Shown one piece after another: positions 1-64,000 of a stretch of DNA of 64,000 nucleotides. A program made the translations under genes and the position numbers. The stretch is from a virus (taxonomy: Duplodnaviria; Heunggongvirae; Uroviricota; Caudoviricetes). Positions within the stretch are counted from its first letter, which is position 1. Every line of letters begins with the position of its first letter. The stretch lies in the IMG/VR virus record IMGVR_UViG_2519899835_000003; one strand, given 5' to 3'. The notes under the pieces are model-generated. The model was not told where the DNA came from and searched no databases. It worked only from the letters and a program-made list of their open reading frames with translations.

Positions 1-1417
1 CGGCATAGCTAAAACGCCGGAATGGGCAGCAAAAATCACCAGCATCCCGGCAGAAAAAATTATCCAGTTGGCACGAGAGATCGGTTCAGCAAAACCTGCT
101 TATATTTGTCAGGGTTGGGGGCCACAACGACATTCCAACGGCGAGCAAACGTCCCGCGCTATTGCCATGCTTTCCGTTCTCACCGGTAACGTCGGCATAA
201 ACGGCGGCAACTCAGGTGTACGCGAAGGTAGCTGGGATCTGGGGGTAGAATGGTTCCCGATGCTTGAGAACCCTGTTAAAACGCAGATTTCCGTCTTTAC
301 ATGGACAGATGCCATCGACCATGGTAAGGAAATGACCGCGACCCGTGATGGTGTTCGTGGAAAAGAAAAACTGGATGTCCCCATCAAGTTTTTATGGTGC
401 TACGCCAGTAACACATTGATCAATCAACATGGCGACATCAATCACACCCATGAGGTGCTTCAGGATGACAGCAAGTGCGAGATGATTGTTGGCATTGACC
501 ACTTCATGACGGCCTCGGCTAAGTATTGCGATATCCTGTTGCCCGACCTGATGCCAACAGAGCAAGAAGACCTTATCTCTCATGAATCTGCAGGGAATAT
601 GGGCTATGTGATCCTCGCCCAACCCGCAACCTCTGCAAAATTTGAACGCAAACCCATCTACTGGATGCTGAGTGAAGTCGCCAAACGCTTAGGACCAGAC
701 GTTTATCAAACCTTTACTGAAGGTCGCAGTCAGCATGAATGGATCAAATATCTCCATGCGAAAACGAAGGAACGTAACCCTGAGATGCCCGACTACGAGG
801 AGATGAAAACGACCGGGATCTTTAAGAAAAAATGCCCGGAAGAACACTACGTCGCTTTCCGCGCATTCCGTGAAGATCCCCAGGCAAACCCGTTGAAAAC
901 ACCTTCGGGGAAAATCGAAATTTATTCTGAACGACTGGCGAAGATTGCGGATACCTGGGAATTGAAAAAAGATGAAATTATTCATCCCCTTCCAGCTTAT
1001 ACGCCAGGTTTTGATGGCTGGGACGATCCCCTGCGGAAAACCTATCCACTGCAGTTAACGGGCTTCCACTACAAGGCGCGTACCCACTCCAGCTACGGCA
1101 ATATTGATGTGTTACAGCAGGCCTGCCCACAAGAGGTGTGGATCAACCCCATTGATGCTCAGGCTCGCGGTATCCGTCATGGCGATACCGTGCGGGTATT
1201 TAACAATAATGGAGAAATGCTGATTGCCGCAAAAGTGACTCCGCGTATTCTGCCTGGCGTTACCGCCATCGGGCAAGGTGCGTGGCTTAAAGCGGATATG
1301 TTTGGTGACCGGGTCGATCACGGCGGCAGTATCAATATTCTGACCTCTCACCGCCCTTCACCGCTGGCAAAGGGAAACCCGTCGCACAGCAATCTTGTCC
1401 AGATCGAAAAGGTTTAA
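1..1417 (+). CDS. ynfF: DMSO reductase-family molybdopterin oxidoreductase catalytic subunit, 3' portion (5' end outside window)
   Basis: ORF 68..1417 translates to the C-terminal ~450 aa of a DmsA/YnfE/YnfF-type subunit. It is followed 10 bp later by the start of the Fe-S subunit gene (MTTQYGFFIDSSRCTGCKTCELACKD), the ynfF-ynfG arrangement. Paralogue choice rests on that synteny. Confidence 0.7.
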   Translation, partial: GIAKTPEWAAKITSIPAEKIIQLAREIGSAKPAYICQGWGPQRHSNGEQTSRAIAMLSVLTGNVGINGGNSGVREGSWDLGVEWFPMLENPVKTQISVFTWTDAIDHGKEMTATRDGVRGKEKLDVPIKFLWCYASNTLINQHGDINHTHEVLQDDSKCEMIVGIDHFMTASAKYCDILLPDLMPTEQEDLISHESAGNMGYVILAQPATSAKFERKPIYWMLSEVAKRLGPDVYQTFTEGRSQHEWIKYLHAKTKERNPEMPDYEEMKTTGIFKKKCPEEHYVAFRAFREDPQANPLKTPSGKIEIYSERLAKIADTWELKKDEIIHPLPAYTPGFDGWDDPLRKTYPLQLTGFHYKARTHSSYGNIDVLQQACPQEVWINPIDAQARGIRHGDTVRVFNNNGEMLIAAKVTPRILPGVTAIGQGAWLKADMFGDRVDHGGSINILTSHRPSPLAKGNPSHSNLVQIEKV

Positions 1418-1427
1418 GGAGTAGCCC

Positions 1428-1541
1428 ATGACCACACAATATGGATTTTTTATCGATTCCAGCCGCTGTACTGGCTGTAAAACCTGCGAACTGGCGTGCA
1501 AAGATTTTAAAGTTGGTTACGTATCGTTTAAAATCAATTAG
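1428..1541 (+). pseudogene. ynfG: ynfG 5' fragment (Fe-S subunit), truncated after ~28 native codons at the prophage junction
   Basis: ATG at 1428 with the native YnfG N-terminus and first CxxCxxC ferredoxin motif; reading frame leaves recognisable YnfG sequence after CKDFK and stops at 1541. Rest of the gene is absent from the window. Confidence 0.65.
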
Positions 1542-1948
1542 ATAGCCCGTCATTTCTGCGCTCACACGTCCCAACATTGAAAAACATGCAAAGCTTTGTA
1601 AGCCGATGCAAAGCTTTGTGTGTCTCACTTTTGTCCCAATACCAATCCGAATCCACCCTTTGTCATCATTGAGAAATGGCAAGGAAGAAAAGGATGTTAC
1701 TGCACGATTTGACAAATCCGCCAGAGCTATCGCATACTGACCGCACTACAACGTCAGCGGTCAACCGCACCCGATAGCTTTGCGGCTTTTTTTATGCCTG
1801 TTTACAGGTATCGCCATATCAATGGCGGGTCGAGAGAGCCTAATACAATACCCTTTCGGGAAATACGCTCCGCCGTCTGACGCGGTAGTTGAAGCCCGCC
1901 CCCCCCACTAAGGTGGCAGTCAATACTAAAACGTCAGGAGTCATAATT

Positions 1949-2578
1949 ATGACTAATCAACTCATTCCCGTTTTCGATGGAACCATCAACAACGAACCAG
2001 TTTTACTTTGCAATGCTCGCAATCTGCACGCTTTTCTTGGTATTGGTAAAATGTTTGCTCACTGGATCAAGGACAGGCTGGGTGAATATGGATTCGTTGA
2101 AAATCAAGATTTTGTGATTGCTTGCCAAAATTGGCAAGCAAAAGGTAGAGGCGGTCACAACCGCAAGGAATACCACCTCACCCTCGACACAGCCAAAGAG
2201 CTTGCGATGGTTGAACGTAACGAAAAAGGCCGCCAGATACGCCGCTACTTCATCGAGTGCGAAAAGAAACTTCGCAACATTCAGCCAGTACAAACTGAGC
2301 AGCAATTCACAACCGAGGAAATCATCCTCCTCTGCTACATGCAACTCTGGATGGAAAAAGCACAACAACTCAGTAAGCAGCTATACCCCGTCATGAGAGA
2401 ACTGAATTCTGATTACTACGGGAAACTGTTTGATCTGGCCTACGAGACTCGTCATATAACCAACCGGACTCGCGACACATTGCTCCGCGAAGCAGCAAAA
2501 CTTGATCCCGCCAACTATATGGTGCATAGGGCCAGAAGTATGCTGGCGCAACTAAGAGCAAGACAATTTGAATTCTGA
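1949..2578 (+). CDS. AntA-family phage antirepressor-like protein
   Basis: Internal ATG of ORF 1889..2578 preceded by AGGAG. N-terminal LIPVFDG...NARNLHAFL...YHLTLDTAKELAMVE pattern recalled as the AntA/AntB domain; the C-terminal ~75 aa (EEIILLCYMQLWMEKAQ...LRARQFEF) recur in the protein at 46568..47233. Confidence 0.55.
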   Translation: MTNQLIPVFDGTINNEPVLLCNARNLHAFLGIGKMFAHWIKDRLGEYGFVENQDFVIACQNWQAKGRGGHNRKEYHLTLDTAKELAMVERNEKGRQIRRYFIECEKKLRNIQPVQTEQQFTTEEIILLCYMQLWMEKAQQLSKQLYPVMRELNSDYYGKLFDLAYETRHITNRTRDTLLREAAKLDPANYMVHRARSMLAQLRARQFEF

Positions 2579-2583
2579 AACCA

Positions 2584-2606
2584 AAGGAGCTTCGGCTCCT
2601 TTTTTC
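2584..2606 (+). terminator. Rho-independent terminator (GGAGC-TTCG-GCTCC + T run); approximate coordinates
   Basis: Perfect stem-loop followed by TTTTTT directly after the stop at 2578; the same hairpin recurs on the minus strand after the paralogue ending at 46568. Confidence 0.6.
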
Positions 2607-2625
2607 ATGCCTGAAGGAAAGGAAA

Positions 2626-2847
2626 ATGGCAGATATCATCGACAATGCCGCTGAAATCGAAGAATTGCAGCGCAATCTCTCCCTGCAAAAATACAAATCC
2701 GATAGTAATGCCCCATCTGCTACTCATTGTTGCGAGTGTGGCGATCCGATAGATGAGCGGCGACGCCTGGCTGTTCGTGGATGCCGAGCTTGCGCCAGTT
2801 GCCAGCAGGATATTGAACTTATCAACAAACAGAGAGGTGTGAAGTGA
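2626..2847 (+). CDS. TraR/DksA-family C4 zinc-finger protein
   Basis: 73 aa with CxxC...17 aa...CxxC (CCECGDPIDERRRLAVRGCRACASC), the phage TraR-like arrangement. Confidence 0.6.
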   Translation: MADIIDNAAEIEELQRNLSLQKYKSDSNAPSATHCCECGDPIDERRRLAVRGCRACASCQQDIELINKQRGVK

Positions 2848-3161
2848 ACATCAACACCACGATAACGATCGATACAGCCCTGAACACCGGCCTGGCGCTC
2901 CTTGGTTATTTCTACATCATGTTCTGCAGCGGACGATGGCTGTCACTGTTGTTCATGAAAAAATGGAATAAACGCCGTAAGCAGGAGCAACGCCAGAAGG
3001 CAATGGATGCATTTTTCGAAGCCTTCGGGATTGACAGCATGGAACCAGGGGATCCAGCTCGCGCAATCAGCAGAGGGGGCGTAGTAATCCTTGTATATCG
3101 GAGTGAAGAGAAAAATGACGATCACAAAACAACGTGTAGAAAAAATCATATATCGCCATGA
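2844..3161 (+). CDS. Hypothetical small membrane protein
   Basis: ORF with a hydrophobic N-terminal segment (LALLGYFYIMF) and start overlapping the upstream stop; 3' end overlaps the next gene so true extent is uncertain. Confidence 0.3.
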   Translation: MNINTTITIDTALNTGLALLGYFYIMFCSGRWLSLLFMKKWNKRRKQEQRQKAMDAFFEAFGIDSMEPGDPARAISRGGVVILVYRSEEKNDDHKTTCRKNHISP

Positions 3162-3429
3162 AATGGGACTGAACAGCGATGTCACTGCCGAAGAGGTTTA
3201 TGACCTGGCTGTACTGGCGCTGAATTTATCAAATATCGCAAACCTGAAGCGATACGAGCTTGATATGGATTGTTGTGACTCGTTCGGTCAGGATTGTGGC
3301 GCTGACATGACTGAAGATTCTGATGGCGATTATGTTCTGTTTGATGACGTGGTTAAGTTGTTTGAGTTTGATACAACCACTCAAAAGTTAGAAATCCCGG
3401 CAAAGGAGGCTGCCAGTGAGCAAGATTGA
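3115..3429 (+). CDS. Hypothetical acidic protein
   Basis: Internal ATG of ORF 3091..3429; acidic C-terminal half. No motif recognised. Confidence 0.35.
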   Translation: MTITKQRVEKIIYRHEMGLNSDVTAEEVYDLAVLALNLSNIANLKRYELDMDCCDSFGQDCGADMTEDSDGDYVLFDDVVKLFEFDTTTQKLEIPAKEAASEQD

Positions 3430-4102
3430 CTATCAGGCACTGCGCGAGGCGGCGGAACAGGCAACGCAAGATGAATGGGTAGCATATATTTTGCCGGGTC
3501 ATAACGGCATTTATCCTGCGCGCACGTCTGAGGGTAGGCATTGCGGATACTTTATTGACTGGCCTGGCATCTGTCAGGGGCGGGAGAGCATCAACATGAG
3601 CATCAGAACCTACGCAGTGAATTGCAATGACGCATGGCTAAACACCGAAGGTGATGACATCTCCGGCTCATACGTTAAGTACAAAGACCATCAGGAAGTG
3701 GTTGCCGCTCTTGAGGCCAAGTGCGCGGCGCTGGCAGCGGAGAATGCGGGAATAAAGTCTGCAATTCCAGAATCACGGGATATTGAGGATGACAATGACA
3801 ATATGGATGACGTATCTCTCGCGGAAGACTTCGGGTTCAATCATGCAATAGAACGGATGAGGAGACAGATACCTGAAACGCCAACCACTGATGCTTTCCT
3901 GGCTGAAGTCCGGGCGCAGGGGGTGGATGCTGCTATAGAAGCTGCAAAAAATCTGGTGGCCCAAGAATATGAGTATAAGGATTTCAAAGCGGCGCAGAGT
4001 GATTGCTGTATGCACCCTGGTTCAGACCTGGTAGGGAAGGTTGAAATGACTGAGTGGTTAGTTGACTTTGCTGCCCAGCTTCGCAAAGGAGGCAACCAGT
4101 GA
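3416..4102 (+). CDS. Ead/Ea22-like protein
   Basis: GTG start after AAGGAGG; N-terminus MSKIDYQALREAAEQATQ is the signature start of lambda Ea22-like proteins. Confidence 0.6.
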   Translation: MSKIDYQALREAAEQATQDEWVAYILPGHNGIYPARTSEGRHCGYFIDWPGICQGRESINMSIRTYAVNCNDAWLNTEGDDISGSYVKYKDHQEVVAALEAKCAALAAENAGIKSAIPESRDIEDDNDNMDDVSLAEDFGFNHAIERMRRQIPETPTTDAFLAEVRAQGVDAAIEAAKNLVAQEYEYKDFKAAQSDCCMHPGSDLVGKVEMTEWLVDFAAQLRKGGNQ

Positions 4103-4650
4103 GCGAAATTAATTACCAGGCACTGCGTGAGGTGGCGGAACGTGCAATTCCAGCAATGGAACGCCTGTTAATGTTGCCAGCTGATGATGACTTGTTAAGT
4201 GAACAGGAACTTAAAGATTACGGTGTGGATATTGATGCGCTCAACGCCTTCAAATTTCTGACCGGACCAGAAACCGTGCTGGCACTGCTGGATGAACGGG
4301 AAAGAAACCTGCAATACATCAAAAGCAGCGATCAGGAGAACGAGGAGATTGCGTTAACGGTAGGGAAGCTGCGCGTTGAGCTTGAAGCAGCAAAATCAAA
4401 ACTCAACGAACAGCGTGAGTATTACGAGGGCGTTATCTCGGATGGAAGTAAGCGCATAGCAGAGTTAGAAAGTGATTCTCAGGCACAAAAGTTAGTTGAA
4501 GCAATCATTGTTGCGATAGAAAACGAACAGGAACGTCTTTTTGATGAAGATTACCTAATGGATTCGAAAGAATGCATTGACGTAATTCGTGAAGAAGTAA
4601 AGCGATGGAATGATTCCCGCGCCGCTGGCATTCGCATCAAAGGAGAGTGA
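4099..4650 (+). CDS. Ead/Ea22-like protein (second paralogue)
   Basis: N-terminus [16 protein letters not shown]; coiled-coil-like acidic body; overlaps upstream stop by 4 bp. Confidence 0.55.
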
Positions 4651-4651
4651 G

Positions 4652-4975
4652 ATGACCACATCGCATTCTGCAATTACCCAGAAAAAAGCCTTCCACATAC
4701 TCGAACGATTAGAGGCGCTTGCTACGGAGGAGGAGATATCCCCGGAGAAACTGGTTGAGTTCAGCCGTGTGATATTGCGTCGCAAGAACGATATGGAGCG
4801 GCTGACATCTGGCGCTCCATCCTTATCAGTCAGGCGAACACTTTGTTGCAGCTTCTGCAACAAATCCCAGTACGCCGTCAAAAAGTTAATTGCTGGGGAC
4901 GCCGTTTTCATCTGCGACGAGTGTGTGGATGTGTGCAACAGAATTATCCGGGGAGAGAAAGAGGGATCAGCATGA
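4652..4975 (+). CDS. ClpX-type C4 zinc-finger domain protein (107 aa)
   Basis: C-terminal [38 protein letters not shown] matches the N-terminal zinc-binding domain of ClpX (CSFCGKSQHEVRKLIAG...ICDECVDLCNDIIREE). No AAA+ ATPase portion present. Confidence 0.65.
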
Positions 4976-5493
4976 AATTTTCCAAATTTTCTGAGTTGGT
5001 GAATCGTATTTTGTCCAACAACCACAGCCATCGTCGCGATATGGATGTAACGATCGTTGTTCATTCGCCTGGTCGCATCGGTTCAACACCATCAGTTGAG
5101 GTTCAGTCAATTCAGGCGGGTTTTGATTGGGATGCCGGGAAGGTGATGATTTTTCCAGCACAGCCACTGACCACGCTAACACCGGAGCAGGTTGCTGATA
5201 TCACTGATAGTGTGCGCAAAGGTCAGTCTTGGCACGCGTATCAGGAATACAAGAAGCATAAAGAGCAGTTGGAAAAATTGTCGATGGAGTTGGAAGCCGC
5301 TAAACAGCGGGAAAAAGATCTGTTTATGGAAAATGTTCGACTTAAGTCAGGTATAGCCGGTCTGATACACCTCGGTATTCGATATGCAGATGTTGAGGTC
5401 ATGAAAATTGCTGGAGATGCCCAGCTTTCTACCCCATGCACTGACAGCATCATAAACAGCATTGCAACAGGCATTCGCATCAAAGGAGAGTGA
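4972..5493 (+). CDS. Hypothetical protein
   Basis: Internal ATG ([10 protein letters not shown]) of ORF 4843..5493; C-terminus ends in the shared GIRIKGE junction sequence. Confidence 0.4.
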
Positions 5494-5494
5494 T

Positions 5495-6010
5495 ATGGCG
5501 TTAACACACCACGAACTCTGTCAGATTGCGTACAAGTTCCTTAAGCGCAACGGGTTCAAGGTTTGCTTTCATGACCGCTTTATAGCTGTAACCAGTACCG
5601 GAGAACAGCCAGATGCTATGGGATTCAGAAATTCAGCATCATGCCTGATAGAGGCGAAGTGTTCTCGTGCTGACTTGTTGGCAGATAGAAAAAAGCGTTT
5701 TCGTAAAAATCCATCTCTTGGAATGGGCGACTGGCGATTCTTTATTAGTGAGCCGGGAATTATTTCAGTTGAGGATTTACCACCTGGCTGGGGATTACTT
5801 CACGTTGTTAACGGAAGAGTACGGAAAGTACATGGGTGGCCCAAGGGTAATTGCTGTTGGGGTAATCCTGACGATAAGCCATTTACTGGAAATAAGCAGG
5901 TTGAATGCGATTACATGTTATCTGCATTAAGGCGCATGGAGTTGAGAGGGCACCTTAATGAAATATATGACGGTGTAATTGTTAATAAGAAAGAAGGAAA
6001 CGCGGCATGA
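5495..6010 (+). CDS. Hypothetical protein (possible PD-(D/E)xK-like fold)
   Basis: Internal ATG (MALTHHELCQ) of ORF 5462..6010; contains D...EAK spacing compatible with a restriction-endonuclease-like fold, unverified. Confidence 0.4.
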   Translation: MALTHHELCQIAYKFLKRNGFKVCFHDRFIAVTSTGEQPDAMGFRNSASCLIEAKCSRADLLADRKKRFRKNPSLGMGDWRFFISEPGIISVEDLPPGWGLLHVVNGRVRKVHGWPKGNCCWGNPDDKPFTGNKQVECDYMLSALRRMELRGHLNEIYDGVIVNKKEGNAA

Positions 6011-6136
6011 CCACTATTACCAAAGAGCGACTGCTGACAATCAAGCAGTGGCGCGAAACATACGGACCTGGTAGCAACGTTGTACTGCCAGCAGAAGAAG
6101 CGGAAGAACTGGCACGAATTGCACTGGCATCACTGG

Positions 6137-6667
6137 ATGCGCGAACAGATTCGCCACGAGCATGTCAAATGGTCTGACTCCACATTTGGCTGCGTTGGCC
6201 CCATTGGTCCGCTGAAACATCTCTCAAAAGAGGCTCTGGAAGCTGCAGCCGAACCAGACGATCTTAGCGAGTGGGCTGATATGCAGTTTCTGTTGTGGGA
6301 TGCACAGCGCCGTGCTGGTATCAGTGATGCTGAAATTACCGCTGCTATGGAAAATAAATTGAAGATCAACATGGAACGCCAGTGGCCTGAACCAAAAGAT
6401 GGTGAGCCTCGCTTGCACATTAAAGAACGCGGCAACTCTCCGGTAACTCCGGGTGGTTGGATAAGCTGTAGTGATCGAATGCCGGAAGACACCAAAATGT
6501 TACTGGCATTTAGTCAAGGTGAAATCGTGGCCGCATATTGGAACTGGGTTGTAAATCCAATTGATTACAAAAAATATAGAGCTTTCACGTATTTATCAGG
6601 AAATATCTTGGATGACGTAACTCACTGGATGCCGCTACCAGAACCGCCGAAGGAGGTACGCCAATGA
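6137..6667 (+). CDS. DUF550/DUF551-like prophage protein (N-terminus uncertain, possible frameshift with an ORF starting near 6007)
   Basis: C-terminus ...THWMPLPEPPKEVRQ is shared with the protein at 49821..50465. An upstream 57-codon ORF (MTTITKERLL...) in another frame resembles the N-terminus of that paralogue. Confidence 0.45.
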   Translation: MREQIRHEHVKWSDSTFGCVGPIGPLKHLSKEALEAAAEPDDLSEWADMQFLLWDAQRRAGISDAEITAAMENKLKINMERQWPEPKDGEPRLHIKERGNSPVTPGGWISCSDRMPEDTKMLLAFSQGEIVAAYWNWVVNPIDYKKYRAFTYLSGNILDDVTHWMPLPEPPKEVRQ

Positions 6668-6753
6668 CCTAGCCTGAAGCATTTGCAATTGTAGTGGCTG
6701 CCATTTCGATCGCACTGATTGTTTTTGCGATTTGCCGCTGGGGGTAAAATAGT

Positions 6754-6945
6754 TCACCTGCATGGAGATTTGATGCCGGGGAATTGTGGGGGAGCATTCA
6801 AACCTCTCCCCTTCCCGGTTAAAGACTCCATTGCTTTGCGGTCAGAGAGATACATCAGCTTCATCAGCTTAATGAAACGCATAGATCCGCCATGCTTTTT
6901 CAGCAAATACGCTGCCATTTGCGCAACTTTTTCTTCATTAAACAT
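6754..6945 (-). pseudogene. Possible N-terminal remnant of a Panacea (DUF4065)-like gene
   Basis: 63-aa ORF: MFNEEKVAQMAAYLLKKHGGSMRFIKLMKLMYLSDRKAMESLTG resembles the start of DUF4065 proteins as recalled; frame then runs into unrelated sequence and stops. Confidence 0.2.
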
Positions 6946-7068
6946 AAATCGGCTCTCTGTCTCACATGAAATACTCTTTCTGACTATATGTTAATAGCTC
7001 CGGTTATTACAGGTTAATGTGTGTTTATTTCTTAATCAGCCCCGCACTTCCGTACGGGGCCATTTCTG

Positions 7069-10000
7069 TTAATCCACTCCCACTTTTTTGTTGTACTCGC
7101 GGTTAAACCGATCCACGGCAACCTTCATATCCCGCTCTACCGATTTCACCATCGCCGCCTGCTGCGCCAGACTGAGAGAACTGTCGGCATAAATGGCATC
7201 GCGCTGTTTGCGCAAATCCTTCAGTCTCTTCCGGGTATCCTGCATAAGCCCGTTCATCAACAATTTTCCGTTGTTCTCGTCAATGAACGCCGTTCTTTCT
7301 GCACCGGTCAGACTCTTCAGCTCTGCGTGATACTGCGCAACCTCTGTCATCCGGTCGTACATCTTCTGCTGGTCTGCATACGGCATCACCTCACCCGAAA
7401 TTTTCCCCAGGAAGGGCACCTGCTGTTCCGGTATATCAATACCATTCAGCGATTTCACCGCCGCATCCGTGGTTTTGGAAATGAAGCGCCCTGTCCCTCC
7501 GGAGATATAGTCAATCCAGAATTTCAGCGATTCCGGTGTGATATCCACCGCGCCGGGACGATACTGGCTGCCACCTGAGAACGCATTCAGCCAGAATGCA
7601 AACGCCTTGTACGCTTCTGGCGTTGAACGTCTTCCCAGCTGGCTGTCAGGTTTTGGTGTACCAAACGGCATGTTCTCCTGGTAAATCTGCGCCCCCATGA
7701 AGTTTTCGTTCATGGAAAGATTCGCAAACGGACGCAGAATTGTCGGTGCTGCATTTTTCAGCAATGCCCCCGACAACGTTTCCGACGTCTCGCTGCCGAT
7801 CGGGCTGAATGCCCCCAGGATACCGCCGACAACATTACCGGCAGCACGTGAAGCAGTCAGGTCGCCCGCTGCCACACCTTCAGCTGTATGACCAAGCAGG
7901 AAGAACACGTTGTACCCGTAAGGCAGAGGAATACTCCAGTACTCACCGGCCTTGCCCCCGAACATCGATTTCATGATGACGAGGTTACGCTCTTTCACAT
8001 GAGACGGTACTTTGTCGTACCAGTTAACCCCGTCATCATCCTCACCCGCCACACTGCGGTTAAGCGAGCCAAGCAGATAACCCGCTCCCACAGCTGCAAG
8101 CACGATTTTCTGCGGTACATTGAGATTCTTCCAGCGAAGGCGCTCCAGTAACGGCCCGTCGCCATTAAGATGTCCGAGCGTTCTCACCAGGTTTGCGGTC
8201 CCCTGAATGCTGGCGTTGGCAAACATGTACAGCGAGTTCATCAGCATCCCCTGCTCACCACGACGGTTAAAGTTCACCGTCATGTTTTTGGCAAGAGACG
8301 CCGCCTGCTGGCGTGACAAACCGGCATCACGGGCGTGTTTATAGGCAGAAAGACGCAGAGCGTTTTCAACCGCGCCGTTGGCATCCTCGACCAGGTTCAG
8401 GAACGAATGCCATGCACCGATACTCTGGCCTTTCCATCCGCCCTTCGCCAGCGACACAAGGCGATCCATTTCCTTCTGCTGGCCCTCAAGGTCACCCATG
8501 TTAAACCAGCCGGTTTTACCTCCGTCCTCAACAAACTCTTTCCACACTTTCTGCCACTGTGCGCCTTTGCCCGTGAGGGTTTTACCCCGCAGACTTGCGT
8601 ATACGGCTGACATGGCGGAACGGCTGTCTTTCACCACAGCCAGCGCGGATAAGTTATCCAGCTCTTTCAGTTTACCGTCGCTCCTTCCCTGCTCAGCCTT
8701 CAGGTTCATCACCGCAGTCTGCACGTCACGGATGAAGTTACTGACCAGAAATTCCGGGTTATACGACGTGTTCACCGTTGCCAGGAAGCGGTTAACTTTC
8801 CCCAGCGTACGGATTACGGCGTTACTGGTTTCCGGCCCCATGTTCTTCATCGCACGCATCAGGCGCGGATCATGAAGTTTAATGTAGTAAGTTTTGCCGT
8901 CCTTTTTGGTGGTGAAGTAGCGATCCGCCATCATTGCCATCGGCACAGGGCGCTCGACAACTTCGCGAATGGTTTCACCAGTTTCCTGGTCCTTGCGCTC
9001 TGCAATCACACGCATTGTATCCGGTCTGTCATCAGTGAATACCTGCCAGTAATCCTTGTCGGGATTATCCTGTACCAGTTTCAGGAAGGCGTTACCCACT
9101 TCATTTTTGCGATTGCGGATCAGCGATTCACTCAAATCCTGTATCGCCTGAGTGGAAGGAGACTGTGCGCGGGATGCACGCCCCATGGCCTGCTTACTTT
9201 CACGCCCGCCGATGGTGAATCCCTTGCCTGTACGTGGCTGTGACACCACACCGTCAACATCCTGCCCTTTCAGGGGGACGTAGTAACGGTAGGCTTTCTG
9301 CCAGGCATCCACCACGCCGCTCTCTTCCAGTCCTGCCTCACGGATAATCTCACGGCGACGGGCCAGCATATCGTCAATAATCCCTGCCAGACGGTCATAC
9401 TGTGCCTGTTTGCCGCTGTTACGCACACGCTGCATGATTTCCGTCGCTTCCGCGTTGGTCATCCCCGAACCGCCGTCCGGCATTTTCGGGTTGATTTTCG
9501 CAATATGCACGTTACGTTCCGGCGCGTGACGGGCGTAGAGGTACTCATCCAGATCGGCCTGCGCAATTTTGTAGTCCGCCAGCAATTTGGCCAGCGGCTG
9601 AACGTAGCGCTCCTTCATTACGTTCAGGTCGTTTTCCGCCTTCCCGTGGAAGAGTTCTTCAGCCATATAGGCGTTATTGCTGTCATCTATTTTTCCGCCA
9701 GTTTTACGGATATTCTCCTGCACCGCCTTCAGCACCTGGAATTTATCCTGCATCTGGCGAACAAAACGGGATGCAATTGTCTCTTCCGGCGTCAGACTGC
9801 TGGTGCGGGAGTAATACGGCCCCTTGCGAATATCTTCAGGATAGAGTATTTTATCAACAGAGCCGCGATAAGAATGTTCCCCTTTGGGCAATTGGAGCCC
9901 TCTGTGCAGAAGGTTATCGCGGCTTAATTTTTCTCTCCGGTACAACGTTAAACCGGTCATTTCCATACTCTTCAGTTTTTTCCCGTTTTCCGTACCGTAA

Positions 10001-13000
10001 ACAGATGCCACCTTGTTGATTTCCAGGCGCGACCGGACAGCCTTCATGTGTACCGCTGACACCACCGGATCACCATTTTTATCCACGGCATCAAGCAGCA
10101 TCACAACCGCGTTTCTTTCTGTCGCGGAACGGTAAATTGCATCCGGATCGTGCATCAGTTCCGGTAGTCTCTCGATAACATCCATCGGCACCACATGTTT
10201 CACACCATTGGTGGCCTTACGCACAGTGTCGCGGGAGATAACCAGCGGCAAATCTGGTGCGCCAAGGTGACGCAATACCGGCGGCGTACGCCCGATGTTT
10301 ACCGTTAAATCCGTTGAGCGCAGAGACTTCATCATTCTGGCAAGGTCATCACGATAACGCTCGCCCTCACCTTCCGGCACTTTGAACGGATCAGGCTTAC
10401 CGCTACGGGAGTACTGAGACGATGCGTCCGCGCCATCCTCACGCGGCGTGTAACCTTCCCGCACACGCTGGCCTAACGTGCGAATAGTTTCGCGAACAAG
10501 TCTGATATCGTTCAGTTCCGTCGGCTTCAGTAACCCCGTACGACGCAGTACCCCTTTGACCAGGGCAACAACACGCTCCCATGCCGCCACGAATTTAATC
10601 GGCTGCTTCTCTGCCATATGCGCCAGAAATTCACCCGCCTGCACTTCCGGTGATTCCTTACCATAAGACGCATCAACCTTACGCCAGGCTTCACGGATGG
10701 TGGCGTTATCACTGTCACGGGTTTTCAGCACGGTCTTAATAATCGTCTGATATTCCGCTGGCGTGACTACATGCTCCATTGCATGGTGAATAATCTCGTG
10801 ACGTAACTTCTCGCGAACGGTCCGCCCGTCAGGGATGTTATCCGCCACCAGGACAATTTCACGTTTATCCGGACGATAGAACGCGTGCACCTTGCCGTAA
10901 CCGTCGAATGATTCACCCGCCAGTGCTTCAGCCTCTTTCTGTGACTTCACCACGCGGACCTTCAGGTCACTGTCCTTAATGCCACTAATCACGCCACGGG
11001 CAACAGCTTCAACCTGCGGGACCGGACTGCCTTTGGCTTCCGCACTACGGTTAACATCCGAAATCAGATTGCCTTCAGGTGTGCGGGTCACGCCCTTACG
11101 GGAATAAAACGCAACTCCCTTGTCCGTCTCACGGGTTTTCAGTGTTCGGAACAAGTGATCGAATGCCTCACGAATACCGCCATCCAGTTCTGCATTCGTC
11201 GGATAAGCGTAGGTGTCCGGCTGTCCATGGTCATCCGCCTTACGGATATTGACCAGATAATCATTCTCCACGCCAGCCATACGCGCTTTATCCTGAACAT
11301 AACGCTCAAAGGCTCGCGCCGCCATTTCAACATCCGTTGACCAGTACGGTTTTGAACGAACGCCATCCAGGCGTTCAGAACGACGCAACATGTCACTGCT
11401 GTTAATGGCTTTCATCACGCCTTTAAACGCGTCGTAAACCTCCTGACGTACCGGATATTCCGCATCAACATACCTGCCGTCTTTAAATACGCGCACGGCA
11501 CGCTGTGCTTCCGTCATATAGTCGCCACCTGACGTGATCTTCCCGTCAGTGGAAACATCATAACGACCAAAATAATTATCCAGTGAATGGAACCATTCGT
11601 GGGCCAGCGCCCCCGGTCCGTTACCTTTTGTCAGGTTGATTGCCACCTCACCCGGCTCATAGTGTGCCGCCGCCTTACCCTTACCACGGGCACCAAAAGC
11701 AAGCCCAAGACGACCGTTCAGAGAAAGCGCTTTTGTCGGCACGTTCAGCACGTCAGCCAGGTCATGCAGCGAGTCATAAGCCCGGTTCAAATCAGCCTGA
11801 CGACGCGGACTTTCCACATAATTACCAAACTGCACACCACGAAAACCAAACGCATCACTGAACTGCTCCGGCGAAACATCCCCCTTGCGGCGTTCTGGTC
11901 CGGTACGATCGCGGTTGGTGGCGTTACGCTGCTCCTCACGCGAGACTTCACGCAGCGCCTTCACCTGATTAACCAGCTCATCACGATGTGTGCGCACATA
12001 ATCATGTGCATCACGGGCAGACTCAAAACCGCCCTTCAGTTTCTGCCTGTTTTTGCCATAACCGATAAAAATGTCGCCACTGGCCTTATGCCGGTACACG
12101 TCAAAGGTTATTCTGTCATCAGCAGAGGTTGCTGGCGTTTCCCTTTCTCTGGAGCCTTGTTCATCGAAATATGCTTTCGCCTTTTTCAGTAACTCATCCC
12201 GGCTTTCCGAGAAAAAGAGGTCGCGCCCCTTGCTATCACGAAGCGAATACATCATTTGCGGCGGATCGTAACGTTTTCCCCCGACAAACGAATAAACACC
12301 GGACCTGACACGATAGCCGGATGCTTTATCAATCTGCAATGCAGAAAGCGTACGGAGCAGTTTCCAGGTATCCGACATGCTCCGTAACCCCGGCTTACTG
12401 TCCATCATATCAGCCAGTTTCGCTGCCGGAATTTTCCCCTCCAGCATACCGGCAGTAGCTTCGCGACCGCTTTTAACAATGCTGATCCATTTCTGCATGT
12501 TACGGCTTGTTCTGGTGGGAATTTCACTGCGATACAACGCCATCATTGCCAGCGTGTCACTATCCACACCTTCTTTTTCCAGACGGGCATAATCCGGCTT
12601 TGGAAACAGTTTGCTCAGTGGTTGTGTCGCGTACTCCCCATCCTCCAGCGTTTTACCCATAGCTTCAGCAAGCTGCGCATAACGGTGTTTTGCCGCGCCC
12701 TTAATCTCCTCGCCAAAGTCTTCAATTTTCGCACCACGCACCTGCTGGTGAGTGCTCGGTTTATCTACCGGCACCGGCACCTCAGTATCCGGAACATCGG
12801 TTATGGTCTGGCGATTATCCCCGGTCTGTCTGCGTGCTTCTGCCTGCTGTGCCAGTTCCGGAAGGGAGTCACGAACCATACGAGGGAGTGATTCAGGCTG
12901 TGGCATATCAACCCCACGCTGACTTTCAGGTGCAGGAAGTCCTTCACGCACTGGTGCTGTGGCGTTCTGCTCATCCGGTGACGGCAGACCACGACGAACT

Positions 13001-15420
13001 GTTTCGCCCTCCAGTATTTCCCCCTGGCGACCAGCGGCATTTTCCGGTGCCTGCGCACGTCCTTTCTGGAAACTCTGGCCCTTCACCTCACCGGTTGTGG
13101 TAAAACGACCACCACGTCCGGCCTGATTTTCATCCGGCGTACGCGCCACTTCTCCTGGTAACGGATATCCCTGTCCGGGATGAATATCGCCGGGAGCGGG
13201 AAGGCGTGGACGCTCAGTTAACTCCTGTGCTGTCGGACCGGCATCACCTTCAGCCATCTGGGAACGCACCAGTTCTTCCGCCGTCGGCGCGTTGCCACGG
13301 GCAAGACGGGCCTGCACTTCTGTATCATCCCCCGTAAAACCACGGAATCGCGGGTCACGCATGAACGCGGGCTGTTCCATCGGATCAGCATCAGTAATAC
13401 GCTCTCCGTCAGCCAGAGTGTTAATGGTCTCCGTTGCCACATCTTCAGAGAACGCAGGATTATCCATTTCAACGGCATACTGATTCTCGCCTTTCTTCAC
13501 TACGGACGGTTTCAGGCCGGTGGCGCTGGCATTGCGGAAAACGTCGCTCCCCAGAGCACTTTTTTCATCCGTGAAATAACGGTTGTCCGGACGCACCTTT
13601 TCAATGCGTTCTGCTGGTCTGGACGCACCACTCTCGTTAATTTCAATACGAACTTCATCCGGATCGCGGAACCGCACCGTCGGGTAAATACTCCCGTCGC
13701 CATCATCCGCATTTTCCGGCTGTGGCTGTGCCTCCGGTCTGGCCTCCCGCTGAGGGCGAAGCACATCACGTATTGCCTGTAACTGCTGCTCTTCAGTATC
13801 AGTACGCCCTTCCTTCTGGCTGAGTTTTCGGTATTCCTCAAGCAGTTCAGGGCGCGGCTTCGCCTTCAGCTCATCCATCACCGCCTGTCGCTTCGCCTGT
13901 TCATCCAGTTCATTCAACAGCTGGCTGGCGGCTTCCCGGCGATGAACGGCAGACGTGTCTCCCTCATGTGCCATATCCGCATCAGCATACTGTTCCAGAA
14001 GCTGCTCGCGATTCATCCCCTGCATAGATTCACGATGCTGTGCCACCGGATCAACCGGTTCGGGTTGCGGAGCCGATTCGTCCTGAGGAACGCTTTCAGC
14101 CTCACGCATGGCTGCTTCATCTGCCGCCTGACGTTTTCCACGATATCCGGCAGCCGCACCGAATGGTGCCCCCATTGCAGCACCAAGGGCTGCACCTTCG
14201 ATCGTTGCGTCAGCCACGCCCTCCCACGGTGACACATCCATTCCGGCGGTCTCACGCAATGCCGTGTTTTCCTGATAGCGTGAATAGCCACCCTGCGCCG
14301 CATTAATCGTCCCCTGTTCCGTGGCATTTCTGACAATGCCGCTTTTAACGGTCTTCGCCGTGCCCCGCATCGCCAGATTAAGCAACTGAGCATCGCCCAG
14401 TTTTGCCGCCATGGCATTCACAGCCAGCAATTCAGGATCGGTTGCCAGTTGCGCACGCACCTCATCGGCAACACGCTCTTTTGCCAGGTCCATTTTCTGG
14501 CGGTCAGTAAGCTGCGCGTGCTGCGGATCTGCATCAATTGACAAAAAGGTCTGCTGAAATTTCGGTGACTTCGCCAGCTCAGAATAATCCGCGTTAAGAA
14601 CAGCATCTGCCGCTGCCATTGCACTCCGCCCTTGCGCACTGACAGTGGAATGGGTGATCAGGCCTGCCTGGAAAAAATCCGGCATTTTTTTATCGACAGC
14701 TTCGGCTGCCAGTGCTGTGGCTCTTTCCGGCTGCATCCCTACCGCGATGTATTTTTTCTCCAGCCCGGCGGTCAGCACTTTTCGCAGAGTGACATCACCC
14801 AGCTTTTTAGTCACACCGCCTGCAACCATATCCGGTACAAGCGCACCAATCAGGTTAACCCCTTTCGCTACCCAGACCGCTGAATCATCATATCCTTCAG
14901 TCATCGGTGTATTCAGCGCCCGCTGCGCCCCCGGCGACATCTTGCCAGTCAGCCATTCATCCGAGGCTTTAGCGCCGCCACTGACTGCCTTGCCTGTGAC
15001 CTTCAGACCTTTACCGACAGTATCAGTAACCGCATTTTTTCCATCAGGCAGAGTGTCGATGACCTCATCCGCCCCCTTGCTGCCACCGACAAAAATATCC
15101 TGAACAGTTGCTACTCCCGGCAGCCCCATACGGCTGAACTCATTTAAAATACGTGCCCCTGTTTTTACCGGGCTCTGAATCATCGCATCACCGAGTCCAC
15201 GGGCCATTTCCCCTGTCCCCCGGACGGACTGGGCGACACCTTTCCCCATAGTTGGCAATACATCGCCCAGGCTGAACGACGTGCTGTTGTCCTTCCAGCG
15301 ATTGGGATCGGAGAAAAACACATCATAGCTGTCAGTCTCTCCCGGCTGCTGAATGTTCAGGCTGTTGCGGCTCTGGTTGCCAAATTGCGCTTCAGGGCGC
15401 TGTTCATCGGAATAAGCCAT
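7069..15420 (-). CDS. Giant multidomain virion protein (2,783 aa) with two HExxH zincin-like motifs; probable injected internal/ejection protein
   Basis: Single uninterrupted 8,352-bp ORF with ATG start, last gene of the minus-strand virion module. Contains ALAHEWFHSLD (about 11,590-11,600) and LRHEIIHHAMEH (about 10,775-10,800). Confidence 0.8.
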   Translation of the reverse strand: MAYSDEQRPEAQFGNQSRNSLNIQQPGETDSYDVFFSDPNRWKDNSTSFSLGDVLPTMGKGVAQSVRGTGEMARGLGDAMIQSPVKTGARILNEFSRMGLPGVATVQDIFVGGSKGADEVIDTLPDGKNAVTDTVGKGLKVTGKAVSGGAKASDEWLTGKMSPGAQRALNTPMTEGYDDSAVWVAKGVNLIGALVPDMVAGGVTKKLGDVTLRKVLTAGLEKKYIAVGMQPERATALAAEAVDKKMPDFFQAGLITHSTVSAQGRSAMAAADAVLNADYSELAKSPKFQQTFLSIDADPQHAQLTDRQKMDLAKERVADEVRAQLATDPELLAVNAMAAKLGDAQLLNLAMRGTAKTVKSGIVRNATEQGTINAAQGGYSRYQENTALRETAGMDVSPWEGVADATIEGAALGAAMGAPFGAAAGYRGKRQAADEAAMREAESVPQDESAPQPEPVDPVAQHRESMQGMNREQLLEQYADADMAHEGDTSAVHRREAASQLLNELDEQAKRQAVMDELKAKPRPELLEEYRKLSQKEGRTDTEEQQLQAIRDVLRPQREARPEAQPQPENADDGDGSIYPTVRFRDPDEVRIEINESGASRPAERIEKVRPDNRYFTDEKSALGSDVFRNASATGLKPSVVKKGENQYAVEMDNPAFSEDVATETINTLADGERITDADPMEQPAFMRDPRFRGFTGDDTEVQARLARGNAPTAEELVRSQMAEGDAGPTAQELTERPRLPAPGDIHPGQGYPLPGEVARTPDENQAGRGGRFTTTGEVKGQSFQKGRAQAPENAAGRQGEILEGETVRRGLPSPDEQNATAPVREGLPAPESQRGVDMPQPESLPRMVRDSLPELAQQAEARRQTGDNRQTITDVPDTEVPVPVDKPSTHQQVRGAKIEDFGEEIKGAAKHRYAQLAEAMGKTLEDGEYATQPLSKLFPKPDYARLEKEGVDSDTLAMMALYRSEIPTRTSRNMQKWISIVKSGREATAGMLEGKIPAAKLADMMDSKPGLRSMSDTWKLLRTLSALQIDKASGYRVRSGVYSFVGGKRYDPPQMMYSLRDSKGRDLFFSESRDELLKKAKAYFDEQGSRERETPATSADDRITFDVYRHKASGDIFIGYGKNRQKLKGGFESARDAHDYVRTHRDELVNQVKALREVSREEQRNATNRDRTGPERRKGDVSPEQFSDAFGFRGVQFGNYVESPRRQADLNRAYDSLHDLADVLNVPTKALSLNGRLGLAFGARGKGKAAAHYEPGEVAINLTKGNGPGALAHEWFHSLDNYFGRYDVSTDGKITSGGDYMTEAQRAVRVFKDGRYVDAEYPVRQEVYDAFKGVMKAINSSDMLRRSERLDGVRSKPYWSTDVEMAARAFERYVQDKARMAGVENDYLVNIRKADDHGQPDTYAYPTNAELDGGIREAFDHLFRTLKTRETDKGVAFYSRKGVTRTPEGNLISDVNRSAEAKGSPVPQVEAVARGVISGIKDSDLKVRVVKSQKEAEALAGESFDGYGKVHAFYRPDKREIVLVADNIPDGRTVREKLRHEIIHHAMEHVVTPAEYQTIIKTVLKTRDSDNATIREAWRKVDASYGKESPEVQAGEFLAHMAEKQPIKFVAAWERVVALVKGVLRRTGLLKPTELNDIRLVRETIRTLGQRVREGYTPREDGADASSQYSRSGKPDPFKVPEGEGERYRDDLARMMKSLRSTDLTVNIGRTPPVLRHLGAPDLPLVISRDTVRKATNGVKHVVPMDVIERLPELMHDPDAIYRSATERNAVVMLLDAVDKNGDPVVSAVHMKAVRSRLEINKVASVYGTENGKKLKSMEMTGLTLYRREKLSRDNLLHRGLQLPKGEHSYRGSVDKILYPEDIRKGPYYSRTSSLTPEETIASRFVRQMQDKFQVLKAVQENIRKTGGKIDDSNNAYMAEELFHGKAENDLNVMKERYVQPLAKLLADYKIAQADLDEYLYARHAPERNVHIAKINPKMPDGGSGMTNAEATEIMQRVRNSGKQAQYDRLAGIIDDMLARRREIIREAGLEESGVVDAWQKAYRYYVPLKGQDVDGVVSQPRTGKGFTIGGRESKQAMGRASRAQSPSTQAIQDLSESLIRNRKNEVGNAFLKLVQDNPDKDYWQVFTDDRPDTMRVIAERKDQETGETIREVVERPVPMAMMADRYFTTKKDGKTYYIKLHDPRLMRAMKNMGPETSNAVIRTLGKVNRFLATVNTSYNPEFLVSNFIRDVQTAVMNLKAEQGRSDGKLKELDNLSALAVVKDSRSAMSAVYASLRGKTLTGKGAQWQKVWKEFVEDGGKTGWFNMGDLEGQQKEMDRLVSLAKGGWKGQSIGAWHSFLNLVEDANGAVENALRLSAYKHARDAGLSRQQAASLAKNMTVNFNRRGEQGMLMNSLYMFANASIQGTANLVRTLGHLNGDGPLLERLRWKNLNVPQKIVLAAVGAGYLLGSLNRSVAGEDDDGVNWYDKVPSHVKERNLVIMKSMFGGKAGEYWSIPLPYGYNVFFLLGHTAEGVAAGDLTASRAAGNVVGGILGAFSPIGSETSETLSGALLKNAAPTILRPFANLSMNENFMGAQIYQENMPFGTPKPDSQLGRRSTPEAYKAFAFWLNAFSGGSQYRPGAVDITPESLKFWIDYISGGTGRFISKTTDAAVKSLNGIDIPEQQVPFLGKISGEVMPYADQQKMYDRMTEVAQYHAELKSLTGAERTAFIDENNGKLLMNGLMQDTRKRLKDLRKQRDAIYADSSLSLAQQAAMVKSVERDMKVAVDRFNREYNKKVGVD

Positions 15421-15432
15421 ACAGACTCCATA

Positions 15433-15458
15433 AAAAAACCCGGCACAATGACCGGGTA
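15433..15458 (-). terminator. Candidate rho-independent terminator between the 421-aa gene and the giant gene (approximate)
   Basis: Minus-strand reading gives CCCGG-loop-CCGGG hairpin followed by a T run (plus strand: AAAAAAACCCGGCACAATGACCGGG). Confidence 0.35.
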
Positions 15459-15488
15459 TCAGGAAATAGTATTAACGGGAATGGTGAA

Positions 15489-16754
15489 TTACTGCGCGTA
15501 ATTCTGTTTCAGACCACGGATAAACTCAGATGCAGAGGCCGCGCTATCATCCCTGGCCTGTTCCCCCCTGGCCTTTTGAATACGGAGAAAATTCGCATAC
15601 CCGTGTTCCAGCAATTTCTGATTCTGAGGCTCCAGCATTTCTGGCTGACGGGAGGCCACTTCTCTGGCAAATGCCTGCTTATCCGGATCATCACCCGCCC
15701 AACTGGTAATCCCTTGTTGAATTTTTTGCTGCTGAATTTGCTGCTGATACTGCGGCAGTCCCATCGAAGCATAATATTGCGTCACTGCTCCCTGCGCATC
15801 ACCGCCGTCCTGTGCAACCTTTATCGCTACCTGGCTGGCTCCTTTCTGAAGTTGATCCGCAGAAAGTCCCTGCTGCTTCGGCGTGAAATAGCCGAAATTT
15901 TTCGAAATTTCCGCGAATTTACTGCGATCCCTGACAAGCTCAACAGCCTTATCAACAGGCACCGCCAGCACGGTTTGATCATCAGGATGTGCACTGCCGT
16001 ATTCCGTAACGGGTTTATGTGCTGTAGAGCCATCACTGTATGTGAGATCAAGGCCGATAAGTATGTACCCTTCCTGCTGTGCCGGTACTATACTGCCAAT
16101 CCTGGCCTCTTTTATCGTCTTTTTCCCGGTTGAATCGGGCATGCCAATACGCTGTTGCAGTTCCGGGCCAAACACCCCGGAAAGGACATCAAGATTCTCC
16201 GGCGTATTAAGTGAAGCGATAGCCCTGTCTGGCTTGTCATCAAAGATTTTTTGCAGGTTGTTCACGGCCTGACCCGCTTTCGCTACATAGCCATCATTCG
16301 CCATCAGCCTCAGCGGATTACCCTCTGACAACTGGCCGTAAAGACGCATTGCTGCATCCCGATCGCCAGCATCCACAGCCTTTCCAAGCGCCGCCATCAC
16401 AGGCTGATCGCGCGCCAGCATATCGTTATACTCAAGCCGTCGCTGGTTGTATTTCTGCATCCGGAGTCGCTGCTGCTCCATACCCAGCGACGCATTCCGG
16501 TAATTCTGGTTGGCGTTAAACTCCCTTTCCTGCAGTGCATAATTACGGTCGTCGACTTTGGCTCTGTAATCAAAGTTCCGCTGATCAACGTCTTTATTAT
16601 GTTCAAACTGCGACTGTGCAAATTCAAAATCGCGCTCGTTATTTTTCTGTTGTTGAGCAAGCTGTGCTTCTCGCAAACCAAGTTCCTTACGACGGGTCAT
16701 TGCCTGGTCAACCGTGCTGAATCCGGCAAGTAAACCCTGTGCAAATCCGCTCAT
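15489..16754 (-). CDS. Probable internal virion/ejection protein (421 aa)
   Basis: Q/N-rich low-complexity protein immediately upstream of the giant gene in the virion module; position-based call. Confidence 0.45.
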   Translation of the reverse strand: MSGFAQGLLAGFSTVDQAMTRRKELGLREAQLAQQQKNNERDFEFAQSQFEHNKDVDQRNFDYRAKVDDRNYALQEREFNANQNYRNASLGMEQQRLRMQKYNQRRLEYNDMLARDQPVMAALGKAVDAGDRDAAMRLYGQLSEGNPLRLMANDGYVAKAGQAVNNLQKIFDDKPDRAIASLNTPENLDVLSGVFGPELQQRIGMPDSTGKKTIKEARIGSIVPAQQEGYILIGLDLTYSDGSTAHKPVTEYGSAHPDDQTVLAVPVDKAVELVRDRSKFAEISKNFGYFTPKQQGLSADQLQKGASQVAIKVAQDGGDAQGAVTQYYASMGLPQYQQQIQQQKIQQGITSWAGDDPDKQAFAREVASRQPEMLEPQNQKLLEHGYANFLRIQKARGEQARDDSAASASEFIRGLKQNYAQ

Positions 16755-16764
16755 TCACCACTCC

Positions 16765-17016
16765 TTAAAACAAAGAACCAGCAATACCACCTATGACAGC
16801 ACCAATAGCCGCACCGGGGAGACCACCAACAGCAGCGCCCATAGCTGCACCCGTACCAATTCCCGTGCCGATATTCTGTTTGTTCTGCGCTTTCTGTTGC
16901 GCCGCCATCTGTTTGTTCGCGGCCTCAATTTCTTCACGTCGTCTGTCGGCATCACTTATTCCCTGTAATGCCTCACGCCGCGACTGATTCACAATATCCA
17001 GTAAACCGTATCCCAT
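16765..17016 (-). CDS. Glycine-zipper membrane protein (83 aa)
   Basis: C-terminal GTGIGTGAAMGAAVGGLPGAAIGAVIGGIAGSLF glycine-zipper segment. Confidence 0.5.
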   Translation of the reverse strand: MGYGLLDIVNQSRREALQGISDADRRREEIEAANKQMAAQQKAQNKQNIGTGIGTGAAMGAAVGGLPGAAIGAVIGGIAGSLF

Positions 17017-17025
17017 ATTGCCCCC

Positions 17026-17478
17026 TTACGCTGACACCAGTTTTCCGCCAACACTCAGTTGTTGTCTTGCAGGTGCAGAAGCCCCCGTCAGTATGTTCAT
17101 CTGGCGATCCTGCTCTGCTTCACGGATACCATTTTTCGCGCCAGCAATTGCCAGAGCATTACGCAAACCCAGTGTGTTACTGTTGGGATTATCCGGGCGG
17201 CTTACCCCGTATCTCGCCATCTGGTTATCCTGCGCCATCTGCGCTGTACGGAGACTGGAAGTGGCAAGGCCGCCCACCCGGGCAAGCTGTGCATTCATCA
17301 GGCTGTTGTTCTCGCCAAGGTCAGCCAGCCTTGCCACGCGGGGCAAATATCTGGTTCGCCAATCGTCGTATTGTTGGCGTGTCAGCGCTGCTGACGTCTG
17401 CCAGTCACCCTGTGGACGGGCAGCTCCGGTATAACCGTATCTCGCAAGTGTTTCGTATTTACCGTACTCCATAATCAC
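17026..17478 (-). CDS. Hypothetical virion-module protein (150 aa)
   Basis: ORF in operon with flanking virion genes; no motif recognised. Confidence 0.4.
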   Translation of the reverse strand: MIMEYGKYETLARYGYTGAARPQGDWQTSAALTRQQYDDWRTRYLPRVARLADLGENNSLMNAQLARVGGLATSSLRTAQMAQDNQMARYGVSRPDNPNSNTLGLRNALAIAGAKNGIREAEQDRQMNILTGASAPARQQLSVGGKLVSA

Positions 17479-18050
17479 AGTCTCCAGTTCTGAGCCTGAT
17501 GCTGAATGGCATTAGCGCCGGTGCCAGGTGTTTTAGCACCGCCACTTCCTCCGCTACCGCCAGCCTTATACATCGCATATGCACCTACCGCACCCAAACC
17601 AGCGCCAACAAGAGAGGCTCGCCCCTGCTGTTTCGTAAACGCAGCCTGTGCGTCCGATTTAGCTTTTGCCAGACTGCTGTCTGCCAGCGAGTTAAAACTC
17701 TGTAACGCATCCGCCTTTTGACCAGAACCGAGAGCAGCAACATCCTGTAGCCCGGCAACATACTTATCTGCCTGCGATACCTGCCCCCGTGTGGTTGTGT
17801 CAATCTGCCCGGTTACCTGATCACTCTGGTTCGCATTCATTACCGCGTTAAAGCGACCACTGGACGGGTCAACACCGGACTGAGCAAGATTATCCGCCAG
17901 CTCCCTTCCGTGCTTCGCCAAACTGTTTCTGATACCCAAGATTTGTGGTGCCAGCGATATTGTCGTACTGCTGCTCACTGTTAAGGTCATCGACCTTTTC
18001 CATGAAGTTATCTTCAGCCGGGCGGAGGATATTTTTGATAATCCTGCCAC
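17475..18050 (-). CDS. Hypothetical virion-module protein; N-terminal ~40 aa doubtful (frame-fragmented region 17,880-18,133)
   Basis: C-terminal 150 aa look protein-like (glycine-rich tail); the N-terminal part overlaps two other open frames that read more plausibly. Confidence 0.35.
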   Translation of the reverse strand: MAGLSKISSARLKITSWKRSMTLTVSSSTTISLAPQILGIRNSLAKHGRELADNLAQSGVDPSSGRFNAVMNANQSDQVTGQIDTTTRGQVSQADKYVAGLQDVAALGSGQKADALQSFNSLADSSLAKAKSDAQAAFTKQQGRASLVGAGLGAVGAYAMYKAGGSGGSGGAKTPGTGANAIQHQAQNWRL

Positions 18051-18226
18051 CCTTTCCAGGCCACTTCTTCCTGTGCTATTTGCGCTGCTGTTGGTTTTAC
18101 TTTGGTATCACCACCGCCTTTTTTTCCACCCATAATGGCCCCCTGGATAACAAAAAACCCTGCCGGGGCAGGGTCAGAATGTGAATTGCAATGTTGGTTT
18201 AAACACAATGATGAAAACTGTAGCAG

Positions 18227-18628
18227 TCAGACCGCTATCCTGAACACCATGAAGCCATCCTCATCATCCGGCATTCGCTCAAAGCCCAGACGTTTTCCCA
18301 GCCGGATAAATCCCCGTCTTGCCGTATGAAATTCAGCCCAGCGTCCGCCAGCCAGATGGGTTAATGTCTTCACCTCCGGCAGGTAACGCTCAACGCTGTT
18401 ACTCCCCGTACACACGCCCAGCAACACCAGAACATAAGGGATACCATCAGCACTGAGCACAGAACGCAGCACCAAAAAGCCATCAGGTGCCTCAAAACAA
18501 AACGCCTGCTTTTTAAGGCAGGCGTCTTTAACTTCATTCATAAATTCAGGGTTGCGGGAATTTCTCACAACACGCTGCATATACCGGAGAATTTTGTCGT
18601 CCATTCTCTCACCAGAAACGGGTGCCAT
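18227..18628 (-). CDS. Hypothetical protein (133 aa)
   Basis: ORF between the hok-like gene and the virion proteins; followed by a hairpin plus T run near 18,153-18,175. Confidence 0.45.
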   Translation of the reverse strand: MAPVSGERMDDKILRYMQRVVRNSRNPEFMNEVKDACLKKQAFCFEAPDGFLVLRSVLSADGIPYVLVLLGVCTGSNSVERYLPEVKTLTHLAGGRWAEFHTARRGFIRLGKRLGFERMPDDEDGFMVFRIAV

Positions 18629-18684
18629 ATCGGCTGAACCTCAGCAACCAGTTGACGGGGACTCTCGTCCCCGTCGCGGTTTTC

Positions 18685-18825
18685 CTACTGCTTACACTGT
18701 AAGAACGCCGCAAACTCCGCTCCCCACAAATTCAGCCGGAACTCACACAGTGAACCGTGCAACATCCAGATGGTGAAGATAACCGTCATGCAAATTGTGA
18801 CGGTGATAAGCGATTTTTGCGACAT
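18685..18825 (-). CDS. Hok/Gef-family type I toxin (46 aa), not in the supplied ORF track
   Basis: ATG with AAAAGGAG 7 nt upstream; MSQKSLITVTICMTVIFTIWMLHGSLCEFRLNLWGAEFAAFLQCKQ has the Hok fold signature (single TM helix, then SLCE.R...E.AAF). Frame anchored against the overlapping plus-strand ORF 18552..18776. Confidence 0.6.
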   Translation of the reverse strand: MSQKSLITVTICMTVIFTIWMLHGSLCEFRLNLWGAEFAAFLQCKQ

Positions 18826-19057
18826 AGCGCTTGACTCCTTTTACAGAGAGGCGCTAACCTTCTACTTGCTTAAGGTACGAAGTGTTAGGGCCTCGGGTTA
18901 ACGTTAAGTTGACTCGGGGCCTTTCCACATCAGGCCTTCAGGTTCACCCTCCAGCCATCAGCCGAAAGGCATCCACGCATAATTTACGGTTTTTGCCCTG
19001 TACGGGCAATAAAAAACCCGCCATCACAGCGGGTAGTAAACGGTTACCGGATACAGG

Positions 19058-19792
19058 TCAGAATTTCAGGCCAATGCCAGCAGTAACGCCACTCGTGCGC
19101 CAGTCGCCAGAGCCGGAACCTTCGTAAGCCACATCCAGTGTAACACTCTCATTCAGGTTAAACTGTGCACCTGCAGCCCACGCAAGGGAGGTTTTTTTCG
19201 TGCTGTTGCTTTCAGAAAATCCGCCACTACTGTTAATATTGTCCTTAATTTTCAGGTCAGCGCTAACTTTAGCAACGCCCATCCCTGCCATCGCATATAA
19301 ACTCATGTACTGATTAACCCGCCATGAAGGCCCCGCTAACAGACTCCAGTAATTCGCCCTGATATCCGTTCTGGCAGAAGCTGCCGGATTCTTAATCTTC
19401 CTGGTATGATCGGCTGACTGCACATCAATAAATGTCTGTGAGTTAGTGAGAGAACGCGTCCATGTAAAAGAGGTGATAACGCCAAAATCATCCGTTATCT
19501 CGTAGCGATACCTGATATTAATGCCCTGTGGATTTTTATCCTTGCCTTCATATCCACTGACCCGACCATCTGTATATTCGCCCAATGAAGAAAAGTAGTT
19601 TCTGTTGACGAAATGACTGAAAGTCTCCCTGTTATGAGCAGTCGCATCCTTTACAAAATCCTTCAGTCCCGGAAACTGAAAGTGCGCATACCCCAGAGAA
19701 ATTGTATGCTCTCCTTCTGCTGCATGTGCAGATAAATTTACACAGGCAATCCCGGAGATTGCACACACAACCAGTGTTGCTATACTCTTCAT
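19058..19792 (-). CDS. lom: Lom/Ail/OmpX-family outer-membrane protein
   Basis: Signal peptide plus Ail/Lom-type beta-barrel sequence ending ...VTAGIGLKF; located beside tail genes as in lambda. Hairpin plus T run downstream near 19,013-19,037. Confidence 0.85.
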   Translation of the reverse strand: MKSIATLVVCAISGIACVNLSAHAAEGEHTISLGYAHFQFPGLKDFVKDATAHNRETFSHFVNRNYFSSLGEYTDGRVSGYEGKDKNPQGINIRYRYEITDDFGVITSFTWTRSLTNSQTFIDVQSADHTRKIKNPAASARTDIRANYWSLLAGPSWRVNQYMSLYAMAGMGVAKVSADLKIKDNINSSGGFSESNSTKKTSLAWAAGAQFNLNESVTLDVAYEGSGSGDWRTSGVTAGIGLKF

Positions 19793-19882
19793 TTAAGATA
19801 TCCTGTATTCAGATAACACGCTAAACTTTTTAATAATACATCTTTTTAGACATTTTAAATGAATATTAAAGACTCGCTTCAA

Positions 19883-20500
19883 CTAATCATATACTGATGT
19901 ATTAATAACCAGGACCTTATCTATATACGGCTTTCGAATATCCCATGTTGCACCACCGGAATAATGCTCACAGGAATATATTTTATTTCCTGTAGCACCA
20001 GTGGATGTGGTATAAATCGGTCGATCATAAGGAGTTCTTTTCCAGTTATAATACCCGACCAGTGCAGGCATGATTGCGCATGGATATCCAAGGTCCTTTT
20101 CAAATTTGATATCAACAGGTATTAACTTCGCGTCAAGCAGCATCATTTCGCCATGATAAATCATCTCACCGTCCGGGTTATACATGGCGATACCATACTC
20201 AGAAGGTGGAGTAACCATATTCGCGAAAGCATAAACCGTCGTAACACCAGGGTTCGTTCCCCTGACAATTACATGAAGCCTTAGTGCATGATATCCATCA
20301 ATCTGTTCATGCGTGTACATGACATCGGCCTTCTTCTCTGTTCTGATAAAGAAAAAACAACTTTTGCCTGACGGGATTGATGTTTTAAAAAAAGACTTTT
20401 CAGTCGCCGGTATGGTGCCTTTGTTGATCAGACACTGCGGCGTAAAACCTGGACTTATCCATACGCTGCCATCCGGCTTCATAATGCTCAAACCGTACAT
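19883..20500 (-). CDS. Hypothetical protein with internal YG(F/L/I)-x-(I/M)-(Y/K)-(N/P)-DG repeats
   Basis: 205-aa ORF between J-like gene and lom; repeated MYGLSIMKPDGS / YGIAMYNPDGEMIY segments. Confidence 0.45.
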   Translation of the reverse strand: MYGLSIMKPDGSVWISPGFTPQCLINKGTIPATEKSFFKTSIPSGKSCFFFIRTEKKADVMYTHEQIDGYHALRLHVIVRGTNPGVTTVYAFANMVTPPSEYGIAMYNPDGEMIYHGEMMLLDAKLIPVDIKFEKDLGYPCAIMPALVGYYNWKRTPYDRPIYTTSTGATGNKIYSCEHYSGGATWDIRKPYIDKVLVINTSVYD

Positions 20501-20505
20501 AACAC

Positions 20506-20784
20506 TTATCCCCAGAATGTATAAATATAAGATCCCATACCCTGCTCAAGATTCGACCACGTCACCGTATTGTCATTAATGGTTATCTTCGGTACTTTCC
20601 GATCCGCAAATACATTATTCCAGGGAAATAAACAACATACAGCCTGCAATGATTTCCCGTCGGGTTTATTAGTGTACGTCTTTGAGCCAGACTCCGCTGT
20701 AAATCTGTCCAGGAAAAATACTGGAGTCAGCACGCCCGTAACATTAACGTTATTTCTGTTATAAATGGCAAAACCGTATTCCAA
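20506..20784 (-). CDS. Hypothetical protein (92 aa), same repeat family as downstream gene
   Basis: Starts MEYGFAIYNRNN; stop is 5 nt before the start of the next gene. Confidence 0.4.
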   Translation of the reverse strand: MEYGFAIYNRNNVNVTGVLTPVFFLDRFTAESGSKTYTNKPDGKSLQAVCCLFPWNNVFADRKVPKITINDNTVTWSNLEQGMGSYIYTFWG

Positions 20785-20798
20785 TACTCACCTCCTGA

Positions 20799-22067
20799 TC
20801 AGCGTAATCTGCCTATGCGAACAGCCAGTCGTCCATTCTGATCATAAACCTCAATTTTATCATTGCGGATCACCAGTCCTACATTCTGATTAGAGTAACG
20901 AATTGTCAGTTGCCCTTGTGACGTAACACTGAAAAGGCCTCCAATATTCAGGTTACCCTGAGAATCAACCTGAAAGTTTCCGTTCTGAATAACGGCACTC
21001 CGGATAACTGGCGAAGTGATACTTACCCCAGCTTTTACCTCATCCGCCACAACCTTCCGCGACACCAGTGTTTCAATCACCGCGTCATAAATCATCGCTT
21101 TCGGGATCACTACCTTGCCACCTGATACCGCAAACGGATAGGCTGTGTTATCCGGATTATTCGGGTCAAAGACAAACAACTGCGACGCAGAAATTGCAAC
21201 CTGACTTACAGGCCTGCCTTCACTGTCTTTTCCGGCGACAATCCCGATCCCCGCAGTGATACCATCAACTCCCGCTTTTTTTGACCACATCGCAAGGAAC
21301 GCCTCACCGCCTTCTTTATCCAGTTTAGTGATGCGCTTGTCGACCTCATTAAGCGATTCACTGGTTGACGAATCCAGTGTGCTAATGCGGGTTTCAATAC
21401 CACCAATCGTTCTTGTCGTTTCTTCCCTGAGAGTCCCCACAACTTCGGTTGTCTTAATTGCAGCATCCTTTACAGCCTGCCCCTGCGCGTTTTTTATTTC
21501 TTTACGCAGCTCGGACACAACCGGCGACTTTGCAGCCTCATCGCGGATCTGGTCAATGATGGCCTTCACGCCGATCTGTGTTTGTGCCTGAGTGCCTTTT
21601 TCAGCATTCCATGGACCTTTCACTCCTGCCGCGTTAACAAAACGTATCCAGTAAAATCCCGACCAGCCAGGGTCAACCGGATCGCCGTAAACCTGCCCCG
21701 GCGTCGTGGCAACCAGCACTGCATCAGCAAGGTCATCCTCCGTACCCCGCCAGATTTCAGTCAGTGAATGTCCGCGATAATTAGGCATATCCCATTCAAG
21801 AAGAACCGAGCCAAATCCTCCTGTCGCCTTAAAATTCAGCGGTTTTGTGGGAAAATCAACAGTCATTAAAGTACTGTCAATCTCAATACCCGGATTCAGT
21901 GCATATGAGGCACCACCCTGTGTACGACGTCGGGCAAGTTTAAGGCCAACCAGCTCTTCACGGGTCACAAAAGCATGACGACCGTCGCCACGCTGCCCGG
22001 TGCCAATTTCCATATTTTCCACAACAGCGGATAAATCCTTCCCCGCCCGCCACGGTTTTTTGCTCAT
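20799..22067 (-). CDS. Tail tip / host-specificity protein with lambda J-like C-terminal region
   Basis: PTKPLNFKATGGFGSVLLEWDMPNY fibronectin-III-like segment and ...KIEVYDQNGRLAVRIGRLR ending recalled as typical of J-family C-termini. Confidence 0.55.
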   Translation of the reverse strand: MSKKPWRAGKDLSAVVENMEIGTGQRGDGRHAFVTREELVGLKLARRRTQGGASYALNPGIEIDSTLMTVDFPTKPLNFKATGGFGSVLLEWDMPNYRGHSLTEIWRGTEDDLADAVLVATTPGQVYGDPVDPGWSGFYWIRFVNAAGVKGPWNAEKGTQAQTQIGVKAIIDQIRDEAAKSPVVSELRKEIKNAQGQAVKDAAIKTTEVVGTLREETTRTIGGIETRISTLDSSTSESLNEVDKRITKLDKEGGEAFLAMWSKKAGVDGITAGIGIVAGKDSEGRPVSQVAISASQLFVFDPNNPDNTAYPFAVSGGKVVIPKAMIYDAVIETLVSRKVVADEVKAGVSITSPVIRSAVIQNGNFQVDSQGNLNIGGLFSVTSQGQLTIRYSNQNVGLVIRNDKIEVYDQNGRLAVRIGRLR

Positions 22068-23689
22068 ATCGGTAACTCCGACATCGATGTACTCAGGGTT
22101 ATTCGTTCCACCTGCCCAAATCCGGATACCATCACCTGCCAGTTTTGCCCGGTTGCTGCCGGAAGTCTCACCACACTTCCCTTAAACGTACCCGGCGCAA
22201 AATGAATAACAGGAACATCATCAGCCATAACGGTGATCCCCACCCGCTCAGGTGCTGGAGATTTCACCCTGATACAGGAAAAAGAGGTTCTTTCAGGCAA
22301 TGAAAAAATTTTTGAATGCCACCTTATCGTGGACGGCAGAGAGCCCCCGGCAAGCACTGACATTTTGTCTCCTGTCACCACGCGCATCATATCTTTTGCG
22401 AGATCAACCCATGCGCAGTCAAACGGTGTACTGAGATAGCGGATATCCATGTTCACCGGGTTGAAGACAAACACATCCTGCTTACCATCAGGTTTCGTGT
22501 AACAGGCAATGTACTCACCACGCCATGAGTAAGCCACAATGGACGACGGATTAAACTGACTCTGCCACTGTTCTGGTGAAATGATTTTTTCCGTTACCAC
22601 GGCTGTACTGCCGCCTGCATCAACCGATACCAGGCCATTTGTTCCTGCATACAGCACGAATCCCTCCATCGCCACCATACTTCTTCGGCTCAGGCATGCC
22701 TGCATGGAAGGGATTTTGGAACCAGAAATTGTGGACGGTGATACCCCACTGAACAAATAAGGCTCCCCCTTTGTCGCCACCACCAGTGACGTTCCCAGCG
22801 GACAGATAGCCACAATATCTTCTGCCGTCGTGTGACGATTCACTTCCGGCCATGCATACGGCAGATACGCTTCCGAAAACATCACTTCATTACCGGCAAA
22901 CCCGGCGGCAATACCATTAGCCATCAGGCAAAGGCCTGTCATATTCTCTGGCGGCGGCAGGTAATCCCATGTCGCCAGGGAAGGCCCAAGGTTTTTCGCC
23001 GGTATTTTGTCCGTGTAACTGAGCACGGATGCATCCAGTTCAGCCACAAGTAAAAAATCCGCCTCCCCTCCACCTGATGCAGAGCGATAAATCCGGCGAC
23101 GTTTAATACTGGCATTCTGCAATGGTACCGGAGCCAGCGCCAGTTGTACCGCAGTTCCCGGAGTACGGAGTGTTACCTCCAGAGACGCCGGACCTGGCGG
23201 ACCTTCTTCACCATAATCTGAGACAAAGGTTTCCGTATAAAACCGGGTTTCATCATCATTCGGGTTATCGTCAGAAACATCACCGCCCTGCTGGACAGTA
23301 CAGACAGGAGCTGTCGTCGGCGCGGGGATCCCAAGACGATACGATGATGTCGGGTGATTCCCGTCCCCTTTTGTGGCAATAGTCGCATCCGTCACTTTAG
23401 GAAAACGCCCGTCAGTGTAGTAAATACGCCCGTGGGGGTCCTGAGCGATCGGACTGCGGATCACATCCACCACATCCGGCCATGCAAACCAGAAATCGTC
23501 ACGGTAATGAAAAATTGTTTTTGGCTTAATTGTGAATGTTTTCTCAACCCCGGATATCTGACGTTCTGGTGTAATAACACCAAACCGGAAATGGCAGTCC
23601 TCCGCCAGTACAGCGGAATGCTCGGACAGCATGGATGTCACAACGCGCGGCATCATCCCACGCATCGTGGTGATATCGATATAGGGCAT
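22064..23689 (-). CDS. Tail protein (541 aa from internal ATG with AAGGAA RBS)
   Basis: Overlaps the downstream J-like gene by 4 bp; start set at MPYIDITT, the first ATG with a ribosome-binding site. Confidence 0.45.
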   Translation of the reverse strand: MPYIDITTMRGMMPRVVTSMLSEHSAVLAEDCHFRFGVITPERQISGVEKTFTIKPKTIFHYRDDFWFAWPDVVDVIRSPIAQDPHGRIYYTDGRFPKVTDATIATKGDGNHPTSSYRLGIPAPTTAPVCTVQQGGDVSDDNPNDDETRFYTETFVSDYGEEGPPGPASLEVTLRTPGTAVQLALAPVPLQNASIKRRRIYRSASGGGEADFLLVAELDASVLSYTDKIPAKNLGPSLATWDYLPPPENMTGLCLMANGIAAGFAGNEVMFSEAYLPYAWPEVNRHTTAEDIVAICPLGTSLVVATKGEPYLFSGVSPSTISGSKIPSMQACLSRRSMVAMEGFVLYAGTNGLVSVDAGGSTAVVTEKIISPEQWQSQFNPSSIVAYSWRGEYIACYTKPDGKQDVFVFNPVNMDIRYLSTPFDCAWVDLAKDMMRVVTGDKMSVLAGGSLPSTIRWHSKIFSLPERTSFSCIRVKSPAPERVGITVMADDVPVIHFAPGTFKGSVVRLPAATGQNWQVMVSGFGQVERITLSTSMSELPI

Positions 23690-24029
23690 AGAAATTCCTT
23701 TGACTGCTTCAGGCTTAAAAATCAGGGGATTTATGATGGAATTCGCTAAAATCGCGATCGGTATCACTGCAACAGAGTGTTGCTATGATATTCTGGGCAA
23801 GACGTAACAACTCACTAATTGTTATCAAACTTCTTTCTTCTGGTCGGGGAGCATGTTGCTCCCCTTTTTATTGCATCATTACGGCAGCCACTGCACAGAG
23901 CGTTACCACTGCACCCAGCCACACAAAAATCTCCTGCTGTGTAGTGCTTCTTTACGTATTTCAGATTTGCCTGTTTCATGACAATTTATCAATTAGCATT
24001 AGCTAAACATTTTATACATAGTATACGAT

Positions 24030-24263
24030 TTACATTATTTGAGAGCAGGTTGTGCTGTCAAATGCTCCAGCTCCAACCCAACGCCAGTTGTAGTGATGCC
24101 CTGCATGATACAATTTATACTTCCCGCTTTTCTTAATCCCATAAATTGGCATTATAGTTTCTTCCCCACCTAAATATGCTTTACCATGGCAAAGCGGAGT
24201 TGGCAAAGATTTGCAACCAGATAATAATATCAATACAGCTAAAACACATTTGTACATTATCAA
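24030..24263 (-). CDS. Small lipoprotein (77 aa)
   Basis: Signal peptide with lipobox LLSGC (MIMYKCVLAVLILLSGCKS...); sits between the tail-fibre genes and the tail protein gene. Confidence 0.55.
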   Translation of the reverse strand: MIMYKCVLAVLILLSGCKSLPTPLCHGKAYLGGEETIMPIYGIKKSGKYKLYHAGHHYNWRWVGAGAFDSTTCSQIM

Positions 24264-24269
24264 CTCCTT

Positions 24270-24815
24270 CTAAACCTTATAAACAGATATAGTTTTTCCG
24301 TTTTGATTAAAGAGCCAGTTTTTAGAAACTATTGCACTATAATGCCGAGTATTGTTTGCAAATGATAATGGTGTGAATGAGATATTGGTTCCATCAAATG
24401 ATAGAGTAAAGTTTTGATTAGGCCCGTTCGTTAAGCCCAGATACATCTTGGTAGAGTCTTGCGTTTGAGAAAGATGCGTAATTGAACAACCTAACAACGA
24501 ACCATTTATTGAACCAGCCGGATTTTGTGTTTGCACACGGCTGGAAACGGCAGAGCCAGCACCTGTCGTTGTTGAGTTATTAGAATACCCTCCATAGTTA
24601 TTGTTTACAGGAACAATTTGTATATTTGTTGCCTGAACTAAAACAACAAAATTTGAACGACCTACAGTGATAGAAAAGTCCTGTACACTTTTCCCAACCA
24701 TTTGCGACATATAAAACGGTGTACTTAGCTTAAGTTTGGCACCTGCCGATTTCATTGACCTTTCACCAGTTACACTAACGGCAGAGGAGCCAACCCATCC
24801 GGAAGCAACCCCCAT
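24270..24815 (-). CDS. Hypothetical tail-fibre-associated protein (181 aa)
   Basis: S/T/N-rich ORF directly downstream of the collagen-repeat tail fibre gene. Confidence 0.4.
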   Translation of the reverse strand: MGVASGWVGSSAVSVTGERSMKSAGAKLKLSTPFYMSQMVGKSVQDFSITVGRSNFVVLVQATNIQIVPVNNNYGGYSNNSTTTGAGSAVSSRVQTQNPAGSINGSLLGCSITHLSQTQDSTKMYLGLTNGPNQNFTLSFDGTNISFTPLSFANNTRHYSAIVSKNWLFNQNGKTISVYKV

Positions 24816-24897
24816 TTAACATCCTCCTGTCATTCGGACGATAACACCAACCATCTTCTGCCTCAGACTAATGGTTCTCTGTTCTCTGATTGTTTTA

Positions 24898-27543
24898 TTA
24901 TTTCTCTTTAAGGTCGCTAATCTCTTTACGCAGATTTTTTATTCCTTCAACTAACAGTGCAATAACACCATTATAATTTAATCGAAATCTCTCTTCACCA
25001 GATATGATATCTGTATCAGATGTAACTAACTCTGGTTGAGCCTTTAACGCATCCTGTGCAAATAATCCCACAGATTGTTGCCAACTGCCATCAGCATTCT
25101 GTATTTCATACAAATAACCCGTTAGCAAGTCAAGCTTCTCCAGACAATTATCTATTCGTATTGCATTTCGCTTGTTGCGTTTATCCGAACGGATCTGAAC
25201 ATCGTTAAATGAGCCGTTTCCGGTCACCGTCAAATTGCCATTAATACCACCATTAAAAGTTTGTGCCTGAGTCCATGTATTGGCAGTAGTAAGCAGTTCT
25301 GTTCCTTGCCCGGGGGCTCCTGTGTCTCCCTTCGGTCCCTGCGGCCCTTCCGGACCTGCTGGACCTGCTACTCCCGGATCACCTTTATCGCCTTTCGGCC
25401 CCGGCGCACCTGCCGGACCTGCTGGTCCAGCCACCCCCGGATCGCCTTTGTCACCTTTTGGCCCCTGTGCGCCTGCCGGGCCTGCGGCTCCCGTATCCCC
25501 TTTCGGTCCCTGTGGCCCCGCCGGACCTGCTGGTCCAGCCACCCCCGGATCGCCTTTGTCACCTTTTGGTCCCTGTGCGCCTGCCGGGCCTGCAGCTCCC
25601 GTATCCCCTTTAGGTCCCTGCGGTCCTGCCGGGCCTGCGGCTCCCGTATCCCCTTTAGGTCCCTGCGGTCCTGCCGGGCCTGCGGCTCCCGTATCCCCTT
25701 TAGGTCCCTGCGGTCCTGCCGGGCCTGCGGCTCCCGTATCCCCTTTCGGTCCCTGTGGCCCCGCCGGACCTGCTGGTCCAGCCACCCCCGGATCGCCTTT
25801 GTCACCTTTTGGCCCCTGTGCGCCTGCCGGGCCTGCGGCTCCCGTATCCCCTTTCGGTCCCTGTGGCCCCGCCGGACCTGCTGGTCCAGCCACCCCCGGA
25901 TCGCCTTTGTCACCTTTTGGCCCCTGTGCGCCTGCCGGGCCTGCGGCTCCCGTATCCCCTTTCGGTCCCTGTGGCCCCGCCGGACCTGCTGGTCCAGCCA
26001 CCCCCGGATCGCCTTTGTCACCTTTTGGCCCCTGTGCGCCTGCCGGGCCTGCGGCTCCCGTATCCCCTTTCGGTCCCTGTGGCCCCGCCGGACCTGCTGG
26101 TCCAGCCACCCCCGGATCGCCTTTGTCACCTTTTGGCCCCTGTGCGCCTGCCGGGCCTGCGGCTCCCGTATCCCCTTTCGGTCCCTGTGGGCCTGCCGGA
26201 CCCGTATCGCCCTTGTCTCCCTTCGGGCCGGGAACGCCACCACCTGCAGCAACCTCTTCTGCCTTCTGTCTCGCCGCCTTGGCCTCATCCATTGCCGCCT
26301 TCACAGCCTTCGACGTGGCAGCCTTTGTTTCGTCATTACTGGCAGTATCACTACTTAGCTGCACAATTCCCTTCTGTGCCGTCGTCGCGTCCACCACATT
26401 TGCTGCGCTGCCCGCCGGACCAGGCTCCCCGCGGGGGCCCTGCGGCCCAGCTTCGCCTCGTTCACCTTTCGGACCTGCCGGACCTGTCGCACCGGCATCT
26501 CCTTTCGGTCCCTGCGGCCCCGCCGGGCCTCTCTCTCCTGCAGGTCCGCGTAGCCCCTGCTCTCCCTGAGGCCCTCGTTCTCCCGGCTCACCTTTTTCAC
26601 CTGCGGGACCGGCTGGTCCGGTGTCACCTTTAGGTCCTGCATCACCTTTCGGCCCGGGTGGTCCCCCCGGGTCTCCGGGGGCTCCTTTTTCACCTCTGGC
26701 CCCGGTTTCACCTCGTGGACCAGCAGGCCCCTGAATCCCCCGCTCTCCTTGCGGCCCCACCGGTCCTGTTTCACCGCGTGGTCCTTGTGCGCCTTGTGGA
26801 CCTGTTTCTCCACGAGGGCCTGCATCACCTTTCGGTCCGGTATCACCTTTAGGGCCTCTGGCATTCTCTGCCATACGCCTGGCCTCTTCAGCACTAACCG
26901 TAGCAGCCTCAGCACGTTTAAGAACGTCTCCGGCGGCCTCATGAGCCACTCTGGCGGTTTCAGCATGTTGTCTGGCATCATTCGCGTCTGCTGCCGCGGC
27001 CTTTTCAGACTCGCATGCCCGGGTCGCCGCTTCTGCAGCTTCACTGGCTTTTTGTCCGGCTTCAGCCGCCCTGCTGGTTGCCGTCTTTGCACTGTCAGAT
27101 GCACTCTTCGCACTGGCTGCTGCACTGTCTTTTGACTGTGTGGCCTGAGTGTTTTTTGTCGCCGTGTCTTCATTCAGGCGACGAATAGTGGCAAGGTCAT
27201 CAGCCACATTATTCTGTATCTGCCGGAAATCTGTCAGCAGTTCTCCGGGTATGCTAACCTCAACAAGACTGCGGCGTAACAGCATATTGAGCGTCACCGT
27301 ACTTTCGGTCCCCTCAATACGCACACGTCCGTAGACAGCAGTCTTCCCTTTCACCGTCACCGAAACCGCATACTCCCCCGGATCCATCGTCATTCCGTAA
27401 TATCCACCTTCACGGGTCACTGCCGACGCACTGGTGCCGCTGAGCGCATCCGGTGAAACTGTCAGCGCCGTCAGGGTAATATTTGCTCCTGATATCGCCT
27501 CACCATCAGGAGATTTCAGCGTCCCCGAAACAACAACACTCAC
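24898..27543 (-). CDS. Side tail fibre with collagen-like Gly-X-Y repeats and C-terminal intramolecular chaperone-type domain
   Basis: 881 aa; two long GXY blocks ([36 protein letters not shown] repeated); C-terminus ...[27 protein letters not shown] resembles the auto-cleaving chaperone of tail fibres/endosialidases. Confidence 0.8.
25250..26250. repeat. Tandem near-identical 108-bp (36-codon) and shorter 45-bp units inside the tail-fibre gene (approximate bounds)
   Basis: DNA lines from about 25,430 to 26,200 repeat almost exactly; the supplied six-frame track shows long artefactual ORFs on both strands here. Confidence 0.8.
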
Positions 27544-28190
27544 ACTCCACCTCCGTTAAACACTTTTTTACGGGCAGACAATGCACTGTCTGCCCCCTGT
27601 TTGATCCCAAGTTGCTCAACAAAACTCTGATAATGCTGCGCAGCCAGCCCCGATTCTGCGCCACCGGCAGCATCCTTACTGAAAGCGCGAAACAACATCC
27701 AGTCCACCAGTGGGTTAACATAAGCATCTTCCAGTGGAACTGGCGTATCATCGTCCTGCGTCAGAACATACACTGCCTCCGGTATCCGGCTTACCACTGC
27801 ATCAATACTTATCTCTTTGTCAGGGACAGGAAACAGCCAGAATACGCGCGGGGACAGGTCGTTGCTGATAAAACATTCAGGAATGCCCTTCACTGTGAGC
27901 CACTCAGGATACTGCGCATCCAGCACCTCCCGGGATAATGGTCTGACTGCACTACCGTCACTGAGGCATATCACGTCAAGAAGTTGTATTACACCATCGG
28001 GCAAAACCTGACGGGCGCCCGGAACACAACTGATTGTTTCCAGGCTTGCGCCAGCATCCGGTCTCGCCAGAATCACTGCCCTCACAGCATCATTGTAATA
28101 ATCGCACAATTCCTGCAGGGACCAGCGAACCATCATCGGGTCAACCAGTTGTGTATTCACACGTCCGATGATTTCTGTAATCGTCGTCAT
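27540..28190 (-). CDS. Virion structural protein (possible head-tail adaptor)
   Basis: Position between capsid genes and tail fibre; 4-bp overlap with tail fibre start. Confidence 0.4.
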
Positions 28191-28813
28191 CAGTAAAACC
28201 TTTGTCTGCGGACAGGATTGCGGTATGAGGAGTACGGACTTGTCGCCAGTGTGTCGCGATATGCCCGACGGATACCCTCAGAAAACAGCACAGAGAAATA
28301 CTGTGCGCGCGACGGGTCTGACCATGAAACCCCGGTCTGCATGAACAACCGTTCAAGCGCCCCTGCTGCCACTTCTTCAGACCATGCCCGCAGTTCATCC
28401 TGCACCTGACGGCTCCCTGCTTTCGGAGCAACGGCATAAAGCACACTCACCTCTCCGGGCGAACAGGCAAAATGCATTACCCGCCCCGGGCGGATTTCTA
28501 CATCATGACCGGCAAAAAGCTCACGCCCGTCAGCGAGGATACGAATAATATGTACGCACTCTTCATTCTCCGCGTCATATGGCAGCACACAGTCCTCTCC
28601 AGCTGACGGTGACAGCGTGGCTTCACGGCGGCACAACAGGGACTGACGGCAGAATGCCACTGCCGACATGGATAACGCATCCGTCATCATAATGTTCAGC
28701 GGACCACTGATATGGCGACGGACATACGGTAAAAAATCAGTCAGTTCCGCCATGCTGTTCAGTCTCCGCAACACGACGGCGAAATGCCTCACGCACACGG
28801 ATACGGAATGCAT
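28190..28813 (-). CDS. Virion structural protein
   Basis: ORF in head-completion region; function by position only. Confidence 0.4.
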   Translation of the reverse strand: MHSVSVCVRHFAVVLRRLNSMAELTDFLPYVRRHISGPLNIMMTDALSMSAVAFCRQSLLCRREATLSPSAGEDCVLPYDAENEECVHIIRILADGRELFAGHDVEIRPGRVMHFACSPGEVSVLYAVAPKAGSRQVQDELRAWSEEVAAGALERLFMQTGVSWSDPSRAQYFSVLFSEGIRRAYRDTLATSPYSSYRNPVRRQRFY

Positions 28814-29198
28814 CAGCCGTTTCTTTCGGGTCTTTGTGAATATTCAGCTCTTCTGCCTCACACAACGTTGCCAGCCGTGCGGACGTGAGTTTGCTCAAAT
28901 CCACATCCTGACCACCAACGCTAACCACAAAACTGTTCTCCGCTTCTGCAAGAGCAACCTGTTCTCTTTCCTGCGCCTGCTGTGCCTGCCGCAACTGCTC
29001 ATCCTGTTGTTGCTTTTTCAGTACGCCATCAAGCTCTTCATGACGAACCCAGACGTCAGAAAAGGCCAGCAACTGCCAAGCAAACGCATTGTCAACATGC
29101 ACCGGCTCAAGACGCGGGAACAGTGTACGACTCCCGGTAAGGGTATCCTTTTTCACGGGTTTGGGGCCGATATAGACAACGGCAATTTTTTCGCTCAT
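28737..29198 (-). CDS. Virion structural protein
   Basis: ORF in head-completion region; overlaps neighbour, start uncertain. Confidence 0.35.
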   Translation of the reverse strand: MSEKIAVVYIGPKPVKKDTLTGSRTLFPRLEPVHVDNAFAWQLLAFSDVWVRHEELDGVLKKQQQDEQLRQAQQAQEREQVALAEAENSFVVSVGGQDVDLSKLTSARLATLCEAEELNIHKDPKETADAFRIRVREAFRRRVAETEQHGGTD

Positions 29199-29248
29199 AT
29201 AATTCCCCGGGTAAAAAAGCCCGCATGACGCGGGCCAGAAGGTTTATA

Positions 29249-29638
29249 TCAGTAACCCACCACGGTATAACGCAGCAGAACATTCAGGGTGCCGGTTGCA
29301 GCGGCAGTCTTAATGGTGACAGTAACCAGCTCCCCGTCACGCAGTGTGGTGTACGGCTCCACGGGCACATATCTGGCAAATTTTGCAGAAACAGCTTCGC
29401 TGTTATCGATGAGAACATGCTCACCGGACTTAATGCTGACGGTTGCAGTACCCAGACCGCCCGTTGAAACCAGTTGCAGTGAGTTGATACGGATACCAAC
29501 TGGCAGTGAAAGAAGATGAATAACACTGTCCGCTTCCGCAGCGTTCACTGTAAACACACCTTCTGCCACCGACTCATTACCGTGCGTACCTGAATAAATC
29601 CGCTCACTCAGTGATGGAGCAAGGATAGTCTTTGCCAT
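29249..29638 (-). CDS. Virion structural protein (possible decoration/head-completion protein)
   Basis: 129-aa ORF directly downstream of the major capsid gene. Confidence 0.4.
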   Translation of the reverse strand: MAKTILAPSLSERIYSGTHGNESVAEGVFTVNAAEADSVIHLLSLPVGIRINSLQLVSTGGLGTATVSIKSGEHVLIDNSEAVSAKFARYVPVEPYTTLRDGELVTVTIKTAAATGTLNVLLRYTVVGY

Positions 29639-29692
29639 AATTAATGACTCCTGAAAAAGCCGGGCGATAACCCGGCATGGGGAAAGGAAAAA

Positions 29693-30907
29693 TCACAGCT
29701 TCACTGCGGTATCAATGGCAATCACGCCGTGATCCTGCATCTTGCCGCTCTTCTCGGGGAAACGGATTTTTTTCAGACCGTTGATCCAGCTGATTGCTAT
29801 CTCAGTACGGTTATCCATATCCGTTTTCTTCTCAACCATGTTGAAGTGACCGCCGCCCTTCTGACCGTACGCATTCGCCAGCGCCTGAGCCCCCAGCAGC
29901 ATGGCACGGTCGATGTTGGTTGCAGCAGCCTTTTCTGCCATCGTTGCCGTAAGGTCATTGTTCGACACCATAACCTTTGACCCCTGATAGAAACGGATCG
30001 GCATCCCCGCATACTTACGGACCAGAATATTGCGCCACATCGCACATTCGCCTTTGAACAGCGGATGGTTAAAACCTTTTGAGCGGTTTACGGCACGCGT
30101 CATCATCTGGTTCCAGTCCTTGCCGGACGTGGAGGTGTACCAGTCATTCCACTGACGCGGCGTGACGTAGAGGACGTAATACGGATCTTCGCCATACAAT
30201 TCATCACCGGACAGGCGTACCGGTTGTAACGGATGAGCCATCTCGTCAATAAACAACGAGAGATTATCGACCAGCGCAAGGGTGAACAGGTCAGACTGGT
30301 CAATACTCTCAAAACTCGTCGCATCCCCACCGAAAAAATGACGATCATGCGTCGGCGGCAGTACGTCGTTGATCATGATTTTTTTGAATTCAGGGTGATC
30401 TGCCGTTGGCAGAATGGTGTCATCAGCAACAAAATCACCGCGGGCACCGGCAAGATGCACTATCGCACACTGGTCTTGCAGGTCGTTAAAGTACGTACCC
30501 AGCAGCGTTCTGGCAGAGGATGCCAGGTTGAACTTCGTACGCTGCTGGCTCATACGTCCGCCCGCATCCACCAGGTGACGGCCCTGATTAATTTTCAGGG
30601 AAAAATCAGCATGGCTGAGGTCTTCACCACGGCCTTCAACGCGCTCATCCCCCATCGTCGGACGTTTAGAGAGTTTGTGCATGATGCTGAACGTCACTTC
30701 ATCACCGGCCTGTTTGTTGAGGTCCGTGATTCGCACAACCGGTGCACCTGCACTGGTCTGCTTCGTGCTTTTCTTGTCAGGCGAAACTGCTTTTGGTGCA
30801 TCCTGCTGTTCAGTGAGAATATTCACCATCGAGCGGTTTCGGTTGGCAGCCGTGAAAAGCGCCACCTGATACAGCTTATTCGCCTGGGCTGTTGTTACTG
30901 TGGTCAT
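29693..30907 (-). CDS. Major capsid protein
   Basis: 404-aa ORF following the scaffold gene in the terminase-portal-scaffold-capsid order; size and position typical. Confidence 0.6.
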   Translation of the reverse strand: MTTVTTAQANKLYQVALFTAANRNRSMVNILTEQQDAPKAVSPDKKSTKQTSAGAPVVRITDLNKQAGDEVTFSIMHKLSKRPTMGDERVEGRGEDLSHADFSLKINQGRHLVDAGGRMSQQRTKFNLASSARTLLGTYFNDLQDQCAIVHLAGARGDFVADDTILPTADHPEFKKIMINDVLPPTHDRHFFGGDATSFESIDQSDLFTLALVDNLSLFIDEMAHPLQPVRLSGDELYGEDPYYVLYVTPRQWNDWYTSTSGKDWNQMMTRAVNRSKGFNHPLFKGECAMWRNILVRKYAGMPIRFYQGSKVMVSNNDLTATMAEKAAATNIDRAMLLGAQALANAYGQKGGGHFNMVEKKTDMDNRTEIAISWINGLKKIRFPEKSGKMQDHGVIAIDTAVKL

Positions 30908-30929
30908 TACGTCAGTACTCCTTCAGTGG

Positions 30930-31937
30930 TTACCCGAGTTTTTCCAGAATCGCGTCAATTTCAGCGTCCGTCATGCCTCGCATGGCTGCTTCAATTTCGG
31001 TATGGGAAGCACCAAGTAACCGTTCAAAATTATCACCGGTTCCGACGGAAGCCGTGTTGCCAAGCTCTGACGGGGAAGCAGGCACTGCCATCTCCCGTTC
31101 AGCGGCTTTCACTTTTTCTTCTGCCGTTTTCCGGATATCCGTGTTGTCTGCCTTGTCATCAGAAGGCGGCTCACTGGCTTCACCGAAAGCGAGCTGCGTA
31201 CGGCGGGCCACTTCGGCGAAACGTTCAGTGAGCGGTTTGTCTTTCCATACGGGGTCATTCTGGAGCTTCCCGTCGATGGATACGGCAACCGAGAAGCGAT
31301 CCGGATCGGAGTTCTGCCACGTTTTCAGCACCGGCACGTCATTCATTGCATCAAGAACCGGTGATAAATCCTCACCACCATGACCTTCTGCCTGCTGTGC
31401 TGATTGCTGAACACGGGACTGGAGATAGTTATTTTTACGGATAAGCGAAGCCACCGCGTCACCAATTTCCGGATACATCTCCCTGATACGGGCAATCTTC
31501 TCATCAGAGATTTTTTCGTTTTCCGGTAACGGTGCGGGTTTCATACCGGCCTGGTGAATCTGAGACGTCAGCAGTTCAACCAGGCGTTTTTCTTCGGCTA
31601 TCTGTCCCCGAAGAAGTGCGGCTTCCTGTTCGGCCCGCTGCTTACCGGAACGTTCAGCCTCAAGGACTTCATAGGGAATGACGTGTTTACCATCGCGGGT
31701 GAGCACACCCTTCGCCTCCGGCTCCTTCACGTCCTGCGTCTGCTCAGCACTGGCATCCGGCGTCGGTGCCGCAGTGTTATCGCCCGTCTGTGTCTGTGCT
31801 GCCTCATCCGCATGATTTTCTGTGGCGGCCTCTGTCACGCCGTCCTGTTCGTGACCGTCAATATCCACATCCCCAAGTCCTTCCAGCATTTTTTCCAGTT
31901 GTTCCGGGGTTTCTTCACCCGTAAATTCAAAATCCAT
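30930..31937 (-). CDS. Scaffolding protein
   Basis: Acidic, alpha-helical, low-complexity 335-aa protein between portal and capsid genes. Confidence 0.55.
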   Translation of the reverse strand: MDFEFTGEETPEQLEKMLEGLGDVDIDGHEQDGVTEAATENHADEAAQTQTGDNTAAPTPDASAEQTQDVKEPEAKGVLTRDGKHVIPYEVLEAERSGKQRAEQEAALLRGQIAEEKRLVELLTSQIHQAGMKPAPLPENEKISDEKIARIREMYPEIGDAVASLIRKNNYLQSRVQQSAQQAEGHGGEDLSPVLDAMNDVPVLKTWQNSDPDRFSVAVSIDGKLQNDPVWKDKPLTERFAEVARRTQLAFGEASEPPSDDKADNTDIRKTAEEKVKAAEREMAVPASPSELGNTASVGTGDNFERLLGASHTEIEAAMRGMTDAEIDAILEKLG

Positions 31938-32094
31938 AAATAACTCCGCATGGTCTGTTTATCGGACAGATCCGAATGGTTGAGTAAATAAGGCTTATCG
32001 CTGCCCCCGCGAATAAGCGCACCGCTCCCGGAACGCTTACCTCCGGAAACAAAAAACCCCGTACGATGACGGGGTTCCGTTAAGTTCAGGATAT

Positions 32095-34239
32095 TCATAG
32101 CGGCAATTCATGCATCCGCTGTTGTAGTGTATGTAGCATCTGTTGCTGAAGAGCTTCCTGCTCCTGTTCCATATTCTGTATGCCGGTAATGATTTCTGCC
32201 GTATGCGCCTGGTTGAGCGCATCCACATAACGCTGTCCCTGTGCCGCGGCGACATCCCGTTGTGCGCCAGCATTATCCCGTTGCGCAGCTGCCTGTGCCC
32301 TGGCAGCTTCTGCTTCCAGTTTAGCCACCCGGCCTGCCATTTCGCGCATCTGCAGTTCTTCCTGTTGTTGCTGCTGGGCCTGTTGCTGCTGAGCGGCCTG
32401 CTGCTCTTCCGGGGTCATCTCATCCGGTGATTTTGGTGTCCCCAGCGCCGCACGAATACGTTCGACAAATTCCTGTTTCTGCGGCACATCCAGAAGGTTA
32501 ACCCACAGGTCGAGCACGACGGCCTGCACCTGAGGTGGCAGCCCCTGAATAACCTCTGACATTCGCTGTGCAAGCTGTGCCTTAAACGCCGGTGTCTGCT
32601 GAACAGGAGCCAGCGCAATATGTGTATTTAACCTTGAAATATCATTGGTCAGTTCACCATTATCACCTTCAGCATTGAGAACAATGGTCTGGCGACGCTG
32701 GCGATCATCACGATTAATCACCACCGCATGATTACGCCGCTTTTTCAGGCCATCGAGAAGATAAGCGAGCAACAGCCTTCCCACCTGCTGGCAGGCAAAC
32801 TGGTAGTTATCGTTGATTTCGGCAAGGGTTGTGGCTCCCTGCTCCACCAGGTTGCTGATCGCCACGCCGGACGATGCATTTGAATCCTGCCCGAGAAATG
32901 CGGAATAAACCCCCATCGTGTCCTGGATAAGTTTTTCCGACTCCTGCATGACCTGAAACTGCTGGCTGGCAACCTGAAAATCCTGTTCAACCCGGAAAAC
33001 ATCAGCAACGCTTTTCTGATTTTTTCGGGCCGGATTCAGTTTAATAATGCCATCCGGACGCTCGATCTGCTCCATCAGCTCGTTGTCTGACAACTGGGTG
33101 GCATCCTCGTCCATAATCACGCGTTTGGCCTGAAGCAACCACGTCAGTTTTATACGACGAAAATTCACCTCATCCTGTGCCGGAATGGCCCGGGAAATCA
33201 GCCCGTAAGGCTCCCCGGTTTTATCCTTCCGGTATCCCCAGAAGGGAACCAGCGGGAACATCCCCTGCGGCGCACTGCAGGGGCGATCCACAATAAAGTG
33301 CGGTCCCACAAACCAGGCTTCACGAATACGACTTACCCGCCCGACTCTCACCTGCACCCGCCCGGATGCCACAGCCACCGCATGCATCAGATTATTTTTA
33401 TCAAAGGCCACCACCCGTCCATTACTGAGTTCAATCACCGGAAGACGCTCGAATGTACGGTAATAAACCACCTGAAGCAGCACACGACGGCGTTCACGCT
33501 GAAGCCATTCGTTCTCCTTACGATCCCATGACTGATACTCTTCCCATGCACTCATCAACGGACTGGGCTGGCCTTCAGTAACCGTGGTATCGACAAAACC
33601 ACGCCAGTCATCAATGGCATAATCGATAACCTGAGCCATTCCCGGGAATGTGGCTTTTGCCTCATCGGTATCCATCCAGCGGCGGCGCATCAGCCAGCGG
33701 CAGTCACTTAAATCAGCTTCCCGGCTGAGCCAGTCCCAGAACACTTCATTCCGGCTGACAGTAGACACCTTAAACTCAGGCCCGAACGGATCGCTGTTCC
33801 GTCTGACCTCCACCCAGCTGAGCCCCGCCTTGATTTGTTCCGCATAGGCATCAGAGCGGGCTTTATTCATATTGCCAAGGCGGCATGCATCGGCAAATTC
33901 AGCATTAATAGCTTCAGCCAGTTTTTCAGTTTCATCATCTGGCTCGTCTGACATCACCACCAGATCAGTCCGTGTTTTGGCCTCCATTCCCAGAACACCA
34001 TCAACGGTAGGCGCGATGAGGTTATGGATAGTCATCGGCTGACCGCGATCTTTCAGTACCTGAAGAACTTCTGGTGGCAACTGGTCACCATCGTAATACG
34101 CACAGGCCTTGTTTGCGGCATCGCGCCATTTAGGCTGACTGTCAATATCAGAACAAAGCGCCTGTAACTGGCGCTGAGAAAAACGCGGCGTGGCTCCGTT
34201 GTCGTTTTTCGTCGCCATGGTATTAGTTTCATTTTTCAT
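32095..34239 (-). CDS. Portal protein
   Basis: 714-aa ORF immediately after the terminase large subunit; Q-rich helical C-terminal tail as in P22-type portals. Confidence 0.7.
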   Translation of the reverse strand: MKNETNTMATKNDNGATPRFSQRQLQALCSDIDSQPKWRDAANKACAYYDGDQLPPEVLQVLKDRGQPMTIHNLIAPTVDGVLGMEAKTRTDLVVMSDEPDDETEKLAEAINAEFADACRLGNMNKARSDAYAEQIKAGLSWVEVRRNSDPFGPEFKVSTVSRNEVFWDWLSREADLSDCRWLMRRRWMDTDEAKATFPGMAQVIDYAIDDWRGFVDTTVTEGQPSPLMSAWEEYQSWDRKENEWLQRERRRVLLQVVYYRTFERLPVIELSNGRVVAFDKNNLMHAVAVASGRVQVRVGRVSRIREAWFVGPHFIVDRPCSAPQGMFPLVPFWGYRKDKTGEPYGLISRAIPAQDEVNFRRIKLTWLLQAKRVIMDEDATQLSDNELMEQIERPDGIIKLNPARKNQKSVADVFRVEQDFQVASQQFQVMQESEKLIQDTMGVYSAFLGQDSNASSGVAISNLVEQGATTLAEINDNYQFACQQVGRLLLAYLLDGLKKRRNHAVVINRDDRQRRQTIVLNAEGDNGELTNDISRLNTHIALAPVQQTPAFKAQLAQRMSEVIQGLPPQVQAVVLDLWVNLLDVPQKQEFVERIRAALGTPKSPDEMTPEEQQAAQQQQAQQQQQEELQMREMAGRVAKLEAEAARAQAAAQRDNAGAQRDVAAAQGQRYVDALNQAHTAEIITGIQNMEQEQEALQQQMLHTLQQRMHELPL

Positions 34240-35945
34240 CAGTGAGCCATCCAGTGTGTGGTTCTGCGTTTATCCGTTTTCTGTCTTACCCTCACCGGCA
34301 TTCTGGCGCGCATCTCCTGGGCAATCATGTAGCTCATAAGCTGATCATCAAAACAGCCTTCCTGTGCATTCATGGAGCCTTTCGCGTCATAAACGTAGGT
34401 GTTCATTTCTGATAATGTGCCCGTCCAGCGGATCCCCGACAGGCCGTTATTCAGCAGCGTTTTCATTCCCTCAGTCAGGACCGGTTTACTCTGGCGGGTT
34501 GTCAGCCAGCCAAGACGGGGCGTATCGTCGTCATATGCCTGGTCAAGGTGCTGTTCGTTGTAGATATAACGCGTCGGATAGAGTTCCCGGAGTTTCAGGA
34601 TAACGGCATGTCCGTGATTGTTACGCTCCGGCCCCACAAACGCGTTGTTGTACATACGGCAGACCTGCGCAATGAGATGAGCGAAAAGCTCCGCATCGAG
34701 ATGACCAAACCAGTGGGCTACCTGCTCACCATTACTACATCTGATGATATCCAGCGATGAGCGGTCTCCGTGCTCCAGCCCCTCAGCGGTATCCGCTCCG
34801 CATACATACTCTTCATCCGGATCCGGTAGCTCCCAGACCAGCAGATAATTCATCAGCGTCCGGTGCTGTTCGGCTTTATTCCCGTCACGCAGAGACTGCG
34901 CTTTGGTCTTCGTTCCTGTAACCGGTTCAATGTCATAAACAATCAGCGGTGGCGAACAGAATGACTCTGCCTGCAGCGTGCTTTCCGCACTGAACACCCG
35001 TCGTCCGGACGTCAGAAACGCCTCCTGTGGTGTTGAGGGAAACTCCTGCTTCATTTCCTCACGCTGTTCAGTTTCCTTGCAGATGTACCAGTGTTTCTGC
35101 TCATCGGTAAGCGTGATGTTCATTGCTTTTTCAACCGCAGAAAAATACGCTGTTTTTTCCCGTGACAGCTTAAGTCCGCTTTCCGGCACTCTGGCGCTGT
35201 ATTTGAGATCCTGCCACCAGGCGTAAAAATGGAATTTATAATCCTGTGGCGTCAGCGCCAGCCCTGATGCAGTGATTTCCTGTGCCCGGTTACTCATCTC
35301 GTAAAAATCGCCACCCACACCTTCAGCAGTGGATTCATCAAAAATAATGCACTCATCAGAGACGGCATTAAGTGTACCGGTTCGCAGCTCTTTCGCCTTA
35401 GCCGGATATTTTGCGCAAATTTTGCCGTGCTCTGAGATATGCAGGCGCTGCACCGTACCTGAACGGAATGAGGTTGCCACCTGGATACTCGAGCCGTGCC
35501 CAAACAGGATATAGCCACCGCTGGCTCCGCTACGACGTTCAACGATGGTGAATGAGGCTCTCAGCCAGTCAGGAAGATGATCAAACGGTACAGCAATTTT
35601 GGTGCGGAAAATTTCACTGGCAGCCTGTTTATCCTGAGCGACAATCCCGCATTTGAGATGCGGTATGAATAATGCCTGGTCGAGAAGATAAATATCAATG
35701 GCCGTGGAAAACCCCAGCTGGCGTGCTTTCAGGATAATATTTTTATTGTGCATGCTCCGGAACAACTGGCGCTGCGCCGGTCGCATTCTGAAGGTGACCA
35801 GCTCACCTTTTTCGTTCTGTATCTTGTAGAGATGATTGAGCCGCCACCAGGGATTGCTCAGTTTAGTCATGATGAACAGACGTTGTTCGGCCTCTGTCAT
35901 TTCTGACGGTTCATCACATCGCGGTTCATTCTTCCGGAATGTCAT
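34239..35945 (-). CDS. Terminase large subunit
   Basis: 568 aa; ATPase-like N-terminal region and nuclease-like C-terminal region, placed between small-subunit and portal genes. Confidence 0.7.
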   Translation of the reverse strand: MTFRKNEPRCDEPSEMTEAEQRLFIMTKLSNPWWRLNHLYKIQNEKGELVTFRMRPAQRQLFRSMHNKNIILKARQLGFSTAIDIYLLDQALFIPHLKCGIVAQDKQAASEIFRTKIAVPFDHLPDWLRASFTIVERRSGASGGYILFGHGSSIQVATSFRSGTVQRLHISEHGKICAKYPAKAKELRTGTLNAVSDECIIFDESTAEGVGGDFYEMSNRAQEITASGLALTPQDYKFHFYAWWQDLKYSARVPESGLKLSREKTAYFSAVEKAMNITLTDEQKHWYICKETEQREEMKQEFPSTPQEAFLTSGRRVFSAESTLQAESFCSPPLIVYDIEPVTGTKTKAQSLRDGNKAEQHRTLMNYLLVWELPDPDEEYVCGADTAEGLEHGDRSSLDIIRCSNGEQVAHWFGHLDAELFAHLIAQVCRMYNNAFVGPERNNHGHAVILKLRELYPTRYIYNEQHLDQAYDDDTPRLGWLTTRQSKPVLTEGMKTLLNNGLSGIRWTGTLSEMNTYVYDAKGSMNAQEGCFDDQLMSYMIAQEMRARMPVRVRQKTDKRRTTHWMAH

Positions 35946-36741
35946 CCAGTCTCCCCGAATTACTCATTTCATGCAGCGATGACACGATGTCACTGACAGG
36001 CGTAACAACGCCCCGACGCTGGCTGGTCAGAATATCGGTTTCCGCTCTGAGTTTATCTCTGGCAGCGTTGGTTCTTTCCCGGTCAGCACGAAGTTTTGGT
36101 GCTGTTTCAGCCAGAACGTCCAGCGTCAGCAATGAGCGTTCAATTGACTCGATACGGGCAATATTCCGGTCAAGAGCCTGTTCAGCTTTGAGTATTTTGT
36201 CGTACAGAGCAACGCGGGTTTCCACGTCAGCCGCCTCTTTCAGGTCGGCGAACATTTTTTTCAGTGTTCCTGTTACTGAAAGTGCGCGGGCCCGGGTAAA
36301 CACCAGTTCATCGGCAAGTTCCATTCCGACTGCATCATCTATGAGGTTATCTGCCTCGAGATACTTCGCGTATCCACGGTGTCTGACGGCGTGGGTGTTA
36401 CGCTGAGAAAAAGCATTTGAAGGTGGCAAAAGTCTGGAACCACGAGTCCGTTTCGTTTCTGCCAAATTTGCGCATTTTTCATCACAACCATCATCGCCTG
36501 AAGGCTCGTCATGACTGGAGTTGCCGTCAGATTTCTGCGCACTTTTTTGATCATCAATTTGCGCATTTTTCTGCGCACTTTTCTCTGTATTTCTGGGGGA
36601 GTGTTTGCGCAGTTTAATGTACCGCCGAGCCGTGTCATAACTGATATTGTTCTGACGGCACCAGTCCTGAAGCTTTATGCCGGTTTTGACATGTTCGCGT
36701 CGAAATGCCTGCTCCAGCTTTTTCCAGTCCAGCTTTGCCAT
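35926..36741 (-). CDS. Terminase small subunit
   Basis: N-terminal HTH-like segment (ISYDTARRYIKL); overlaps the large-subunit start. Confidence 0.5.
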   Translation of the reverse strand: MAKLDWKKLEQAFRREHVKTGIKLQDWCRQNNISYDTARRYIKLRKHSPRNTEKSAQKNAQIDDQKSAQKSDGNSSHDEPSGDDGCDEKCANLAETKRTRGSRLLPPSNAFSQRNTHAVRHRGYAKYLEADNLIDDAVGMELADELVFTRARALSVTGTLKKMFADLKEAADVETRVALYDKILKAEQALDRNIARIESIERSLLTLDVLAETAPKLRADRERTNAARDKLRAETDILTSQRRGVVTPVSDIVSSLHEMSNSGRLDDIPEE

Positions 36742-37343
36742 GTCACCTTCTGACGTTCTCTGTTAAAAACTGATGCACAATGACTGCTGTAAATTTTCAG
36801 ATTTCACACAGCAGAGCCATGTCTGATTAATGTTTAACCTTATTTAGGTTATATCCGCTTCATTCCACTACAGCACCAGATAGGCTGCCTCGCGGATAAA
36901 TGCCAAAGTCTCCTGATATAGAAACCCGTCGCCACATCGAGCGCTGATCAACATTTGTATATTCACTGCGACAGAAAGAATTTATTTTATTGAATAGTTA
37001 GAAATACAGAATTGCATGCTTTATAAGCATTGACGCACACTTCATTTTTAGCAATATATTCTGTTCTCATAGACGATCAGCCCTGCATGCACTGCCGGAC
37101 ACCGTCGGCAATTTTACAGACCTAAGAGGCAATACCAAAAAGCTAACGCGCTTTATCAAGACTTGAGCAACCAACCAATAAAAAAAGCACCAGTACCGCT
37201 ACCAATGCCCATTTCGTCGTTGTTCACAGCATTCTGTGTACCCACTGTATTTCGCGTCATATCACCACGTCAGACAATCCTTAAGGATTACATAAGATTT
37301 ACGCATAATAATGCCCATTTTCAACACAGACAAGGGAATTTAT

Positions 37344-37925
37344 ATGTTAAATCAAACGCTAACAAAATCTCTTCTTATATTTTTACTTGTCATAATCGTT
37401 TCTGTATCCATCATATACATTGTAAGAACTCCAGTCAGACTTGATGTGAACGATGTCACTGAGATTAACCAGAAACATCCCATTATTTTTCTCATCCGGC
37501 ATGGGGAAAGATGCGATCGCTCCCAAAGAATATGTCTTTCAGCACATGAGGGAATCACAGTAAACGGAGCTAACAAAGCTCAACAATATGGAGATAAATT
37601 CAGAAGAATGTTTCCATACTACAGTCTCTATTCTACAGACACACTCCGAACAATGCAGACAGCCACTTTTTTTTCGGGAGGTAAGACAGCAACTATTCCG
37701 GACATATCGACATGTGATGATAACGCAGTAAATAATATCCTTAAAATATCAAAATCAGATCATGTTACTGTGATTTTCACACATAATCACTGTCTGTCCA
37801 GAATTGCAAAAAAAATGAATGGATGGAGATTTAAACCTGATTATATGGGCACACTGGTTCTGCATCGGGAAAATCACAATCTGATTCTCGACGGACATTT
37901 AAAACCAAACGAGCTTACCCAGTGA
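37344..37925 (+). CDS. Ais/PmrG-like histidine-phosphatase-family protein (putative LPS core heptose(II)-phosphate phosphatase), membrane-anchored
   Basis: Opposite strand to all flanking phage genes; N-terminal TM helix; catalytic FLIRHGERCDRS (RHG motif) and ...VIFTHNHCLSRIAK...FKPDY colinear with E. coli Ais as recalled. AT-rich ~570-bp upstream region. Confidence 0.65.
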   Translation: MLNQTLTKSLLIFLLVIIVSVSIIYIVRTPVRLDVNDVTEINQKHPIIFLIRHGERCDRSQRICLSAHEGITVNGANKAQQYGDKFRRMFPYYSLYSTDTLRTMQTATFFSGGKTATIPDISTCDDNAVNNILKISKSDHVTVIFTHNHCLSRIAKKMNGWRFKPDYMGTLVLHRENHNLILDGHLKPNELTQ

Positions 37926-38005
37926 TCCATTTGTTGATAATGCACTGGCATTGATTCAGGTTATATCTCTCCTCATAAAAAAGGCCAGCGATTGAGCTGG
38001 CTCTG

Positions 38006-38464
38006 TTAATCGAGGCATTGCATCCTGATGTACTCCTGCAGGTAGTTAACCTGCGCGGTTATCTTGTCGATTCCACTTCGGAGACGGTAATAATTGAGTT
38101 CAGCATCTGCTGTAAGTCCTGAGCTTTCTCCATCGCCCATGCCGCTGGCTCCGGTCGTTGACTTTGCACAGGTGGCGGCGACTTGCAGGCGCTTACGCCC
38201 AGCAGAAACATCAGCACGGAGACTTTCAATAGTCGCGTTAGCATCAGCAAGCTCCCTGGTGTATCTGGCATCGAGTGCAGCAACATCACGCTGGCGCTGC
38301 TGTATGTCAGCAATGGTGGCGTTCGCCTGGCTGAGTTTTGTCTTCGCATCATCTCGCTGCTCTTTGTAGGTGATGGCGTTATCACGGTAATGGTCTGTTG
38401 CCAGCCACAGCGATCCACAACCAAGCAGCAGGACAATAAGCACGCCATACAGCACACGATTCAT
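38006..38464 (-). CDS. Rz-type inner-membrane spanin
   Basis: MNRVLYGVLIVLLLGCGSLW N-terminal TM, coiled-coil body; last gene of holin-lysozyme-Rz order. Confidence 0.7.
   Translation of the reverse strand: MNRVLYGVLIVLLLGCGSLWLATDHYRDNAITYKEQRDDAKTKLSQANATIADIQQRQRDVAALDARYTRELADANATIESLRADVSAGRKRLQVAATCAKSTTGASGMGDGESSGLTADAELNYYRLRSGIDKITAQVNYLQEYIRMQCLD
38059..38211 (-). CDS. Rz1-type outer-membrane lipoprotein spanin, embedded in Rz in +1 frame
   Basis: Lipobox LLGVSAC followed by proline-rich CKSPPPVQSQRPEP; located wholly within Rz. Confidence 0.5.
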   Translation of the reverse strand: MFLLGVSACKSPPPVQSQRPEPAAWAMEKAQDLQQMLNSIITVSEVESTR

Positions 38465-38799
38465 ATCACCACCAACGGATTGCCCAGACCAGAACAGCAA
38501 TTGCCACAATACGAATGGCAAAAGCTGCCGCTCTTGTTAAATCCAGACTTGCTGGCGTCTCCACCTCAATGCCTTTCATAATGGACAACCTCAGAAAGAA
38601 TCTTTTATACTTCCTCACAGGGAAAGAACCTCCCTACCCATAATTTCTCCCTTGCCTTATTCAAGGTCAGAAACACAAAACCCCGCTTGCTGCCAACAAA
38701 CGGGGTTTTTACTTTTACTCACTTAAATTTTGCCAGTTCGCAGGATTTCGTGTTATCCGTTCGCGTTGGTCAACGGCATTTTTCAGCAGAATATTCTGC

Positions 38800-39333
38800 T
38801 TATCTGTCGATACTCCAGCACGCCAGCGCGCTCTCCTGGTCACGCCGCGATACCTGCCCGTAACAGTTATTTGAGCGGTTCCGACAGTCCCTGCCGCCGT
38901 CATATATCCATCGGCGGATTTCAGCACATGCACCTTTCCGGTCTCCTGCGTTCAGTTTCCGGTAAAACGTTGAGGTGAAGCATTTCGAAGGCCCGATGTT
39001 GTACGGGCAGAATGACGCGATGCCCGCTTTCTGCGGTTCGGTCAGTGGCACTCTGATGTTTTTCTCCACCCATGCCAGCGCCTTATCACGCTCAATGGCG
39101 TTAACCCGGTCGCATTTTTCCTTCGACAACTTCATGCCCGGAACGACAGGTTTGCCATCCACCAGGATGGCACCGCGGCAGATAGTCCAGATACCCGCAC
39201 CATCACGGTATGCCGTGGTGTGGTTACCTTCTTTTTCGTCAAGAAACTGGTCGAGGATTTCAGGCGCAGAAGCGCCCGCAGCAATCAGCGCCAGAACGAC
39301 CGCTGATAAACCATAGCGGAATTTCCTGCTCAT
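38800..39333 (-). CDS. Phage lysozyme (GH24 family, signal-anchor type)
   Basis: MSRKFRYGLSAVVLALIAAGASAPEILDQFLDEKEGNHTTAYRDGAGIWTICRG is a T4-lysozyme-like catalytic start (E...D...T); DLP12 RrrD-like. Confidence 0.85.
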   Translation of the reverse strand: MSRKFRYGLSAVVLALIAAGASAPEILDQFLDEKEGNHTTAYRDGAGIWTICRGAILVDGKPVVPGMKLSKEKCDRVNAIERDKALAWVEKNIRVPLTEPQKAGIASFCPYNIGPSKCFTSTFYRKLNAGDRKGACAEIRRWIYDGGRDCRNRSNNCYGQVSRRDQESALACWSIDR

Positions 39334-39337
39334 CAGC

Positions 39338-39553
39338 TTACTCTCCCCGCGCCGCCTTACGCCGGTCCTCTTTGATTTTGAAATACAGGTTAGTCAGGTA
39401 CGTCAGCAGCCCAAACAGCAGACTCCCCAGCACGCCTATTGCCGCCCACTGAGACGGGGAAACCCTGTCCAGCAACTGCAGGAACCAGTAGCCCGTTCCC
39501 ACCGCTGACGTGGTGTATGACACACCTGTTGTGATTTTTTCCATCTGGTACAT
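39338..39553 (-). CDS. Holin (EssD-like, 71 aa)
   Basis: [23 protein letters not shown]... with TM segments and charged C-terminus, directly upstream of lysozyme. Confidence 0.8.
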
Positions 39554-39629
39554 ACCCCGTCTCCCGCAATCCGGAAGCTCACAACAATATAAAGACCACC
39601 GGCACACACCGATGGTCCCTTGCGCATGC

Positions 39630-39875
39630 TTACATCATCATGTCGCTGTCAGGTGTAGGTTCACCGCCATCTGAAGCACTCCCGTCACCCGCGATACCTT
39701 CCGGCTCAGGAACCGCTGCTACGCCCAGCAGCTCATCCAGAATGGCATCCACTTCTGCATCAAGACGCGACTCAAGATTCTGGCGAAGTTTCTGTTTCAG
39801 TGCGCTCCGGACTTCTTCAGAGCGCAGGACTTCCTTCACTGCCTCTGCAGTGACCAGGGATGTGATTTCTGACAT
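39630..39875 (-). CDS. Hypothetical small acidic protein
   Basis: Internal ATG of ORF 39630..40037 between nanS-p and holin; weak RBS. Confidence 0.3.
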
Positions 39876-40222
39876 GGGATTTTCTCGCTGAAAGGGGTTG
39901 TTAAGGAGTAACGGGTTCTTCGGGTTTGCTTCCGGCTGACTGACTGGCGCTGATTTTCTCAGCGGCCCTTTTATCAATCTGCCTGCACCAGAAATCGCGC
40001 ACAGCCCTGTACCCACCCGAAAGAAGATACAGCACACAGACCGCCGTACAGAAGTACAGCATCACCTGATGAATAAATGTCATAATTTCTTACCGTTATG
40101 GTTGACAATGAGAATTGTTTTCATTTAAAAAACCAATGTACGAAAGCATCTTTTCTTTACATTCTCCATTGGGATTACCTCCGCCAGCTTCCATTCCTGC
40201 CGCTGGCGGCTTTTTTTAGCAA

Positions 40223-42133
40223 TTATGCGGCTGCTCCAGCTTTGTTTGCTTTAACTTCCACCGTATCAATAAGTACAGGGTAGGTTTCTGCACTACCTGT
40301 AATATCCGTAATGACAAACCTGTTGAGTCCATTAGCAGTATTGGCCCATTTCACCAGGTCAAACGCCTGTCCATCCACACCATCGAGCACCGGAGTAACA
40401 TTAATGCTGTTACTGCCCTTAAATTTAAATGCAAGCGTATGCCAGTCATGGTCGAATGCGCCAAACGTGCCAAGTTCTTTTTGTTGATTAACTGTATGAT
40501 GGTATGCAACATTAATACTGGCTTTATCTGTCTGGACAAAGAAAGAACTCAGATGGCCTTCACCACCCTCACCCGGCCATTCCGCTATTCGCCAGTACAA
40601 ACCAAAGGCATACTTGTTTCTGGTTGTCTCAAGATTGACGTTTTCGGGGATTTTAAACCGGACAGCAATTTCCCCGCCTTTTTCCAGTAAAAGTTTTGCC
40701 TTGTCTGCAGCAATATCACAGTACATTGACCAGGATTTCGCGCTGTTATTTTTCTCAATTCGCAGAGCTTTATTGCCGCTGTCATCAACCAGTGTGCGTC
40801 TGCCATACATACCGTCCCAGCCATAAGGTTTCAGCTGATTGTCTGTAGCTTTTTTGGCATCGTAAAAAATTACAGACTCTGAGGTGGTAACCGGCCTGTC
40901 TGGAACAACCACCCCGGCAGTACCATTAACAAACGCAGAAGACTTACCCGCGCAGCTCAGAATCGCCGTTGCCAGACGGTCGGAAATAATCCCACGGCGA
41001 GCCCATGAACTGAAATGGCTCGCCCTGTCCTGTGACGTCCAGGTGGCTGAGCTGTCACGCCATTTCGAACCGTAATATCCGATACCCGGAATGTCCGGGT
41101 CTTCTTCCGGTTTGTTCGTCGGCACATTCACCCCGTTCTCATCCGTCATGAACGGTACGAAATGGATATTCTTTTCCGTTTTATTTTTATAGCTGCCGTA
41201 CACCGTCTGGTACGTGGATTCGTTCTTCTGCTTCCAGAAATACGTCGTGTCCCCGCATATCCAGGGAACACCGCCAGCAGAGCCACCGACGCACTGGCCT
41301 GCCATATCCGCCAGGTCTGCACGGAATTTATCAACCAGCGCACCAAACTGTGCGGCATGATTTGCCGGCGTACCGCCAAAATCAAATTCCCCCTGCATCC
41401 ACACCACGGCAAACAGCACATTTTTCGGGTTCTTCTCCAGTGCCGCTTTTGTTCGACCGATAAGGTCCTTATACAGCGGCTTGTCCACACCCCAGCGGGT
41501 TGAATTCTCCGAGGCACCACTCGCGTCACTGTATGTGCCATCAGCTCCGGTGGTGAACGCTGAACCACCACGACAGCACGGAACCAGCAGAATGCCCGCA
41601 TTCGCCGGTATAAACGGCAGCAGTTTTTTGGCGATATGCAGCCCCTGCCCCACGGTTCCGTACTGCCCCTTTGACAGGTCCGCTTTCGGATGGTTAAGAC
41701 GGCTCATGTCCTGCACATCATGCAGACAATGGTCCGCCGGAATGATGTCGTTATATTTGCATGCTGCACCGCCCGGTGTCACCGTACTGCGACGCGCTAA
41801 CTGTTTAATACGTGGATCAGGGCTGTCGAATGTATCCGGTAATGGCAGTCCCTCACCGTATGACATACCATTGGACTGACCAGCAAGCGCGATCACATAG
41901 TAATATTCTGGCGCAACAGAAGGCGCTGAGGTCGTCGGACGGTTGCCTGGCTCCTCTGGTGATGAGATGCTCCCCTCACTCACAACTGGCTGGATGAACT
42001 CCGCACCATAACCAGCTGTCGAAATCAGCGCACTACCATAAGGCTGCCACCCTTCCTTCAGTTTTTGAGTTATTCGTTTCGCAAGGTCTGACGGCGACGC
42101 CGCCCTGACAACATCATAGTGTTTAAATGCCAT
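40223..42133 (-). CDS. NanS-p-type prophage esterase (DUF1737 N-terminal domain + SGNH/SASA 9-O-acetyl sialate esterase domain)
   Basis: N-terminus MAFKHYDVVRAASPSDLAKRITQKLKEGWQPYG and YYYVIALAGQSNGMSYGEG serine-esterase block; position between Q and the lysis genes as in Stx phages. Confidence 0.7.
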   Translation of the reverse strand: MAFKHYDVVRAASPSDLAKRITQKLKEGWQPYGSALISTAGYGAEFIQPVVSEGSISSPEEPGNRPTTSAPSVAPEYYYVIALAGQSNGMSYGEGLPLPDTFDSPDPRIKQLARRSTVTPGGAACKYNDIIPADHCLHDVQDMSRLNHPKADLSKGQYGTVGQGLHIAKKLLPFIPANAGILLVPCCRGGSAFTTGADGTYSDASGASENSTRWGVDKPLYKDLIGRTKAALEKNPKNVLFAVVWMQGEFDFGGTPANHAAQFGALVDKFRADLADMAGQCVGGSAGGVPWICGDTTYFWKQKNESTYQTVYGSYKNKTEKNIHFVPFMTDENGVNVPTNKPEEDPDIPGIGYYGSKWRDSSATWTSQDRASHFSSWARRGIISDRLATAILSCAGKSSAFVNGTAGVVVPDRPVTTSESVIFYDAKKATDNQLKPYGWDGMYGRRTLVDDSGNKALRIEKNNSAKSWSMYCDIAADKAKLLLEKGGEIAVRFKIPENVNLETTRNKYAFGLYWRIAEWPGEGGEGHLSSFFVQTDKASINVAYHHTVNQQKELGTFGAFDHDWHTLAFKFKGSNSINVTPVLDGVDGQAFDLVKWANTANGLNRFVITDITGSAETYPVLIDTVEVKANKAGAAA

Positions 42134-42619
42134 GAATCCTCCCGGCCGGGATAATATTGTGAGTAAAATAAGGAGCGGGCTGAAGTCCGGAAGTTACAGG
42201 ACAATGGCAGAAGGGAGACTACAGCCCGCAATTCGAAAAAGGTCGCGCAGTTGCGCAGAGTGATTACTATGGGGTATTATTCGCCAGCTGAAATATTACT
42301 TCACGTTTCATTGTTCATTCCTTGCCGCCCGCGTCTCCCAGCGCGGGCTTTTTTGTCCATAAGAAAGCCCCTCCGGAGAGGGGCTGGAGAGTGGCGCTAT
42401 GTGCCATTGCATGGTGCCGGGTGCCTCCCGGTGAGTTCAGCCCGGTGCCACTAAACCCGCGTCATTCTCGTTTTGATAATCAGAGATTATACCGTCACCA
42501 GTCGCCCCTCCGCTCAGGGGGATTCACCATGCAGTTTTTTCTAACAAATTCTCATCCGGGCAGACAACATTCAACTGACTTAATTGTGAGGTATGTAACA
42601 TTCCCGTTGAACGGATACA

Positions 42620-42650
42620 AAAAAAGCCAGCCACCAGGGGAGGCTGGCAA
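42620..42650 (-). terminator. Rho-independent terminator in the Q-nanS intergenic region (approximate)
   Basis: Minus strand reads GCCAGCC-loop-GGCTGGC followed by TTTTTTT. Confidence 0.45.
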
Positions 42651-42829
42651 ACTCGTAGAGCAAAATGCTGTTACGCAAACTTCGTTACAGGGTTATCCTG
42701 CAATACTTAAAATATACAATATTTAGAAAACTAATAGTGCCATATGAGATTTTTAAGATTTTGTTATTAATTGCGGTCGTACCTTCCTTTCTGTGTACTT
42801 TCCGTATAGCTCACAGGATTCTGGGTACA

Positions 42830-42858
42830 AAAAAACCCGCGCATCGGCGGGTTCGGCT
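42830..42858 (-). terminator. Rho-independent terminator ~45 nt downstream of Q (approximate)
   Basis: Minus strand reads AACCCGCCGATGCGCGGGTT followed by TTTTTT. Confidence 0.45.
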
Positions 42859-42898
42859 GCGTGGCAATGTAACCACTCTTATCATGATATGCAGATTT

Positions 42899-43333
42899 TT
42901 ACGATCGTAAACTATTTTTTCGCTGATAAAATACAGAGGTTCTCCCTCCCGGCAATTCACGCTCAACATACCGATCCATCTCAAGCCTCACTCCCAGCAT
43001 CATCAGCATGCCTTCAACAATCCCCTCCGCTTTGTGAAGGCGTTTACCTATACAGGTGTCAGAGCACCCATGTTTCCGTGCCAGCGCCATGAACGTCTCC
43101 CCCAACACGTAGTAATCAACCAGCAAGTCATGCAGATCGCGATTGTTCCGGTAAAGGCGGGCTATGCACCCGCATATCACCATCGCATCATCGTCACAGC
43201 ACTGTGGACGTGATTTTACTTTTTCGGGGATCAGTCCCTTAAATCCGGCAGCAATGGGCGACCATGTAACATCCTCATAGTTATTTACCGCCCATGCCCC
43301 CCAGCGCTCAAGAACCTGCCGGATATCACGCAT
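42899..43333 (-). CDS. Late-gene antiterminator Q (DLP12 QuuD-like)
   Basis: [34 protein letters not shown]...[16 protein letters not shown] matches the QuuD-type Q family; start set at internal ATG overlapping ninH. Confidence 0.75.
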
Positions 43334-43523
43334 CAGTATCTTTACCCCATCCGCGATGAACCATAAGGACGCCATTGACGACGGCGTGCTTTTTCGCATC
43401 TTTATCATCAATGTATTTTCTGACTGTAGCACGATTGCAGTTCAGTATTCTGGCGACTTCTGTCTGATTTCCCCTGGTGCAGATCAGTAATTCAGGTATC
43501 GTTTGAATTTTAGCATTCATCAA
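43326..43523 (-). CDS. ninH: NinH-like protein
   Basis: ...[30 protein letters not shown]...[10 protein letters not shown] resembles lambda NinH; directly upstream of Q. Confidence 0.65.
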
Positions 43524-43882
43524 ATGTTCTCCAGTTCGGTGATTTTTATCCCCACTCTACCGCCAGGCACTTTCACGCCGCGAATTACGCGAATGTCATC
43601 GAATTGCTCGTCGTCGTCCGCAAATCCGGCGTGGATAAGAGAGTCGAGTAAACCTTTCAGGATGTTATCGAGGTCGCGACGGCGGGAATCTGGTGGTTCA
43701 GCAATAATTGTGATGCGAAGTCGTGATTTAGTGAAAATGTCTAATCTGAGTTGCCGGATGATTTGCTGTACGTCTTTTCGGTATTTCTGGCCTTTATCGC
43801 TGATGTAGTACTGGCTTCCCCGTCTTCGCCAGTAGGTATTCACCGTCGGCGGCCAGGGAAGCACAAACTCATATTCATTCAT
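43520..43882 (-). CDS. rusA: RusA-family Holliday-junction resolvase
   Basis: 120 aa; MNEYEFVLPWPPTVNTYWRRRG...DLDNILKGLLDSL is the RusA signature. Confidence 0.85.
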   Translation of the reverse strand: MNEYEFVLPWPPTVNTYWRRRGSQYYISDKGQKYRKDVQQIIRQLRLDIFTKSRLRITIIAEPPDSRRRDLDNILKGLLDSLIHAGFADDDEQFDDIRVIRGVKVPGGRVGIKITELENI

Positions 43883-44169
43883 GACTTAATCTTCCCCTCC
43901 TTCAGCAATATCGCCTGCGTCCTGATCACGCCTTCCAGGTGGTAAAGTCTGGCGTCGTTGTTGTCGAGAATTCGGGTGCGTCGGTCGATCTCCGCGTGGC
44001 AGTCACTACAAGCCCATGCACCGATCAGGTCGTCAGGCTTCATTCCCGTTCCGCAAATTCCAGCCATCCGGTAATGTGCCAGAACTGTCGTTTCAGGATT
44101 GCCATTGCATACGCCGTAAATCCGTACCTGGCATTCTCTGCCGCGCGCTTCTTTGCGTAGGTTAGCCAT
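43879..44169 (-). CDS. DUF1364 (YbcO-like) protein
   Basis: RGRECQVRIYGVCNGNPETTVLAHYR...CSDCHAEIDRR cysteine/histidine pattern matching DLP12 YbcO as recalled. Confidence 0.55.
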   Translation of the reverse strand: MANLRKEARGRECQVRIYGVCNGNPETTVLAHYRMAGICGTGMKPDDLIGAWACSDCHAEIDRRTRILDNNDARLYHLEGVIRTQAILLKEGKIKS

Positions 44170-44897
44170 TAAGCAGCCTCCCCTGTTACTTTCAGCATTC
44201 CGTTATCGAGCGGCTTTCTGGTCAGCCACTGTTGACCACGCCCGGTGATTTTTGTGGTGAACGAGATCTGTATTCCGTGATTTGTATTGACCGCTGTTTC
44301 TTTCACTGTGAAATAGCCGCGATCCATATATTCCTGCATTGGCACATTGCGCCGGGAACCTGAAGCAATAAGGATTTTGTGATCGCGCATCCACGCAAAC
44401 AGTTTGTTTGGACCAATACCAACAACCTTTGCAAAGTTTCCAATCAAAATTCCGCTGGCCTCGCCAACTCGATCGGCAAACTCAACTTTAGGTGCTGCGA
44501 GAGCAAGCTGTTTCTCCAGTTCAGCCTTCTGGTCTTCAAGGTCGGCCGCAAGGCGCAATGCCTCAGAAAAGGTTTGTGGTATTTTCGCGGTTGCCCCTTC
44601 AAGCTCTCGCCAACGGTCAACAAGACGAGCGGTGAATTCCGGCGACAATTGGGCGACGACAATAATGCTGTCTCGCTTACCTTGTTCGCCTTCGAAGACG
44701 TAAGCCTCGACACTACGGCGCAGTCCTAAGTTATTGATTTTTTCGAAAACCTGCAATGCAGGAAGTTGAATAACTCCAGATTCAGCCAGGCGCTCTATTG
44801 ATATTTTTACGTTATCTGGACGACTCCCCACCAACTCAGCGATTTCAATGCTGGTCATTTTGATGATGCTGCTATTTATCAGCTCATTCATTGTCAT
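44169..44897 (-). CDS. Rha-family phage regulatory protein / antirepressor
   Basis: N-terminal MTSIEIAELVGSRPDNVKISIERL resembles the Rha domain start. Confidence 0.6.
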   Translation of the reverse strand: MTMNELINSSIIKMTSIEIAELVGSRPDNVKISIERLAESGVIQLPALQVFEKINNLGLRRSVEAYVFEGEQGKRDSIIVVAQLSPEFTARLVDRWRELEGATAKIPQTFSEALRLAADLEDQKAELEKQLALAAPKVEFADRVGEASGILIGNFAKVVGIGPNKLFAWMRDHKILIASGSRRNVPMQEYMDRGYFTVKETAVNTNHGIQISFTTKITGRGQQWLTRKPLDNGMLKVTGEAA

Positions 44898-44927
44898 GTC
44901 CTCTCATATTGAAAATTCAGCAATAAA

Positions 44928-44955
44928 AAACCCAGCCGAAGCTGGGTTTGTTAAG
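44928..44955 (-). terminator. Rho-independent terminator after the antirepressor gene (approximate)
   Basis: CCCAGC-CGAA-GCTGGG hairpin with T run on the minus strand. Confidence 0.5.
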
Positions 44956-44965
44956 TTGTCAATTG

Positions 44966-45649
44966 TCAGTAGCGATGCAGTGAAGGCGGCAACTCTTTGT
45001 TCTTAAGCCTTTCCCATGCCAGAAGGTTCGTCGGCCCGTCAGGCTCATAAATATCTATATCCCGCGTGTGATTAATTAAAACGCCCCTCGCCCTCCCGAT
45101 GATATACGAGAACTCATAGCCGTAGTCGTGGCATATGCCGGAATAGCCAGACTGAATCAGTTTTAATGCGGGATACAACTCACGGAACAATGCCTGTGAG
45201 CGGTTGGCATAATCCCACAGCCATACAAGGCTGTCTGTTTCTTTTGCGGAAAGCCCGTTGGGCTTCTTCTCTTGTTTGCCAGTATTTTTCTCGCACTGGC
45301 TGAAATAGCAGTCTTCCAGTTTTTCGAACACATCCCACGCCTGATCGGTTTCTAGCATTTTGGCGTGACGGGCTGCGCCTCGTTCTGTCCAGAGGATGAG
45401 GGAGCGAACGTTACGGGCAATTTTCACAGAGTAGTTAAAAGCTACTCTGTGCTTGAACTCACGTAAAGTTTCACCTTCAAGTTTGAAGAAGTGTTTTTCC
45501 TCAATGAAACGACCTTTGTTTTCGTGGTGATTCTGGCGAATACGAATAGCTTCTGTGCCGTAAAGGTGCGCCAAAAGTTCGGTAGTGATAACGGGGATCT
45601 GCTTGTAAGTAATCGTGGAGAGTGTTTCAACAGAGATTTGAGTTGTCAT
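44966..45649 (-). CDS. ORF6N-domain antirepressor paralogue 1
   Basis: N-terminal ~110 aa ([15 protein letters not shown]...[35 protein letters not shown]) nearly identical to the protein at 46568..47233; C-terminal domain differs. Confidence 0.6.
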
Positions 45650-45923
45650 AATGACGCCCTCGAGTGGTTTCTTAATAACTCACCACCGACGACGCCAATC
45701 GTCTGGTGGTGAACTGTGCAGGGTTGGCGTAACCGGGAAACCGACCGGCGCGGATCTCTCCGCCCCCACACAGCCCACCATAATTCAGATGTGCGCGTGC
45801 ATACGACAATAAAAAACACGCTCGCGGCGTGTATCTGTCGCGGTCTCTATCCAGGACGCCAATCCCGACGCCAGATTTTGCTGGCGCGTGAGGAATATAG
45901 CCCCGAATAAATCATCACGTCAA

Positions 45924-46106
45924 TCACCTTGTTTTCCTCGCACGATGTCTTAGCCACCGGATATCCCACAGGTGAGCCGTGTAATTGAAGGCTTTAACGT
46001 CAGATTCTTTTGGGATTGGCCTGGGTTTATTTCTGGAACGTTTCGTTGGAAGGTAATTGCAGTTTTCACAGACTATATCGGTAATGCTTCGTCGCTGTCG
46101 TCTCAT
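45924..46106 (-). CDS. ninE: NinE-like protein
   Basis: [36 protein letters not shown]...[17 protein letters not shown] resembles lambda NinE; start overlaps ninB stop. Confidence 0.55.
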
Positions 46107-46513
46107 TCATACCTCCTGTCGGTAAATCTGACACCCTGCTCCACAGCCCAGGAAGTTGTGTACTCAATCAGGCTTGCCATACGCTTCACGCTCATCTGCG
46201 CACTGCTTTCGCGGATATTGACGTATTCACCTTCAAGACCAGGCAAAACATCAGCTTCCTGTTTTGTCGCCACGGCATGACCGCTGATTAACAAAACTTT
46301 CCACTGTTCTGGTTTTAGCCATCTGCCGCACCACTGAACCTGTCGGGAGATATCAGCGACCATCGCGTGAAATTTGGCATTTTGATCGAGATTCCGCTTG
46401 TAATCGGTGATGCGGATCGTAACGGGTTTGTCTTTATCGAGAGTTGTTGCAAGGATGGCGTTAATGGCGAATTGTTGCTGCTGCTTACTTCGGAGGAAGA
46501 TAGTCTGGTTCAT
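46103..46513 (-). CDS. ninB: NinB recombination protein
   Basis: ...[11 protein letters not shown]...[41 protein letters not shown] colinear with lambda NinB. Confidence 0.7.
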
Positions 46514-46567
46514 TATTCCCTCTCACTGGATTTTCCCAACAAAAAAGGAGCCGAAGCTCCTTTAGTT

Positions 46568-47233
46568 TCAGAATTCAAATTGTCTTGCCCGCAGGCTTTT
46601 CAGCATTGGCATGGCCCGCTGGATAACGGAACTTGACATGTCGAGACGTGTTACCTCCCTCAGTAGCGCGTCTCTGTTCTTCGTCACCATGTAGATGGTC
46701 TCAAACGCAATGTCATACAGCTTGTTCGTGTATGAGGAGTTCAGCTCTTTCATAATGGGATACAGGTGTTTGCTGATGTCCTGGGCTTTTTCCATCCAGA
46801 GCTGCATGTAGCAAAGGAGGATGATTTCTTCGGCTGTGAATTGTGGCTGAATCTGCGGCTGCTGTTCGGTTGGTGCTGTTTTTCCCTGGCTGAAATAGCA
46901 GTCTTCCAGTTTTTCGAATACCTCCCACGCCCGATCGGTTTCGAGCATTTTTGCGTGACGGGCTGCGCCGCGTTCTGTCCAGAGGATGAGGGAGCGGGCA
47001 TTTTTACCAACTAACCCGATTGTTTCGGGTCTGTTCTTAAACTCGCGTAATTCGTTTTTTTCAATTTTAAAGTAATGCTTTCCGGGCATGAATCGCGTCG
47101 TGTTGTTCAGAAAGTTATCAGAAATGTTTTTGATTTTTGTTCCGTAAAGGTGAGCCAACAGTTCAGTAGTAATTACGGGGATCTGGTTATAGGTAACAGG
47201 GGAAAGGTTTTCGACAGAAATTTGAACAGCCAT
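46568..47233 (-). CDS. ORF6N-domain antirepressor paralogue 2 (C-terminal domain shared with 1949..2578)
   Basis: Same N-terminal domain as 44966..45649; C-terminal EEIILLCYMQLWMEKAQ...LRARQFEF plus the identical downstream terminator hairpin shared with the left-arm gene. Confidence 0.6.
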   Translation of the reverse strand: MAVQISVENLSPVTYNQIPVITTELLAHLYGTKIKNISDNFLNNTTRFMPGKHYFKIEKNELREFKNRPETIGLVGKNARSLILWTERGAARHAKMLETDRAWEVFEKLEDCYFSQGKTAPTEQQPQIQPQFTAEEIILLCYMQLWMEKAQDISKHLYPIMKELNSSYTNKLYDIAFETIYMVTKNRDALLREVTRLDMSSSVIQRAMPMLKSLRARQFEF

Positions 47234-47575
47234 AATGACCTCGCGTTTCGATAATTTTTACCTCGCCACCGTCAGGTGCTAATCATCGTGGTGGCGAACT
47301 GTGCGGGGTTAGCACTACCGGTCGAAACATCCGGCGAGCCTTTCGGCTCCCCCACACAGCCCGCCATAAATCGCGAATGTGACTGTGCTTAGCGCATAAA
47401 AAAACCGCCAGCGCGGTTATGCACCGTTTCGATATCCGGGGTGCTAATCCCGACGCCAGGTTTTGCTGGCGCGTGAGGAATATAGCCCCGAACACGCGAC
47501 GTTGTCAAACTGATGGCATTGCAGATCCCTACGCAATGTAACACTATGTGTTATACATTAATAACGGAACAAAAA

Positions 47576-47946
47576 ATGCGCATTTTTAAAAACGCCTGGT
47601 TTGAGCGATTTGCACGCAAAACAAAATATCCGACCAATCACTGCGCGAAATTGTTAAACAGGCTGATAACGGGCTTATCTCAGCAAACCTGGGTAACGGC
47701 GTTATCAAGCAACGTCTGCCACGAGTCGGTGGCGGCAAATCTGGCGGTTATCGCACAATCATTTTCTATCGCGTCGGCACAAGGGCCTTTTTCGTATATG
47801 CATACGCAAAAAATGAACGTGAAAATATAACCGCTACTGCGGAAAGTGCATTTCGGAAGGCGGCTCCTCACGTACTCAATCTAACAGATGAACAACTGGC
47901 ACAACTGATTCTACAGGGTCAGTTTACGGAGGTACCCAATGAGTAA
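47576..47946 (+). pseudogene. HigB/RelE-family type II toxin, interrupted by a 1-nt frameshift in an A-run near 47,618-47,626
   Basis: Frame 1 gives MRIFKNAWFERFARKTKY... then unrelated sequence; the adjacent frame gives ...QSLREIVKQADNGLISANLGNGVIKQRLPRVGGGKSGGYRTIIFYRVGTRAFFVYAYAKNEREN...EVPNE, ending in ATGAGTAA overlap with the antitoxin start. Confidence 0.55.
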
Positions 47947-48256
47947 AAATTACCGCAGTGATGCGCTTGCATCCGTACATGAAATGATGGAATCGCTTCA
48001 TGATATCGGCGCAGTAACGAAACAGACTATGCGAGAATTCGATGAAACTTGTCTCCAGCCAGCGCCGGTAATGTCTCCGGAAAGGATCCGTGCACTGCGC
48101 GAACGAGAGCATCTGTCTCAACCTGTTTTTGCCAGATACCTCAACGTCAGTAAAAACCTGATATCAGACTGGGAACGTGGTGTAAAACGGCCGGGAGGTG
48201 CCGCTCTTCGCCTTCTTTCAGTCGTAGAGAAAAACGGAATCCAGGTAATATCATGA
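47939..48256 (+). CDS. HTH XRE-family antitoxin (HigA-like)
   Basis: 105 aa with C-terminal HTH (LSQPVFARYLNVSKNLISDWERGVKRP); start overlaps the toxin stop. Confidence 0.65.
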   Translation: MSKNYRSDALASVHEMMESLHDIGAVTKQTMREFDETCLQPAPVMSPERIRALREREHLSQPVFARYLNVSKNLISDWERGVKRPGGAALRLLSVVEKNGIQVIS

Positions 48257-48269
48257 TACTCCAATACAA

Positions 48270-48292
48270 CAAAACCCGCCGAAGCGGGTTTT
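48270..48292. terminator. Bidirectional hairpin terminator between convergent genes (approximate)
   Basis: AAAACCCGC-CGAA-GCGGGTTTT with A run before and T run after. Confidence 0.45.
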
Positions 48293-48306
48293 CATTAGAA
48301 GCACCT

Positions 48307-48792
48307 TTAGTTTTGCTGTTCTATTTTAAGCTTGATAGTTTCATACAAAACAATAGTTGCGCCTGTTTTACATAATTCCCGGCTGTCATACGCACGAGAC
48401 CAATAACACAACCAGTTCTCGAGATCTTCTCGAGTATAGGTTTTGCAGGCCAGTCCCTCTGCCATTTCCACGATTTCATCGCCTGGTGCTGTTAACTCAT
48501 AGCCATTCAACAACAAGAAGACATAACCAGCCATCATAGCTGTTCGTTTGTTTGCATTAGCAAATGGATGATTCTGAATCAGACTTTCAATCAATACTGA
48601 TGCCAGTACAAACATGTCATTAGTCTGTTCATACCATCGAACCATGCTGGGACGAGACTGAGAAGAACTTAAATTATCAACACTCAGCACACTAACAGGT
48701 TCATCTGGTGTTTGAAGCTCAATTAAAAGGCGATTAATTTCGGTAAGATCATCAAACGAAAGGTAGTGCACTCCTTCAACAATCTCAGCCAT
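48307..48792 (-). CDS. Doc (death-on-curing)/Fic-family toxin
   Basis: HPFANANKRTAMMAGYVFLLLNGY matches the Doc motif H-x-F-x-(D/N)-A-N-K-R. Confidence 0.6.
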   Translation of the reverse strand: MAEIVEGVHYLSFDDLTEINRLLIELQTPDEPVSVLSVDNLSSSQSRPSMVRWYEQTNDMFVLASVLIESLIQNHPFANANKRTAMMAGYVFLLLNGYELTAPGDEIVEMAEGLACKTYTREDLENWLCYWSRAYDSRELCKTGATIVLYETIKLKIEQQN

Positions 48793-48810
48793 AGAGCACA
48801 ATACCCATCA

Positions 48811-48990
48811 TTACACTTTTGAAAGTTCTTCCATTGCCTTCTCGTAACGAGAAAAACCGAAATCGAAAGCATTTTTCACCTGCTCACGATGAGTGCAATT
48901 TTCATCGATAGCCGGGCGCGGAGCTGCCACAACGCTTTTATCGCGAGGGGGAATAGTCAATCGCGGGTGTTTTTTTAGTGCGTAGCTCAT
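48811..48990 (-). CDS. Putative cognate antitoxin of the Doc-family toxin
   Basis: 59-aa ORF immediately upstream on the same strand with a 6-nt gap; no family motif recognised, call by genetic context. Confidence 0.35.
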   Translation of the reverse strand: MSYALKKHPRLTIPPRDKSVVAAPRPAIDENCTHREQVKNAFDFGFSRYEKAMEELSKV

Positions 48991-49199
48991 TGGGTGTACC
49001 CTTACTTCTCCGTCCTGTTCTTTAACAAAAATCAAGTCAATACAAAATTAGTCAGGCTAATGTTGTTAGCATAGCCTAATACCAATCGTATTCACAACCA
49101 CAGTAAGTGAAAAAACCCGCCGAAGCGGGTTAAGTGCGGGTGCGTTGAGGATGCCTGACACATCAGAGGTGGCGAGGGATTTCTCCCTCGCCGGGTCTC

Positions 49200-49412
49200 T
49201 TACTCCTCAGGTTCGTAAGCTGTGAAGACAGCAACCTCCGTCTGACCGGTTCGGATTCGTACCTCGCATAGGTCTTTCCTCGTTACCAGTGCCGTCACTA
49301 CGACGGTAATACAGATGACGATCAGGGCGACTAACATCGCCTTTTGCTGCTTCATAGCCTGCTTCTCCTTGCCTTTCGGCGCGTAAGAGGCTAACCTACA
49401 TGTGTCTAGCAT
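49200..49412 (-). CDS. hok: mok/hok type I toxin locus (Hok toxin = 49200..49355, in-frame Mok extension to 49412)
   Basis: MKQQKAMLVALIVICITVVVTALVTRKDLCEVRIRTGQTEVAVFTAYEPEE is a canonical Hok/Gef; upstream in-frame MLDTCRLASYAPKGKEKQA mirrors mokC. Hairpin plus T run downstream near 49,112-49,132. Confidence 0.8.
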   Translation of the reverse strand: MLDTCRLASYAPKGKEKQAMKQQKAMLVALIVICITVVVTALVTRKDLCEVRIRTGQTEVAVFTAYEPEE

Positions 49413-49600
49413 GAAATTGGCCTCAGATTAATGTTAGGCGTCTTGCAGGACGCGTAATGTTAACTGGGGTTTTTCTCTGTCTGCCTTACGGTGGCATGCC
49501 CGAGGCAGACAGCCTCAAGCACCCGCAGCAATTCTACTTAACTCTCGCTTTACCGCAAACCGTTTTTACCCGATATGGGAATTCCCATATCGTAATGAAT

Positions 49601-49705
49601 TCAGTTCCCTAGTCGATCCATCAAAAACACAACCAGGCAGTAAACGCCCACAACAGCAATAACAGCCAGCGCACCTTCCATTGCCAGTGATATATCATCC
49701 GACAT
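49601..49705 (-). CDS. Candidate small hydrophobic peptide gene (34 aa), not in ORF track
   Basis: ATG with AAGGAGGG 7 nt upstream; MSDDISLAMEGALAVIAVVGVYCLVVFLMDRLGN, one predicted TM helix. Confidence 0.3.
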   Translation of the reverse strand: MSDDISLAMEGALAVIAVVGVYCLVVFLMDRLGN

Positions 49706-49740
49706 ATTCCCTCCTTTGGTGTTAATCCCGGCGAACGTTT

Positions 49741-49824
49741 TTACCCCCACCGACAAATAACATATACTAAAAAAGTGATAGCCATAGCAACGCCTGTAAT
49801 TGCAAATGCTTCAGGCCAGTTCAT
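49741..49824 (-). CDS. Candidate small hydrophobic peptide gene (27 aa), not in ORF track
   Basis: ATG overlaps the stop of the upstream gene (ATGA) with AGGAGG upstream; MNWPEAFAITGVAMAITFLVYVICRWG. Confidence 0.3.
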   Translation of the reverse strand: MNWPEAFAITGVAMAITFLVYVICRWG

Positions 49825-50405
49825 TGGCGCACCTCCTGCGGCGGTTCTGGTAGCGGCATCCAGTCGGTTACATTGCGGCTCTGTGTTTCGAAAAATTCAT
49901 CACCATCACGGACTACATCAAAAAACTCACCGTCTCGATATTGCGCATAAAGAACGAATGCGCCATCACATAAAATAATTACGTGCTGACCGTCATCCGG
50001 CATTCGCTCACTACAGCTTATCCAACCATCCAGAGTTACCGGATGGTTGGTTGACGTTTCCGAGATTTCCCGAAAATTATTGGTTGACGAACCCTTCTTT
50101 TCCCGAAAGTTTCCAGCCTGAAGCATGGCGGCGCTGTCTGGCGGGGCAGCATATAGCGGCACGTATATTTCCGGTTCCTTATCAGCACCGGGTTGCTCTT
50201 CCAGTGAGAATGTCTTTCCGGTAAATCGATTCATATAAAGCACGGGCTCTGCTTCCAGCGAAGCCTGAGCAACAAGGGCCAGTGCTAAATCCAACTCAAT
50301 TGCCTCGAGAGAATTTTTGAATGCTGTCTGTTTTACTGCAAATTTCATCGCCTTTACATTTTCACTAACATGACTGATTAACTGCTCTTTTGTAAAAGTG
50401 GTCAT
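49821..50405 (-). CDS. DUF551-domain prophage protein
   Basis: Start set at MTTFTKEQ after the conserved junction RBS; C-terminus ...DWMPLPEPPQEVRQ paralogous to 6137..6667. Confidence 0.5.
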   Translation of the reverse strand: MTTFTKEQLISHVSENVKAMKFAVKQTAFKNSLEAIELDLALALVAQASLEAEPVLYMNRFTGKTFSLEEQPGADKEPEIYVPLYAAPPDSAAMLQAGNFREKKGSSTNNFREISETSTNHPVTLDGWISCSERMPDDGQHVIILCDGAFVLYAQYRDGEFFDVVRDGDEFFETQSRNVTDWMPLPEPPQEVRQ

Positions 50406-50461
50406 CTCATTCTCCTTTGATGCGAATGCCAGCGACAATTGAAGCCTGATAGCTAATTTAC

Positions 50462-50872
50462 TCACAGTACCGCCTCCTGAAAATTCCCCTGATAGAAAGC
50501 CAGCACGCGCTGCATAACTTCACTATTCCGGCACTCGCGACAGATTATGTTCAGGCGTCTATCGTAGCGGCGAATTTCTCCGTCTGGTAACTTTCGAATC
50601 AATGTCTGGTCAGTTGTTTTCTCCGGTGTCTTACGCCATACGCGATACACCTGTTCTGATGCAAAAACACCGTATTTACCGGACATGTATAAATCGCCAC
50701 AAGCCAGTACATCCACAAGGCAACGTCTGACTGAATGCCAGCCTGCTCCCGTCGCTCTCTCCAGTTGCGATATCGTCATGCGTTCATTTTTGCGTACCAA
50801 TCCGATAATTCGTGCCTTCAGTTCTTCCCGCTGTTCGTGTGTAAAAGGTTTCGCCATAAGCGCCTCCGGCAA
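50462..50872 (-). CDS. Hypothetical protein (136 aa)
   Basis: ORF overlapping neighbours by 4 bp in the post-replication region; C-terminal CRECR motif. Confidence 0.45.
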   Translation of the reverse strand: MPEALMAKPFTHEQREELKARIIGLVRKNERMTISQLERATGAGWHSVRRCLVDVLACGDLYMSGKYGVFASEQVYRVWRKTPEKTTDQTLIRKLPDGEIRRYDRRLNIICRECRNSEVMQRVLAFYQGNFQEAVL

Positions 50873-51643
50873 TCACTTTTCCGACACAATACGACCGGAT
50901 GAATCGACAATCTGTCGAACAATATCCCGGTGCTTGTTCAGCTCCCGCAGCGCGGCGCAGACTCGCTCCCACTTCTGGACCTGTTTTTTGGCGCGACGAA
51001 GTTCTCGACTGGCAGCATGCAGCGATGGAAGCATCACCGAACTGGCAGATTTTTCGGTGAATGATGGAACTTCTCGGATAAACTCATCTGTACTGGCCTT
51101 TGCCGTGCTCTCTGATGCCAACGGAAAACGATTCATTTCATCGCCTGCCGCGCTGTTTTCTGCGTCATGGTGTGATTGCTTATTCTGCGATGATAAGGCG
51201 CTCAAATCGCCGTTTTCGACATCAGGCATTTTGTAACGGAATTTTCCGTTGCTGATCTCGCGTACCAGGCGTCTCGTTGCTGTTACCACCGCCAACGTGG
51301 AAGCAACCTTACGAGTGCTGACACCGAACTTCCCCGCCAGTTCCTCACAGGTTTTAGCCCCCTCCTGAGAGATAAACTCAATCATCATGTCAGCGCTAAC
51401 TTTTGGAGCGACCTCTTCGGTCAGCATATCCTGTGTTTCAGATTTTACTGGCCGCTCTTCGGTTACCCCGGCTTCACCTTCGACAGCCAGAAACCAGGTG
51501 TGACCCGTTTTATCAACAACGCCATTTTTTTTGAGCTCCCACAGTTCGTTGAGAACTTCTTCACGGCTGATATCAAGCCGCGCCGCCAGTTCAACAGAAT
51601 TGGCTTTTCCCATCGCTTTCAGTGCATGCAATACGGTTTCCAT
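50873..51643 (-). CDS. Hypothetical protein with N-terminal winged-helix-like segment (256 aa)
   Basis: N-terminal ...ANSVELAARLDISREEVLNELWELKKNGVV resembles a wHTH; common partner of O/P-type replication genes in E. coli prophages. Confidence 0.45.
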   Translation of the reverse strand: METVLHALKAMGKANSVELAARLDISREEVLNELWELKKNGVVDKTGHTWFLAVEGEAGVTEERPVKSETQDMLTEEVAPKVSADMMIEFISQEGAKTCEELAGKFGVSTRKVASTLAVVTATRRLVREISNGKFRYKMPDVENGDLSALSSQNKQSHHDAENSAAGDEMNRFPLASESTAKASTDEFIREVPSFTEKSASSVMLPSLHAASRELRRAKKQVQKWERVCAALRELNKHRDIVRQIVDSSGRIVSEK

Positions 51644-51668
51644 CGAAAATTTACCTCGTCAAAAATTC

Positions 51669-52409
51669 TCACATACCCTGACGTCCAACGTTTGACCGCC
51701 AGCTCTCCCAGTTAAAATTCACCCAACGACCACCGTTCATGGTCATCCGGTCCATAATCCTCTCACCAAGAAGCGTGCTCATTGCGGCATGATTCAGGTT
51801 TGTCAGCATCCCGACACTGCGCAGTGATGCCGTCCGGCGGTCAACAATCTGGTGCAGTACCACCTGCTCGTTTTTCGTCTCACGCTGGATGCCAATTTCG
51901 TCAAGAACCAGGAGGTCCACTTCGCACAGTTCACGCAAAAATTTTTCCCCTGACAGTCCGTCGTCATAGCTGGCATGTAACGCGCTCATCACATCCGCCA
52001 CGGTGACCACTATCACGGATTTACCGGCCTTCAGCAGACGATTACCCACAGCCGCCGCCAGATGATTTTTTCCGGTTCCCGGATTCCCGCTGAACACGAA
52101 GTTTGTATAACTGGTCATCAATTCATCGACAATGGATTTCGCCTGGCTCAGAGCATGGCGCTGACCGTCGTTCTGCACCCGGTAGTTCCCGAATGAGCAC
52201 TTCCTGTGAAGCGGCTGGATGCCCGCACGGTTCAGGATTTTTTCAACCCGCGCCTGATGATTCAGGCGGTTAATTTCCTCGCTGCGCTTACGGCCCTCAG
52301 CCAGTTGCCATTCCCGCCATTCGTCGGTCGTCCGGAACGGTGCTGCCACGTGCGGTGGTGCCAGACGGCGCACCCGTTCAAGAATCCCTCCAGTCGAAAT
52401 GTTTTTCAT
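51669..52409 (-). CDS. DnaC-like helicase loader (IstB-type AAA+ ATPase), functional analogue of lambda P
   Basis: Walker A FSGNPGTGKNHLAAAVG and Walker B LLVLDEIG. Confidence 0.8.
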   Translation of the reverse strand: MKNISTGGILERVRRLAPPHVAAPFRTTDEWREWQLAEGRKRSEEINRLNHQARVEKILNRAGIQPLHRKCSFGNYRVQNDGQRHALSQAKSIVDELMTSYTNFVFSGNPGTGKNHLAAAVGNRLLKAGKSVIVVTVADVMSALHASYDDGLSGEKFLRELCEVDLLVLDEIGIQRETKNEQVVLHQIVDRRTASLRSVGMLTNLNHAAMSTLLGERIMDRMTMNGGRWVNFNWESWRSNVGRQGM

Positions 52410-52415
52410 GGCTGA

Positions 52416-53498
52416 TTACCCCCTGAAACCCGGCGGAATTTCGGTGTCCGGTTCAGAAATGTGATTCACGCAACGCAGGCTGACTGCGCCAGCCTTCGGC
52501 AGCGACCACGGATTTTCGAAATTCCTGTTCGGGCCAAAAAACGTCGATGCCTGCTGAACAAATTCAGTTCCCGCTTTCCCGGTAGCCTCCAGGTATCTTG
52601 CGTAACGCCTCACGCCATCCAGCACGACATCCGGTGACACCCCTTCGCGTAATCTGGCCCTCCAGGCATTGAACGCGGATTTCTTCGGGTTTGACCCTGC
52701 CCGATGCGGATATTCACGCCAGACCCGTTCGAACACGTCAGGATAATCAACTCGTCCCGCAGACGGTCCCGGCATCGCCCGGGTTAACCCAATCGGCTTC
52801 CCGCTCATCGCGGAATCGGCTTCAGGCTGCTGCGGTTGGCGTTGTTGCTCCGGTTCGACGATCAGCACCTGCTGCACACAACGCCCGGAATCTGCTTCCG
52901 GTGTCGTGCCAGCTGGTCCTGGACGTTCAGTCAGAACAGGACAAAAATCCCCCTGTGGGTCCGTGGCGATTTTTTCGCCATGGACCAGAAGGGTTTTATC
53001 CCTTTCCTGTTCTTGTTCCTGTTCCTGTTCTTGGCTTGAAAGGGGCTCTGAAGGGGCTTCAATTTTCCGACATGATTCACGTCTGACATCCAGGTGGAAA
53101 TCATCCTTATATCTATCATAAAAGGATGATAAAAAAGGATTTTCCAGCAACGCGGAATATTCATTTCTTACCCCAGCACAACGGTTATCGCCAGGTTTCA
53201 GCGATTCACCAACCTGCCATGCTGCCATTTCATGCACCCATACAACCTCAGAATCATGGTCATAGCTGCAAAAACCAGCCTCGCAAGCCATTTGAAGCCC
53301 CTTAGAAGCCCCTTCAGGATCAAGTCCGGTTTCGTGAGCAATGTACAAAACAGGCAGGTAATAAAGGCCCAGCATATTGGAATGAGGCGAGGTCATCATA
53401 TACAACGCCACTACCATACTTTCCGGACCAGACTTCCTTAGTTTTCGCCCTGTATCGCCTAACCAGAACTGAGGTGAAATTGTTGCGTAATTACGCAT
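52416..53498 (-). CDS. Replication initiation/replisome-organiser protein (O-like)
   Basis: 360 aa immediately upstream of the DnaC-like gene; contains an internal (EQ)n run and a copy of the 60-bp repeat also found upstream of its start. Confidence 0.6.
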   Translation of the reverse strand: MRNYATISPQFWLGDTGRKLRKSGPESMVVALYMMTSPHSNMLGLYYLPVLYIAHETGLDPEGASKGLQMACEAGFCSYDHDSEVVWVHEMAAWQVGESLKPGDNRCAGVRNEYSALLENPFLSSFYDRYKDDFHLDVRRESCRKIEAPSEPLSSQEQEQEQEQERDKTLLVHGEKIATDPQGDFCPVLTERPGPAGTTPEADSGRCVQQVLIVEPEQQRQPQQPEADSAMSGKPIGLTRAMPGPSAGRVDYPDVFERVWREYPHRAGSNPKKSAFNAWRARLREGVSPDVVLDGVRRYARYLEATGKAGTEFVQQASTFFGPNRNFENPWSLPKAGAVSLRCVNHISEPDTEIPPGFRG

Positions 53499-53524
53499 AG
53501 TCCCCTCGCATACAAGATTTACTC

Positions 53525-53695
53525 CATACCGCAGACGGTCCCGGTATCTCCCGGGTTAACCCAATCGGCTTCAGGCTGCTGCGGTTGGTGTGACTGCACA
53601 TTGGTGTGACTGCACATCTTCACAGACGGTCCCGGTATCTCCGGGTTAACCCAATCGGCTTCAGGCTGCTGCGGTTGGTGTTGTTGCTGGCGAAA
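53525..53695. repeat. Two direct copies of a ~60-bp element plus tandem 15-mers between cII and the O-like gene; third copy inside the O-like gene near 52,740-52,850 (approximate)
   Basis: GACGGTCCCGGTATCTCCCGGGTTAACCCAATCGGCTTCAGGCTGCTGCGGTTGGTG occurs twice ~90 bp apart with GGTGTGACTGCACAT x2 between; a near-identical copy lies within the O-like coding sequence. Confidence 0.6.
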
Positions 53696-53751
53696 TTCTT
53701 CCAGATGTGGCAGAATTATTCCCGTGTATTGCTCCATGCCCTGCCTGAATA

Positions 53752-54048
53752 TCAGATGTTCATCAGGATTTGCTCAGAACGTCCGGCCCCAACCGGACGT
53801 TTTTTATTTGCATGAACGTTAATGGCATGCTGGAAAGCCCGGCTGATCGGACTGATATCAGATGCCATCTGGAACGCGCATAAAATCGCCGCGATGTATC
53901 GCCAGTCGGTACGACTGACCTTCGATTCATGGCAGCCAATCATCTTCGCCAGTCCCCTTTGCGTCAGAGCTGACAGGTTGATAAGTAAATCCGTTTCAGC
54001 GCGATCGATATCGCGCTGTGACAGTTTGCTGTAACTTGTTTGTGACAT
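53752..54048 (-). CDS. cII: CII-like transcriptional activator
   Basis: C-terminus ...NKKRPVGAGRSEQILMNI parallels lambda CII ...NKKRPAATERSEQIQMEF; position between cro and O. Confidence 0.65.
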   Translation of the reverse strand: MSQTSYSKLSQRDIDRAETDLLINLSALTQRGLAKMIGCHESKVSRTDWRYIAAILCAFQMASDISPISRAFQHAINVHANKKRPVGAGRSEQILMNI

Positions 54049-54145
54049 TTGTTAATTTTCCTATATTGATATGGGGTTAAGCGGCAATCCCCAATGGGTT
54101 TGCCACTGATGTTTGCTCACCCTGTTAGAGGTGAACGACCAGCAA

Positions 54146-54157
54146 TGTTAAAGAGCG
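54146..54157 (-). promoter_or_regulatory. nutR boxA (CGCTCTTTAACA on minus strand)
   Basis: Perfect boxA consensus 7 nt downstream of the cro stop; followed by a stem-loop (boxB candidate) near 54,120-54,140. Confidence 0.5.
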
Positions 54158-54164
54158 GTGTTAC

Positions 54165-54389
54165 TTATTCAGCCTGGTTCGGATGAGGAAACAGGTGCGG
54201 TAAGTCCGGGCGAATTTCGTAAGCCTTAACCTGACCATTGGTGGCATTAACGATAGCGAAAACTTTTTCAGGAGAAACTTTTCCGCCTCGCAACCATTTA
54301 TGAACAGCGGGCTGTGATACGCCGCAATCAGCTGCAAGTCGTTTTTGACTGCCAACAATATTCAAGGCTCGCTGAATCACTAAATTCAT
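54165..54389 (-). CDS. cro: Cro-like repressor (HTH)
   Basis: 74 aa from second ATG; ...GSQKRLAADCGVSQPAVHKWLRGG HTH; divergent from cI across a 110-bp operator region. Confidence 0.7.
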   Translation of the reverse strand: MNLVIQRALNIVGSQKRLAADCGVSQPAVHKWLRGGKVSPEKVFAIVNATNGQVKAYEIRPDLPHLFPHPNQAE

Positions 54390-54444
54390 GAGCATACCTC
54401 TACAGCAAATAAAGCATAACCAAAAATAACATGAGTTATACACC

Positions 54445-54499
54445 AGGGCAATAACAATTGTTGTTTTACTTTTGATAACCGTGGTTATAGATTACAGGT
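54445..54499. promoter_or_regulatory. OR/PR/PRM region with ATAAC-N4-GTTAT operator palindromes
   Basis: ATAACCGTGGTTAT perfect inverted repeat (about 54,475-54,488) 11 nt before the cI ATG, with related half-sites (ATAACATGAGTTAT, ATAACAATTGTT) upstream. Confidence 0.5.
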
Positions 54500-55207
54500 A
54501 TGAAAACATTCGCAGAAAGACTAAATGCCGCCATGAGTTCAGCCGGGTTGTCACAAGCACAACTTGCAGACATGGTGGGGGTATCACAACCAGCCATACA
54601 AAAGATGTCATCTGGTAAAACAACCGGATCACGTAAAATGGTCGAATTAGCCAACGCGTTAAGAGTTCGCCCTGAATGGCTAAGCTCTGGTATAGGGTCA
54701 ATGAGACCACAGAGCGCAGAAGAGCCATCTAATGCTCGGGAATCATCTTTAAAAGCTATCGCCTGGGATGATCATCAAAATGATAATGAAGAATTTGTTG
54801 CGCTCCCCCTTCTAAATATTTCACTTTCAGCTGGCGGAGGAAGTTGTGCATTGGAGGAGTCCGCAGAATTCTCTCTAGTTTTTAGGCGCTATTACCTGAA
54901 AAAAATGGGAGTTCCAGAAAAAGCGGCAAAGTTGGTCAGGGTTGTTGGGCAAAGCATGGAGCCAACACTCCATGATGGTGATGTGGTGGGGGTAAACACG
55001 CAAGATACGAGCATCAGGGATGGTAAAACATATGCAATTTGCCAAGCTGATTTGTTAAGGGTAAAAACGCTCATAGCCACGCCAACATCGGTAATTATCA
55101 GATCGATAAACCGCGAAGAGTATCCTGATGAAGTAATGAACAGAGAAGAATTCTACAAAAACGTAAGAATCATAGGGCGAGTGTTCTGGTCATCACATAG
55201 CTGGTAA
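54500..55207 (+). CDS. cI: CI-type repressor (N-terminal HTH, C-terminal S24 LexA-like autopeptidase)
   Basis: N-terminal LSQAQLADMVGVSQPAIQKM HTH; C-terminal VVGQSMEPTLHDGDVVGV with catalytic Ser and downstream Lys. Confidence 0.85.
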   Translation: MKTFAERLNAAMSSAGLSQAQLADMVGVSQPAIQKMSSGKTTGSRKMVELANALRVRPEWLSSGIGSMRPQSAEEPSNARESSLKAIAWDDHQNDNEEFVALPLLNISLSAGGGSCALEESAEFSLVFRRYYLKKMGVPEKAAKLVRVVGQSMEPTLHDGDVVGVNTQDTSIRDGKTYAICQADLLRVKTLIATPTSVIIRSINREEYPDEVMNREEFYKNVRIIGRVFWSSHSW

Positions 55208-55360
55208 TCAGACTCCAACTGAACTTTTGCTATAAGAACACTCACGAAGAACGGCCTTTTATTGTGCTCAATACCACCGATGGTAAACCATTCGCCAAGT
55301 AGCCAATTCATAAAATGCCATTTCTAAATCCCCCCGGCTCCAGTGCCGGGTTTTATTTAC

Positions 55361-55582
55361 TTAATTACACAGTCGCATATCCTGAAGTAACACATCTATA
55401 GCTAACTTCACAGCGAGATCATCCAATTCATCATGGTGAAGCACTCGGATCATTCCCGCAATAGCATCTGCTGAAATAGCTTCCCCAGTAGCAATAACCT
55501 CAAGCAACGACACCCCTAGAATTTCGACTACCCGCTGGTGCAACACACCAAATTCCCCTTCGATTAACATGCAATCACCCAT
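55361..55582 (-). CDS. Hypothetical protein encoded antisense between cI and the pL/N region
   Basis: ORF 55361..55627 (alternative start codon at 55627, internal ATG at 55582 taken as start); convergent with cI. Confidence 0.3.
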   Translation of the reverse strand: MGDCMLIEGEFGVLHQRVVEILGVSLLEVIATGEAISADAIAGMIRVLHHDELDDLAVKLAIDVLLQDMRLCN

Positions 55583-55701
55583 AACAATCAGCCTTTCCCC
55601 CTTGAAAATATCACGCGGATACCACAAAAAATAAAATATTTTTGTTATCAGTCATTTATAACGTTTTTCATAAAATGATAAATATAGTTATTGCACAACC
55701 A

Positions 55702-55717
55702 GATAACTTAGGTTATC
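55702..55717. promoter_or_regulatory. OL operator palindrome GATAACTTAGGTTATC (approximate)
   Basis: Same ATAAC/GTTAT half-sites as the OR palindrome, ~50 bp upstream of nutL. Confidence 0.4.
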
Positions 55718-55764
55718 TTCAATTCAACAGCAGGACGCTGGAAGCCAAACGGAACAGATTGGCC

Positions 55765-55805
55765 GGCTCTTTAACATTGATGGACTCTCAACCTAACCGT
55801 TGAGA
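55765..55805 (+). promoter_or_regulatory. nutL: boxA-like GGCTCTTTAACA followed by stem-loop TCTCAAC-CTAACC-GTTGAGA
   Basis: Shares the 13-mer CTCTTTAACATTG with the nutR site; lies ~110 bp upstream of the N-like gene. Confidence 0.5.
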
Positions 55806-55915
55806 CCAAAATCTAAGTGGTTTTGGGGATGACGCGAATTTCAGTTGCAAGGCCGCGATCGAGAAGAAAAACACCTCGACGCGTCATACACCAAAGCCAC
55901 TTAAAGGAGACCATC

Positions 55916-56221
55916 ATGGTAACCATAATCTGGAAAGAATCCAAAGGTACGGCAAAAAGCCGCTATAAAGCTCGCAGGGAAGAACTTATTGCAGAGCGGC
56001 GCAGTAGTGAAAGACTGACACGGAAGATTGCGCTAAAGATCTCTGGTTGCGTCGGAGCAGACAAAGCAGTATCACTCGGAAGCCTTCGCTGCAAGAAGGC
56101 AGAAGAAGTCGAGAGTAAACAGAACCGTATTTACTACCGCAAACCACGCAGTGAAATGGGTGTGACTTGCTCAGGCCGCCAGAAACAACGCGGAAAATCA
56201 ATTCCGGCTTATTACGATTGA
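55916..56221 (+). CDS. Putative antitermination protein N (arginine-rich)
   Basis: First gene after nutL; AAAGGAGA RBS; N-terminal KSRYKARREELIAERRSSERLTRK arginine-rich motif. Confidence 0.45.
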   Translation: MVTIIWKESKGTAKSRYKARREELIAERRSSERLTRKIALKISGCVGADKAVSLGSLRCKKAEEVESKQNRIYYRKPRSEMGVTCSGRQKQRGKSIPAYYD

Positions 56222-56226
56222 GGTTA

Positions 56227-56511
56227 ATGATGAAGTTCAAATTGAACGATGAAGTTAAATGGTCAAGCTCATCAAACGGTGTAACGAAGGTAAAAATCGG
56301 GTTTATCGTCGAGGTGATTCCTCCTGGTGTCAACGTAAAAAAATTCGAACTAGGCCGTCTGCTAGATGCACCTGGCCTTCCGAGGAAAGAAGAGAGCTAT
56401 ATAGTTTGTGTAGGTTCAAGACCCGGATCTCGTGCCAAGCCAAAATATTACTGGCCGCGAGTTAATAACCTGCGTCGATTACAACAAAAAACTTGCGCCC
56501 TTAAAACTTGA
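56227..56511 (+). CDS. Hypothetical protein (possible frameshift with overlapping ORF 56432..56617)
   Basis: Internal ATG pair after GAGGT; 3' end overlaps another open frame by ~80 bp. Confidence 0.35.
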   Translation: MMKFKLNDEVKWSSSSNGVTKVKIGFIVEVIPPGVNVKKFELGRLLDAPGLPRKEESYIVCVGSRPGSRAKPKYYWPRVNNLRRLQQKTCALKT

Positions 56512-56648
56512 AATTCTTCAGGCCGCCGGAAAAATGCAGCTTAAACTGGACGAATTCATCGACTGTATGGATGAAATGAATAAAGCAGTTCAGAAGCTTA
56601 AAGAGCTGACCGCCTGATATTAATAAATTGCAACTACCGGAGTTAACT

Positions 56649-57008
56649 ATGAATGAAACAGAACTGAAGCACATTATCGCCCTGCTTCTGGAAGATGCCA
56701 GACAGGTTTATCGACTTAGCCCAAATTCCGCAACGCAGGAACGCATCCGGATAGCGGAAACAGCACTGAAACAGGACAATGGAAACGGCATATCCAAATT
56801 TAGCGCCGCCAGTGAAAATGAAGTAATAGAAATAAACAGCAATATCAGCGACAGTTGCGTCGCTTACAGCCACCAAATAATTCGTGTAAGTGCAAGAATA
56901 ATGGAAGTGATGGCAAGTGAGCTTGAAAAGAACAACATCAAGCCCACTGATTGTTGTTTAAGAACCGTAATGAACGTTATTTATTACTCGATGTTCCGAA
57001 GTCGCTAA
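56649..57008 (+). CDS. Hypothetical protein
   Basis: Internal ATG (MNETELKHII) of ORF 56628..57008. Confidence 0.4.
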   Translation: MNETELKHIIALLLEDARQVYRLSPNSATQERIRIAETALKQDNGNGISKFSAASENEVIEINSNISDSCVAYSHQIIRVSARIMEVMASELEKNNIKPTDCCLRTVMNVIYYSMFRSR

Positions 57009-57186
57009 CAGCGTCGAGTTTTTCATTAAAAAATGATTCAAATGCATCGTAAAATACGGCAATAGCACCGCCCTTATCTACCGCGGCAGGAACTGCCTTT
57101 TGAGGTATATCTTTCTCCGTAAATTGTGTGTTGTAAGTATCGACAGCCAGCCGCATCAGAAACATCACTTTTTCTTCTTGTGTCAT
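56977..57186 (-). CDS. Hypothetical protein encoded antisense within the early-left operon
   Basis: 69-aa ORF with AAGGAGAG 8 nt upstream of its ATG on the minus strand; convergent with the flanking plus-strand genes. Confidence 0.45.
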   Translation of the reverse strand: MTQEEKVMFLMRLAVDTYNTQFTEKDIPQKAVPAAVDKGGAIAVFYDAFESFFNEKLDAVSDFGTSSNK

Positions 57187-57427
57187 AAATTCACTCTCCT
57201 TACGGGGTTTGTAGTTGAGGAGTTCTCCACGGGTGAGGTGGAGATCGTGCGCCGGACACGGGTGAGTTCCTGCACTCTCAGTTTACTGAACAGACATTAC
57301 CCTGAAAGCCAGGGTACTACACGAAAGCGCGAGGCGAAGACTCTTTCCCATAGAAGGATTGTCGTTAGATTTCTTCGACCGTGCGCTTCCGGTTGTGAAT
57401 AACAACATTGCTGTGTGTAACCCTTGG

Positions 57428-57465
57428 CGGATATCGGTTTGCCGATTGCTGATGTCCGCCCTTTT
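57428..57465 (+). terminator. Candidate rho-independent terminator inside the early-left operon (tL-like; approximate)
   Basis: GGCGGA..ATCGG-TTTG-CCGAT..TCCGCC compound hairpin followed by CTTTTT. Confidence 0.4.
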
Positions 57466-57642
57466 TAAAGTGAATTTTGTGATGCGGTGAATGCGGCTAT
57501 GCGCACGCGGAACAGTTAAACCGACAGGATGTCACGGAAAGTCATCGTCCCCTGACCCGGCGTTAGTTGTTAACTGGTTAACGTCACCTGGAGGCACCAG
57601 GCACCGCATCAACAAAGTTCATTTGTGAAAATGGAGATAATT

Positions 57643-57864
57643 ATGATTGCTCATCACTTCGGAACTGATGAAATACCACGTCAGTGCGTGACGCCTGGCG
57701 ATTATGTTCTTCATGAAGGTCGGACATATATCGCTTCAGCAAACAATATTGAAAAGAGAAAACTCTATATTCGTAACTTCACAACAAAAACATGCATTAC
57801 CGACTGCATGATTAAAGTTTTCATCGGGCGCGATGGCTTACCCGTAAAAGCAGCGTCGTTGTGA
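57643..57864 (+). CDS. KilR-like host-killing/cell-division inhibitor peptide (73 aa)
   Basis: [32 protein letters not shown]... recalled as matching Rac KilR; GGAGA RBS; upstream of the RecE-like gene as in Rac. Confidence 0.5.
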
Positions 57865-57947
57865 CGAGTAATAAAATACACCTTCCATATCTGTAACAGA
57901 CAAGCCGAAATAAAACCGCATTAATTATCAATCACGGAAAAATCAAA

Positions 57948-58334
57948 ATGAAAGAACTTGCGCAAAATGAAATATTTTCCAAAACCAGTCCTGATGCAAT
58001 AAATGAACTCAAAGAAATTGCAGAACGCATCAGTAAAATATGCAAAGAATACAAAATCGACTTTGTATTTTCTTTTTCAGTGCTTACAGAAGTTGGAAAT
58101 AACGAATATAAGGACAGTCGTTTTGTTTTATGTGGGTTAAATGGCAAAACACCAAGCCCATATATTCATGCTGCACGTGAAGTTGTCAGAAGCAACATTG
58201 GAGTACAACAAATCCATACACTTGCACAGGCTCTTGAGTTTGCAAGAGAAAATTCTGAGTGCGACTGCCCTGAATGCCAGCACGAAAAGGGAAAAACAAC
58301 TCACAAAACAGCAAACCAGGCAACCTTCCACTGA
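57948..58334 (+). CDS. Hypothetical protein with C-terminal CxC...CxxC motif
   Basis: 128 aa; ...ENSECDCPECQHEKG; occupies the racC/ydaE position of Rac-type operons. Confidence 0.45.
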   Translation: MKELAQNEIFSKTSPDAINELKEIAERISKICKEYKIDFVFSFSVLTEVGNNEYKDSRFVLCGLNGKTPSPYIHAAREVVRSNIGVQQIHTLAQALEFARENSECDCPECQHEKGKTTHKTANQATFH

Positions 58335-58441
58335 AATAAAAATCCGGCAGCGCAGGCTACCGGATTTCTCCCTGCGTCACCGTATTCGGAGAAATCAGAC
58401 AAAGGGTCGCTAATTCTAATCCAGCCAGAGGTTTAAATACA

Positions 58442-60514
58442 ATGAGCGCTGATAAACAGACTTTTGCACTACACTGCGAAGCAAAAAACGATAAAGTCAG
58501 AAAACGCCTTGGCATCAAAGGCGGTTTTTTCTGGACCGAGGCCAGAAAACTTTCTGTCGCAGTTTCCCGCTGCATTGCAGCCATGGACGATGCAGGCTAC
58601 GACGAGGATGATTTCAAAAAACCCGTTCGCGTAAATTTCCCCGTCGTGAATGACCTTCCACCGGAAGGCGTGTTTGATACTGAATTCTGCAACCGCTATG
58701 AAAAAGGCGGTAACGATGGCATCACCATGATGGCTATCCCCTTCGATGACAACATCAACGGTGAAGATGCCACAACTGCTGGCGATGACAACGATAACCT
58801 GGACGGAACTATTCCGGATGATGTGGAGAAAAGCGAATCCCCGGACAGCGACGATGACTGTTCTGAGTGTGAAATTCCCGTCGCCACTCTGAGCCTTACT
58901 CATCGCTTCCTTCACCTCTTCTTATTCAGCAAAGATGAAGATGGAAAATACCGGCATCATGCCACACCAGAACAACGCAATAACGTGATCCGTATGGAGA
59001 TGGACACAGAGGACAGTTACCTTCAGAGCCTGCTTACTGCTGTGCGCGCCGCGCATCATGAACTGGATAAACTGACGAACTATCACCTTAGTCGCCTGGC
59101 TGAATCTGTAGGGAAAGCATTCCCCCACTCTGCAAATCATCGCATCAGCCCGGCTGAATTCGACAAGTTCATTTCCACCTGGATGAAAACTGACTACCTT
59201 GATCAGGGCCTGCTGACAAAAGAATGGCAGAACGGAAATTATGTTTCAGGCATTACCCGTACGCCTTCCGGTGCTAACGCTGGCGGCGGAAATATTACCG
59301 ATCGTGGTGAAGGATTCAAACATGATAAGACATCACTCGCACGAGATGTAGCCACCGGCGTTCTGGCCCGTTCAATGGATGTGGATATTTATAACCTGCA
59401 CCCAGCACACGCAAAACGCGTTGAAGAAATCGTGTCAGAGAATAAGCCGCCCTTTTCTGTTTTTCGCGACAAATTTATCGCCATGCCCGGTGGGCTGGAT
59501 TATTCCCGCGCCATTGTGGTGGCTTCCGTGAAAGAAGCACCAATCGGCATTGAGGCCATCCCGGCACGCGTGACTGAATATCTCAACAAAGTGTTGACCG
59601 AAACCGATCACGCTAACCCGGATCCGGAAATCGTGGAAATTGCCTGCGGTCGCTCATCAGCACCGATGCCGCAGCGCGGAACAGCAGAAGGAAAACATGG
59701 CGATGAAGAAAAGCAACAAACATCGGACACAATGGCTAATGAACAGGCAGCGCCTGAATCAGTGGAAGAAATTCCAGTTAAACATAATGAGGACACGCAA
59801 TCACTGGAAAATGTCTCATCTGTAGAAACGAAATACCAGGAACTGAGGGAGGAACTCAATAAAGCCAGGGAAAACATCCCCCCAAAAAATCCAGTCGATG
59901 CCGACAAATTACTGGCTGCCTCGCGTGGAGAATTCGTTGAAGGCATCAGTAACCCTGCTGATCCGAAGTGGGTGAAGGGGATCCAGACTCGCGACACTGA
60001 GGACCAGAATCAGCCCAAAGTGGAACAAATTGCCCCAGAAGCGGGACAAAACAGCCCGGATACGCAACAAAACGGGCCAGAAGAGCAACAGCCAGGGCCA
60101 GTAATGCAACAGGAAGTGGAAAAGGTTTGCACCACATGCAGTCAGAACGGTGGCGGCCATTGCCCTGACTGTGGTCCAGTAATGGGAGATGAAACTTACG
60201 CTGAAACTTTTGGAGAAAATGACGCCGCTGATGGAGAAGACTCAGCACAAACTGAGGAGAAGATCATTCAGGAAAACTCTGTTGATGCCGCTCAGGAGGG
60301 CGAAACCGTTGTTCAGAACGAGCCAGGCAGTGATACGTCCGGCGATGACGCCAATTCTGAGCCAGTAACTCTCGACTGGAAAAGACAGCTCGTGATTGCC
60401 GCCGTCTATGGTTTGTGCGCCAACCCCGCATGTATAGCCACAGCGCCAGCAATCCCTGATATCGCCATCATGATTGCCAACAGGCTTGAAAATTTCGAAG
60501 GTGATAAATCATGA
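58442..60514 (+). CDS. RecE (exonuclease VIII) N-terminal-region homologue lacking the C-terminal nuclease domain (690 aa)
   Basis: Blocks [82 protein letters not shown]...[32 protein letters not shown] recalled as colinear with the dispensable N-terminal ~600 aa of Rac RecE; ORF ends 4 bp into gam. Confidence 0.55.
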
Positions 60515-60807
60515 ATGCCTGGCTTATCCCCGATCGCATTGAAGAGCAGTCATGGGCACGACACTACCAGCAAATTGCCCGTGAAGAAACTGAAGCTGAG
60601 CTGGCAGACGACCTGGAAAAAGGTCTGCCCCAACACCTGTTTGAATCGCTATGCATCGATAATCTGCAACGTCACGGGGCCAGCAAAAAAGCTATTTCCC
60701 GTGCATTTGATGACGATGTCGATTTTCAGGAACGCATGGCAGAACACATCCGCTACATGGCTGAAACCATCGCCCGTCACCAAATTAATATTGATTCAGA
60801 GGTATAA
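60511..60807 (+). CDS. gam: Gam (RecBCD inhibitor), short form
   Basis: [26 protein letters not shown]...[26 protein letters not shown] is near-identical to lambda Gam. Confidence 0.85.
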
Positions 60808-60812
60808 AACGG

Positions 60813-61598
60813 ATGAGTACAGCACTCGCAACGCTGGCAGGGAAGCTGGCTGAACGTGTCGGCATGGATTCTGTCGACCCACAGGAACTAATCACCACTC
60901 TTCGCCAGACGGCATTTAAAGGTGATGCCAGCGATGCGCAATTTATCGCATTGTTGATCGTCGCCAACCAGTACGGCCTTAATCCCTGGACGAAAGAAAT
61001 TTACGCCTTCCCTGACAAGCAGAACGGCATCGTTCCGGTGGTTGGCGTTGATGGCTGGTCCCGCATTATCAATGAAAACCAGCAGTTTGATGGCATGGAC
61101 TTTGAGCAGGACAATGAGTCCTGTACATGCCGGATTTACCGCAAAGATCGCAATCACCCGATCTGCGTTACCGAGTGGATGGATGAATGTCGCCGCGCAC
61201 CATTCAAAACCCGCGAAGGCAGAGAAATCACCGGACCGTGGCAGTCGCATCCCAAACGGATGTTACGGCACAAAGCCATGATTCAGTGTGCTCGCCTGGC
61301 CTTCGGATTTGCTGGCATCTATGACAAGGATGAAGCCGAGCGTATTGTCGAAAATACTGCATATACTACAGAACGTCAGCCGGAACGCGACATCACCCCG
61401 GTTAACGAAGAAACCATGTCGGAAATTAACGCCCTTCTTACTTCCATGGAAAAAACGTGGGATGACGACCTGTTGCCGCTCTGTTCCCAGATTTTTCGCC
61501 GCAACATTTACACATCTTCAGAACTAACACAGGCTGAAGCTGTGAAGGTTCTTGGATTCCTGAAACAGAAAGTCACAGAGCAGAAGGTAGCAGCATGA
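60813..61598 (+). CDS. bet: Bet (Red-beta single-strand annealing protein)
   Basis: [48 protein letters not shown]... essentially lambda Bet. Confidence 0.9.
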
Positions 61599-62272
61599 CA
61601 CCGGACATTATCCTGCAACGTACAGGGATCGACGTGAGAGCTGTCGAACAGGGGGATGATGCGTGGCACAAATTACGGCTCGGCGTCATCACCGCTTCAG
61701 AAGTTCACAACGTGATAGCAAAACCCCGCTCAGGAAAGAAATGGCCTGACATGAAAATGTCCTACTTCCACACCCTGCTGGCTGAGGTTTGCACCGGTGT
61801 GGCTCCGGAAGTTAACGCTAAAGCGCTGGCCTGGGGAAAACAGTACGAGAACGACGCCAGAGCCCTCTTTGAGTTCACTTCCGGCGTGAATGTTACTGAA
61901 TCCCCGATCATCTATCGCGACGAAAGTATGCGCACCGCTTGCTCTCCCGATGGTTTATGCAGTGACGGCAACGGCCTTGAACTGAAATGCCCGTTTACCT
62001 CCCGGGATTTCATGAAATTCCGGCTCGGTGGTTTCGAGGCAATAAAATCGGCTTACATGGCCCAGGTGCAGTACAGCATGTGGGTGACGCGAAAAGATGC
62101 CTGGTACTTTGCCAACTATGACCCGCGCATGAAGCGTGAAGGCCTGCATTATGTCGTGATTGAGCGGAATGAAAAGTACATGGCGAGTTTTGACGAGATG
62201 GTGCCGGAGTTCATCGAAAAAATGGACGAGGCACTGGCTGAAATTGGTTTTGTATTTGGGGAGCAATGGTGA
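61595..62272 (+). CDS. exo: Exo (Red-alpha 5'-3' exonuclease)
   Basis: [68 protein letters not shown]... essentially lambda Exo. Confidence 0.9.
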
Positions 62273-62323
62273 TAGCCAGTAGCAACGAGGTGCAAATGAT
62301 ATGACAATTAAGGAATACTACCG

Positions 62324-62575
62324 GTGTTCGTTCTAATCCAGCGCGGGCAGTCTTTCGTCGATGCCAACAACTATCCGGTTGAAGTCTGCAAAATCACTCT
62401 GACGCAGGTAATCTTCCGCAGGCTGGATGGGAGAACCAGAGCCGCTTCAATTAGCGCATTTAATGCAGAATTTGAGCGAATCGATCACAACGAACTACAC
62501 ATGATTAAAGCAGAAATTGAGAAGGAAAAGCATATTGCCAGCCTTCGAAAAATGCGCCGCATATCAATCAACTGA
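62324..62575 (+). CDS. Hypothetical protein
   Basis: 83-aa ORF between exo and xis. Confidence 0.4.
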   Translation: MFVLIQRGQSFVDANNYPVEVCKITLTQVIFRRLDGRTRAASISAFNAEFERIDHNELHMIKAEIEKEKHIASLRKMRRISIN

Positions 62576-62609
62576 CAACCGCCTTCGGGCGGTTTTTAAT
62601 GGCGAAAAT

Positions 62610-62981
62610 ATGGATTCACACAGTATCACCCTCAAAGAGGCCTGTAAGTTTCTCAAGATATCAAGGCCAACAGCTGTTAACTGGATACGAACGGGCCGAC
62701 TACAGGCAACCCGAAAAAATTCTTCCGGTAAAAGATCACCTTATCTCACAACCCGGCAAGCCTGCATTGCAGCACTTCATTCACCGCTGCATACTGTCCA
62801 GGTGAGCGCGGGTGATGGCATAACAGAGGAAAGAAAATGTCACTCTTCCGCAGAGGTGAAATATGGTACGCCTCGTACTCGCTCCCGGGCGGGAAGCGAA
62901 TTAAGGAGTCTCTTGGCACAAAGGACAAGCGGCAAGCTCAGGAGTTGCACGACAAGCGAAAAGCAGAACTCTGGCGAGTAG
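62610..62981 (+). CDS. xis: Putative excisionase (HTH); 3' extent uncertain, frame overlaps int by ~145 bp
   Basis: Internal ATG; [31 protein letters not shown] directly upstream of int. Confidence 0.45.
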
Positions 62982-64000
62982 ACAGACTGGGGGATATGCC
63001 AGATGTCACTTTCGAAGAAGCCTGCCTGAGATGGCTTGAGGAAAAAGCCGACAAGAAATCCATCGATTCCGATAAATCCAGAATCGCATTCTGGATTGAG
63101 CATTTCGAGGGAATAAGGATTAAGGATATATCGGAGGCAATGATCTACTCAGTTATCAGCAAAGCGTATAACCGAAAAACAAAGGAGAGATGGAAGTTGC
63201 AGGTGGAGGCTGCATTAAGAAAAGGGAAAGAACCACCAGCCTATATACCTAAATCGGTGAGCACGCAAACAAAAGCAACACACCTGGCAATGATCAAGGC
63301 TATTCTGCGCGCCGCAGAGCGAGACTGGAAATGGCTTGAAAAAGCACCTGTAATCAAAATACCTGCCGTAAAAAACAAACGCGTGAGATGGCTGGAAAAA
63401 GAAGAAGCCAGGAGACTCATTGATGCATGTTCTGATCCCCTGAAATCTGTAGTTAAATTTGCACTGGCAACTGGCCTGAGGAGATCAAACATTATTAATC
63501 TGGAGTGGCAACAAATCGATATGCAGCGACGTGTTGCCTGGGTAAACCCTGAAGACAGTAAGTCAAACCGCGCTATTGGGGTCGCACTGAATGACACTGC
63601 CTGCAAGGTGTTGCGTGATCAAATAGGCAAACATCACCGCTGGGTGTTTGTTTATACCACTGCTGCCAGAAGGCCTGACGGGACAATGACACCAAGCATC
63701 AGAAAGATGCGCCTGGACTATAACACATCGTGGTTAACAGCATGTCGTCGGGCAGGAATTGAAAATTTCCGTTTTCATGACCTCCGCCATACCTGGGCCA
63801 GTTGGTTAATTCAGTCAGGTGTACCACTGTCAGTACTTCAGGAAATGGGCGGCTGGGAGTCTATCGAAATGGTGCGTAGGTACGCACACCTTGCACCTAA
63901 TCATTTGACAGAGCACGCGAGGAAAATTGACGACATATTGGGTGACGATGTCCCAAATTTGTCCCACCCTGAGGTTTTTGAGGATGCAAAGAAAGCATAA
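62837..64000 (+). CDS. int: Tyrosine integrase
   Basis: [36 protein letters not shown]-terminus; C-terminal R...HDLRHTWAS...RRYAHL catalytic block (R-H-R-Y); stop at window end. Confidence 0.85.

Follow-up and report, generated by a model that had tools for sequence, protein, structure and literature searches.

The DNA analysed here, a stretch of 64,000 nucleotides that we call the window, comes from a Shiga-toxin-type Escherichia coli prophage of the Sepvirinae (933W-like). It carries a plus-strand gene at positions 37344–37925 that lies between two minus-strand genes: Rz (annotated as 'lysis protein'), whose stop codon is at 38006 and with which the gene is convergent, and the small terminase gene (35926–36741), from which it is divergent. 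An open reading frame and annotation map confirms this placement, which had been proposed in an earlier note made from the letters alone. The gene is also, as that note had stated, the sole plus-strand gene in a long run of minus-strand genes. However, this run measures about 37–39 kb in the NCCP15648 prophage and in O104:H4 rather than the roughly 45 kb claimed, and it includes the nin and Q genes in addition to the late genes of which it was said to consist.

The start codon at 37344 is also the choice of RefSeq/PGAP, and the RefSeq name for the product is already of the Ais/PmrG type. An alternative in-frame ATG at 37311 would give a protein of 204 residues, and it overlaps the −10 hexamer predicted for this gene. 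The features assigned to the locus are collected in Table 1.

Table 1. Features of the phosphatase locus, with positions in the window.
Feature	Position	Strand	Basis
Low-GC module replacing the ORF84–bor segment of 933W-type phages	36930–38005		GC content and homology breakpoints
PmrA/BasR-box-like direct repeat CTTAAG-GATTA-CATAAG, at the −35 place	37280–37296	+	Motif scan, conservation
Predicted −10 hexamer AATAAT, 10 nt past the box	37307–37312	+	Conservation
Shine-Dalgarno AAGGGA, with the ATG 6 nt further	37332–37337	+	Read in the sequence
CDS, 193 aa, mobile-clade histidine phosphatase, Ais/PmrG subfamily	37344–37925	+	Profile, BLASTP, AF2
Predicted uncleaved signal anchor, residues 9–27 (SLLIFLLVIIVSVSIIYIV), then conserved R/K-T-P	37368–37424	+	Hydrophobicity, AF2
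Catalytic motif RHGERCDRS (R52–S60)	37497–37523	+	Alignment
Second catalytic-site motif THNHC (T146–C150)	37779–37793	+	H147, H149 and C150 invariant (33 members)
GC-rich hairpin and T-run just past the Rz stop, between the convergent genes	37984–38001	−	Terminator scan

A low-GC insert in the bor slot

A phage moron is an independently transcribed insert within a phage operon. The base composition of the locus diverges from that of its surroundings, with a GC content of 36–42% across 36700–38050 and of 50–56% in the flanks. The region upstream of the gene, described in the earlier note as 570 bp long and AT-rich, is indeed low in GC, but the intergenic length is 602 bp. Homology to Stx2 phage I extends from terS to about 36,915–36,930 and ends there, such that the low-GC module is bordered by a conserved terS-proximal segment on one side and by the Rz stop codon on the other. 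A stretch that spans the first of these borders (36908–37247) shares 80% identity with small late-strand ORFs of phiP27.

The same site is occupied by ORF84 and bor in 933W-type phages, which reveals presence or absence of the gene at a single position. Specifically, in the 933W-type Stx2 phage I, bor resides on the antisense strand and matches the phosphatase gene in both slot and strand. These observations agree with the earlier proposal of a moron at the bor position and support the assignment of 37344–37925 as a low-GC antisense moron that occupies the bor slot. The same prophage carries two further envelope or exclusion morons, cor and lom.

As for transcription signals of its own, the moron has a predicted promoter that is conserved (see below), and the T-run downstream of it is found on the minus strand only. 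The terminator scan reads GCCAGCTCAATCGCTGGC and then CTTTTTTATG on the minus strand. On the plus strand, the same hairpin lacks a T-run and its folding is not exceptional (z = −1.6). The terminator scan and the fold test downstream of the gene yielded no convincing plus-strand terminator.

At least five more lambdoid prophages carry diverged copies of the gene (51–76% amino acid identity) in this slot, likewise antisense and flanked by the lysis cassette and the small terminase gene. The endolysins of five of these prophages differ (lysozyme, M15 peptidase and GH108), as do their terminases. The gene has been acquired or retained independently across phage backbones. Its carriers include 22 IMG/VR viral contigs, GER2 as the only carrier among 50,697 phage records, and, at a minimum coverage of 80% of the gene, 52 of the 5,426 E. 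coli genomes that are complete. The closest annotated prophage is that of NCCP15648 (99.8% identity). A module of 1,264 bp is 100% identical in O104:H4 genomes, and O104:H4 strain 2011C-3493 matches the full window with 98.5% identity and with indels.

Family, fold and membrane segment of the encoded protein

The protein matches the NCBIfam model NF011945 (PRK15416), which represents the Ais/PmrG subfamily, with 202 bits against a cut-off of 142 and over model positions 15–199 of 201. It also matches the Pfam model PF00300 (His_Phos_1) with 28.9 bits against a gathering threshold of 21.7, although the alignment is confined to residues 48–114 and to the N-terminal third of the model. The BLASTP comparison with Ais that the earlier note had proposed yields 43% identity (E = 6e-44) for residues 32–186. 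The similarity to Ais therefore holds for the catalytic domain, whereas the N-terminal 31 residues do not share in the full-length alignment that had been described.

On a third model, the 'PmrG' equivalog NF052369, the protein reaches 113 bits and falls below the cut-off of 170. This score carries no information, since Ais of E. coli and PmrG of Salmonella, at 146 bits each, themselves fall below the same cut-off, and we rejected it as an argument against relatedness.

A structural model computed with AF2 (pLDDT 92.6, pTM 0.86) exhibits the histidine-phosphatase fold, which is an alpha/beta fold of the phosphoglycerate-mutase type. When this model was compared with the PDB by Foldseek, matches with E values of about 1e-7 and TM scores of 0.5–0.68 were obtained for SixA, phosphoserine phosphatases, PGAM5 and the phosphatase domain of MutT1, and every one of the best 50 PDB matches listed has a histidine-phosphatase fold. 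A sequence search of the PDB returned no solved-structure relative, the best hit being spurious (E = 1.2), and the PHROGs families contain no match for the protein. Thus, the two family profiles, BLASTP, the AF2 model and Foldseek all bear out the earlier assignment to the Ais/PmrG family of histidine phosphatases.

The catalytic residues are equally consistent with this assignment. The RHG motif that had been noticed earlier corresponds to R52-H53-G54 and begins a longer conserved segment in which R52, H53, R56, C57, D58, R59 and S60 are invariant among 33 family members drawn from the mobile and the chromosomal clades. The THNHC motif is the counterpart of the second histidine of the superfamily, and R102 in the segment RTxQTA is invariant in the same 33 members. 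The protein therefore retains the nucleophilic histidine, the second arginine and the second histidine of the catalytic core. Four conserved cysteines (C57, C64, C124 and C150) would fit a disulfide-bonded periplasmic domain.

The membrane anchor proposed previously is present as a hydrophobic segment at residues 9–27, and the AF2 model contains a helix that spans residues 2–28. This uncharged stretch of 19 residues lacks a small-x-small cleavage motif and is followed by R-T-P, whereas chromosomal Ais and PmrG have a shorter stretch of 13–17 uncharged residues followed by a cleavage motif of the ..HAAW or ..QHAW type. Judging from the hydrophobic length, the absent cleavage motif and the modelled helix, residues 9–27 most likely constitute an uncleaved inner-membrane anchor.

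A neighbour-joining tree places the phosphatase in a mobile clade apart from chromosomal Ais/PmrG. The prophage gene also lies away from the arn operon, whereas chromosomal ais adjoins arnB. Its separate mobile clade, 43% identity and prophage location speak against orthology with chromosomal Ais/PmrG, a reading that we rejected. It resembles E. coli Ais and Salmonella PmrG in its NF011945 subfamily, catalytic motifs, four cysteines, similar size, export signal and predicted PmrA-type promoter, but its 202 bits on NF011945 compare with 366–392 bits for those proteins, and its RHG motif corresponds to RHA in K-12-type E. coli Ais and in Salmonella PmrG.

Conserved elements upstream of the gene

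A comparison of eight diverged lineages reveals that the box-like repeat and the −10 hexamer are the sole conserved elements upstream of the gene, despite saturation of synonymous sites. The half-sites of the box average 6.75 of 8 identical, compared with 3.75–4.0 of 8 in the flanks, and their TTAA/TAA cores are kept in 7–8 of 8 lineages. For the columns of the −10 hexamer this average is 7.0 of 8, and all eight lineages have the same gap of 10 nt between the two elements. Transcription is predicted to start at about 37318–37320.

The repeat matches YTTAAK-N5-YTTAAK with one mismatch. Published PmrA half-sites read CTTAAG or xTTAAT and are separated by a 5-bp spacer (PMC3973317), and the PmrA box takes the place of the −35 element (PMC10570014). 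The prophage site exhibits the same arrangement as these PmrA/BasR-activated promoters (arnB/pbgP, eptA/pmrC and ugd type), with two hexamer half-sites 5 bp apart that substitute for a −35 element at a fixed distance from the −10 hexamer. The E. coli arnB promoter contains CTTAAGGTTAAGTTAAT, then 10 nt, then TAAAAT, and thus has a gap equal to that of the prophage gene. Position, spacing and conservation together make the case for a putative PmrA box.

The earlier note had instead pointed to a promoter-like pair, TTGACG...AATATA, near 37,030–37,062. Both hexamers exist in the sequence (37030–37035 and 37053–37058). However, AATATA matches TATAAT at only three of six positions, the pair is missing from the output of a consensus scan that found no sigma-70 −35/−10 pair upstream of the gene on the plus strand, and it is kept only in the nearest lineage (L004). 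We therefore rejected this pair as the main promoter. Because the conserved element is the predicted PmrA/BasR box with its −10 hexamer, expression in the lysogen is predicted to depend on PmrA-activating conditions (Fe3+/Al3+ or mild acid) rather than to be constitutive.

Under iron stress, the chromosomal ais gene shares its regulation with arn, eptA and basR (PMC13405929). Upstream of chromosomal ais, no second canonical PmrA box was found; the intergenic region that ais shares with arnB yielded only the box oriented towards arnB, and for this reason we claim no direct homology between the ais promoter and that of the prophage gene. Plasmid relatives that reside within operons or behind IS elements are without the box.

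Proposed function, rival readings and related systems

We consider it probable that the gene is a conversion moron in the bor slot that encodes a periplasm-facing phosphatase of the Ais/PmrG subfamily under a predicted PmrA/BasR promoter. According to this model, the gene would be an autonomous transcription unit that has been inserted, in antisense orientation, into a Sepvirinae late operon. It would be silent in ordinary media and would be switched on through BasS/BasR (PmrB/PmrA) by Fe3+/Al3+ or mild acid, alongside arn, eptA and chromosomal ais. The enzyme, tethered to the inner membrane by its N-terminal signal anchor and facing the periplasm, would by homology remove phosphate from the LPS inner core, with Hep(II)-phosphate as the predicted substrate. 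Removal would take place on the periplasmic side of this membrane, ahead of LPS export, and would leave a core with less negative charge. During lytic growth, Q-antiterminated late transcription would pass antisense across the gene.

To our knowledge, the activity of E. coli Ais itself is assigned by similarity only. For Salmonella PmrG, dephosphorylation of Hep(II) is stated in a passage of PMC8129183 that cites Nishino 2006. Hep(II)-phosphate as the substrate of the prophage enzyme and any role in receptor masking are inferences, as are BasR binding and induction, the membrane topology and a benefit to the host. The substrate specificity may differ from that of PmrG, given the 43% identity and the separate clade. 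A change in antimicrobial-peptide resistance, which the earlier note had envisaged, is doubtful because an E. coli strain with constitutive PmrA kept its polymyxin B resistance unchanged when its chromosomal pmrG was deleted (PMC8129183).

The same sequence distance, along with an N-terminal targeting segment unlike that of Ais/PmrG, leaves room for an enzyme of the same family, site and regulation that acts on another periplasmic substrate, such as Hep(I)-P/PPEtN, lipid A 1-diphosphate, Kdo-linked groups or a phosphoprotein, and whose main role is receptor editing or superinfection exclusion rather than metal or peptide tolerance. Relatives in surface-machine settings are in keeping with such a role. 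A histidine-phosphatase relative occupies the TraG slot of the IncI type IV secretion system (T4SS; context in PMC4288162) in more than 1,400 plasmids, and further plasmid relatives adjoin fimbrial operons. The presence of cor and lom in this prophage fits as well. However, the two catalytic motifs are common to both clades, PmrA-type regulation appears to be retained as for ais/pmrG, and a search of the PADLOC defence models returned no match for the protein. We judge this reading to be unlikely, although it merits consideration.

It is more doubtful that the repeat is not a PmrA site at all and that the gene is served by another, constitutive promoter (for example, the pair at about 37,030) or by a different, possibly phage-encoded, regulator that recognizes TTAA repeats. 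The second half-site, CATAAG, carries an A at a consensus T position, the palindromic CTTAAG lets the site match on the minus strand too, and box-like sites with at most one mismatch number 5 in the 64-kb window against 2.96 expected, such that the box alone is not significant. Nevertheless, the 5-bp spacing, the fixed 10-nt gap and the absent −35 element reproduce the arnB/pbgP architecture, and the pair at about 37,030 is confined to one lineage and fails the consensus scan.

We regard it as very improbable that the gene is a hitchhiker, neutral or in decay, without function in the lysogen. Although it is rare among complete E. coli genomes and some relatives are damaged (P0066 is frameshifted, and the plasmid copy L007 combines C57Y with a poor −10), every prophage lineage examined has an intact ORF. 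The gene is under purifying selection (dN/dS 0.12–0.34 at dS of 0.7 to >2), its catalytic residues are invariant, its promoter elements are conserved, and different phage backbones have acquired or retained it independently.

The preferred reading, an Ais/PmrG-subfamily conversion moron, invites comparison with known systems. Like bor of lambda and 933W, the gene is an AT-rich prophage envelope gene, predicted to be transcribed independently, in the same slot and in antisense orientation. The two genes have their site in common but not their sequence: no homology to Bor, a small lipoprotein rather than an enzyme, was found, and in its bor region Stx2 phage I aligns only over the terS-proximal 190–230 nt. 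Unlike that of bor, the phosphatase promoter apparently relies on a host two-component regulator.

The conversion genes gtrABC (O-antigen glucosylation) and oac (O-acetylation) are carried by phages of Shigella and Salmonella. The phosphatase gene would resemble them as a prophage gene that alters host LPS and may thereby influence the availability of receptors and the interaction with the host. However, gtrABC and oac add groups to the O-antigen, whereas the phosphatase is predicted to strip phosphate from the inner core, under host PmrA control. We know of no earlier phage conversion gene that acts on inner-core phosphates rather than on the O-antigen. Literature searches on prophage-borne ais/pmrG, on LPS core heptose in connection with prophages and on PmrA-regulated prophage genes yielded no paper on this gene, and neither its locus tag nor its protein accession was found in searched full texts.

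If the model is correct, the 2011 outbreak lineage O104:H4 and some Stx1 phages, GER2 among them, carry a second, PmrA/BasR-responsive LPS-core phosphatase, which would be a clear example of a phage passenger gene joined to a host two-component regulon. A phenotype would then be visible only with PmrA induction or in a basR-constitutive strain, and the gene would otherwise look silent. Since neither this enzyme family nor its regulation nor the concept of morons in the bor slot is new, the advance is incremental; on the sequence evidence, the gene is a credible candidate for a surface-modifying passenger rather than a new kind of system.

The plasmid relatives share with the prophage protein the NF011945 subfamily (168 bits for P0049, 193 for P0022 and 202 for P0036), mobile carriage and an N-terminal hydrophobic segment. 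They differ in lying inside operons (T4SS, after an EAL gene or after AraC-family genes) without a PmrA box, and their identity to it is about 37–52%. We consider it rather improbable that the mobile Ais-like clade as a whole is a shared accessory for editing the LPS core, common to bor-slot prophages, IncI conjugation and fimbrial virulence plasmids. Phosphate removal would in that case alter docking on, or assembly in, the outer membrane. Possible outcomes would be exclusion of superinfecting phages, a block to recognition by the IncI thin pilus, or easier insertion of surface machines, and the prophage version would be wired to host PmrAB, such that its phenotype would depend on conditions in the gut or on iron in the environment. 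Literature searches for afrR/afrS returned only unrelated uses of the acronym; one source gives the name AfrS, which we take to come from the AF/R1 pilus literature, to the frameshifted relative P0066.

The Ais/PmrG phosphatase subfamily and an accessory clade with a predicted anchor

The enzyme family of Ais (Escherichia coli) and PmrG (Salmonella), the regulation of ais and pmrG by the host response regulator PmrA (BasR), and the occurrence of morons in the bor slot are already established. A literature search returned no recognition of a distinct anchored clade of this family as a recurrent lambdoid-phage moron, no recognition of a canonical PmrA-type promoter on an Ais-like phage moron and no experiment on such a gene.

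The protein is almost certainly a histidine phosphatase of the Ais/PmrG subfamily. It exceeds the gathering score of Pfam His_Phos_1 (28.9 versus 21.7, over residues 48–114 only) and the cut-off of NCBIfam NF011945 (PRK15416, LPS core heptose(II)-phosphate phosphatase subfamily; 202 versus 142 bits). BLASTP recovers the similarity to Ais that an earlier note on this DNA had claimed, with 43% identity to the chromosomal protein across residues 32–186 (E = 6e-44). Residues R52, H53, R56, C57, D58, R59, S60, C64, R102, Q105, H147, H149 and C150 are invariant in a 33-member alignment, which leaves both catalytic motifs (RHGERCDRS and THNHC) complete. A confident AlphaFold2 model derived from this alignment (pLDDT 92.6, pTM 0.86) places a helix at residues 2–28 ahead of an alpha/beta domain. 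The top 50 Foldseek matches listed from the PDB all have the histidine-phosphatase fold (SixA, phosphoserine phosphatases, PGAM5 and MutT1-type proteins), and a PDB sequence search detected no solved Ais/PmrG-family structure. The protein misses the cut-off of the PmrG equivalog model NF052369 (113 versus 170), a result that is uninformative because authentic E. coli Ais and Salmonella PmrG miss it as well (146 bits each).

In a neighbour-joining tree, chromosomal Ais/PmrG proteins of Escherichia, Salmonella and Citrobacter lie apart from an accessory clade that holds the window protein, and NF011945 scores separate the two groups (366–392 versus 168–202 bits). This pattern identifies the protein, as judged from sequence, as a mobile paralogue rather than Ais itself. 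The N-termini differ consistently: Ais and PmrG have a 13–17-residue hydrophobic core and then ..HAAWSSNG or ..QHAWSGNG, resembling a cleavable signal peptide, whereas accessory-clade members carry 18–20 uncharged residues that run directly into a conserved R/K-T-P and lack a small-x-small motif. The accessory-clade pattern agrees with the membrane anchor proposed earlier, and we infer an uncleaved signal anchor that would tether the catalytic domain to the inner membrane. Such anchoring, with the domain on the periplasmic side, is fairly likely, and four conserved cysteines would fit a disulfide-bonded periplasmic fold.

Genomic setting and distribution of the gene

The plus-strand reading frame singled out in the earlier note is present and encodes 193 residues. 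An in-frame ATG at 37311 would give a 204-residue protein, but we prefer the start at 37344 because it follows a Shine–Dalgarno sequence, is used by RefSeq and matches the point at which homologues begin, whereas the upstream codon overlaps the predicted −10 hexamer.

Coordinates of the phosphatase gene, its predicted expression signals and plasmid relatives (window positions unless a compared locus is named)
Feature	Position	Strand	Detail
Phosphatase coding sequence	37344–37925	+	193 aa
Shine–Dalgarno AAGGGA	37332–37337	+	precedes ATG 37344
Candidate PmrA/BasR box CTTAAG-GATTA-CATAAG	37280–37296	+	conserved upstream block
Predicted −10 hexamer AATAAT	37307–37312	+	10 nt after box
Plasmid relative, locus L128	3580–4209
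Plasmid relative, locus L113	7001–7582
Plasmid relative, locus L117	7001–7585
Plasmid relative, locus L123	6001–6582
Plasmid relative, locus L126	3357–3941

The gene is convergent with Rz (minus strand, stop at 38006) and divergent from the small terminase gene terS (35926–36741, minus strand), and GC content over 36700–38050 is 36–42% versus 50–56% on both flanks. It is indeed the sole plus-strand gene in the two annotated prophages nearest to the window, although the surrounding run of minus-strand genes spans about 37–39 kb and not the roughly 45 kb first estimated. A terminator scan places a terminator-like minus-strand hairpin with a T-run (38001..37984) directly after the Rz stop codon, within the late operon and between the convergent genes; on the plus strand no T-run follows this hairpin (37984–38001). 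A 34-residue minus-strand ORF at 37156–37260 (MTRNTVGTQNAVNNDEMGIGSGTGAFFIGWLLKS) is similar to the C-terminal portion of phiP27 protein L32, and the 340 bp around it (36908–37247) share 80% identity with the small ORFs L32/L33 of the phiP27 late region. This ORF has no PHROG match and is a possible small late gene lying between terS and the moron.

Direct comparison with a 933W-type Stx2 phage, in which terS precedes, in this order, a conserved 155-nt segment, ORF84, bor (antisense to the late genes) and Rz, bears out the proposed bor position. The terS-proximal segment is about 78% identical and the sequences diverge from about 36,915–36,930, which places the Ais-like gene in the slot of bor and gives it the orientation of bor. 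The two genes have this slot and orientation in common but no sequence relationship.

The best full-window match is strain NCCP15648 (99.8% identity). Identity of the whole window with the O104:H4 outbreak genome was ruled out (98.5%, with indels). The 1,264-bp terS–Rz interval is 100% identical in the O104:H4 genomes among the matches listed, and is found at 99% identity or higher in 43 of 5,426 complete E. coli genomes. It is also 99.4% identical in Stx1 phage GER2 (Sepvirinae, Oslovirus), where tblastn recovers the phosphatase at 99.5% identity over residues 1–193; thus, an Stx1-converting phage carries the full gene. The GER2 record (MG710528, locus L002, 8642–9184) annotates just a 273-nt phosphatase fragment and a spurious 120-nt antisense ORF.

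Sensitive DNA-level searching of the complete E. coli genomes uncovered diverged copies at 67–81% nucleotide identity. Strains E10, PSJ-22, C311, A10 and W13-16 each carry one in a different lambdoid prophage, where it always separates the last lysis gene from the small terminase gene and runs antisense to both, while the neighbouring lysis modules (lysozyme plus Rz, M15 peptidase or GH108) and terminases (DUF1441-type or lambda-like TerS) vary. Relatives at 60–100% identity are encoded by 22 IMG/VR viral contigs. Pairwise dN/dS among prophage copies is 0.12–0.34, with dS from 0.7 to saturation. By these comparisons the gene is kept by selection and has moved among phage backbones, and we hold with high confidence that it is a selected, mobile moron of the bor slot. 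It is nevertheless rare: copies covering at least 80% of the gene occur in 52 of 5,426 complete E. coli genomes, GER2 is the only carrier among 50,697 phage records, and the protein matches no PHROG family.

A predicted PmrA-dependent promoter

The upstream regions of seven diverged copies cannot be aligned save for one block just before the gene. Eight lineages anchored on this block, including an added chromosomal Dryocola copy, share the pattern (C/A/G)TTAA(G/T), 5 nt, (C/T)(A/T)TAA(G/T), exactly 10 nt and a −10-like hexamer (AATAAT, TATAAT, CATAAT or TATATT), with the box beginning 64–73 nt ahead of the ATG. On average, 6.75 of 8 sequences are identical per half-site column and 7.0 of 8 per hexamer column, versus 3.75–4.0 of 8 in the flanks. 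The window box agrees with the published PmrA box, in which half-sites CTTAAG and xTTAAT (CCTAAG in the known target pbgP) lie 5 bp apart (PMC3973317) and which stands in place of a −35 element (PMC10570014). The E. coli arnB promoter, read from its locus as CTTAAGGTTAAGTTAAT, 10 nt and TAAAAT, has the same spacing.

A consensus scan of the plus strand found no −35/−10 pair ahead of the gene, as would be the case if the promoter depended on an activator. With at most one mismatch the box pattern occurs 5 times in the window against 2.96 expected, and the case therefore rests on position, spacing and conservation despite saturated synonymous divergence; because CTTAAG is palindromic, the box also scores on the minus strand. 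Overall, a PmrA/BasR-dependent promoter is probable. The promoter-like pair pointed out in the earlier note (TTGACG at 37030–37035, AATATA at 37053–37058) is an unlikely main promoter, as its −10 is weak, the scan did not return it and it is kept only in the nearest lineage.

The E. coli arnB–ais intergenic region holds one canonical PmrA box (locus L003, 835–851), whose orientation and spacing suit arnB (10 nt to TAAAAT). It lies about 190 nt before the start of ais, and no second box stands in front of ais. The predicted promoter of the prophage copy is therefore more canonical than the one that chromosomal ais appears to have. The box was found in none of the five tabulated plasmid relatives and is absent from family members that are embedded in plasmid operons or immediately follow an IS element, which fits a PmrA-type promoter specific to stand-alone, mostly prophage-borne copies.

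Proposed function, plasmid relatives and neighbouring elements

In a lysogen growing in standard media, the gene is probably off. Exposure to Fe3+/Al3+ or mild acid would activate it through BasS/BasR (PmrB/PmrA), alongside arn, eptA and chromosomal ais, a set that responds as a unit to iron stress (PMC13405929). On the periplasmic side of the inner membrane, the anchored enzyme would then act on LPS and, judging by homology, remove the Hep(II) phosphate. This substrate is a tentative assignment by analogy with PmrG, to which Hep(II) dephosphorylation is attributed (PMC8129183, citing Nishino et al. 2006). During lytic growth, Q-modified late transcription would cross the gene antisense; more speculatively, the hairpin after Rz may limit antisense read-through in the lysogen. 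We lean towards the core of this chain, a PmrA-controlled periplasmic LPS-core phosphatase moron. The antimicrobial-peptide resistance suggested earlier has little support because deletion of pmrG in PmrA-constitutive E. coli left polymyxin B resistance unchanged (PMC8129183). Possible host benefits are metal tolerance, altered outer-membrane properties and receptor editing.

More than 1,400 plasmids, mostly conjugative, carry a relative. Relatives at 37–52% identity fill the slot of TraG in IncI-type T4SS clusters; the TraG of the O104:H4 pESBL plasmid has the same product annotation, and Tn-seq showed that transfer does not require it (PMC4288162). Some other relatives come after an EAL-domain gene that neighbours a SPATE autotransporter, or after a chaperone-usher operon and EAL gene. 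Still others are found close to CS1-type fimbrial genes and behind an IS element, or downstream of two AraC-family genes in an AfrR/AfrS-like arrangement; one source names a truncated relative AfrS. By these varied contexts the subfamily is widely mobile and is often found with surface machinery, which motivates a more speculative reading of these enzymes as LPS-core-editing accessories of mobile elements.

Several other elements were found in the prophage. The window has no tRNA genes. The Q antiterminator and a SASA/NanS-type esterase gene are separated by a 765-bp gap, the site of stx in Stx phages; it holds no stx here and contains the Rfam sRNA STnc100 (165 bits; 42355–42560, minus strand). 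C4 antisense RNA, isrK and the c4-a1b1 target element each occur twice (45702–45900 and 47287–47485, both minus strand); they adjoin KilAC/Ant antirepressor genes and constitute a duplicated P1/P7-type antirepressor immunity module. In the early region, a sok antitoxin RNA (110 bits; 49350–49524, minus strand) adjoins a hokD-type toxin gene. A second Hok/Gef gene and the toxins RelE/ParE and Doc are present in the related prophages, as are cor and an Ail/Lom gene, and the element is thus rich in morons.

Follow-up and report, generated by a model that had tools for sequence, protein, structure and literature searches.

The 765 bp between the antiterminator gene Q and the nanS-p-type esterase gene (positions 42134-42898 of the window, by which we mean the whole 64-kb stretch of DNA that was analysed) run from the Q stop codon at 42901-42899 to the nanS-p ATG at 42133. 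Both genes lie on the minus strand of the window, which is the late strand of the phage. In late-strand order, the features recognized in the interval and at its borders (with the basis for each in parentheses) are as follows:

42899..43333, minus strand: antiterminator Q, short 144-aa type (ORF, Pfam and RefSeq)
42884..42911, minus strand: putative PR' late promoter, -35 TTTACG (42911-42906), 16-nt spacer, -10 TATCAT (42889-42884) (promoter scan)
42829..42854, minus strand: t1, 8-bp hairpin followed by 7 T, +24 to +49 of the predicted PR' transcript (terminator-like site)
42620..42877, minus strand: StxS-L homologue, predicted PR'-to-tR' transcript of 258 nt (alignment)
42620..42704, minus strand: StxS-S homologue, the 3' fragment expected after an RNase E cut GU/AUU at +173, with rpoS seed ACCCUGUAACGAAGUUUG (alignment)
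42619..42648, minus strand: tR', stem GCCAGCC/GGCTGGC followed by 7 T (hairpin scan; terminator annotation in AP005153)
42603..42619, no strand: unoccupied cargo (moron) junction, 17 bp, tGTATCCGTTCAACGGG (BLAST against three references)
42355..42560, minus strand: STnc100 sRNA (RF02076, which is EcOnc27/sRNA103 of O157 Sakai and is related to PasD) (Rfam)
42162..42354, plus strand: putative convergent EcOnc42-type sRNA unit, terminator 42327-42348 followed by T6 (terminator, promoter-like site and homology)
42236..42257, minus strand: t4, small GC hairpin (TGCGCAACTGCGCG) with CCTTTTT after it, the final barrier ahead of the nanS-p leader (hairpin scan)
42134..42235, minus strand: nanS-p 5' leader, RBS GGGAGGA at 42146-42140 (alignment of phages)
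40223..42133, minus strand: nanS-p-type sialate O-acetylesterase, the first late gene past the slot (ORF and Pfam)

The mechanical Q ORF, 42899-43432, extends back to a GTG at 43432, but its match to Pfam Phage_antitermQ (169 bits) covers residues 34-151, so the real protein is almost certainly the 144-aa form with its likely start at the ATG at 43333. The Q homologue in O104:H4 is annotated by RefSeq at 435 bp, and a 144-aa Q has been tied to the presence of the small RNA StxS (PMC7547250). On the other side of the interval, the esterase has SASA, DUF1737 and DUF6645 domains according to Pfam, and its 5' leader is almost unvarying across five aligned phages. The counterpart prophage in O104:H4, a 933W-like podovirus, lacks stx, has a capsid of the N4-gp56 type and carries a short Q in its late region. 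Beyond the nanS-p stop codon, a 139-nt spacer (40084-40222) that leads to a DUF1378 gene contains a plus-strand terminator-like hairpin with a T7 tail at 40197-40209; the PasA and PasC sRNAs have been placed between the esterase and holin genes (Zhu et al. 2026, bioRxiv 10.64898/2026.05.13.724894). Elsewhere in the window there are two modules of isrK, C4 antisense RNA and c4-a1b1 target (Rfam gathering matches at 45702-45900 and 47287-47485, minus strand), each just upstream of an ORF6N/antirepressor-like ORF (44966-45649 and 46568-47233), a pattern suggestive of duplication, in the nin region, of an antirepressor control module of the P1/Gifsy type. The parallel locus of O104:H4 strain 2011C-3493 has one ORF6N gene, so the strain from which the window comes differs in this region. 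A sok antitoxin RNA (RF01794, 110 bits) is present at 49350-49524 on the minus strand, and a hokD toxin gene lies at the corresponding place in O104:H4.

A first-pass annotation of this DNA had reported about 770 bp without a tRNA, stx or a convincing ORF, and apart from the exact length our searches bear this out. Scanned over all 64 kb, the window yields neither a tRNA nor a tmRNA with ARAGORN and no match to the tRNA model of Rfam; as a positive control, the same two methods recover three tRNAs in each of the related loci L005, L001 and L006. The window thus lacks the ileZ-argN-argO tRNA block that Stx phages carry downstream of tR', and the two negative searches rule out a tRNA or degenerate tRNA in the interval (the topology of STnc100 is loosely cloverleaf-like). 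When the Stx1A/B and Stx2A/B proteins of the reference loci were compared with the whole window by tblastn, chance matches only were obtained (best E = 0.14), so the stxA and stxB genes that a Stx-converting phage has between PR'/tR' and nanS-p are missing. Dedicated tools detect neither a tRNA nor a short conserved coding gene in the interval; the conserved genes that it holds are genes for non-coding RNAs instead.

The -35 element of PR' sits in the last codons of Q, and in the promoter scan PR' is the sole promoter-like site on the late strand. Its start site is probably the A at 42877, seven bases past the -10, because the published distance between PR' and tR' then fits exactly (the 3' end at tR' was mapped 258 nt downstream of PR' in Sp5 and Sp15; Sy et al. 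2020, PMC7547250). There are eight terminator-like sites in the region, against 1.6 +/- 1.3 in shuffles. Those on the late strand include hairpins at 42854-42833, 42650-42631, 42385-42366 and 42257-42244, and the plus strand has one good terminator, at 42327-42348. The first two are the late-strand terminators that had been noticed near 42,830-42,858 and 42,620-42,650. Two hairpins had also been assigned to the opposite strand; one of them is indeed the plus-strand terminator, but the other, at 42,362-42,385, is a late-strand element by its U-tail, namely the 3' hairpin of STnc100. The terminator t1 is strong-looking (8 bp and 7 U), yet the published StxS-L runs 258 nt; t1 is terminator-like but evidently leaks, and its role is putative.

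The predicted PR'-to-tR' transcript aligns without gaps to StxS-L, with 94.6% identity to that of the Stx1 phage and 96.9% to those of Sakai Sp5 and phi296. Its RNase E motif GUAUU is at +172, the position published, and the 3' fragment (42704-42620) is the same as that of Sp5 save for two bases of the terminator loop. By direct count this processed fragment is 85 nt long (258 minus 173), as against the 74 nt given in PMC7547250. The seed ACCCUGUAACGAAGUUUG pairs with UGAAAUUCGUUACAAGGGG of the rpoS leader, whose sequence was verified in 5,417 genomes, at -17.4 kcal/mol. The seed-restricted duplex is just modestly above shuffles, 66 in 1000 of which match it, so the argument for the seed rests on its identity to that of the tested StxS and not on energy; in a global RNAduplex comparison of StxS with the rpoS leader, 188 of 500 shuffles were as good. 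The homologue has the same features as StxS (EcOnc15) of the Stx1 and Stx2a phages: a 144-aa Q directly upstream, location between PR' and tR', a length of 258 nt, GU/AUU at +173, a 3' fragment that is nearly that of Sp5, and an intact rpoS seed. It differs in that the window phage is without stx, so that the second published target, stx1B, is absent from the prophage. Binding of StxS to Hfq, its processing by RNase E and its activation of RpoS in vivo have been published only for O157 Sakai (PMC7547250), and some non-toxigenic phages are known to carry StxS (Sy et al. 2020, PMC7547250).

With its StxS homologue of about 258 nt and an STnc100 gene at 165 bits, the interval holds more than the hairpins and AT-rich DNA to which the first-pass annotation had confined it, and that part of the description is wrong. 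The Rfam covariance model for STnc100 matches over model positions 1-206 with 165.1 bits, where the gathering score is 47, and the gene has a late-strand terminator hairpin of its own (42385-42366). STnc100 is found at the same relative position, with 158-208 bits, in the window, phi296, the Stx1 phage, an Stx2a phage and Sp5. Zhu, Shabalina and Storz (2026, bioRxiv 10.64898/2026.05.13.724894) locate PasD/STnc100 in the stretch that separates Q from the gene for the sialate esterase. The window copy agrees with the known family in being full-length, in its core helices and in its site, with Q or the cargo on one side and the esterase gene on the other. In its terminator hairpin and 3' tail it has the allele present in phi296, the Stx1 phage and Stx2a_EC3283, not that of Sp5. 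The structure was assessed in 73 distinct copies, collected from IMG/VR and from the reference loci, whose median pairwise identity is 0.71. In this set 84.7% of the pair cells are canonical, compared with 40-48% when the partners are slid by 1-3 columns. The helices supported are the 8-bp closing helix, a 5-bp hairpin at 41-56, a hairpin at 103-128 with covariation at pairs 105:126, 109:122 and 110:121, and the terminator hairpin; since the copies were gathered by an exact 25-nt core, the hairpin of that core is invariant by construction. The 73 copies give no support to four further helices of the Rfam model, two short inner ones and two outer ones. Folding energy is not significant (z = -1.4), and the support for the structure is in the comparative counts. 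The promoter scan found no consensus sigma-70 promoter before STnc100 on the late strand; in Stx phages, promoters are provided by the cargo, which this phage is without. By eye there are weak hexamers near AATGTTACAT, for which we make no claim. In Sakai, EcOnc27 is Hfq-dependent and is bound in vivo, with bands of 235/247 nt (Tree et al. 2014 Table S2, PMC4104026); after a 135-nt offset between genome versions is allowed for, it corresponds to the 3' part of STnc100 in Sp5. Relatives of PasD have RIL-seq targets (bioRxiv 10.64898/2026.05.13.724894). Tandem copies of STnc100 occur in two phage contigs, L111 (cargo-less joint, copy 1, copy 2) and L058 (cores 275 nt apart).

The comparative evidence for STnc100 also bears on whether the interval encodes a small protein. 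Its longest mechanical ORFs, of 134, 81, 67 and 43 aa, are all read from the plus strand; candidates would be, for example, the 134-aa ORF at 42322-42726 (the "ORF b70" of the Stx1 phage) or the 43-aa ORF at 42132-42263. In their favor, "ORF b70" is annotated opposite STnc100 in AP005153, and at that place in EC4115 and M217 PGAP has a pseudogene of 126 bp, labeled "hypothetical protein". On the other hand, none of the four ORFs has a Pfam match; phage phi296 has three separate ORFs in place of the 134-aa frame, which in strain SJ3 is shifted by three 1-nt indels; PGAP has no annotation in the interval among the 25 identical genomes listed, and the fragment that it reports elsewhere is flagged as incomplete; and the conserved columns track the RNA helices, compensatory changes included. 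We therefore reject the plus-strand ORFs as protein-coding and consider a small protein here to be very improbable. The pseudogene lies antisense to the 3' part of STnc100 (1415-1540 of the O157 EC4115 locus, L129, and 1415-1540 of the M217 locus, L130), and like "ORF b70" of AP005153 it is probably a propagated spurious ORF. In M217 an 81-nt 3' fragment of STnc100 adjoins iraM.

Facing STnc100 on the plus strand is a putative sRNA unit that ends at the terminator 42327-42348. The 5' end of its RNA would be near 42162 if the promoter-like site at 42127-42155 is used, or near 42084 if the RNA is 271 nt long as it is in Sakai. The unit is antisense to the nanS-p leader and possibly to its RBS as well, and the stretch is about 93% identical to that of the Stx1 phage; the window, phi296, the Stx1 phage and another Stx2a phage have a common allele here that differs from that of Sp5. 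EcOnc42 of Sp15 is on the strand opposite StxS, is about 271 nt long on northern blots, has an intrinsic terminator nearby and is bound by Hfq in vivo (PMC4104026). When its Hfq peak is mapped by distance from the StxS 3' end in the older Sakai coordinates, it falls at 42190-42272 of the window on the plus strand, and the terminator (42327-42354) is 55 nt beyond. Homology to Sp15, the opposite strand and a terminator less than 200 nt from the Hfq peak place the unit in the EcOnc42/EcOnc08/EcOnc21 group. It is not AsxR or AgvB, for which (RF02703 and RF02702, respectively) there is no Rfam match in 42134-42420 even at E <= 10; in the Sp5 control AsxR is recovered with 88 bits, tail to tail with STnc100 on the opposite strand. 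What the unit shares with these sRNAs is position and orientation alone, that is, convergence tail to tail with STnc100 and a GC hairpin with a U-tail. AsxR and AgvB are 51-60 nt long with a conserved 3' region of about 42 nt, whereas EcOnc42, the Sakai homologue of the unit, is about 271 nt. Folding energy of the plus-strand RNA is not significant (z = -0.3). Weak Rfam matches to Qrr (23 bits), VqmR, snoZ13, anti-hemB and OmrA-B are far under their gathering scores, are driven by terminator hairpins, and were discarded. On the late strand, t4 is kept in all five aligned phages.

Comparison with cargo-bearing relatives locates the point at which cargo would be expected. Window positions 43450-42620 are 94.5-98% identical to the Q-PR'-tR' regions of the Stx1 phage, Sakai Sp5 (Stx2a) and phi296, and from 42602 downward (42589 for Sp5) the window is 83-97% identical to the DNA between cargo and nanS-p in these references. 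In place of the 17 bp at 42619-42603, phi296 has 473 bp (a methyltransferase remnant and three tRNAs), the Stx1 phage has 1494 bp (stx1AB with its promoter) and Sp5 has about 1790 bp (tRNAs and stx2AB). At the level of single bases, the shared left edge ends ...TTTTTT(A)TGT(A/C)CCGT and the shared right edge starts AATGTTA; only TCAACGGG (42610-42603) has no counterpart in the cargo-bearing relatives. STnc100 follows the cargo at the same distance from nanS-p in all of the references, and its start has been reported independently to lie 75 nt past stx2B. Between tR' and STnc100, IMG/VR contigs have spacings of 34 to 1827 nt, and the space is either empty or holds a methylase remnant, tRNAs, stx1 or other DNA. 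The slot is bounded on one side by the point where the tR' U-tract stops and on the other by AATGTTA, some 40 nt short of STnc100, and these boundaries provide a simple marker for typing the cargo state of lambdoid prophages. The earlier description of the interval as an empty cargo site on the backbone of a toxin-converting phage is right in that the flanks are those of Stx phages and that cargo in the relatives replaces the same 17 bp, but "empty" is misleading: about 720 of the 765 bp are taken up by PR', the StxS homologue, tR', STnc100, the EcOnc42-type sRNA, a fourth terminator and the nanS-p leader.

Such a joint might be the scar of a recent deletion, in which the lineage of this prophage shed the tRNAs (and stx, if present) of a cargo-bearing ancestor, a possibility that the first-pass annotation had raised as something for BLASTN to settle. 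The exact 45-nt junction is indeed rare and uniform, being present in 31 of 5,426 complete E. coli genomes (mostly O104:H4 and relatives, all 100% identical) and in none of 50,697 phage records, while parts of the interval are in about 2,500 genomes; moreover, the closest full-length relatives, phi296, TL-2011a and PPwrbA (96% identity), bear the tRNA block. Against this, strain SJ3 has the same joint with one substitution (TCAACAGG) in a 455-nt module that is 94% identical to the window, runs from t1 to inside STnc100, and has an unrelated ydfT-type Q upstream and a different esterase leader downstream. Homology between the window and the SJ3 prophage starts precisely at t1, which indicates that the t1-STnc100 block moves on its own, whatever the type of Q and PR'. 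The cargo-less joint also occurs in the IMG/VR contigs L070, L092 and L098 (G form) and L116 and L111 (A form); of 14 IMG/VR contigs with a StxS-type tR' and STnc100, these five have the joint, stx1AB is present in one, and a methylase remnant, tRNAs or other DNA occupies the site in the others. Cargo-less and cargo-bearing alleles differ in addition at the left edge, which is T7-GTATCCGTT in all of the former and T6-ATGTC(C/T)GTA in all of the latter; the junction flank likewise is T7-GTATCCGT when cargo-less and T6-ATGTCCGT in every cargo-bearing allele. Finally, the 8-nt linker matches neither end of any sampled cargo, and a search for a deletion donor by means of this linker in other cargo blocks gave none except L111, in which a second STnc100 follows the cargo-less joint. 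A deletion in this lineage thus appears unlikely; the shared left-edge signature and the SJ3 and IMG/VR occurrences favor a cargo-less module that circulates among phages, and the sequence data do not polarise the event.

We read the interval as a late-control region with an unoccupied moron slot, belonging to a prophage of the 933W-like (Stx-phage) type, and give this reading, together with the behavior in lysogeny and on induction proposed here, a probability of roughly 85%. Expression, Hfq binding, RNase E processing, activation of RpoS and Q read-through are predicted from published work on near-identical sequences. In the lysogen, constitutive transcription from PR' would start at about 42877 and stop at tR' (42648-42619), possibly in part at t1, to give the 258-nt RNA. 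Cleavage by RNase E at GU/AUU would leave a 3' fragment that is stable, binds Hfq and, by pairing with the rpoS leader, activates RpoS, as in the 97%-identical StxS of Sakai. Past tR' there is only the bare 17-bp joint, where relatives hold tRNA genes and/or stxAB, and then come two convergent genes that are probably for Hfq-type sRNAs, STnc100 on the late strand and the EcOnc42-type gene opposite it, where Sp5 has AsxR. Upon induction, Q would modify RNA polymerase at PR' so that it passes t1, tR', the terminator of STnc100 and finally t4, and goes on to transcribe nanS-p and the lysis genes.

STnc100 and its partner might, instead of being trans-acting sRNAs, be elements of the late operon that act in cis, a structured leader/terminator cassette and a cis-antisense RNA that silence nanS-p and the lysis genes in lysogens and are overridden by Q. 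Four late-strand terminators in series within 765 bp, the antisense relationship of the plus-strand unit to a nanS-p leader that is near-invariant in five phages, and the lack of a consensus promoter upstream of STnc100 are all in keeping with such a role. However, EcOnc27 and EcOnc42 in Sakai are bound by Hfq in vivo and form discrete bands of about 235/247 and 271 nt, respectively (PMC4104026), the PasD relatives have their RIL-seq targets, and AsxR of Sp5 acts in trans on FnrS (PMC4104026). We regard the cis role as doubtful, though cis and trans roles are compatible and not mutually exclusive.

In theory, the cargo-less joint T7-GTATCCGTTCAAC[G/A]GGAATGTTAC, which includes a small palindrome CCGTT-C-AACGG, could be an ancestral moron site that was never occupied, with the three sRNAs as the original "cargo". 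If so, the EcOnc42-type RNA, antisense to the nanS-p leader, would be a lysogeny lock that holds the expression of nanS-p and the lysis genes off, and the benefit to the lysogen would come from StxS alone, through activation of RpoS. This idea is speculative, and we think it quite improbable.

There are two practical consequences. The 765 bp with three sRNA genes are left blank or given spurious pseudo-ORFs by PGAP, so wherever intergenic DNA of Stx-like prophages seems empty it should be compared with Rfam and with the catalogues of EHEC sRNAs. In addition, strains of the O104:H4 type carry an extra StxS/STnc100 module that is free of toxin and could increase the dose of the sRNAs acting on RpoS.

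The arrangement of Q, PR', StxS, tR', moron slot, convergent sRNAs and esterase is already known, as are toxin-free phages with StxS. Like the PR'-qut-6S RNA-tR' region of phage lambda, the window region has what should be a constitutive late promoter with immediate termination in lysogens and Q-dependent read-through; it differs from lambda in the family and sequence of Q, in that the terminated RNA appears to have gained a role in trans, and in having several more terminators. A "moron insertion site" downstream of PR' with convergent sRNAs has been described in eight Sakai prophages (Tree et al. 2014, PMC4104026), and stxAB has been said to be "bookended" by Hfq-binding sRNAs, namely StxS and an sRNA dyad (2021 review, PMC7873438). 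The window has the same order of Q, PR', slot, convergent sRNA pair and nanS-p as this EHEC site, with STnc100 on the late strand as in Sp5, but its slot is without coding or tRNA cargo and the opposite-strand member of its sRNA pair is of the EcOnc42 group rather than AsxR/AgvB.

Follow-up and report, generated by a model that had tools for sequence, protein, structure and literature searches.

Three toxin-antitoxin loci at a probable cassette-swap slot in the nin region of a lambdoid Escherichia coli prophage

Positions 47576-49824 of the window, by which we mean the whole 64,000-nucleotide stretch of DNA analyzed here, most probably represent a mosaic slot for "morons" in a lambdoid prophage, with toxin-antitoxin modules that act independently of each other, each by the known mode of its family. 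A conserved hok/mok/sok locus sits where the accessory genes of the replication side end, and two autonomous type II cassettes, one with a RelE/HigB-2-type toxin and the other with a Doc toxin, would have been recombined into the DNA beside it. Three loci within 2.3 kb amount to a toxin-antitoxin density far above the genome average, and mosaic insertion of cassettes would account for it. The cluster is, hence, a tidy but ordinary case of selfish cassettes of known types piling up at a single prophage swap site. An earlier sequence-only reading had already drawn attention to the three loci; all elements that it named were found at or near the places where it had put them, and its family assignments for all three modules are upheld by profile, Rfam and structure-database sequence matches. 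The sequence data show the identities of the genes, the RelE lesion, the conserved synteny, the RNA folds, the boundaries of the cassettes and their distribution in the population; we infer toxicity, neutralization, expression in the lysogen, and potential benefits such as prophage retention, help with lysis or the exclusion of phages. Perhaps the clustering as such was selected for some shared role that is invisible to sequence analysis.

The stretch is 100% identical to DNA of E. coli FORC_069, and the prophage is an stx-negative lambdoid element, with the cluster placed between its replication genes and ninB. With DnaC-like, DUF1627, DUF977 and DUF551 genes on its replication side and ninB/ninE and, farther on, Q on the other, its previous designation as part of the nin region is a fair one. 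Among 5,426 complete genomes, the whole cluster is present in 33, the RelE-HTH module in 217, and the Doc cassette in 125. Other prophages possess hok and Doc without RelE-HTH, or hok and RelE-HTH without Doc (e.g., HCP4S3_I4), and RelE-HTH is also seen alone. Since the modules are found independently of each other, nothing suggests a joint function of their combination. The hok gene occupies this position in each of the six lambdoid prophages that we sampled via their DUF977/DUF1627 genes and in most of the relatives sampled; across 13 sampled prophages, the cargo of the slot varies and the flanking genes are conserved. In the O104:H4 outbreak lineage, the copy resides in a prophage that ends directly after the lysis genes, with a chromosomal gene adjoining, and that looks like a remnant. 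This prophage is stx-negative, and a link of the cluster to the Stx phage was rejected. A literature search on toxin-antitoxin modules of nin regions turned up nothing specific.

The sequence-only reading had taken the cluster for a defense island. In this scenario, the shut-off of host transcription by an infecting phage would deplete Sok and the labile antitoxins, thereby freeing Hok and Doc and aborting the infection. We consider this explanation rather unlikely. A functional selection did recover prophage-borne toxin-antitoxin-like systems that protect E. coli, but no Doc-type or PF06296-type system is among them (PMC9519451). The hok/sok system of R1 lowers the plating of T4 (as cited in PMC8621323), yet the hokW-sokW locus tested in the same study acted to the benefit of its own phage and not by excluding others. 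The variability of the slot, whose equivalent in ATCC 8739 holds genes for an ATP-dependent nuclease and a cytosine methyltransferase, would suit a defense island, as would a Salmonella relative in which hok, Doc, ParDE and VapBC are grouped. PADLOC, however, detected no known defense system here; it reported weak generic matches only, of the HTH protein to regulator models, and of Doc (E ~2e-3) and the neighboring ORF6N protein to candidate PDC models. Furthermore, of the 32 close copies listed, 31 have an inactivated RelE gene, and the hok gene of APEC O1 is interrupted by a nonsense codon; together, these lesions suggest weak selection.

The mok/hok type I locus surmised from the sequence alone is borne out both by the HOK_GEF match of the encoded toxin and by an Rfam sok match above the gathering score. 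Hok (51 aa; 49200-49355, minus strand; phrog_251) matches Pfam HOK_GEF with E=1e-23 and 82.6 bits (cut-off 22), and its gene is contained in the same frame within mok (70 codons; 49200-49412, minus strand). The Rfam sok model RF01794 is matched over its entire length, model positions 1-157, with 110.3 bits, compared with a gathering score of 59. A gap-free alignment with sokW of 933W places sok, including its promoter, at 49369-49474 on the plus strand; the promoter itself was recognized in the sequence, scores below the threshold of a generic scanner, and consists of TTGCCT (49369-49374), a 17-nt spacer and TAACCT (49392-49397). The predicted Sok RNA extends from about 49404 to 49474 on the plus strand, in good agreement with the sok-like RNA that had been anticipated near 49,400-49,470, and combines a 5' single-stranded tail with a long hairpin and a U-run (fold z=-5.3). 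On the minus strand, the predicted full-length hok mRNA (49108-49524) shows a 5'-3' fold-back (z=-7.0); in its predicted minimum-free-energy fold, GGGUGCUUGAGG at the 5' end is base-paired to the 3' element CCUCAACGCACCC, and a TAGAAT -10 element is located just 5' of the transcript. The stable hok mRNA would be held closed by this pairing of its ends, and a short-lived antisense Sok RNA covering the mok start would block its translation. Once Sok transcription stops, whether because the prophage is induced, the DNA is lost or an infecting phage shuts off transcription, Hok would be made and would depolarize the inner membrane.

The characterized type I locus hokW-mokW-sokW of Stx2 phage 933W and Sakai prophage Sp5 shares about 92% DNA identity with the locus studied here, the compared DNA comprising the leader along with hok, mok and sok. 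The Hok proteins are 86% identical, with seven amino-acid differences that reside mainly at the C-terminus. As in 933W, mok extends hok in the same frame; the position of Sok maps onto the annotated sokW, and the same 27-aa open reading frame is present just upstream. Unlike the hokW locus, which is found near attR in 933W, the locus here is on the nin side, past the replication genes, and possesses an extra cassette with a 34-aa open reading frame between the 27-aa open reading frame and the hok promoter. For hokW-sokW, toxicity of Hok and its neutralization by Sok have been demonstrated experimentally; the locus aids the release of its own phage after induction, and an exclusion of other phages was not found (PMC8621323). 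This close relationship, along with the presence of hok in each of the six prophages sampled via their replication genes, is what one would expect if hok/sok mainly served the lytic cycle of its own phage as a helper of lysis and release and the type II cassettes were passengers. We regard this possibility as doubtful, given that the effect in Sp5 is just twofold, that the Sp5 locus has a different place in the phage genome (near attR), and that the O104:H4 prophage, with its chromosomal gene right after the lysis genes, has the appearance of a remnant.

Independent modules that came to share a slot continue to be our preferred explanation. A hok-family gene also adjoins a RelE-type module in the Qin prophage of E. 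coli K-12, as relB-relE-hokD (relBEF), where hokD is the third gene of the relBE operon and is not known to have a sok of its own. Like Qin, the prophage studied here is a lambdoid one with a hok-family gene beside a type II RelE-type module. Unlike Qin hokD, hok here comes with the full set of mok, sok and fold-back elements, and the type II cassettes lie downstream as separate transcription units. PGAP labels the hok gene of our cluster "hokD".

The antitoxin-Doc pair noted before on the opposite strand consists of the gene for a 161-aa Doc (death-on-curing) toxin (48307-48792, minus strand) and a small open reading frame upstream of it. Doc matches TIGR01550 with E=1.4e-35 and 122 bits (cut-off 38.65), and its matches in the structure database include PDB 9vzc (E=1e-12) and P1 Doc (3k33; E=1e-4). 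The motif HPFANANKR present in this protein fits the consensus HxFx(D/N)(A/G)NKR of Doc-type proteins (PMC4177925). A promoter scan of the sequence revealed no convincing sigma-70 promoter for the Doc operon, and the search for a conserved promoter or operator 5' of it found upstream regions that do not align between contexts. P1 Phd-Doc is a type II toxin-antitoxin system whose Doc protein is an EF-Tu kinase; the Doc protein studied here, as a kinase of the Fic fold, would phosphorylate EF-Tu and thereby bring translation to a stop. The two modules have in common the Doc family, the Doc-type motif and a small partner gene upstream. They differ in the C-terminal tail of about 25 residues of the Doc protein here, which is poorly conserved, and in the partner, which in our cluster has 59 aa and falls outside the Phd/YefM family.

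This partner, the putative Doc antitoxin (48811-48990, minus strand; phrog_2208) from an unclassified family, was assigned its role from synteny. Its gene lies 18 nt upstream of doc and starts at the ATG at 48990 rather than at the TTG at 49035; we rejected the 74-aa, TTG-started version of the protein since two of four homologous loci have stops 5' of the ATG and upstream translation is unconserved in the other two. A gap of 6-18 nt separates the partner gene from a Fic/Doc gene downstream of it in the nin region of E. coli, in a tail/baseplate module of Ewingella, in a toxin-antitoxin cluster of Salmonella, and next to dinI/umuDC. The pairing held in every independent context with a classifiable downstream gene (three unrelated ones besides the E. 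coli nin region), and both genes are present in all 125 E. coli matches. One metagenomic contig has a gene of just 76 aa, without a Fic match, after the partner. A profile search of 1.84 billion representative proteins recovered short relatives and two spurious long proteins, and nothing else; the family comprises about 39 clusters at 50% identity, nearly all of them with 44-95 aa.

Searches with the partner against Pfam, NCBIfam and PDB sequences gave no match, and an hhalign comparison with P1 Phd returned a probability of 0.2%. With these searches all empty, we dismissed the idea of a Phd/YefM homolog. According to a review, all Doc toxins pair with Phd (PMC4177925). Judged by its sequence, our module is a Doc system with a partner family other than Phd, and the 59-aa protein is likely the Doc antitoxin. 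AlphaFold2 predicts, with confidence, a helix formed by residues 34-57, which are conserved, and an N-terminus of low confidence that is predicted to be disordered; a DNA-binding fold is not among its predictions. The 59-aa protein would neutralize Doc, probably through the conserved C-terminal helix, and its disordered N-terminal half would make it labile; it would do so as a protein that has no recognizable DNA-binding domain. Phd neutralizes Doc via its own C-terminal helix, and a C-terminal helix is likewise predicted for the partner studied here. PaaA2 from the paaR2-paaA2-parE2 system of O157 exemplifies antitoxins that are short and largely disordered, lack a DNA-binding domain and neutralize via a helix. 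Our comparison with PaaA2 concerns a likeness in the way of working only, that is, a short disordered antitoxin with a helical neutralizing segment, and we claim no sequence kinship; unlike in paaR2-paaA2-parE2, a third regulator gene is not evident beside the Doc pair.

The Doc cassette has a size of 841 bp and is bordered on both sides by a direct repeat of an 18-nt terminator hairpin, AACCCGCCGAAGCGGGTT. Its left copy (48273-48290) lies between the convergent HTH and doc genes, and the right copy, of identical sequence, is the hok terminator hairpin (49114-49131, minus strand). These are exactly two copies in the 64-kb window, where none would be expected by chance, and the Doc-less relative HCP4S3_I4 carries just one at this junction. 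Weak Rfam matches that resemble rsmX, istR and isrK (48268-48358 and 49110-49197) were traced to this repeated terminator hairpin. We propose, at slightly less than even odds, that the 59-aa protein founds a new Doc antitoxin family of narrow distribution (with the conserved C-terminal helix ..QVKNAFDFGFSRYEKAMEELSKV for neutralization and without a DNA-binding domain) and that the hairpin shared by hok and Doc is a recombination joint. If the partner is confirmed, a Doc partner type without a DNA-binding domain would be added to those known; if the hairpin is a joint, lambdoid prophages would have, just 3' of hok, a site dedicated to the swapping of type II toxin-antitoxin cassettes. The duplicated terminator hairpin at the Doc cassette illustrates one way in which toxin-antitoxin cassettes are shuffled at one place in a prophage. 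The partner family and the proposed hairpin swap joint are mildly new; the current understanding of toxin-antitoxin systems and phage defense is left unchanged by our findings.

The remaining cassette contains a RelE/HigB-2-type toxin pseudogene (PF06296; 47576-47946, plus strand) and the gene for an intact HigA-2-like XRE/HTH antitoxin (HTH_3; WP_000042397.1; 47939-48256, plus strand), just as a frameshifted HigB/RelE-type toxin with an XRE antitoxin beside it had been described. From the ATG at 47576, 15 native residues are encoded before the wrong frame is read until the stop at 47830; the remaining 112 codons are found in another frame (47608-47946), with a PF06296 match of 124 bits. The repaired protein matches PF06296 over its full length (positions 1-120 of 120) with 154 bits. 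Alignment with intact alleles identifies the lesion as a 1-nt deletion that shortens a run of five A residues to four at 47618-47621. Intact 123-aa alleles are present in HCP4S3_I4 (99.2% identity), 2013C-3033 and FHI_NMBU_10. Among the 32 copies listed with at least 99% identity, the span is 731 bp, as in the window, in 10, 730 bp in 21, and 732 bp in one; the last is intact, and in the other 31 the RelE gene is a pseudogene, shorter than the intact allele. O104:H4, aligned as the representative of the 730-bp copies, has suffered a second deletion in the RelE gene. The toxin is dead, its frame being lost past codon 15, with the HigA-2-like repressor/antitoxin as the sole product of a module that is in decay or, at most, serves as an orphan antitoxin.

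HigB-2/HigA-2 of Vibrio cholerae, a pair of a RelE-superfamily mRNase and an XRE antitoxin, provides the best solved relatives of both proteins (E=8e-8 for the antitoxin with HigA-2, E=5e-3 for the toxin with HigB-2). The modules share the toxin-first order, the overlap of stop and start, which here is 8 nt between the RelE stop and the antitoxin start, and an antitoxin with an N-terminal extension and a C-terminal HTH. They are distant kin, however, and the toxin here is a frameshifted PF06296 protein, so that the antitoxin alone could be made. One might suppose that this antitoxin has been kept for work of its own, either as an anti-addiction protein directed against related RelE toxins or as a regulator of transcription. 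WP_000042397.1 does not differ between copies whose toxin is intact, singly deleted or doubly deleted, but these copies are at least 99% identical and the conservation may just reflect a recent lesion. The antitoxin gene has its own strong ribosome-binding site. Related intact modules (about 85% DNA identity) are common in prophages of O157, O145 and O103 (172 genomes), yet FORC_069 itself, with one place in the record, offers no second module as a target. We consider a role of this kind improbable. We see scarcely any prospect that the RelE gene is alive through programmed frameshifting or an ATT start, in spite of a lesion that falls in an A-run and of the PGAP prediction, without a pseudogene flag, of a 112-aa (113-codon) protein from an ATT codon at 47608-47946, because the A-run comprises just 4 nt with no X XXY YYZ slippery heptamer at the site, no ATG, GTG or TTG start is found in the downstream frame, a product begun at ATT would be without the initial 15 residues of the PF06296 domain, and the O104:H4 lineage gained a second deletion, as expected of a decaying gene.

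The toxins, the HTH gene and the 34-aa mini-ORF are already annotated in RefSeq, with the Doc partner given only as "hypothetical". The practical value of our analysis is small; its use lies in corrections to the annotation of prophages in pathogenic E. coli, the outbreak lineage O104:H4 among them. The RelE gene needs a pseudogene label, the entry for the 59-aa "hypothetical protein" should name it as the likely Doc antitoxin, and a conserved gene for a 27-aa membrane peptide has been missed altogether.

This latter gene, mini-ORF 1 (49741-49824, minus strand), encodes a hydrophobic peptide, is unannotated by PGAP, and overlaps with its ATG the stop codon of the DUF551 gene (ATGA); it is a 27-codon open reading frame directly 5' of hok that is conserved in other prophages. 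Mini-ORF 2 (49601-49705, minus strand) codes for a hydrophobic 34-aa peptide (WP_001278450.1, "hypothetical protein") and has an AGGAGG ribosome-binding site. Two mini-ORFs preceded by ribosome-binding sites had been reported, and this part of the description stands; they had also been said to follow the mok/hok locus, but on the minus, coding strand both are located 5' of hok. Antisense promoter-like sites at the mini-ORFs (49681-49708 and 49740-49768) were discarded, with 4 such sites found and 4.2 expected in shuffled sequence. Both mini-ORFs have strong Shine-Dalgarno sequences and are sited at the end of the upstream operon, and mini-ORF 2 is followed by a perfect 22-bp palindrome (49571-49592).

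The segment from 47300 to 50000 of the window matches the chromosomes of E. coli FORC_069, FORC_043, FORC_029 and NCCP 13905 at 100% identity; its identity to ML35 and the O104:H4 outbreak lineage is 98-99.8%. Judged from the RefSeq annotation of FORC_069 and the ORF list, it belongs to a lambdoid prophage that reads on the minus strand. From the replication side, its genes are arranged in the order CII, replication genes (among them a DnaC-like ATPase, 51669-52409), DUF1627, DUF977 and DUF551 (49821-50465), and past the toxin-antitoxin genes follow an ORF6N antirepressor, NinB, NinE, Ant, KilAC, DUF1364, RusA, NinH and Q. Because this order leads from the replication genes via NinB and NinE to Q, "nin region" is a fair label for the location. 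The host prophage of the O104:H4 lineage is without stx and terminates directly past the lysis genes, adjoining a chromosomal gene. Downstream of the Q antiterminator gene, at 42355-42560 on the minus strand, lies a full-length Rfam match to the STnc100 sRNA (165 bits).

The first of the three modules, on the plus strand, is a RelE-superfamily module with the toxin gene in front, whose toxin has recently been lost. The frame opened by ATG 47576 stops at 47830, and residues 1-34 of its product align to the beginning of PF06296 with 20.5 bits, under the family cut-off; the remaining 112 toxin codons reside in the frame 47608-47946 and match positions 15-120 of the same model with 124 bits. When conceptually repaired, the protein matches the full model with 154 bits. 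Alignment against intact alleles shows that a single A is missing from CGC-AAAAA-C, so that an A4 run remains at 47618-47621, and the frameshift that the sequence-only reading had proposed for this HigB/RelE-type toxin is thereby borne out. According to the ORF list, the downstream frame (47608-47946) contains no ATG, GTG or TTG; PGAP calls a 112-aa (113-codon) CDS there with ATT as its first codon and no pseudogene flag. Among the 32 listed copies of the module with at least 99% identity, ten have the 731 bp of the window, 21 have 730 bp, and one has 732 bp. O104:H4, the aligned 730-bp representative, carries a second 1-nt deletion in relE; the 732-bp copy, from the pig isolate HCP4S3_I4, encodes an intact 123-aa toxin next to an identical antitoxin protein. 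More distant intact RelE-HTH modules, at 92% and approximately 85% identity, are found in about 180 other genomes. The XRE-type HTH antitoxin (47939-48256, plus strand), likewise anticipated, is intact, is preceded by a GGAGG ribosome-binding site, and its start overlaps the relE stop by 8 nt. Its closest solved structure is HigA-2 of V. cholerae (E=8e-8), and that of the toxin is V. cholerae HigB-2 (E=5e-3).

On the opposite strand, a 161-aa Doc protein (48307-48792, minus) is recognized by TIGR01550 (E=1.4e-35) and phrog_577 ('Doc-like toxin'), and among solved proteins it matches PDB 9vzc (E=1e-12) as well as P1 Doc (E=1e-4). Its motif HPFANANKR agrees with the Doc consensus HxFx(D/N)(A/G)NKR, in which a Lys replaces the Gly of Fic proteins and which is associated with kinase rather than AMPylase chemistry (PMC4177925). 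Upstream, with its 3' end 18 nt from doc, lies an ORF of 59 aa (48811-48990, minus strand). We rejected an alternative TTG start at 49035, since stops are present upstream of the ATG in two of four homologous loci and upstream translation is unconserved in the other two. This partner has no match in Pfam, NCBIfam, PADLOC or PDB; over 1,000 contigs carry it, under the label 'hypothetical' or 'bacteriophage protein'. Its family is small, with 17 clusters among 5.8 billion proteins and 39 matches at E<=0.001 among 1.84 billion representatives, all except two of them 38-95 aa long. Members immediately precede a Fic/Doc gene in four settings that are unrelated to one another: one is the nin region of E. 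coli, another a tail/baseplate module in Ewingella, a third a Salmonella cluster that also contains hok, ParDE and VapBC, and the last a site beside dinI/umuDC. In all 125 E. coli cassette matches, partner and doc are both present. An AlphaFold2 model built from the family alignment is confident for a helix at residues 34-57, the invariant part of the family, and of low confidence in the N-terminal half. A profile comparison with P1 Phd detected no similarity. On account of this synteny, we read the 59-aa protein as a putative antitoxin of Doc that lacks a DNA-binding domain and does not belong to the Phd/YefM family. The antitoxin-Doc pair postulated previously stands with regard to Doc and its upstream small ORF, the antitoxin role being assigned by synteny. 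A prophage of Salmonella enterica GCA_011585245.1 (locus L009, 3496-6009) harbors four toxin-antitoxin modules within about 2.5 kb, namely hok, the same 59-aa/Doc pair, ParD/ParE and VapB/PIN, and thus shows independently that such modules can cluster around hok and Doc.

The mok/hok type I locus was correctly recognized from the sequence: hok (51 aa, 49200-49355, minus strand) scores 82.6 bits against Pfam HOK_GEF, mok is its in-frame extension to 70 codons in the ORF list (up to 49412, minus), and the Rfam sok model, which represents the leader on the hok strand, matches end to end with 110 bits. Identity to the characterized hokW/mokW/sokW of phage 933W is about 92% for the locus and 86% for the Hok protein. 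Transfer of the 933W sokW feature through a gap-free alignment puts the predicted Sok on the plus strand, at about 49404-49474; its predicted fold (z=-5.3) consists of an unpaired 5' tail, followed by a long hairpin and a U-run. Its putative promoter (49369-49397; TTGCCT, 17-nt spacer, TAACCT) was read by eye from the sequence and falls under the detection level of a generic promoter scanner. In the predicted 417-nt hok mRNA, the 5' end pairs with a complementary 3' element (z=-7.0), a predicted closure corresponding to the fold-back inhibition typical of the Hok/Sok family. In APEC O1 (locus L017, 4407-4559), codon 4 of hok is a nonsense codon (MKQ*) and the annotated gene begins from an internal start, so decay also affects hok loci at this site. 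A weak Hok-like tblastn match elsewhere in the window (18703-18819, minus strand; E=5e-4, with 34% identity across 41 residues) possibly represents a further remnant of the hok family.

Two mini-ORFs were thought to follow mok/hok; both indeed possess strong ribosome-binding sites, but on the coding strand they are located 5' to hok. The first encodes a hydrophobic 27-aa peptide (49741-49824, minus) and overlaps the DUF551 stop through ATGA. Homologues of 27 codons directly precede the hok promoter in 933W, FHI_NMBU_10, strain 120899 and O157 F6294. In loci L005 (5154-5234), L018 (4779-4859), L015 (2942-3022) and L016 (4946-5026), as in the window, the ORF is always translationally coupled via ATGA to the preceding gene, whichever gene that is. 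At about 35% nucleotide divergence, this ORF shows no indels and retains its ends (MxWPEAF...ICRWG), with synonymous and non-synonymous codon changes about equal in number; it has no RefSeq annotation and was not found in a collection of 15 billion proteins. A second DUF551-type gene in the window (6080-6667, plus), adjoined by a 2,783-aa ORF (7069-15420, minus), overlaps through ATGA a degenerate copy of the 27-aa ORF (region to 6744) with an in-frame stop at codon 3 and no downstream hok. The other mini-ORF, a hydrophobic 34-aa peptide (WP_001278450.1; 49601-49705, minus), occurs on about 1,000 or more contigs, its variants differing by conservative hydrophobic changes. It is followed by a perfect 22-bp palindrome, CGATATGGGAATTCCCATATCG (49571-49592), and is present in only some sampled prophages, being missing from 933W, FHI_NMBU_10 and strain 120899; the ORF looks like an insert of about 160 bp ahead of the palindrome, and the whole unit like an insertion between two copies of GGTAAAAACG. 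We count both mini-ORFs with the upstream operon and outside the toxin-antitoxin loci, and regard their products as small membrane peptides.

The three modules are separable. Among 5,426 complete genomes, 217 contain RelE-HTH, 125 contain the Doc cassette and 33 contain all three modules; hok and Doc are found without RelE-HTH in O157 F6294, APEC O1 and strain 120899, hok and RelE-HTH without Doc in FHI_NMBU_10 and HCP4S3_I4, and RelE-HTH by itself in 2013C-3033. In all six prophages sampled solely via their DUF977/DUF1627 genes, hok sits at the border of variable accessory genes and nin genes, and the cargo flanking it varies on either side. E. coli ATCC 8739 (locus L024, 1685-4578) carries at the equivalent position, between DUF977 and hok and on the opposite strand, an ATP-dependent nuclease and a DNA cytosine methyltransferase, a cargo of a more obviously defence-like type. 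Every cassette terminates with a similar UUCG-loop terminator (family D3): four related UUCG/CGAA-loop hairpins mark the 3' ends of Ant (44926-44952), ORF6N (46541-46567), Doc (48269-48295) and hok (49110-49136). Those of Doc and hok are identical in an 18-nt core, AACCCGCCGAAGCGGGTT, present in exactly two copies in the window (48273 and 49114; zero expected by chance) that flank the 841-bp Doc cassette. Doc-less HCP4S3_I4 has a single copy, with the HTH end on its left and the hok 3' end on its right. The simplest reading of these joints is recombination between the terminator of the Doc cassette and the identical one of hok, by which the cassette came in or could be lost again.

With respect to function, the cluster had been called a defence island; PADLOC matched no known defence system among the proteins of the region, and returned weak generic matches of the HTH protein to regulator models and of Doc and the neighboring ORF6N protein to candidate models. 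That RelE has decayed, as has hok in APEC O1, argues against strong selection on the individual modules. Abortive-infection defence, prophage retention and help in lysis are all possible and mutually compatible, and we found no sign of a combined function of the three modules. Help in lysis is the sole one of these with experimental support, obtained for a close relative: mitomycin C causes loss of SokW and RecA-dependent production of HokW, and deletion of the hokW-sokW locus halves the release of Sp5 (PMC8621323).

Each of the three toxins falls into a known family and is annotated accordingly in RefSeq. For hok beside a RelE-type module, relBE-hokD of the Qin prophage is a classical precedent. 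Three items were absent from the annotation and literature searched and constitute modest additions: a family of Doc partners distinct from Phd, a cassette bounded by hairpins, and the conserved ORF of 27 aa.

Next to the cluster, the window contains two P1 immI-like antirepressor control modules on the minus strand (46568-47508 and 44966-45907), diverged direct repeats that flank ninB/ninE at a distance of about 1,585-1,590 bp. Each comprises a strong promoter, c4-a1b1 target sites, isrK, a terminator, the C4 antisense RNA and an ORF6N/Ant antirepressor gene, and all of the RNA elements exceed the Rfam gathering thresholds. The promoter of the first copy (47508-47479; TTGACA, 18 nt, TATATT) is divergent from the relE promoter region.

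Follow-up and report, generated by a model that had tools for sequence, protein, structure and literature searches.

The window considered here, a 64,000-nucleotide stretch of DNA from a tailed virus (Caudoviricetes; IMG/VR record IMGVR_UViG_2519899835_000003), corresponds approximately to one short-tailed lambdoid prophage of E. coli, situated between ynfF and intD. A toxin-antitoxin (TA) pair is located between its replication/DUF551 block and ORF6N-NinB, transcribed in the direction opposite to the phage early-right genes, with what reads as a higB-2-like (PF06296) toxin pseudogene at 47576-47946 (+ strand) and an intact higA-2-like antitoxin gene at 47939-48256 (+). Neighbouring the pair are a toxin gene of the Doc/Fic family, preceded by a small ORF, and hok/sok. 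The Doc/Fic-family toxin gene occupies 48307-48801 (−), the small upstream ORF, which is of unknown function (phrog_2208), 48811-49035 (−), and hokD with sok RNA approximately 49200-49524 (−), these modules spanning 48307-49524; together with the pair they put three TA or TA-like loci side by side in the early region of the prophage. Its late (tail/lom) region has a second annotated gene of the Hok/Gef family at approximately 19270-19410 (−), as mapped from FORC_069 2515776-2515916.

A cassette of isrK sRNA, C4 antisense RNA and c4-a1b1 target is present in two copies, 47287-47485 (−) and 45702-45900 (−), with Rfam scores above gathering, and each copy is upstream of an antirepressor gene, ORF6N (46568-47233) in one case and, further on, Ant in the other. 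Just upstream of the first isrK, and divergent from the toxin operon, is a near-consensus sigma-70 promoter on the − strand (47508-47479, 11/12 matches). Between the Q antiterminator gene and a nanS-p-like esterase gene Rfam finds a full-length match (165 bits) to the sRNA STnc100 at 42355-42560 (−); this is the site where Stx phages carry stx, and stx genes are absent from the window.

The toxin gene, of the HigB-2-type RelE family PF06296, starts at ATG 47576. Frame 0 from that codon reads MRIFKNAWFERFARKTKYPTNH... and ends at TAA 47828-47830, giving a product of 84 aa of which only the first 15 are native, the toxin frame being broken after codon 15. The remainder of the toxin is in the frame offset by +2, where ...KISDQSLREIVKQADNGLISANLG...FTEVPNE is followed by the stop TAA 47944-47946; the stretch of this downstream frame leading to the same FTEVPNE and stop can also be quoted as ...KISDQSLREIVKQADNGLISANLGNGVIKQRLPRVGGGKSGGYRTIIFYRVGTRAFFVYAYAKNE... 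An initial annotation of this DNA had proposed a HigB-like toxin inactivated by a one-base frameshift in an A-run, with the complete toxin C-terminus in the adjacent frame and ending in the overlap with the antitoxin, and on both points it is borne out: frame 0 closes at 47830, a repaired ORF gives a full PF06296 match, and TAA 47944-47946 lies inside ATGAGTAA. It had placed the switch at CGCAAAACAAAAT, which spans 47615-47627. The location stands and can be refined, with alignments to intact alleles assigning the loss to the first A-run of that sequence and not the second: one A of an ancestral A5 run is gone, and what remains is A4 at 47618-47621 (+), in codons 15-16. That the ancestral run was A5 follows from intact E. 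coli alleles (P0001 and P0121), which read CGC AAA AAC AAA ATA (RKNKI; protein ...FARKNKISDQ) where the window has CGCAAAACAAAATA. The window's toxin gene is accordingly 371 nt, against 372 nt in the intact alleles L019, L027 and L008. Adding one A does restore the gene as had been suggested, to 123 codons (123 aa) rather than the approximately 122 first estimated.

With that single A supplied, the 123-aa ORF matches profile positions 1-120 of the 120 in Pfam PF06296 ‘RelE’ (E 2e-45, 154 bits), far over the family cut-off (gathering score) of 27 bits. The actual 84-aa product of frame 0 (47576-47830, +), which has none of the catalytic residues, scores 20.5 bits and is under that cut-off. NCBIfam and PADLOC matched no family to the toxin. 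Its best solved match by sequence is V. cholerae HigB-2, and the fold agrees: for the 98%-identical intact allele P0001 an AF2 model (pLDDT 86.6) has as its top 10 Foldseek PDB matches exclusively HigB2 chains, with probability 1.00 and TM 0.5-0.6. V. cholerae HigB-2 belongs to PF06296 and is a ribosome-dependent mRNase whose gene is upstream of that of its antitoxin (PMC11980606). Its residues R51, R64, Y82 and K84 are experimentally important or catalytic (PMC5416850), and with these align R47, R60, Y77 and K79 of the window's toxin, all four encoded 3′ of the frameshift. As far as sequence and modelled fold speak to it, the ‘HigB-like’ label is accurate, and the more exact description is a HigBA-2-type module with a pseudogene toxin.

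The out-of-frame C-terminal remnant (47608-47946, +) encodes residues 12-123, including R47, R60, Y77 and K79, and has no ATG, GTG or TTG start in its frame. Since all four catalytic-residue equivalents are downstream of the lesion and in a frame without a usable start codon, the toxin gene, judged by its reading frames, is a null allele, its frame broken and its catalytic part beyond any canonical start codon. By the same reading it is a PF06296 pseudogene and not a functional member of the family; the Pfam match concerns coding potential, not the product made. RefSeq presents the matter otherwise. WP_226867305.1 (NZ_CP023061.1 and others) is a 112-aa toxin CDS starting at ATT 47608 (window 47608-47946, +) with no pseudogene flag, and other degraded alleles are annotated as ‘toxins’ of 68, 85, 98, 102 or 104 aa. 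The 112-aa ATT CDS is probably an annotation artefact, and TA censuses based on annotation would miscount such degraded loci as intact pairs.

The antitoxin had been described as intact and it is so: 47939-48256 (+) is an ORF of 105 aa with a helix-turn-helix (HTH), comprising an N-terminal extension of approximately 44 residues and then an XRE-type HTH at residues 45-99. These latter residues match V. cholerae HigA-2 residues 39-93 (E 8e-8), and Pfam HTH_3 and HTH_31 also match; the 44-residue extension shows no detectable similarity to HigA-2 residues 1-36. Toxin stop and antitoxin start overlap by 8 nt, sharing ATGAGTAA at 47939-47946, and a Shine-Dalgarno sequence, GGAGG at 47928-47932 (+), is 6 nt before the antitoxin ATG. 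Ribosomes on the frame-0 toxin ORF now stop 109 nt upstream of the antitoxin, and we infer from its own GGAGG that the antitoxin would be translated independently of the dead toxin ORF. The signals for transcription are less sharply drawn. On reading the sequence a possible promoter/operator can be picked out at 47537-47557 (+), with an extended −10-like TGtTATACA (47549-47557) overlapping an inverted repeat TAACAC/GTGTTA; a promoter scan called no + strand promoter for the toxin-antitoxin operon, and an inverted-repeat search upstream of the operon returned A/T-rich palindromes around the start codon only. Between the convergent antitoxin and Doc-family genes lies the GC-rich hairpin AAAACCCGCTTCGGCGGGTTTT (48271-48292), a probable bidirectional terminator. 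In FORC_069 the toxin gene is in single copy, with no second copy at megablast sensitivity, which makes the antitoxin there an orphan.

Searching with the repaired protein retrieved 123-aa E. coli proteins at 98% identity (P0001). One locus, L019 (protein P0121), has the window's exact antitoxin together with an uninterrupted 372-nt toxin gene; L027 likewise has the identical antitoxin beside a 372-nt toxin gene. The window differs from L019 at three places: A5 to A4, a synonymous G-to-A at Q21 (47637) and an A-to-C at 47840 (+), a would-be E89A at a position with conservation of 90% or more across the family, found in dead alleles only. Comparison with orthologous loci had been recommended at the outset as the means of discovering whether this is just a normal, shorter gene with no toxin domain in the other frame. 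It is not: the orthologues are single 123-codon ORFs. In its first 36 codons the antitoxin gene agrees exactly with that of the partner of intact toxin P0001. There is also a mosaic breakpoint within the antitoxin gene (window 47939-48256 compared with L008 4365-4685), the first 108 nt being identical to the P0001-paired allele and the identity thereafter being approximately 80%, with mostly synonymous changes.

How widely is the lesion distributed? The 901-nt region is 100% identical in 6 complete genomes; for the toxin gene by itself every base agrees in 8, the old laboratory strain ML35 among them. Other carriers of the A4 lesion are 17 O104:H4 genomes, phage PhiR12_3 and several unrelated strains. 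Exact-protein counts put the 84-aa product on 188 contigs, its O104:H4 counterpart on 210, and intact 123-aa forms on 654, 272, 114, 112 and 18 contigs. The allele census was assembled from these exact-protein contig counts together with match lengths from a toxin-only megablast, which found the toxin gene in 48 of 5,426 complete E. coli genomes; the 901-nt query matched 206 genomes, the extras relative to the 48 being an 84%-identical sister clade and isrK-only matches. Degraded alleles number 31 within the close clade (29 with A4, and 2 with A5 plus two other deletions), beside 6 of intact length and 1 truncated, and the genomes carrying the gene include a further 10 with divergent alleles of intact length. 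An exact allele census with short queries was dropped, the linked single-nucleotide polymorphisms (SNPs) being too near the A-run for a 28-mer seed. The plasmid collection gave no match.

Loss of frame has occurred more than once in this toxin gene. Four independent 1-nt indels can be distinguished, three of them deletions (that in the A-run, delta-A269 and delta-C287) and one an insertion that makes G4 into G5 in the sister clade. That TA clade, of 84% DNA identity, has kept its toxin frame in O157:H7 (L035 1538-1909), and its members in GE3 and 88-3493 (L036 638-1010 and L037 638-1010) have the independent G4 to G5 frameshift in GATAAGGGGATC, with the antitoxin WP_000042395.1 unchanged. At alignment column 287 (window 47861) nine fetched alleles lack the C, O104:H4 genomes supplying four of the nine, and in phage PhiR12_3 (L034) this C is changed to T (A96V), one position with two different mutations. 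Private substitutions number 6 nonsynonymous and 2 synonymous in degraded alleles against 2 and 11 in intact ones (Fisher p 0.018), and those of dead alleles at invariant or nearly invariant positions include F12L, R14H and E89A. The comparison provides a signal that would reflect relaxed selection on the dead toxin alleles, with few events behind it and a genealogy blurred by recombination or recurrence. The antitoxin has 0 nonsynonymous and 3 synonymous changes among the loci compared, and WP_000042397.1 is identical in every degraded locus fetched and examined. Combinations of lesions, A4 or A5 with the others, fail the four-gamete test, a result that would fit recombination among lambdoid prophages (cf. 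the breakpoint inside the antitoxin gene).

For the missing base itself three kinds of cause had been envisaged at the start: an error of sequencing or assembly, slippage-prone phase variation, and a genuine inactivating mutation leaving an orphan antitoxin. If it were an error, the true genome would have A5 and the toxin would be intact. Homopolymer miscalls are indeed a common type of sequencing error and just one base of an A-run is affected, but 4-5 bases make a short run for miscalls of a systematic kind, and A4 is linked in most of its alleles to a synonymous SNP that is in no A5 allele. Because the same toxin gene is present in 8 complete genomes from different projects and independent assemblies, with A4 recurring in the O104:H4 genomes, in several other strains and in a phage genome, and the exact 84-aa product being on 188 contigs, an error is excluded for practical purposes. 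Phase variation, with slipped-strand mispairing in the A-run reversibly switching the toxin on and off, can draw on the existence of both A4 and A5 alleles in the species, and recurrent mutation could explain the four-gamete failure. Yet prophage recombination explains that failure too, with a breakpoint at hand inside the antitoxin gene, and known contingency homopolymers are longer than 4-5 nt. Neither a long tract nor heterogeneity of length within clones, the marks of a contingency locus, was found among the 17 O104:H4 and 8 window-type genomes: all 17 of the former have a toxin gene of 370 nt and all 8 of the latter one of 371 nt. Further, the A4 alleles gather more indels and nonsynonymous changes, so that the OFF state is not being reverted under selection. 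The short run, the uniform lengths within clones and the synonymous SNP linked to most A4 alleles leave phase variation unsupported and, to our minds, extremely improbable. Of the three causes, these findings single out the genuine inactivating mutation.

A further rival is that an active toxin is made after all, through recoding or an alternative start. A −1 slippage of tRNA-Lys on A_AAA (47623-47626) would yield ...ARKTKISDQ..., and such a shift at ACA AAA, with the tRNA re-pairing one base back, restores the frame exactly, making a trace of full-length protein possible; initiation at ATT 47608 would give 112 aa, and PGAP annotates that CDS in all the identical genomes. Against recoding, the hallmarks of programmed −1 frameshifting were sought and did not appear: there is no slippery heptamer of the X_XXY_YYZ type, the next 80 nt show no folding advantage over shuffled sequence (z +0.5), and in place of a conserved two-frame layout the homologues are single ORFs. 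The downstream frame of A4 lineages has, moreover, acquired extra indels and E89A. Nor does the ATT fare better. Initiation at this codon is very rare in E. coli, no Shine-Dalgarno sequence precedes it here, and the 112-aa product would be without beta-1 and most of alpha-1, which the P0001 model places within residues 2-15, and without the invariant K5-R11 segment included in them. We would accord active toxin by either route a very small chance.

Much the best explanation, and one that we hold to be very probable, is that the toxin is dead by a genuine, inherited deletion of one A while the antitoxin persists intact as an orphan, a single case of recurrent toxin-first decay among E. coli prophages. 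On this reading the locus is a type II TA operon of the HigBA-2 kind, with a PF06296 RelE-fold toxin first and an HTH antitoxin second, a moron that the lambdoid prophage carries in its early-right region. By analogy with V. cholerae HigBA-2 an intact toxin would act on the ribosome to cleave mRNA, and an antitoxin dimer would bind the operator, repress the operon and neutralise the toxin via its N-terminal segment. The change of A5 to A4 at codons 15-16 has reduced the output from ATG 47576 to a nonsense peptide of 84 aa, 15 of them native, and the antitoxin, having a strong ribosome-binding site of its own, stays intact as an orphan. Chromosomal TA modules as a rule decay in this order, the toxin being inactivated before the antitoxin is lost (Belot et al. 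2026, PMC13617665), and E. coli has orphan antitoxins in abundance (PMC10790755). The finding is genuine but unremarkable, toxin-first TA decay being already known, though no published description of this E. coli prophage module was found in the literature searched. What it offers is a clear example, and one that can be dated, of a prophage TA module decaying toxin first, with four independent single-base indels, a signal of relaxed selection and an unchanged antitoxin, and it has little weight beyond careful annotation.

A question with some reach is nevertheless posed by it: are prophage orphan antitoxins kept to disarm related toxins? Lambdoid prophages might selectively keep the orphan HigA-2-like antitoxin as an anti-addiction or counter-defence factor against intact HigB-2-type toxins of competing prophages or of host abortive-infection modules. 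The idea fits in that the antitoxin is identical in all the dead-toxin loci fetched and examined, that its putative toxin-binding N-terminus is identical to that of an antitoxin paired with a live toxin, and that phage PhiR12_3 carries the arrangement of dead toxin and live antitoxin. As things stand we consider it doubtful; the data are compatible with retention of the antitoxin by selection, though far too thin to establish it.

Set beside known systems, the decay has its nearest parallels in the studies of toxin-first erosion (PMC13617665, PMC10790755), where likewise small lesions pseudogenise the toxin, the antitoxin remains intact and the events are independent across lineages; these studies dealt with other species or were a broad survey of E. 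coli. The closest relatives of the module itself are the intact E. coli prophage alleles, P0121/WP_077168034.1 with WP_000042397.1, P0001/WP_033805720.1 with WP_033805719.1 and, in O157:H7, WP_001217944.1 with WP_000042395.1. Their locus is the same as the window's, between the replication/DUF551 region and ORF6N-NinB of lambdoid prophages, and they are uninterrupted 372-nt genes, from which the window's departs by minus one A and plus E89A. The characterised counterpart is V. cholerae HigBA-2 (HigB-2 VCA0468 family; structures 5JA8, 5JAA and 8A0X). The two differ in several respects: identity of HigB-2 to the window's toxin is only approximately 22%, the V. cholerae module sits in the superintegron whereas the window's is in a lambdoid prophage of E. 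coli, the neutralising segment of HigA-2 has no detected similarity to the window's antitoxin N-terminus, and the toxin gene here is frameshifted and dead. They nonetheless have in common the Pfam family of the repaired toxin, the order of toxin first and antitoxin second in the operon, the equivalents of the catalytic residues, the standing of best solved match by both sequence and fold, and a homologous antitoxin HTH preceded by an N-terminal extension of similar length.
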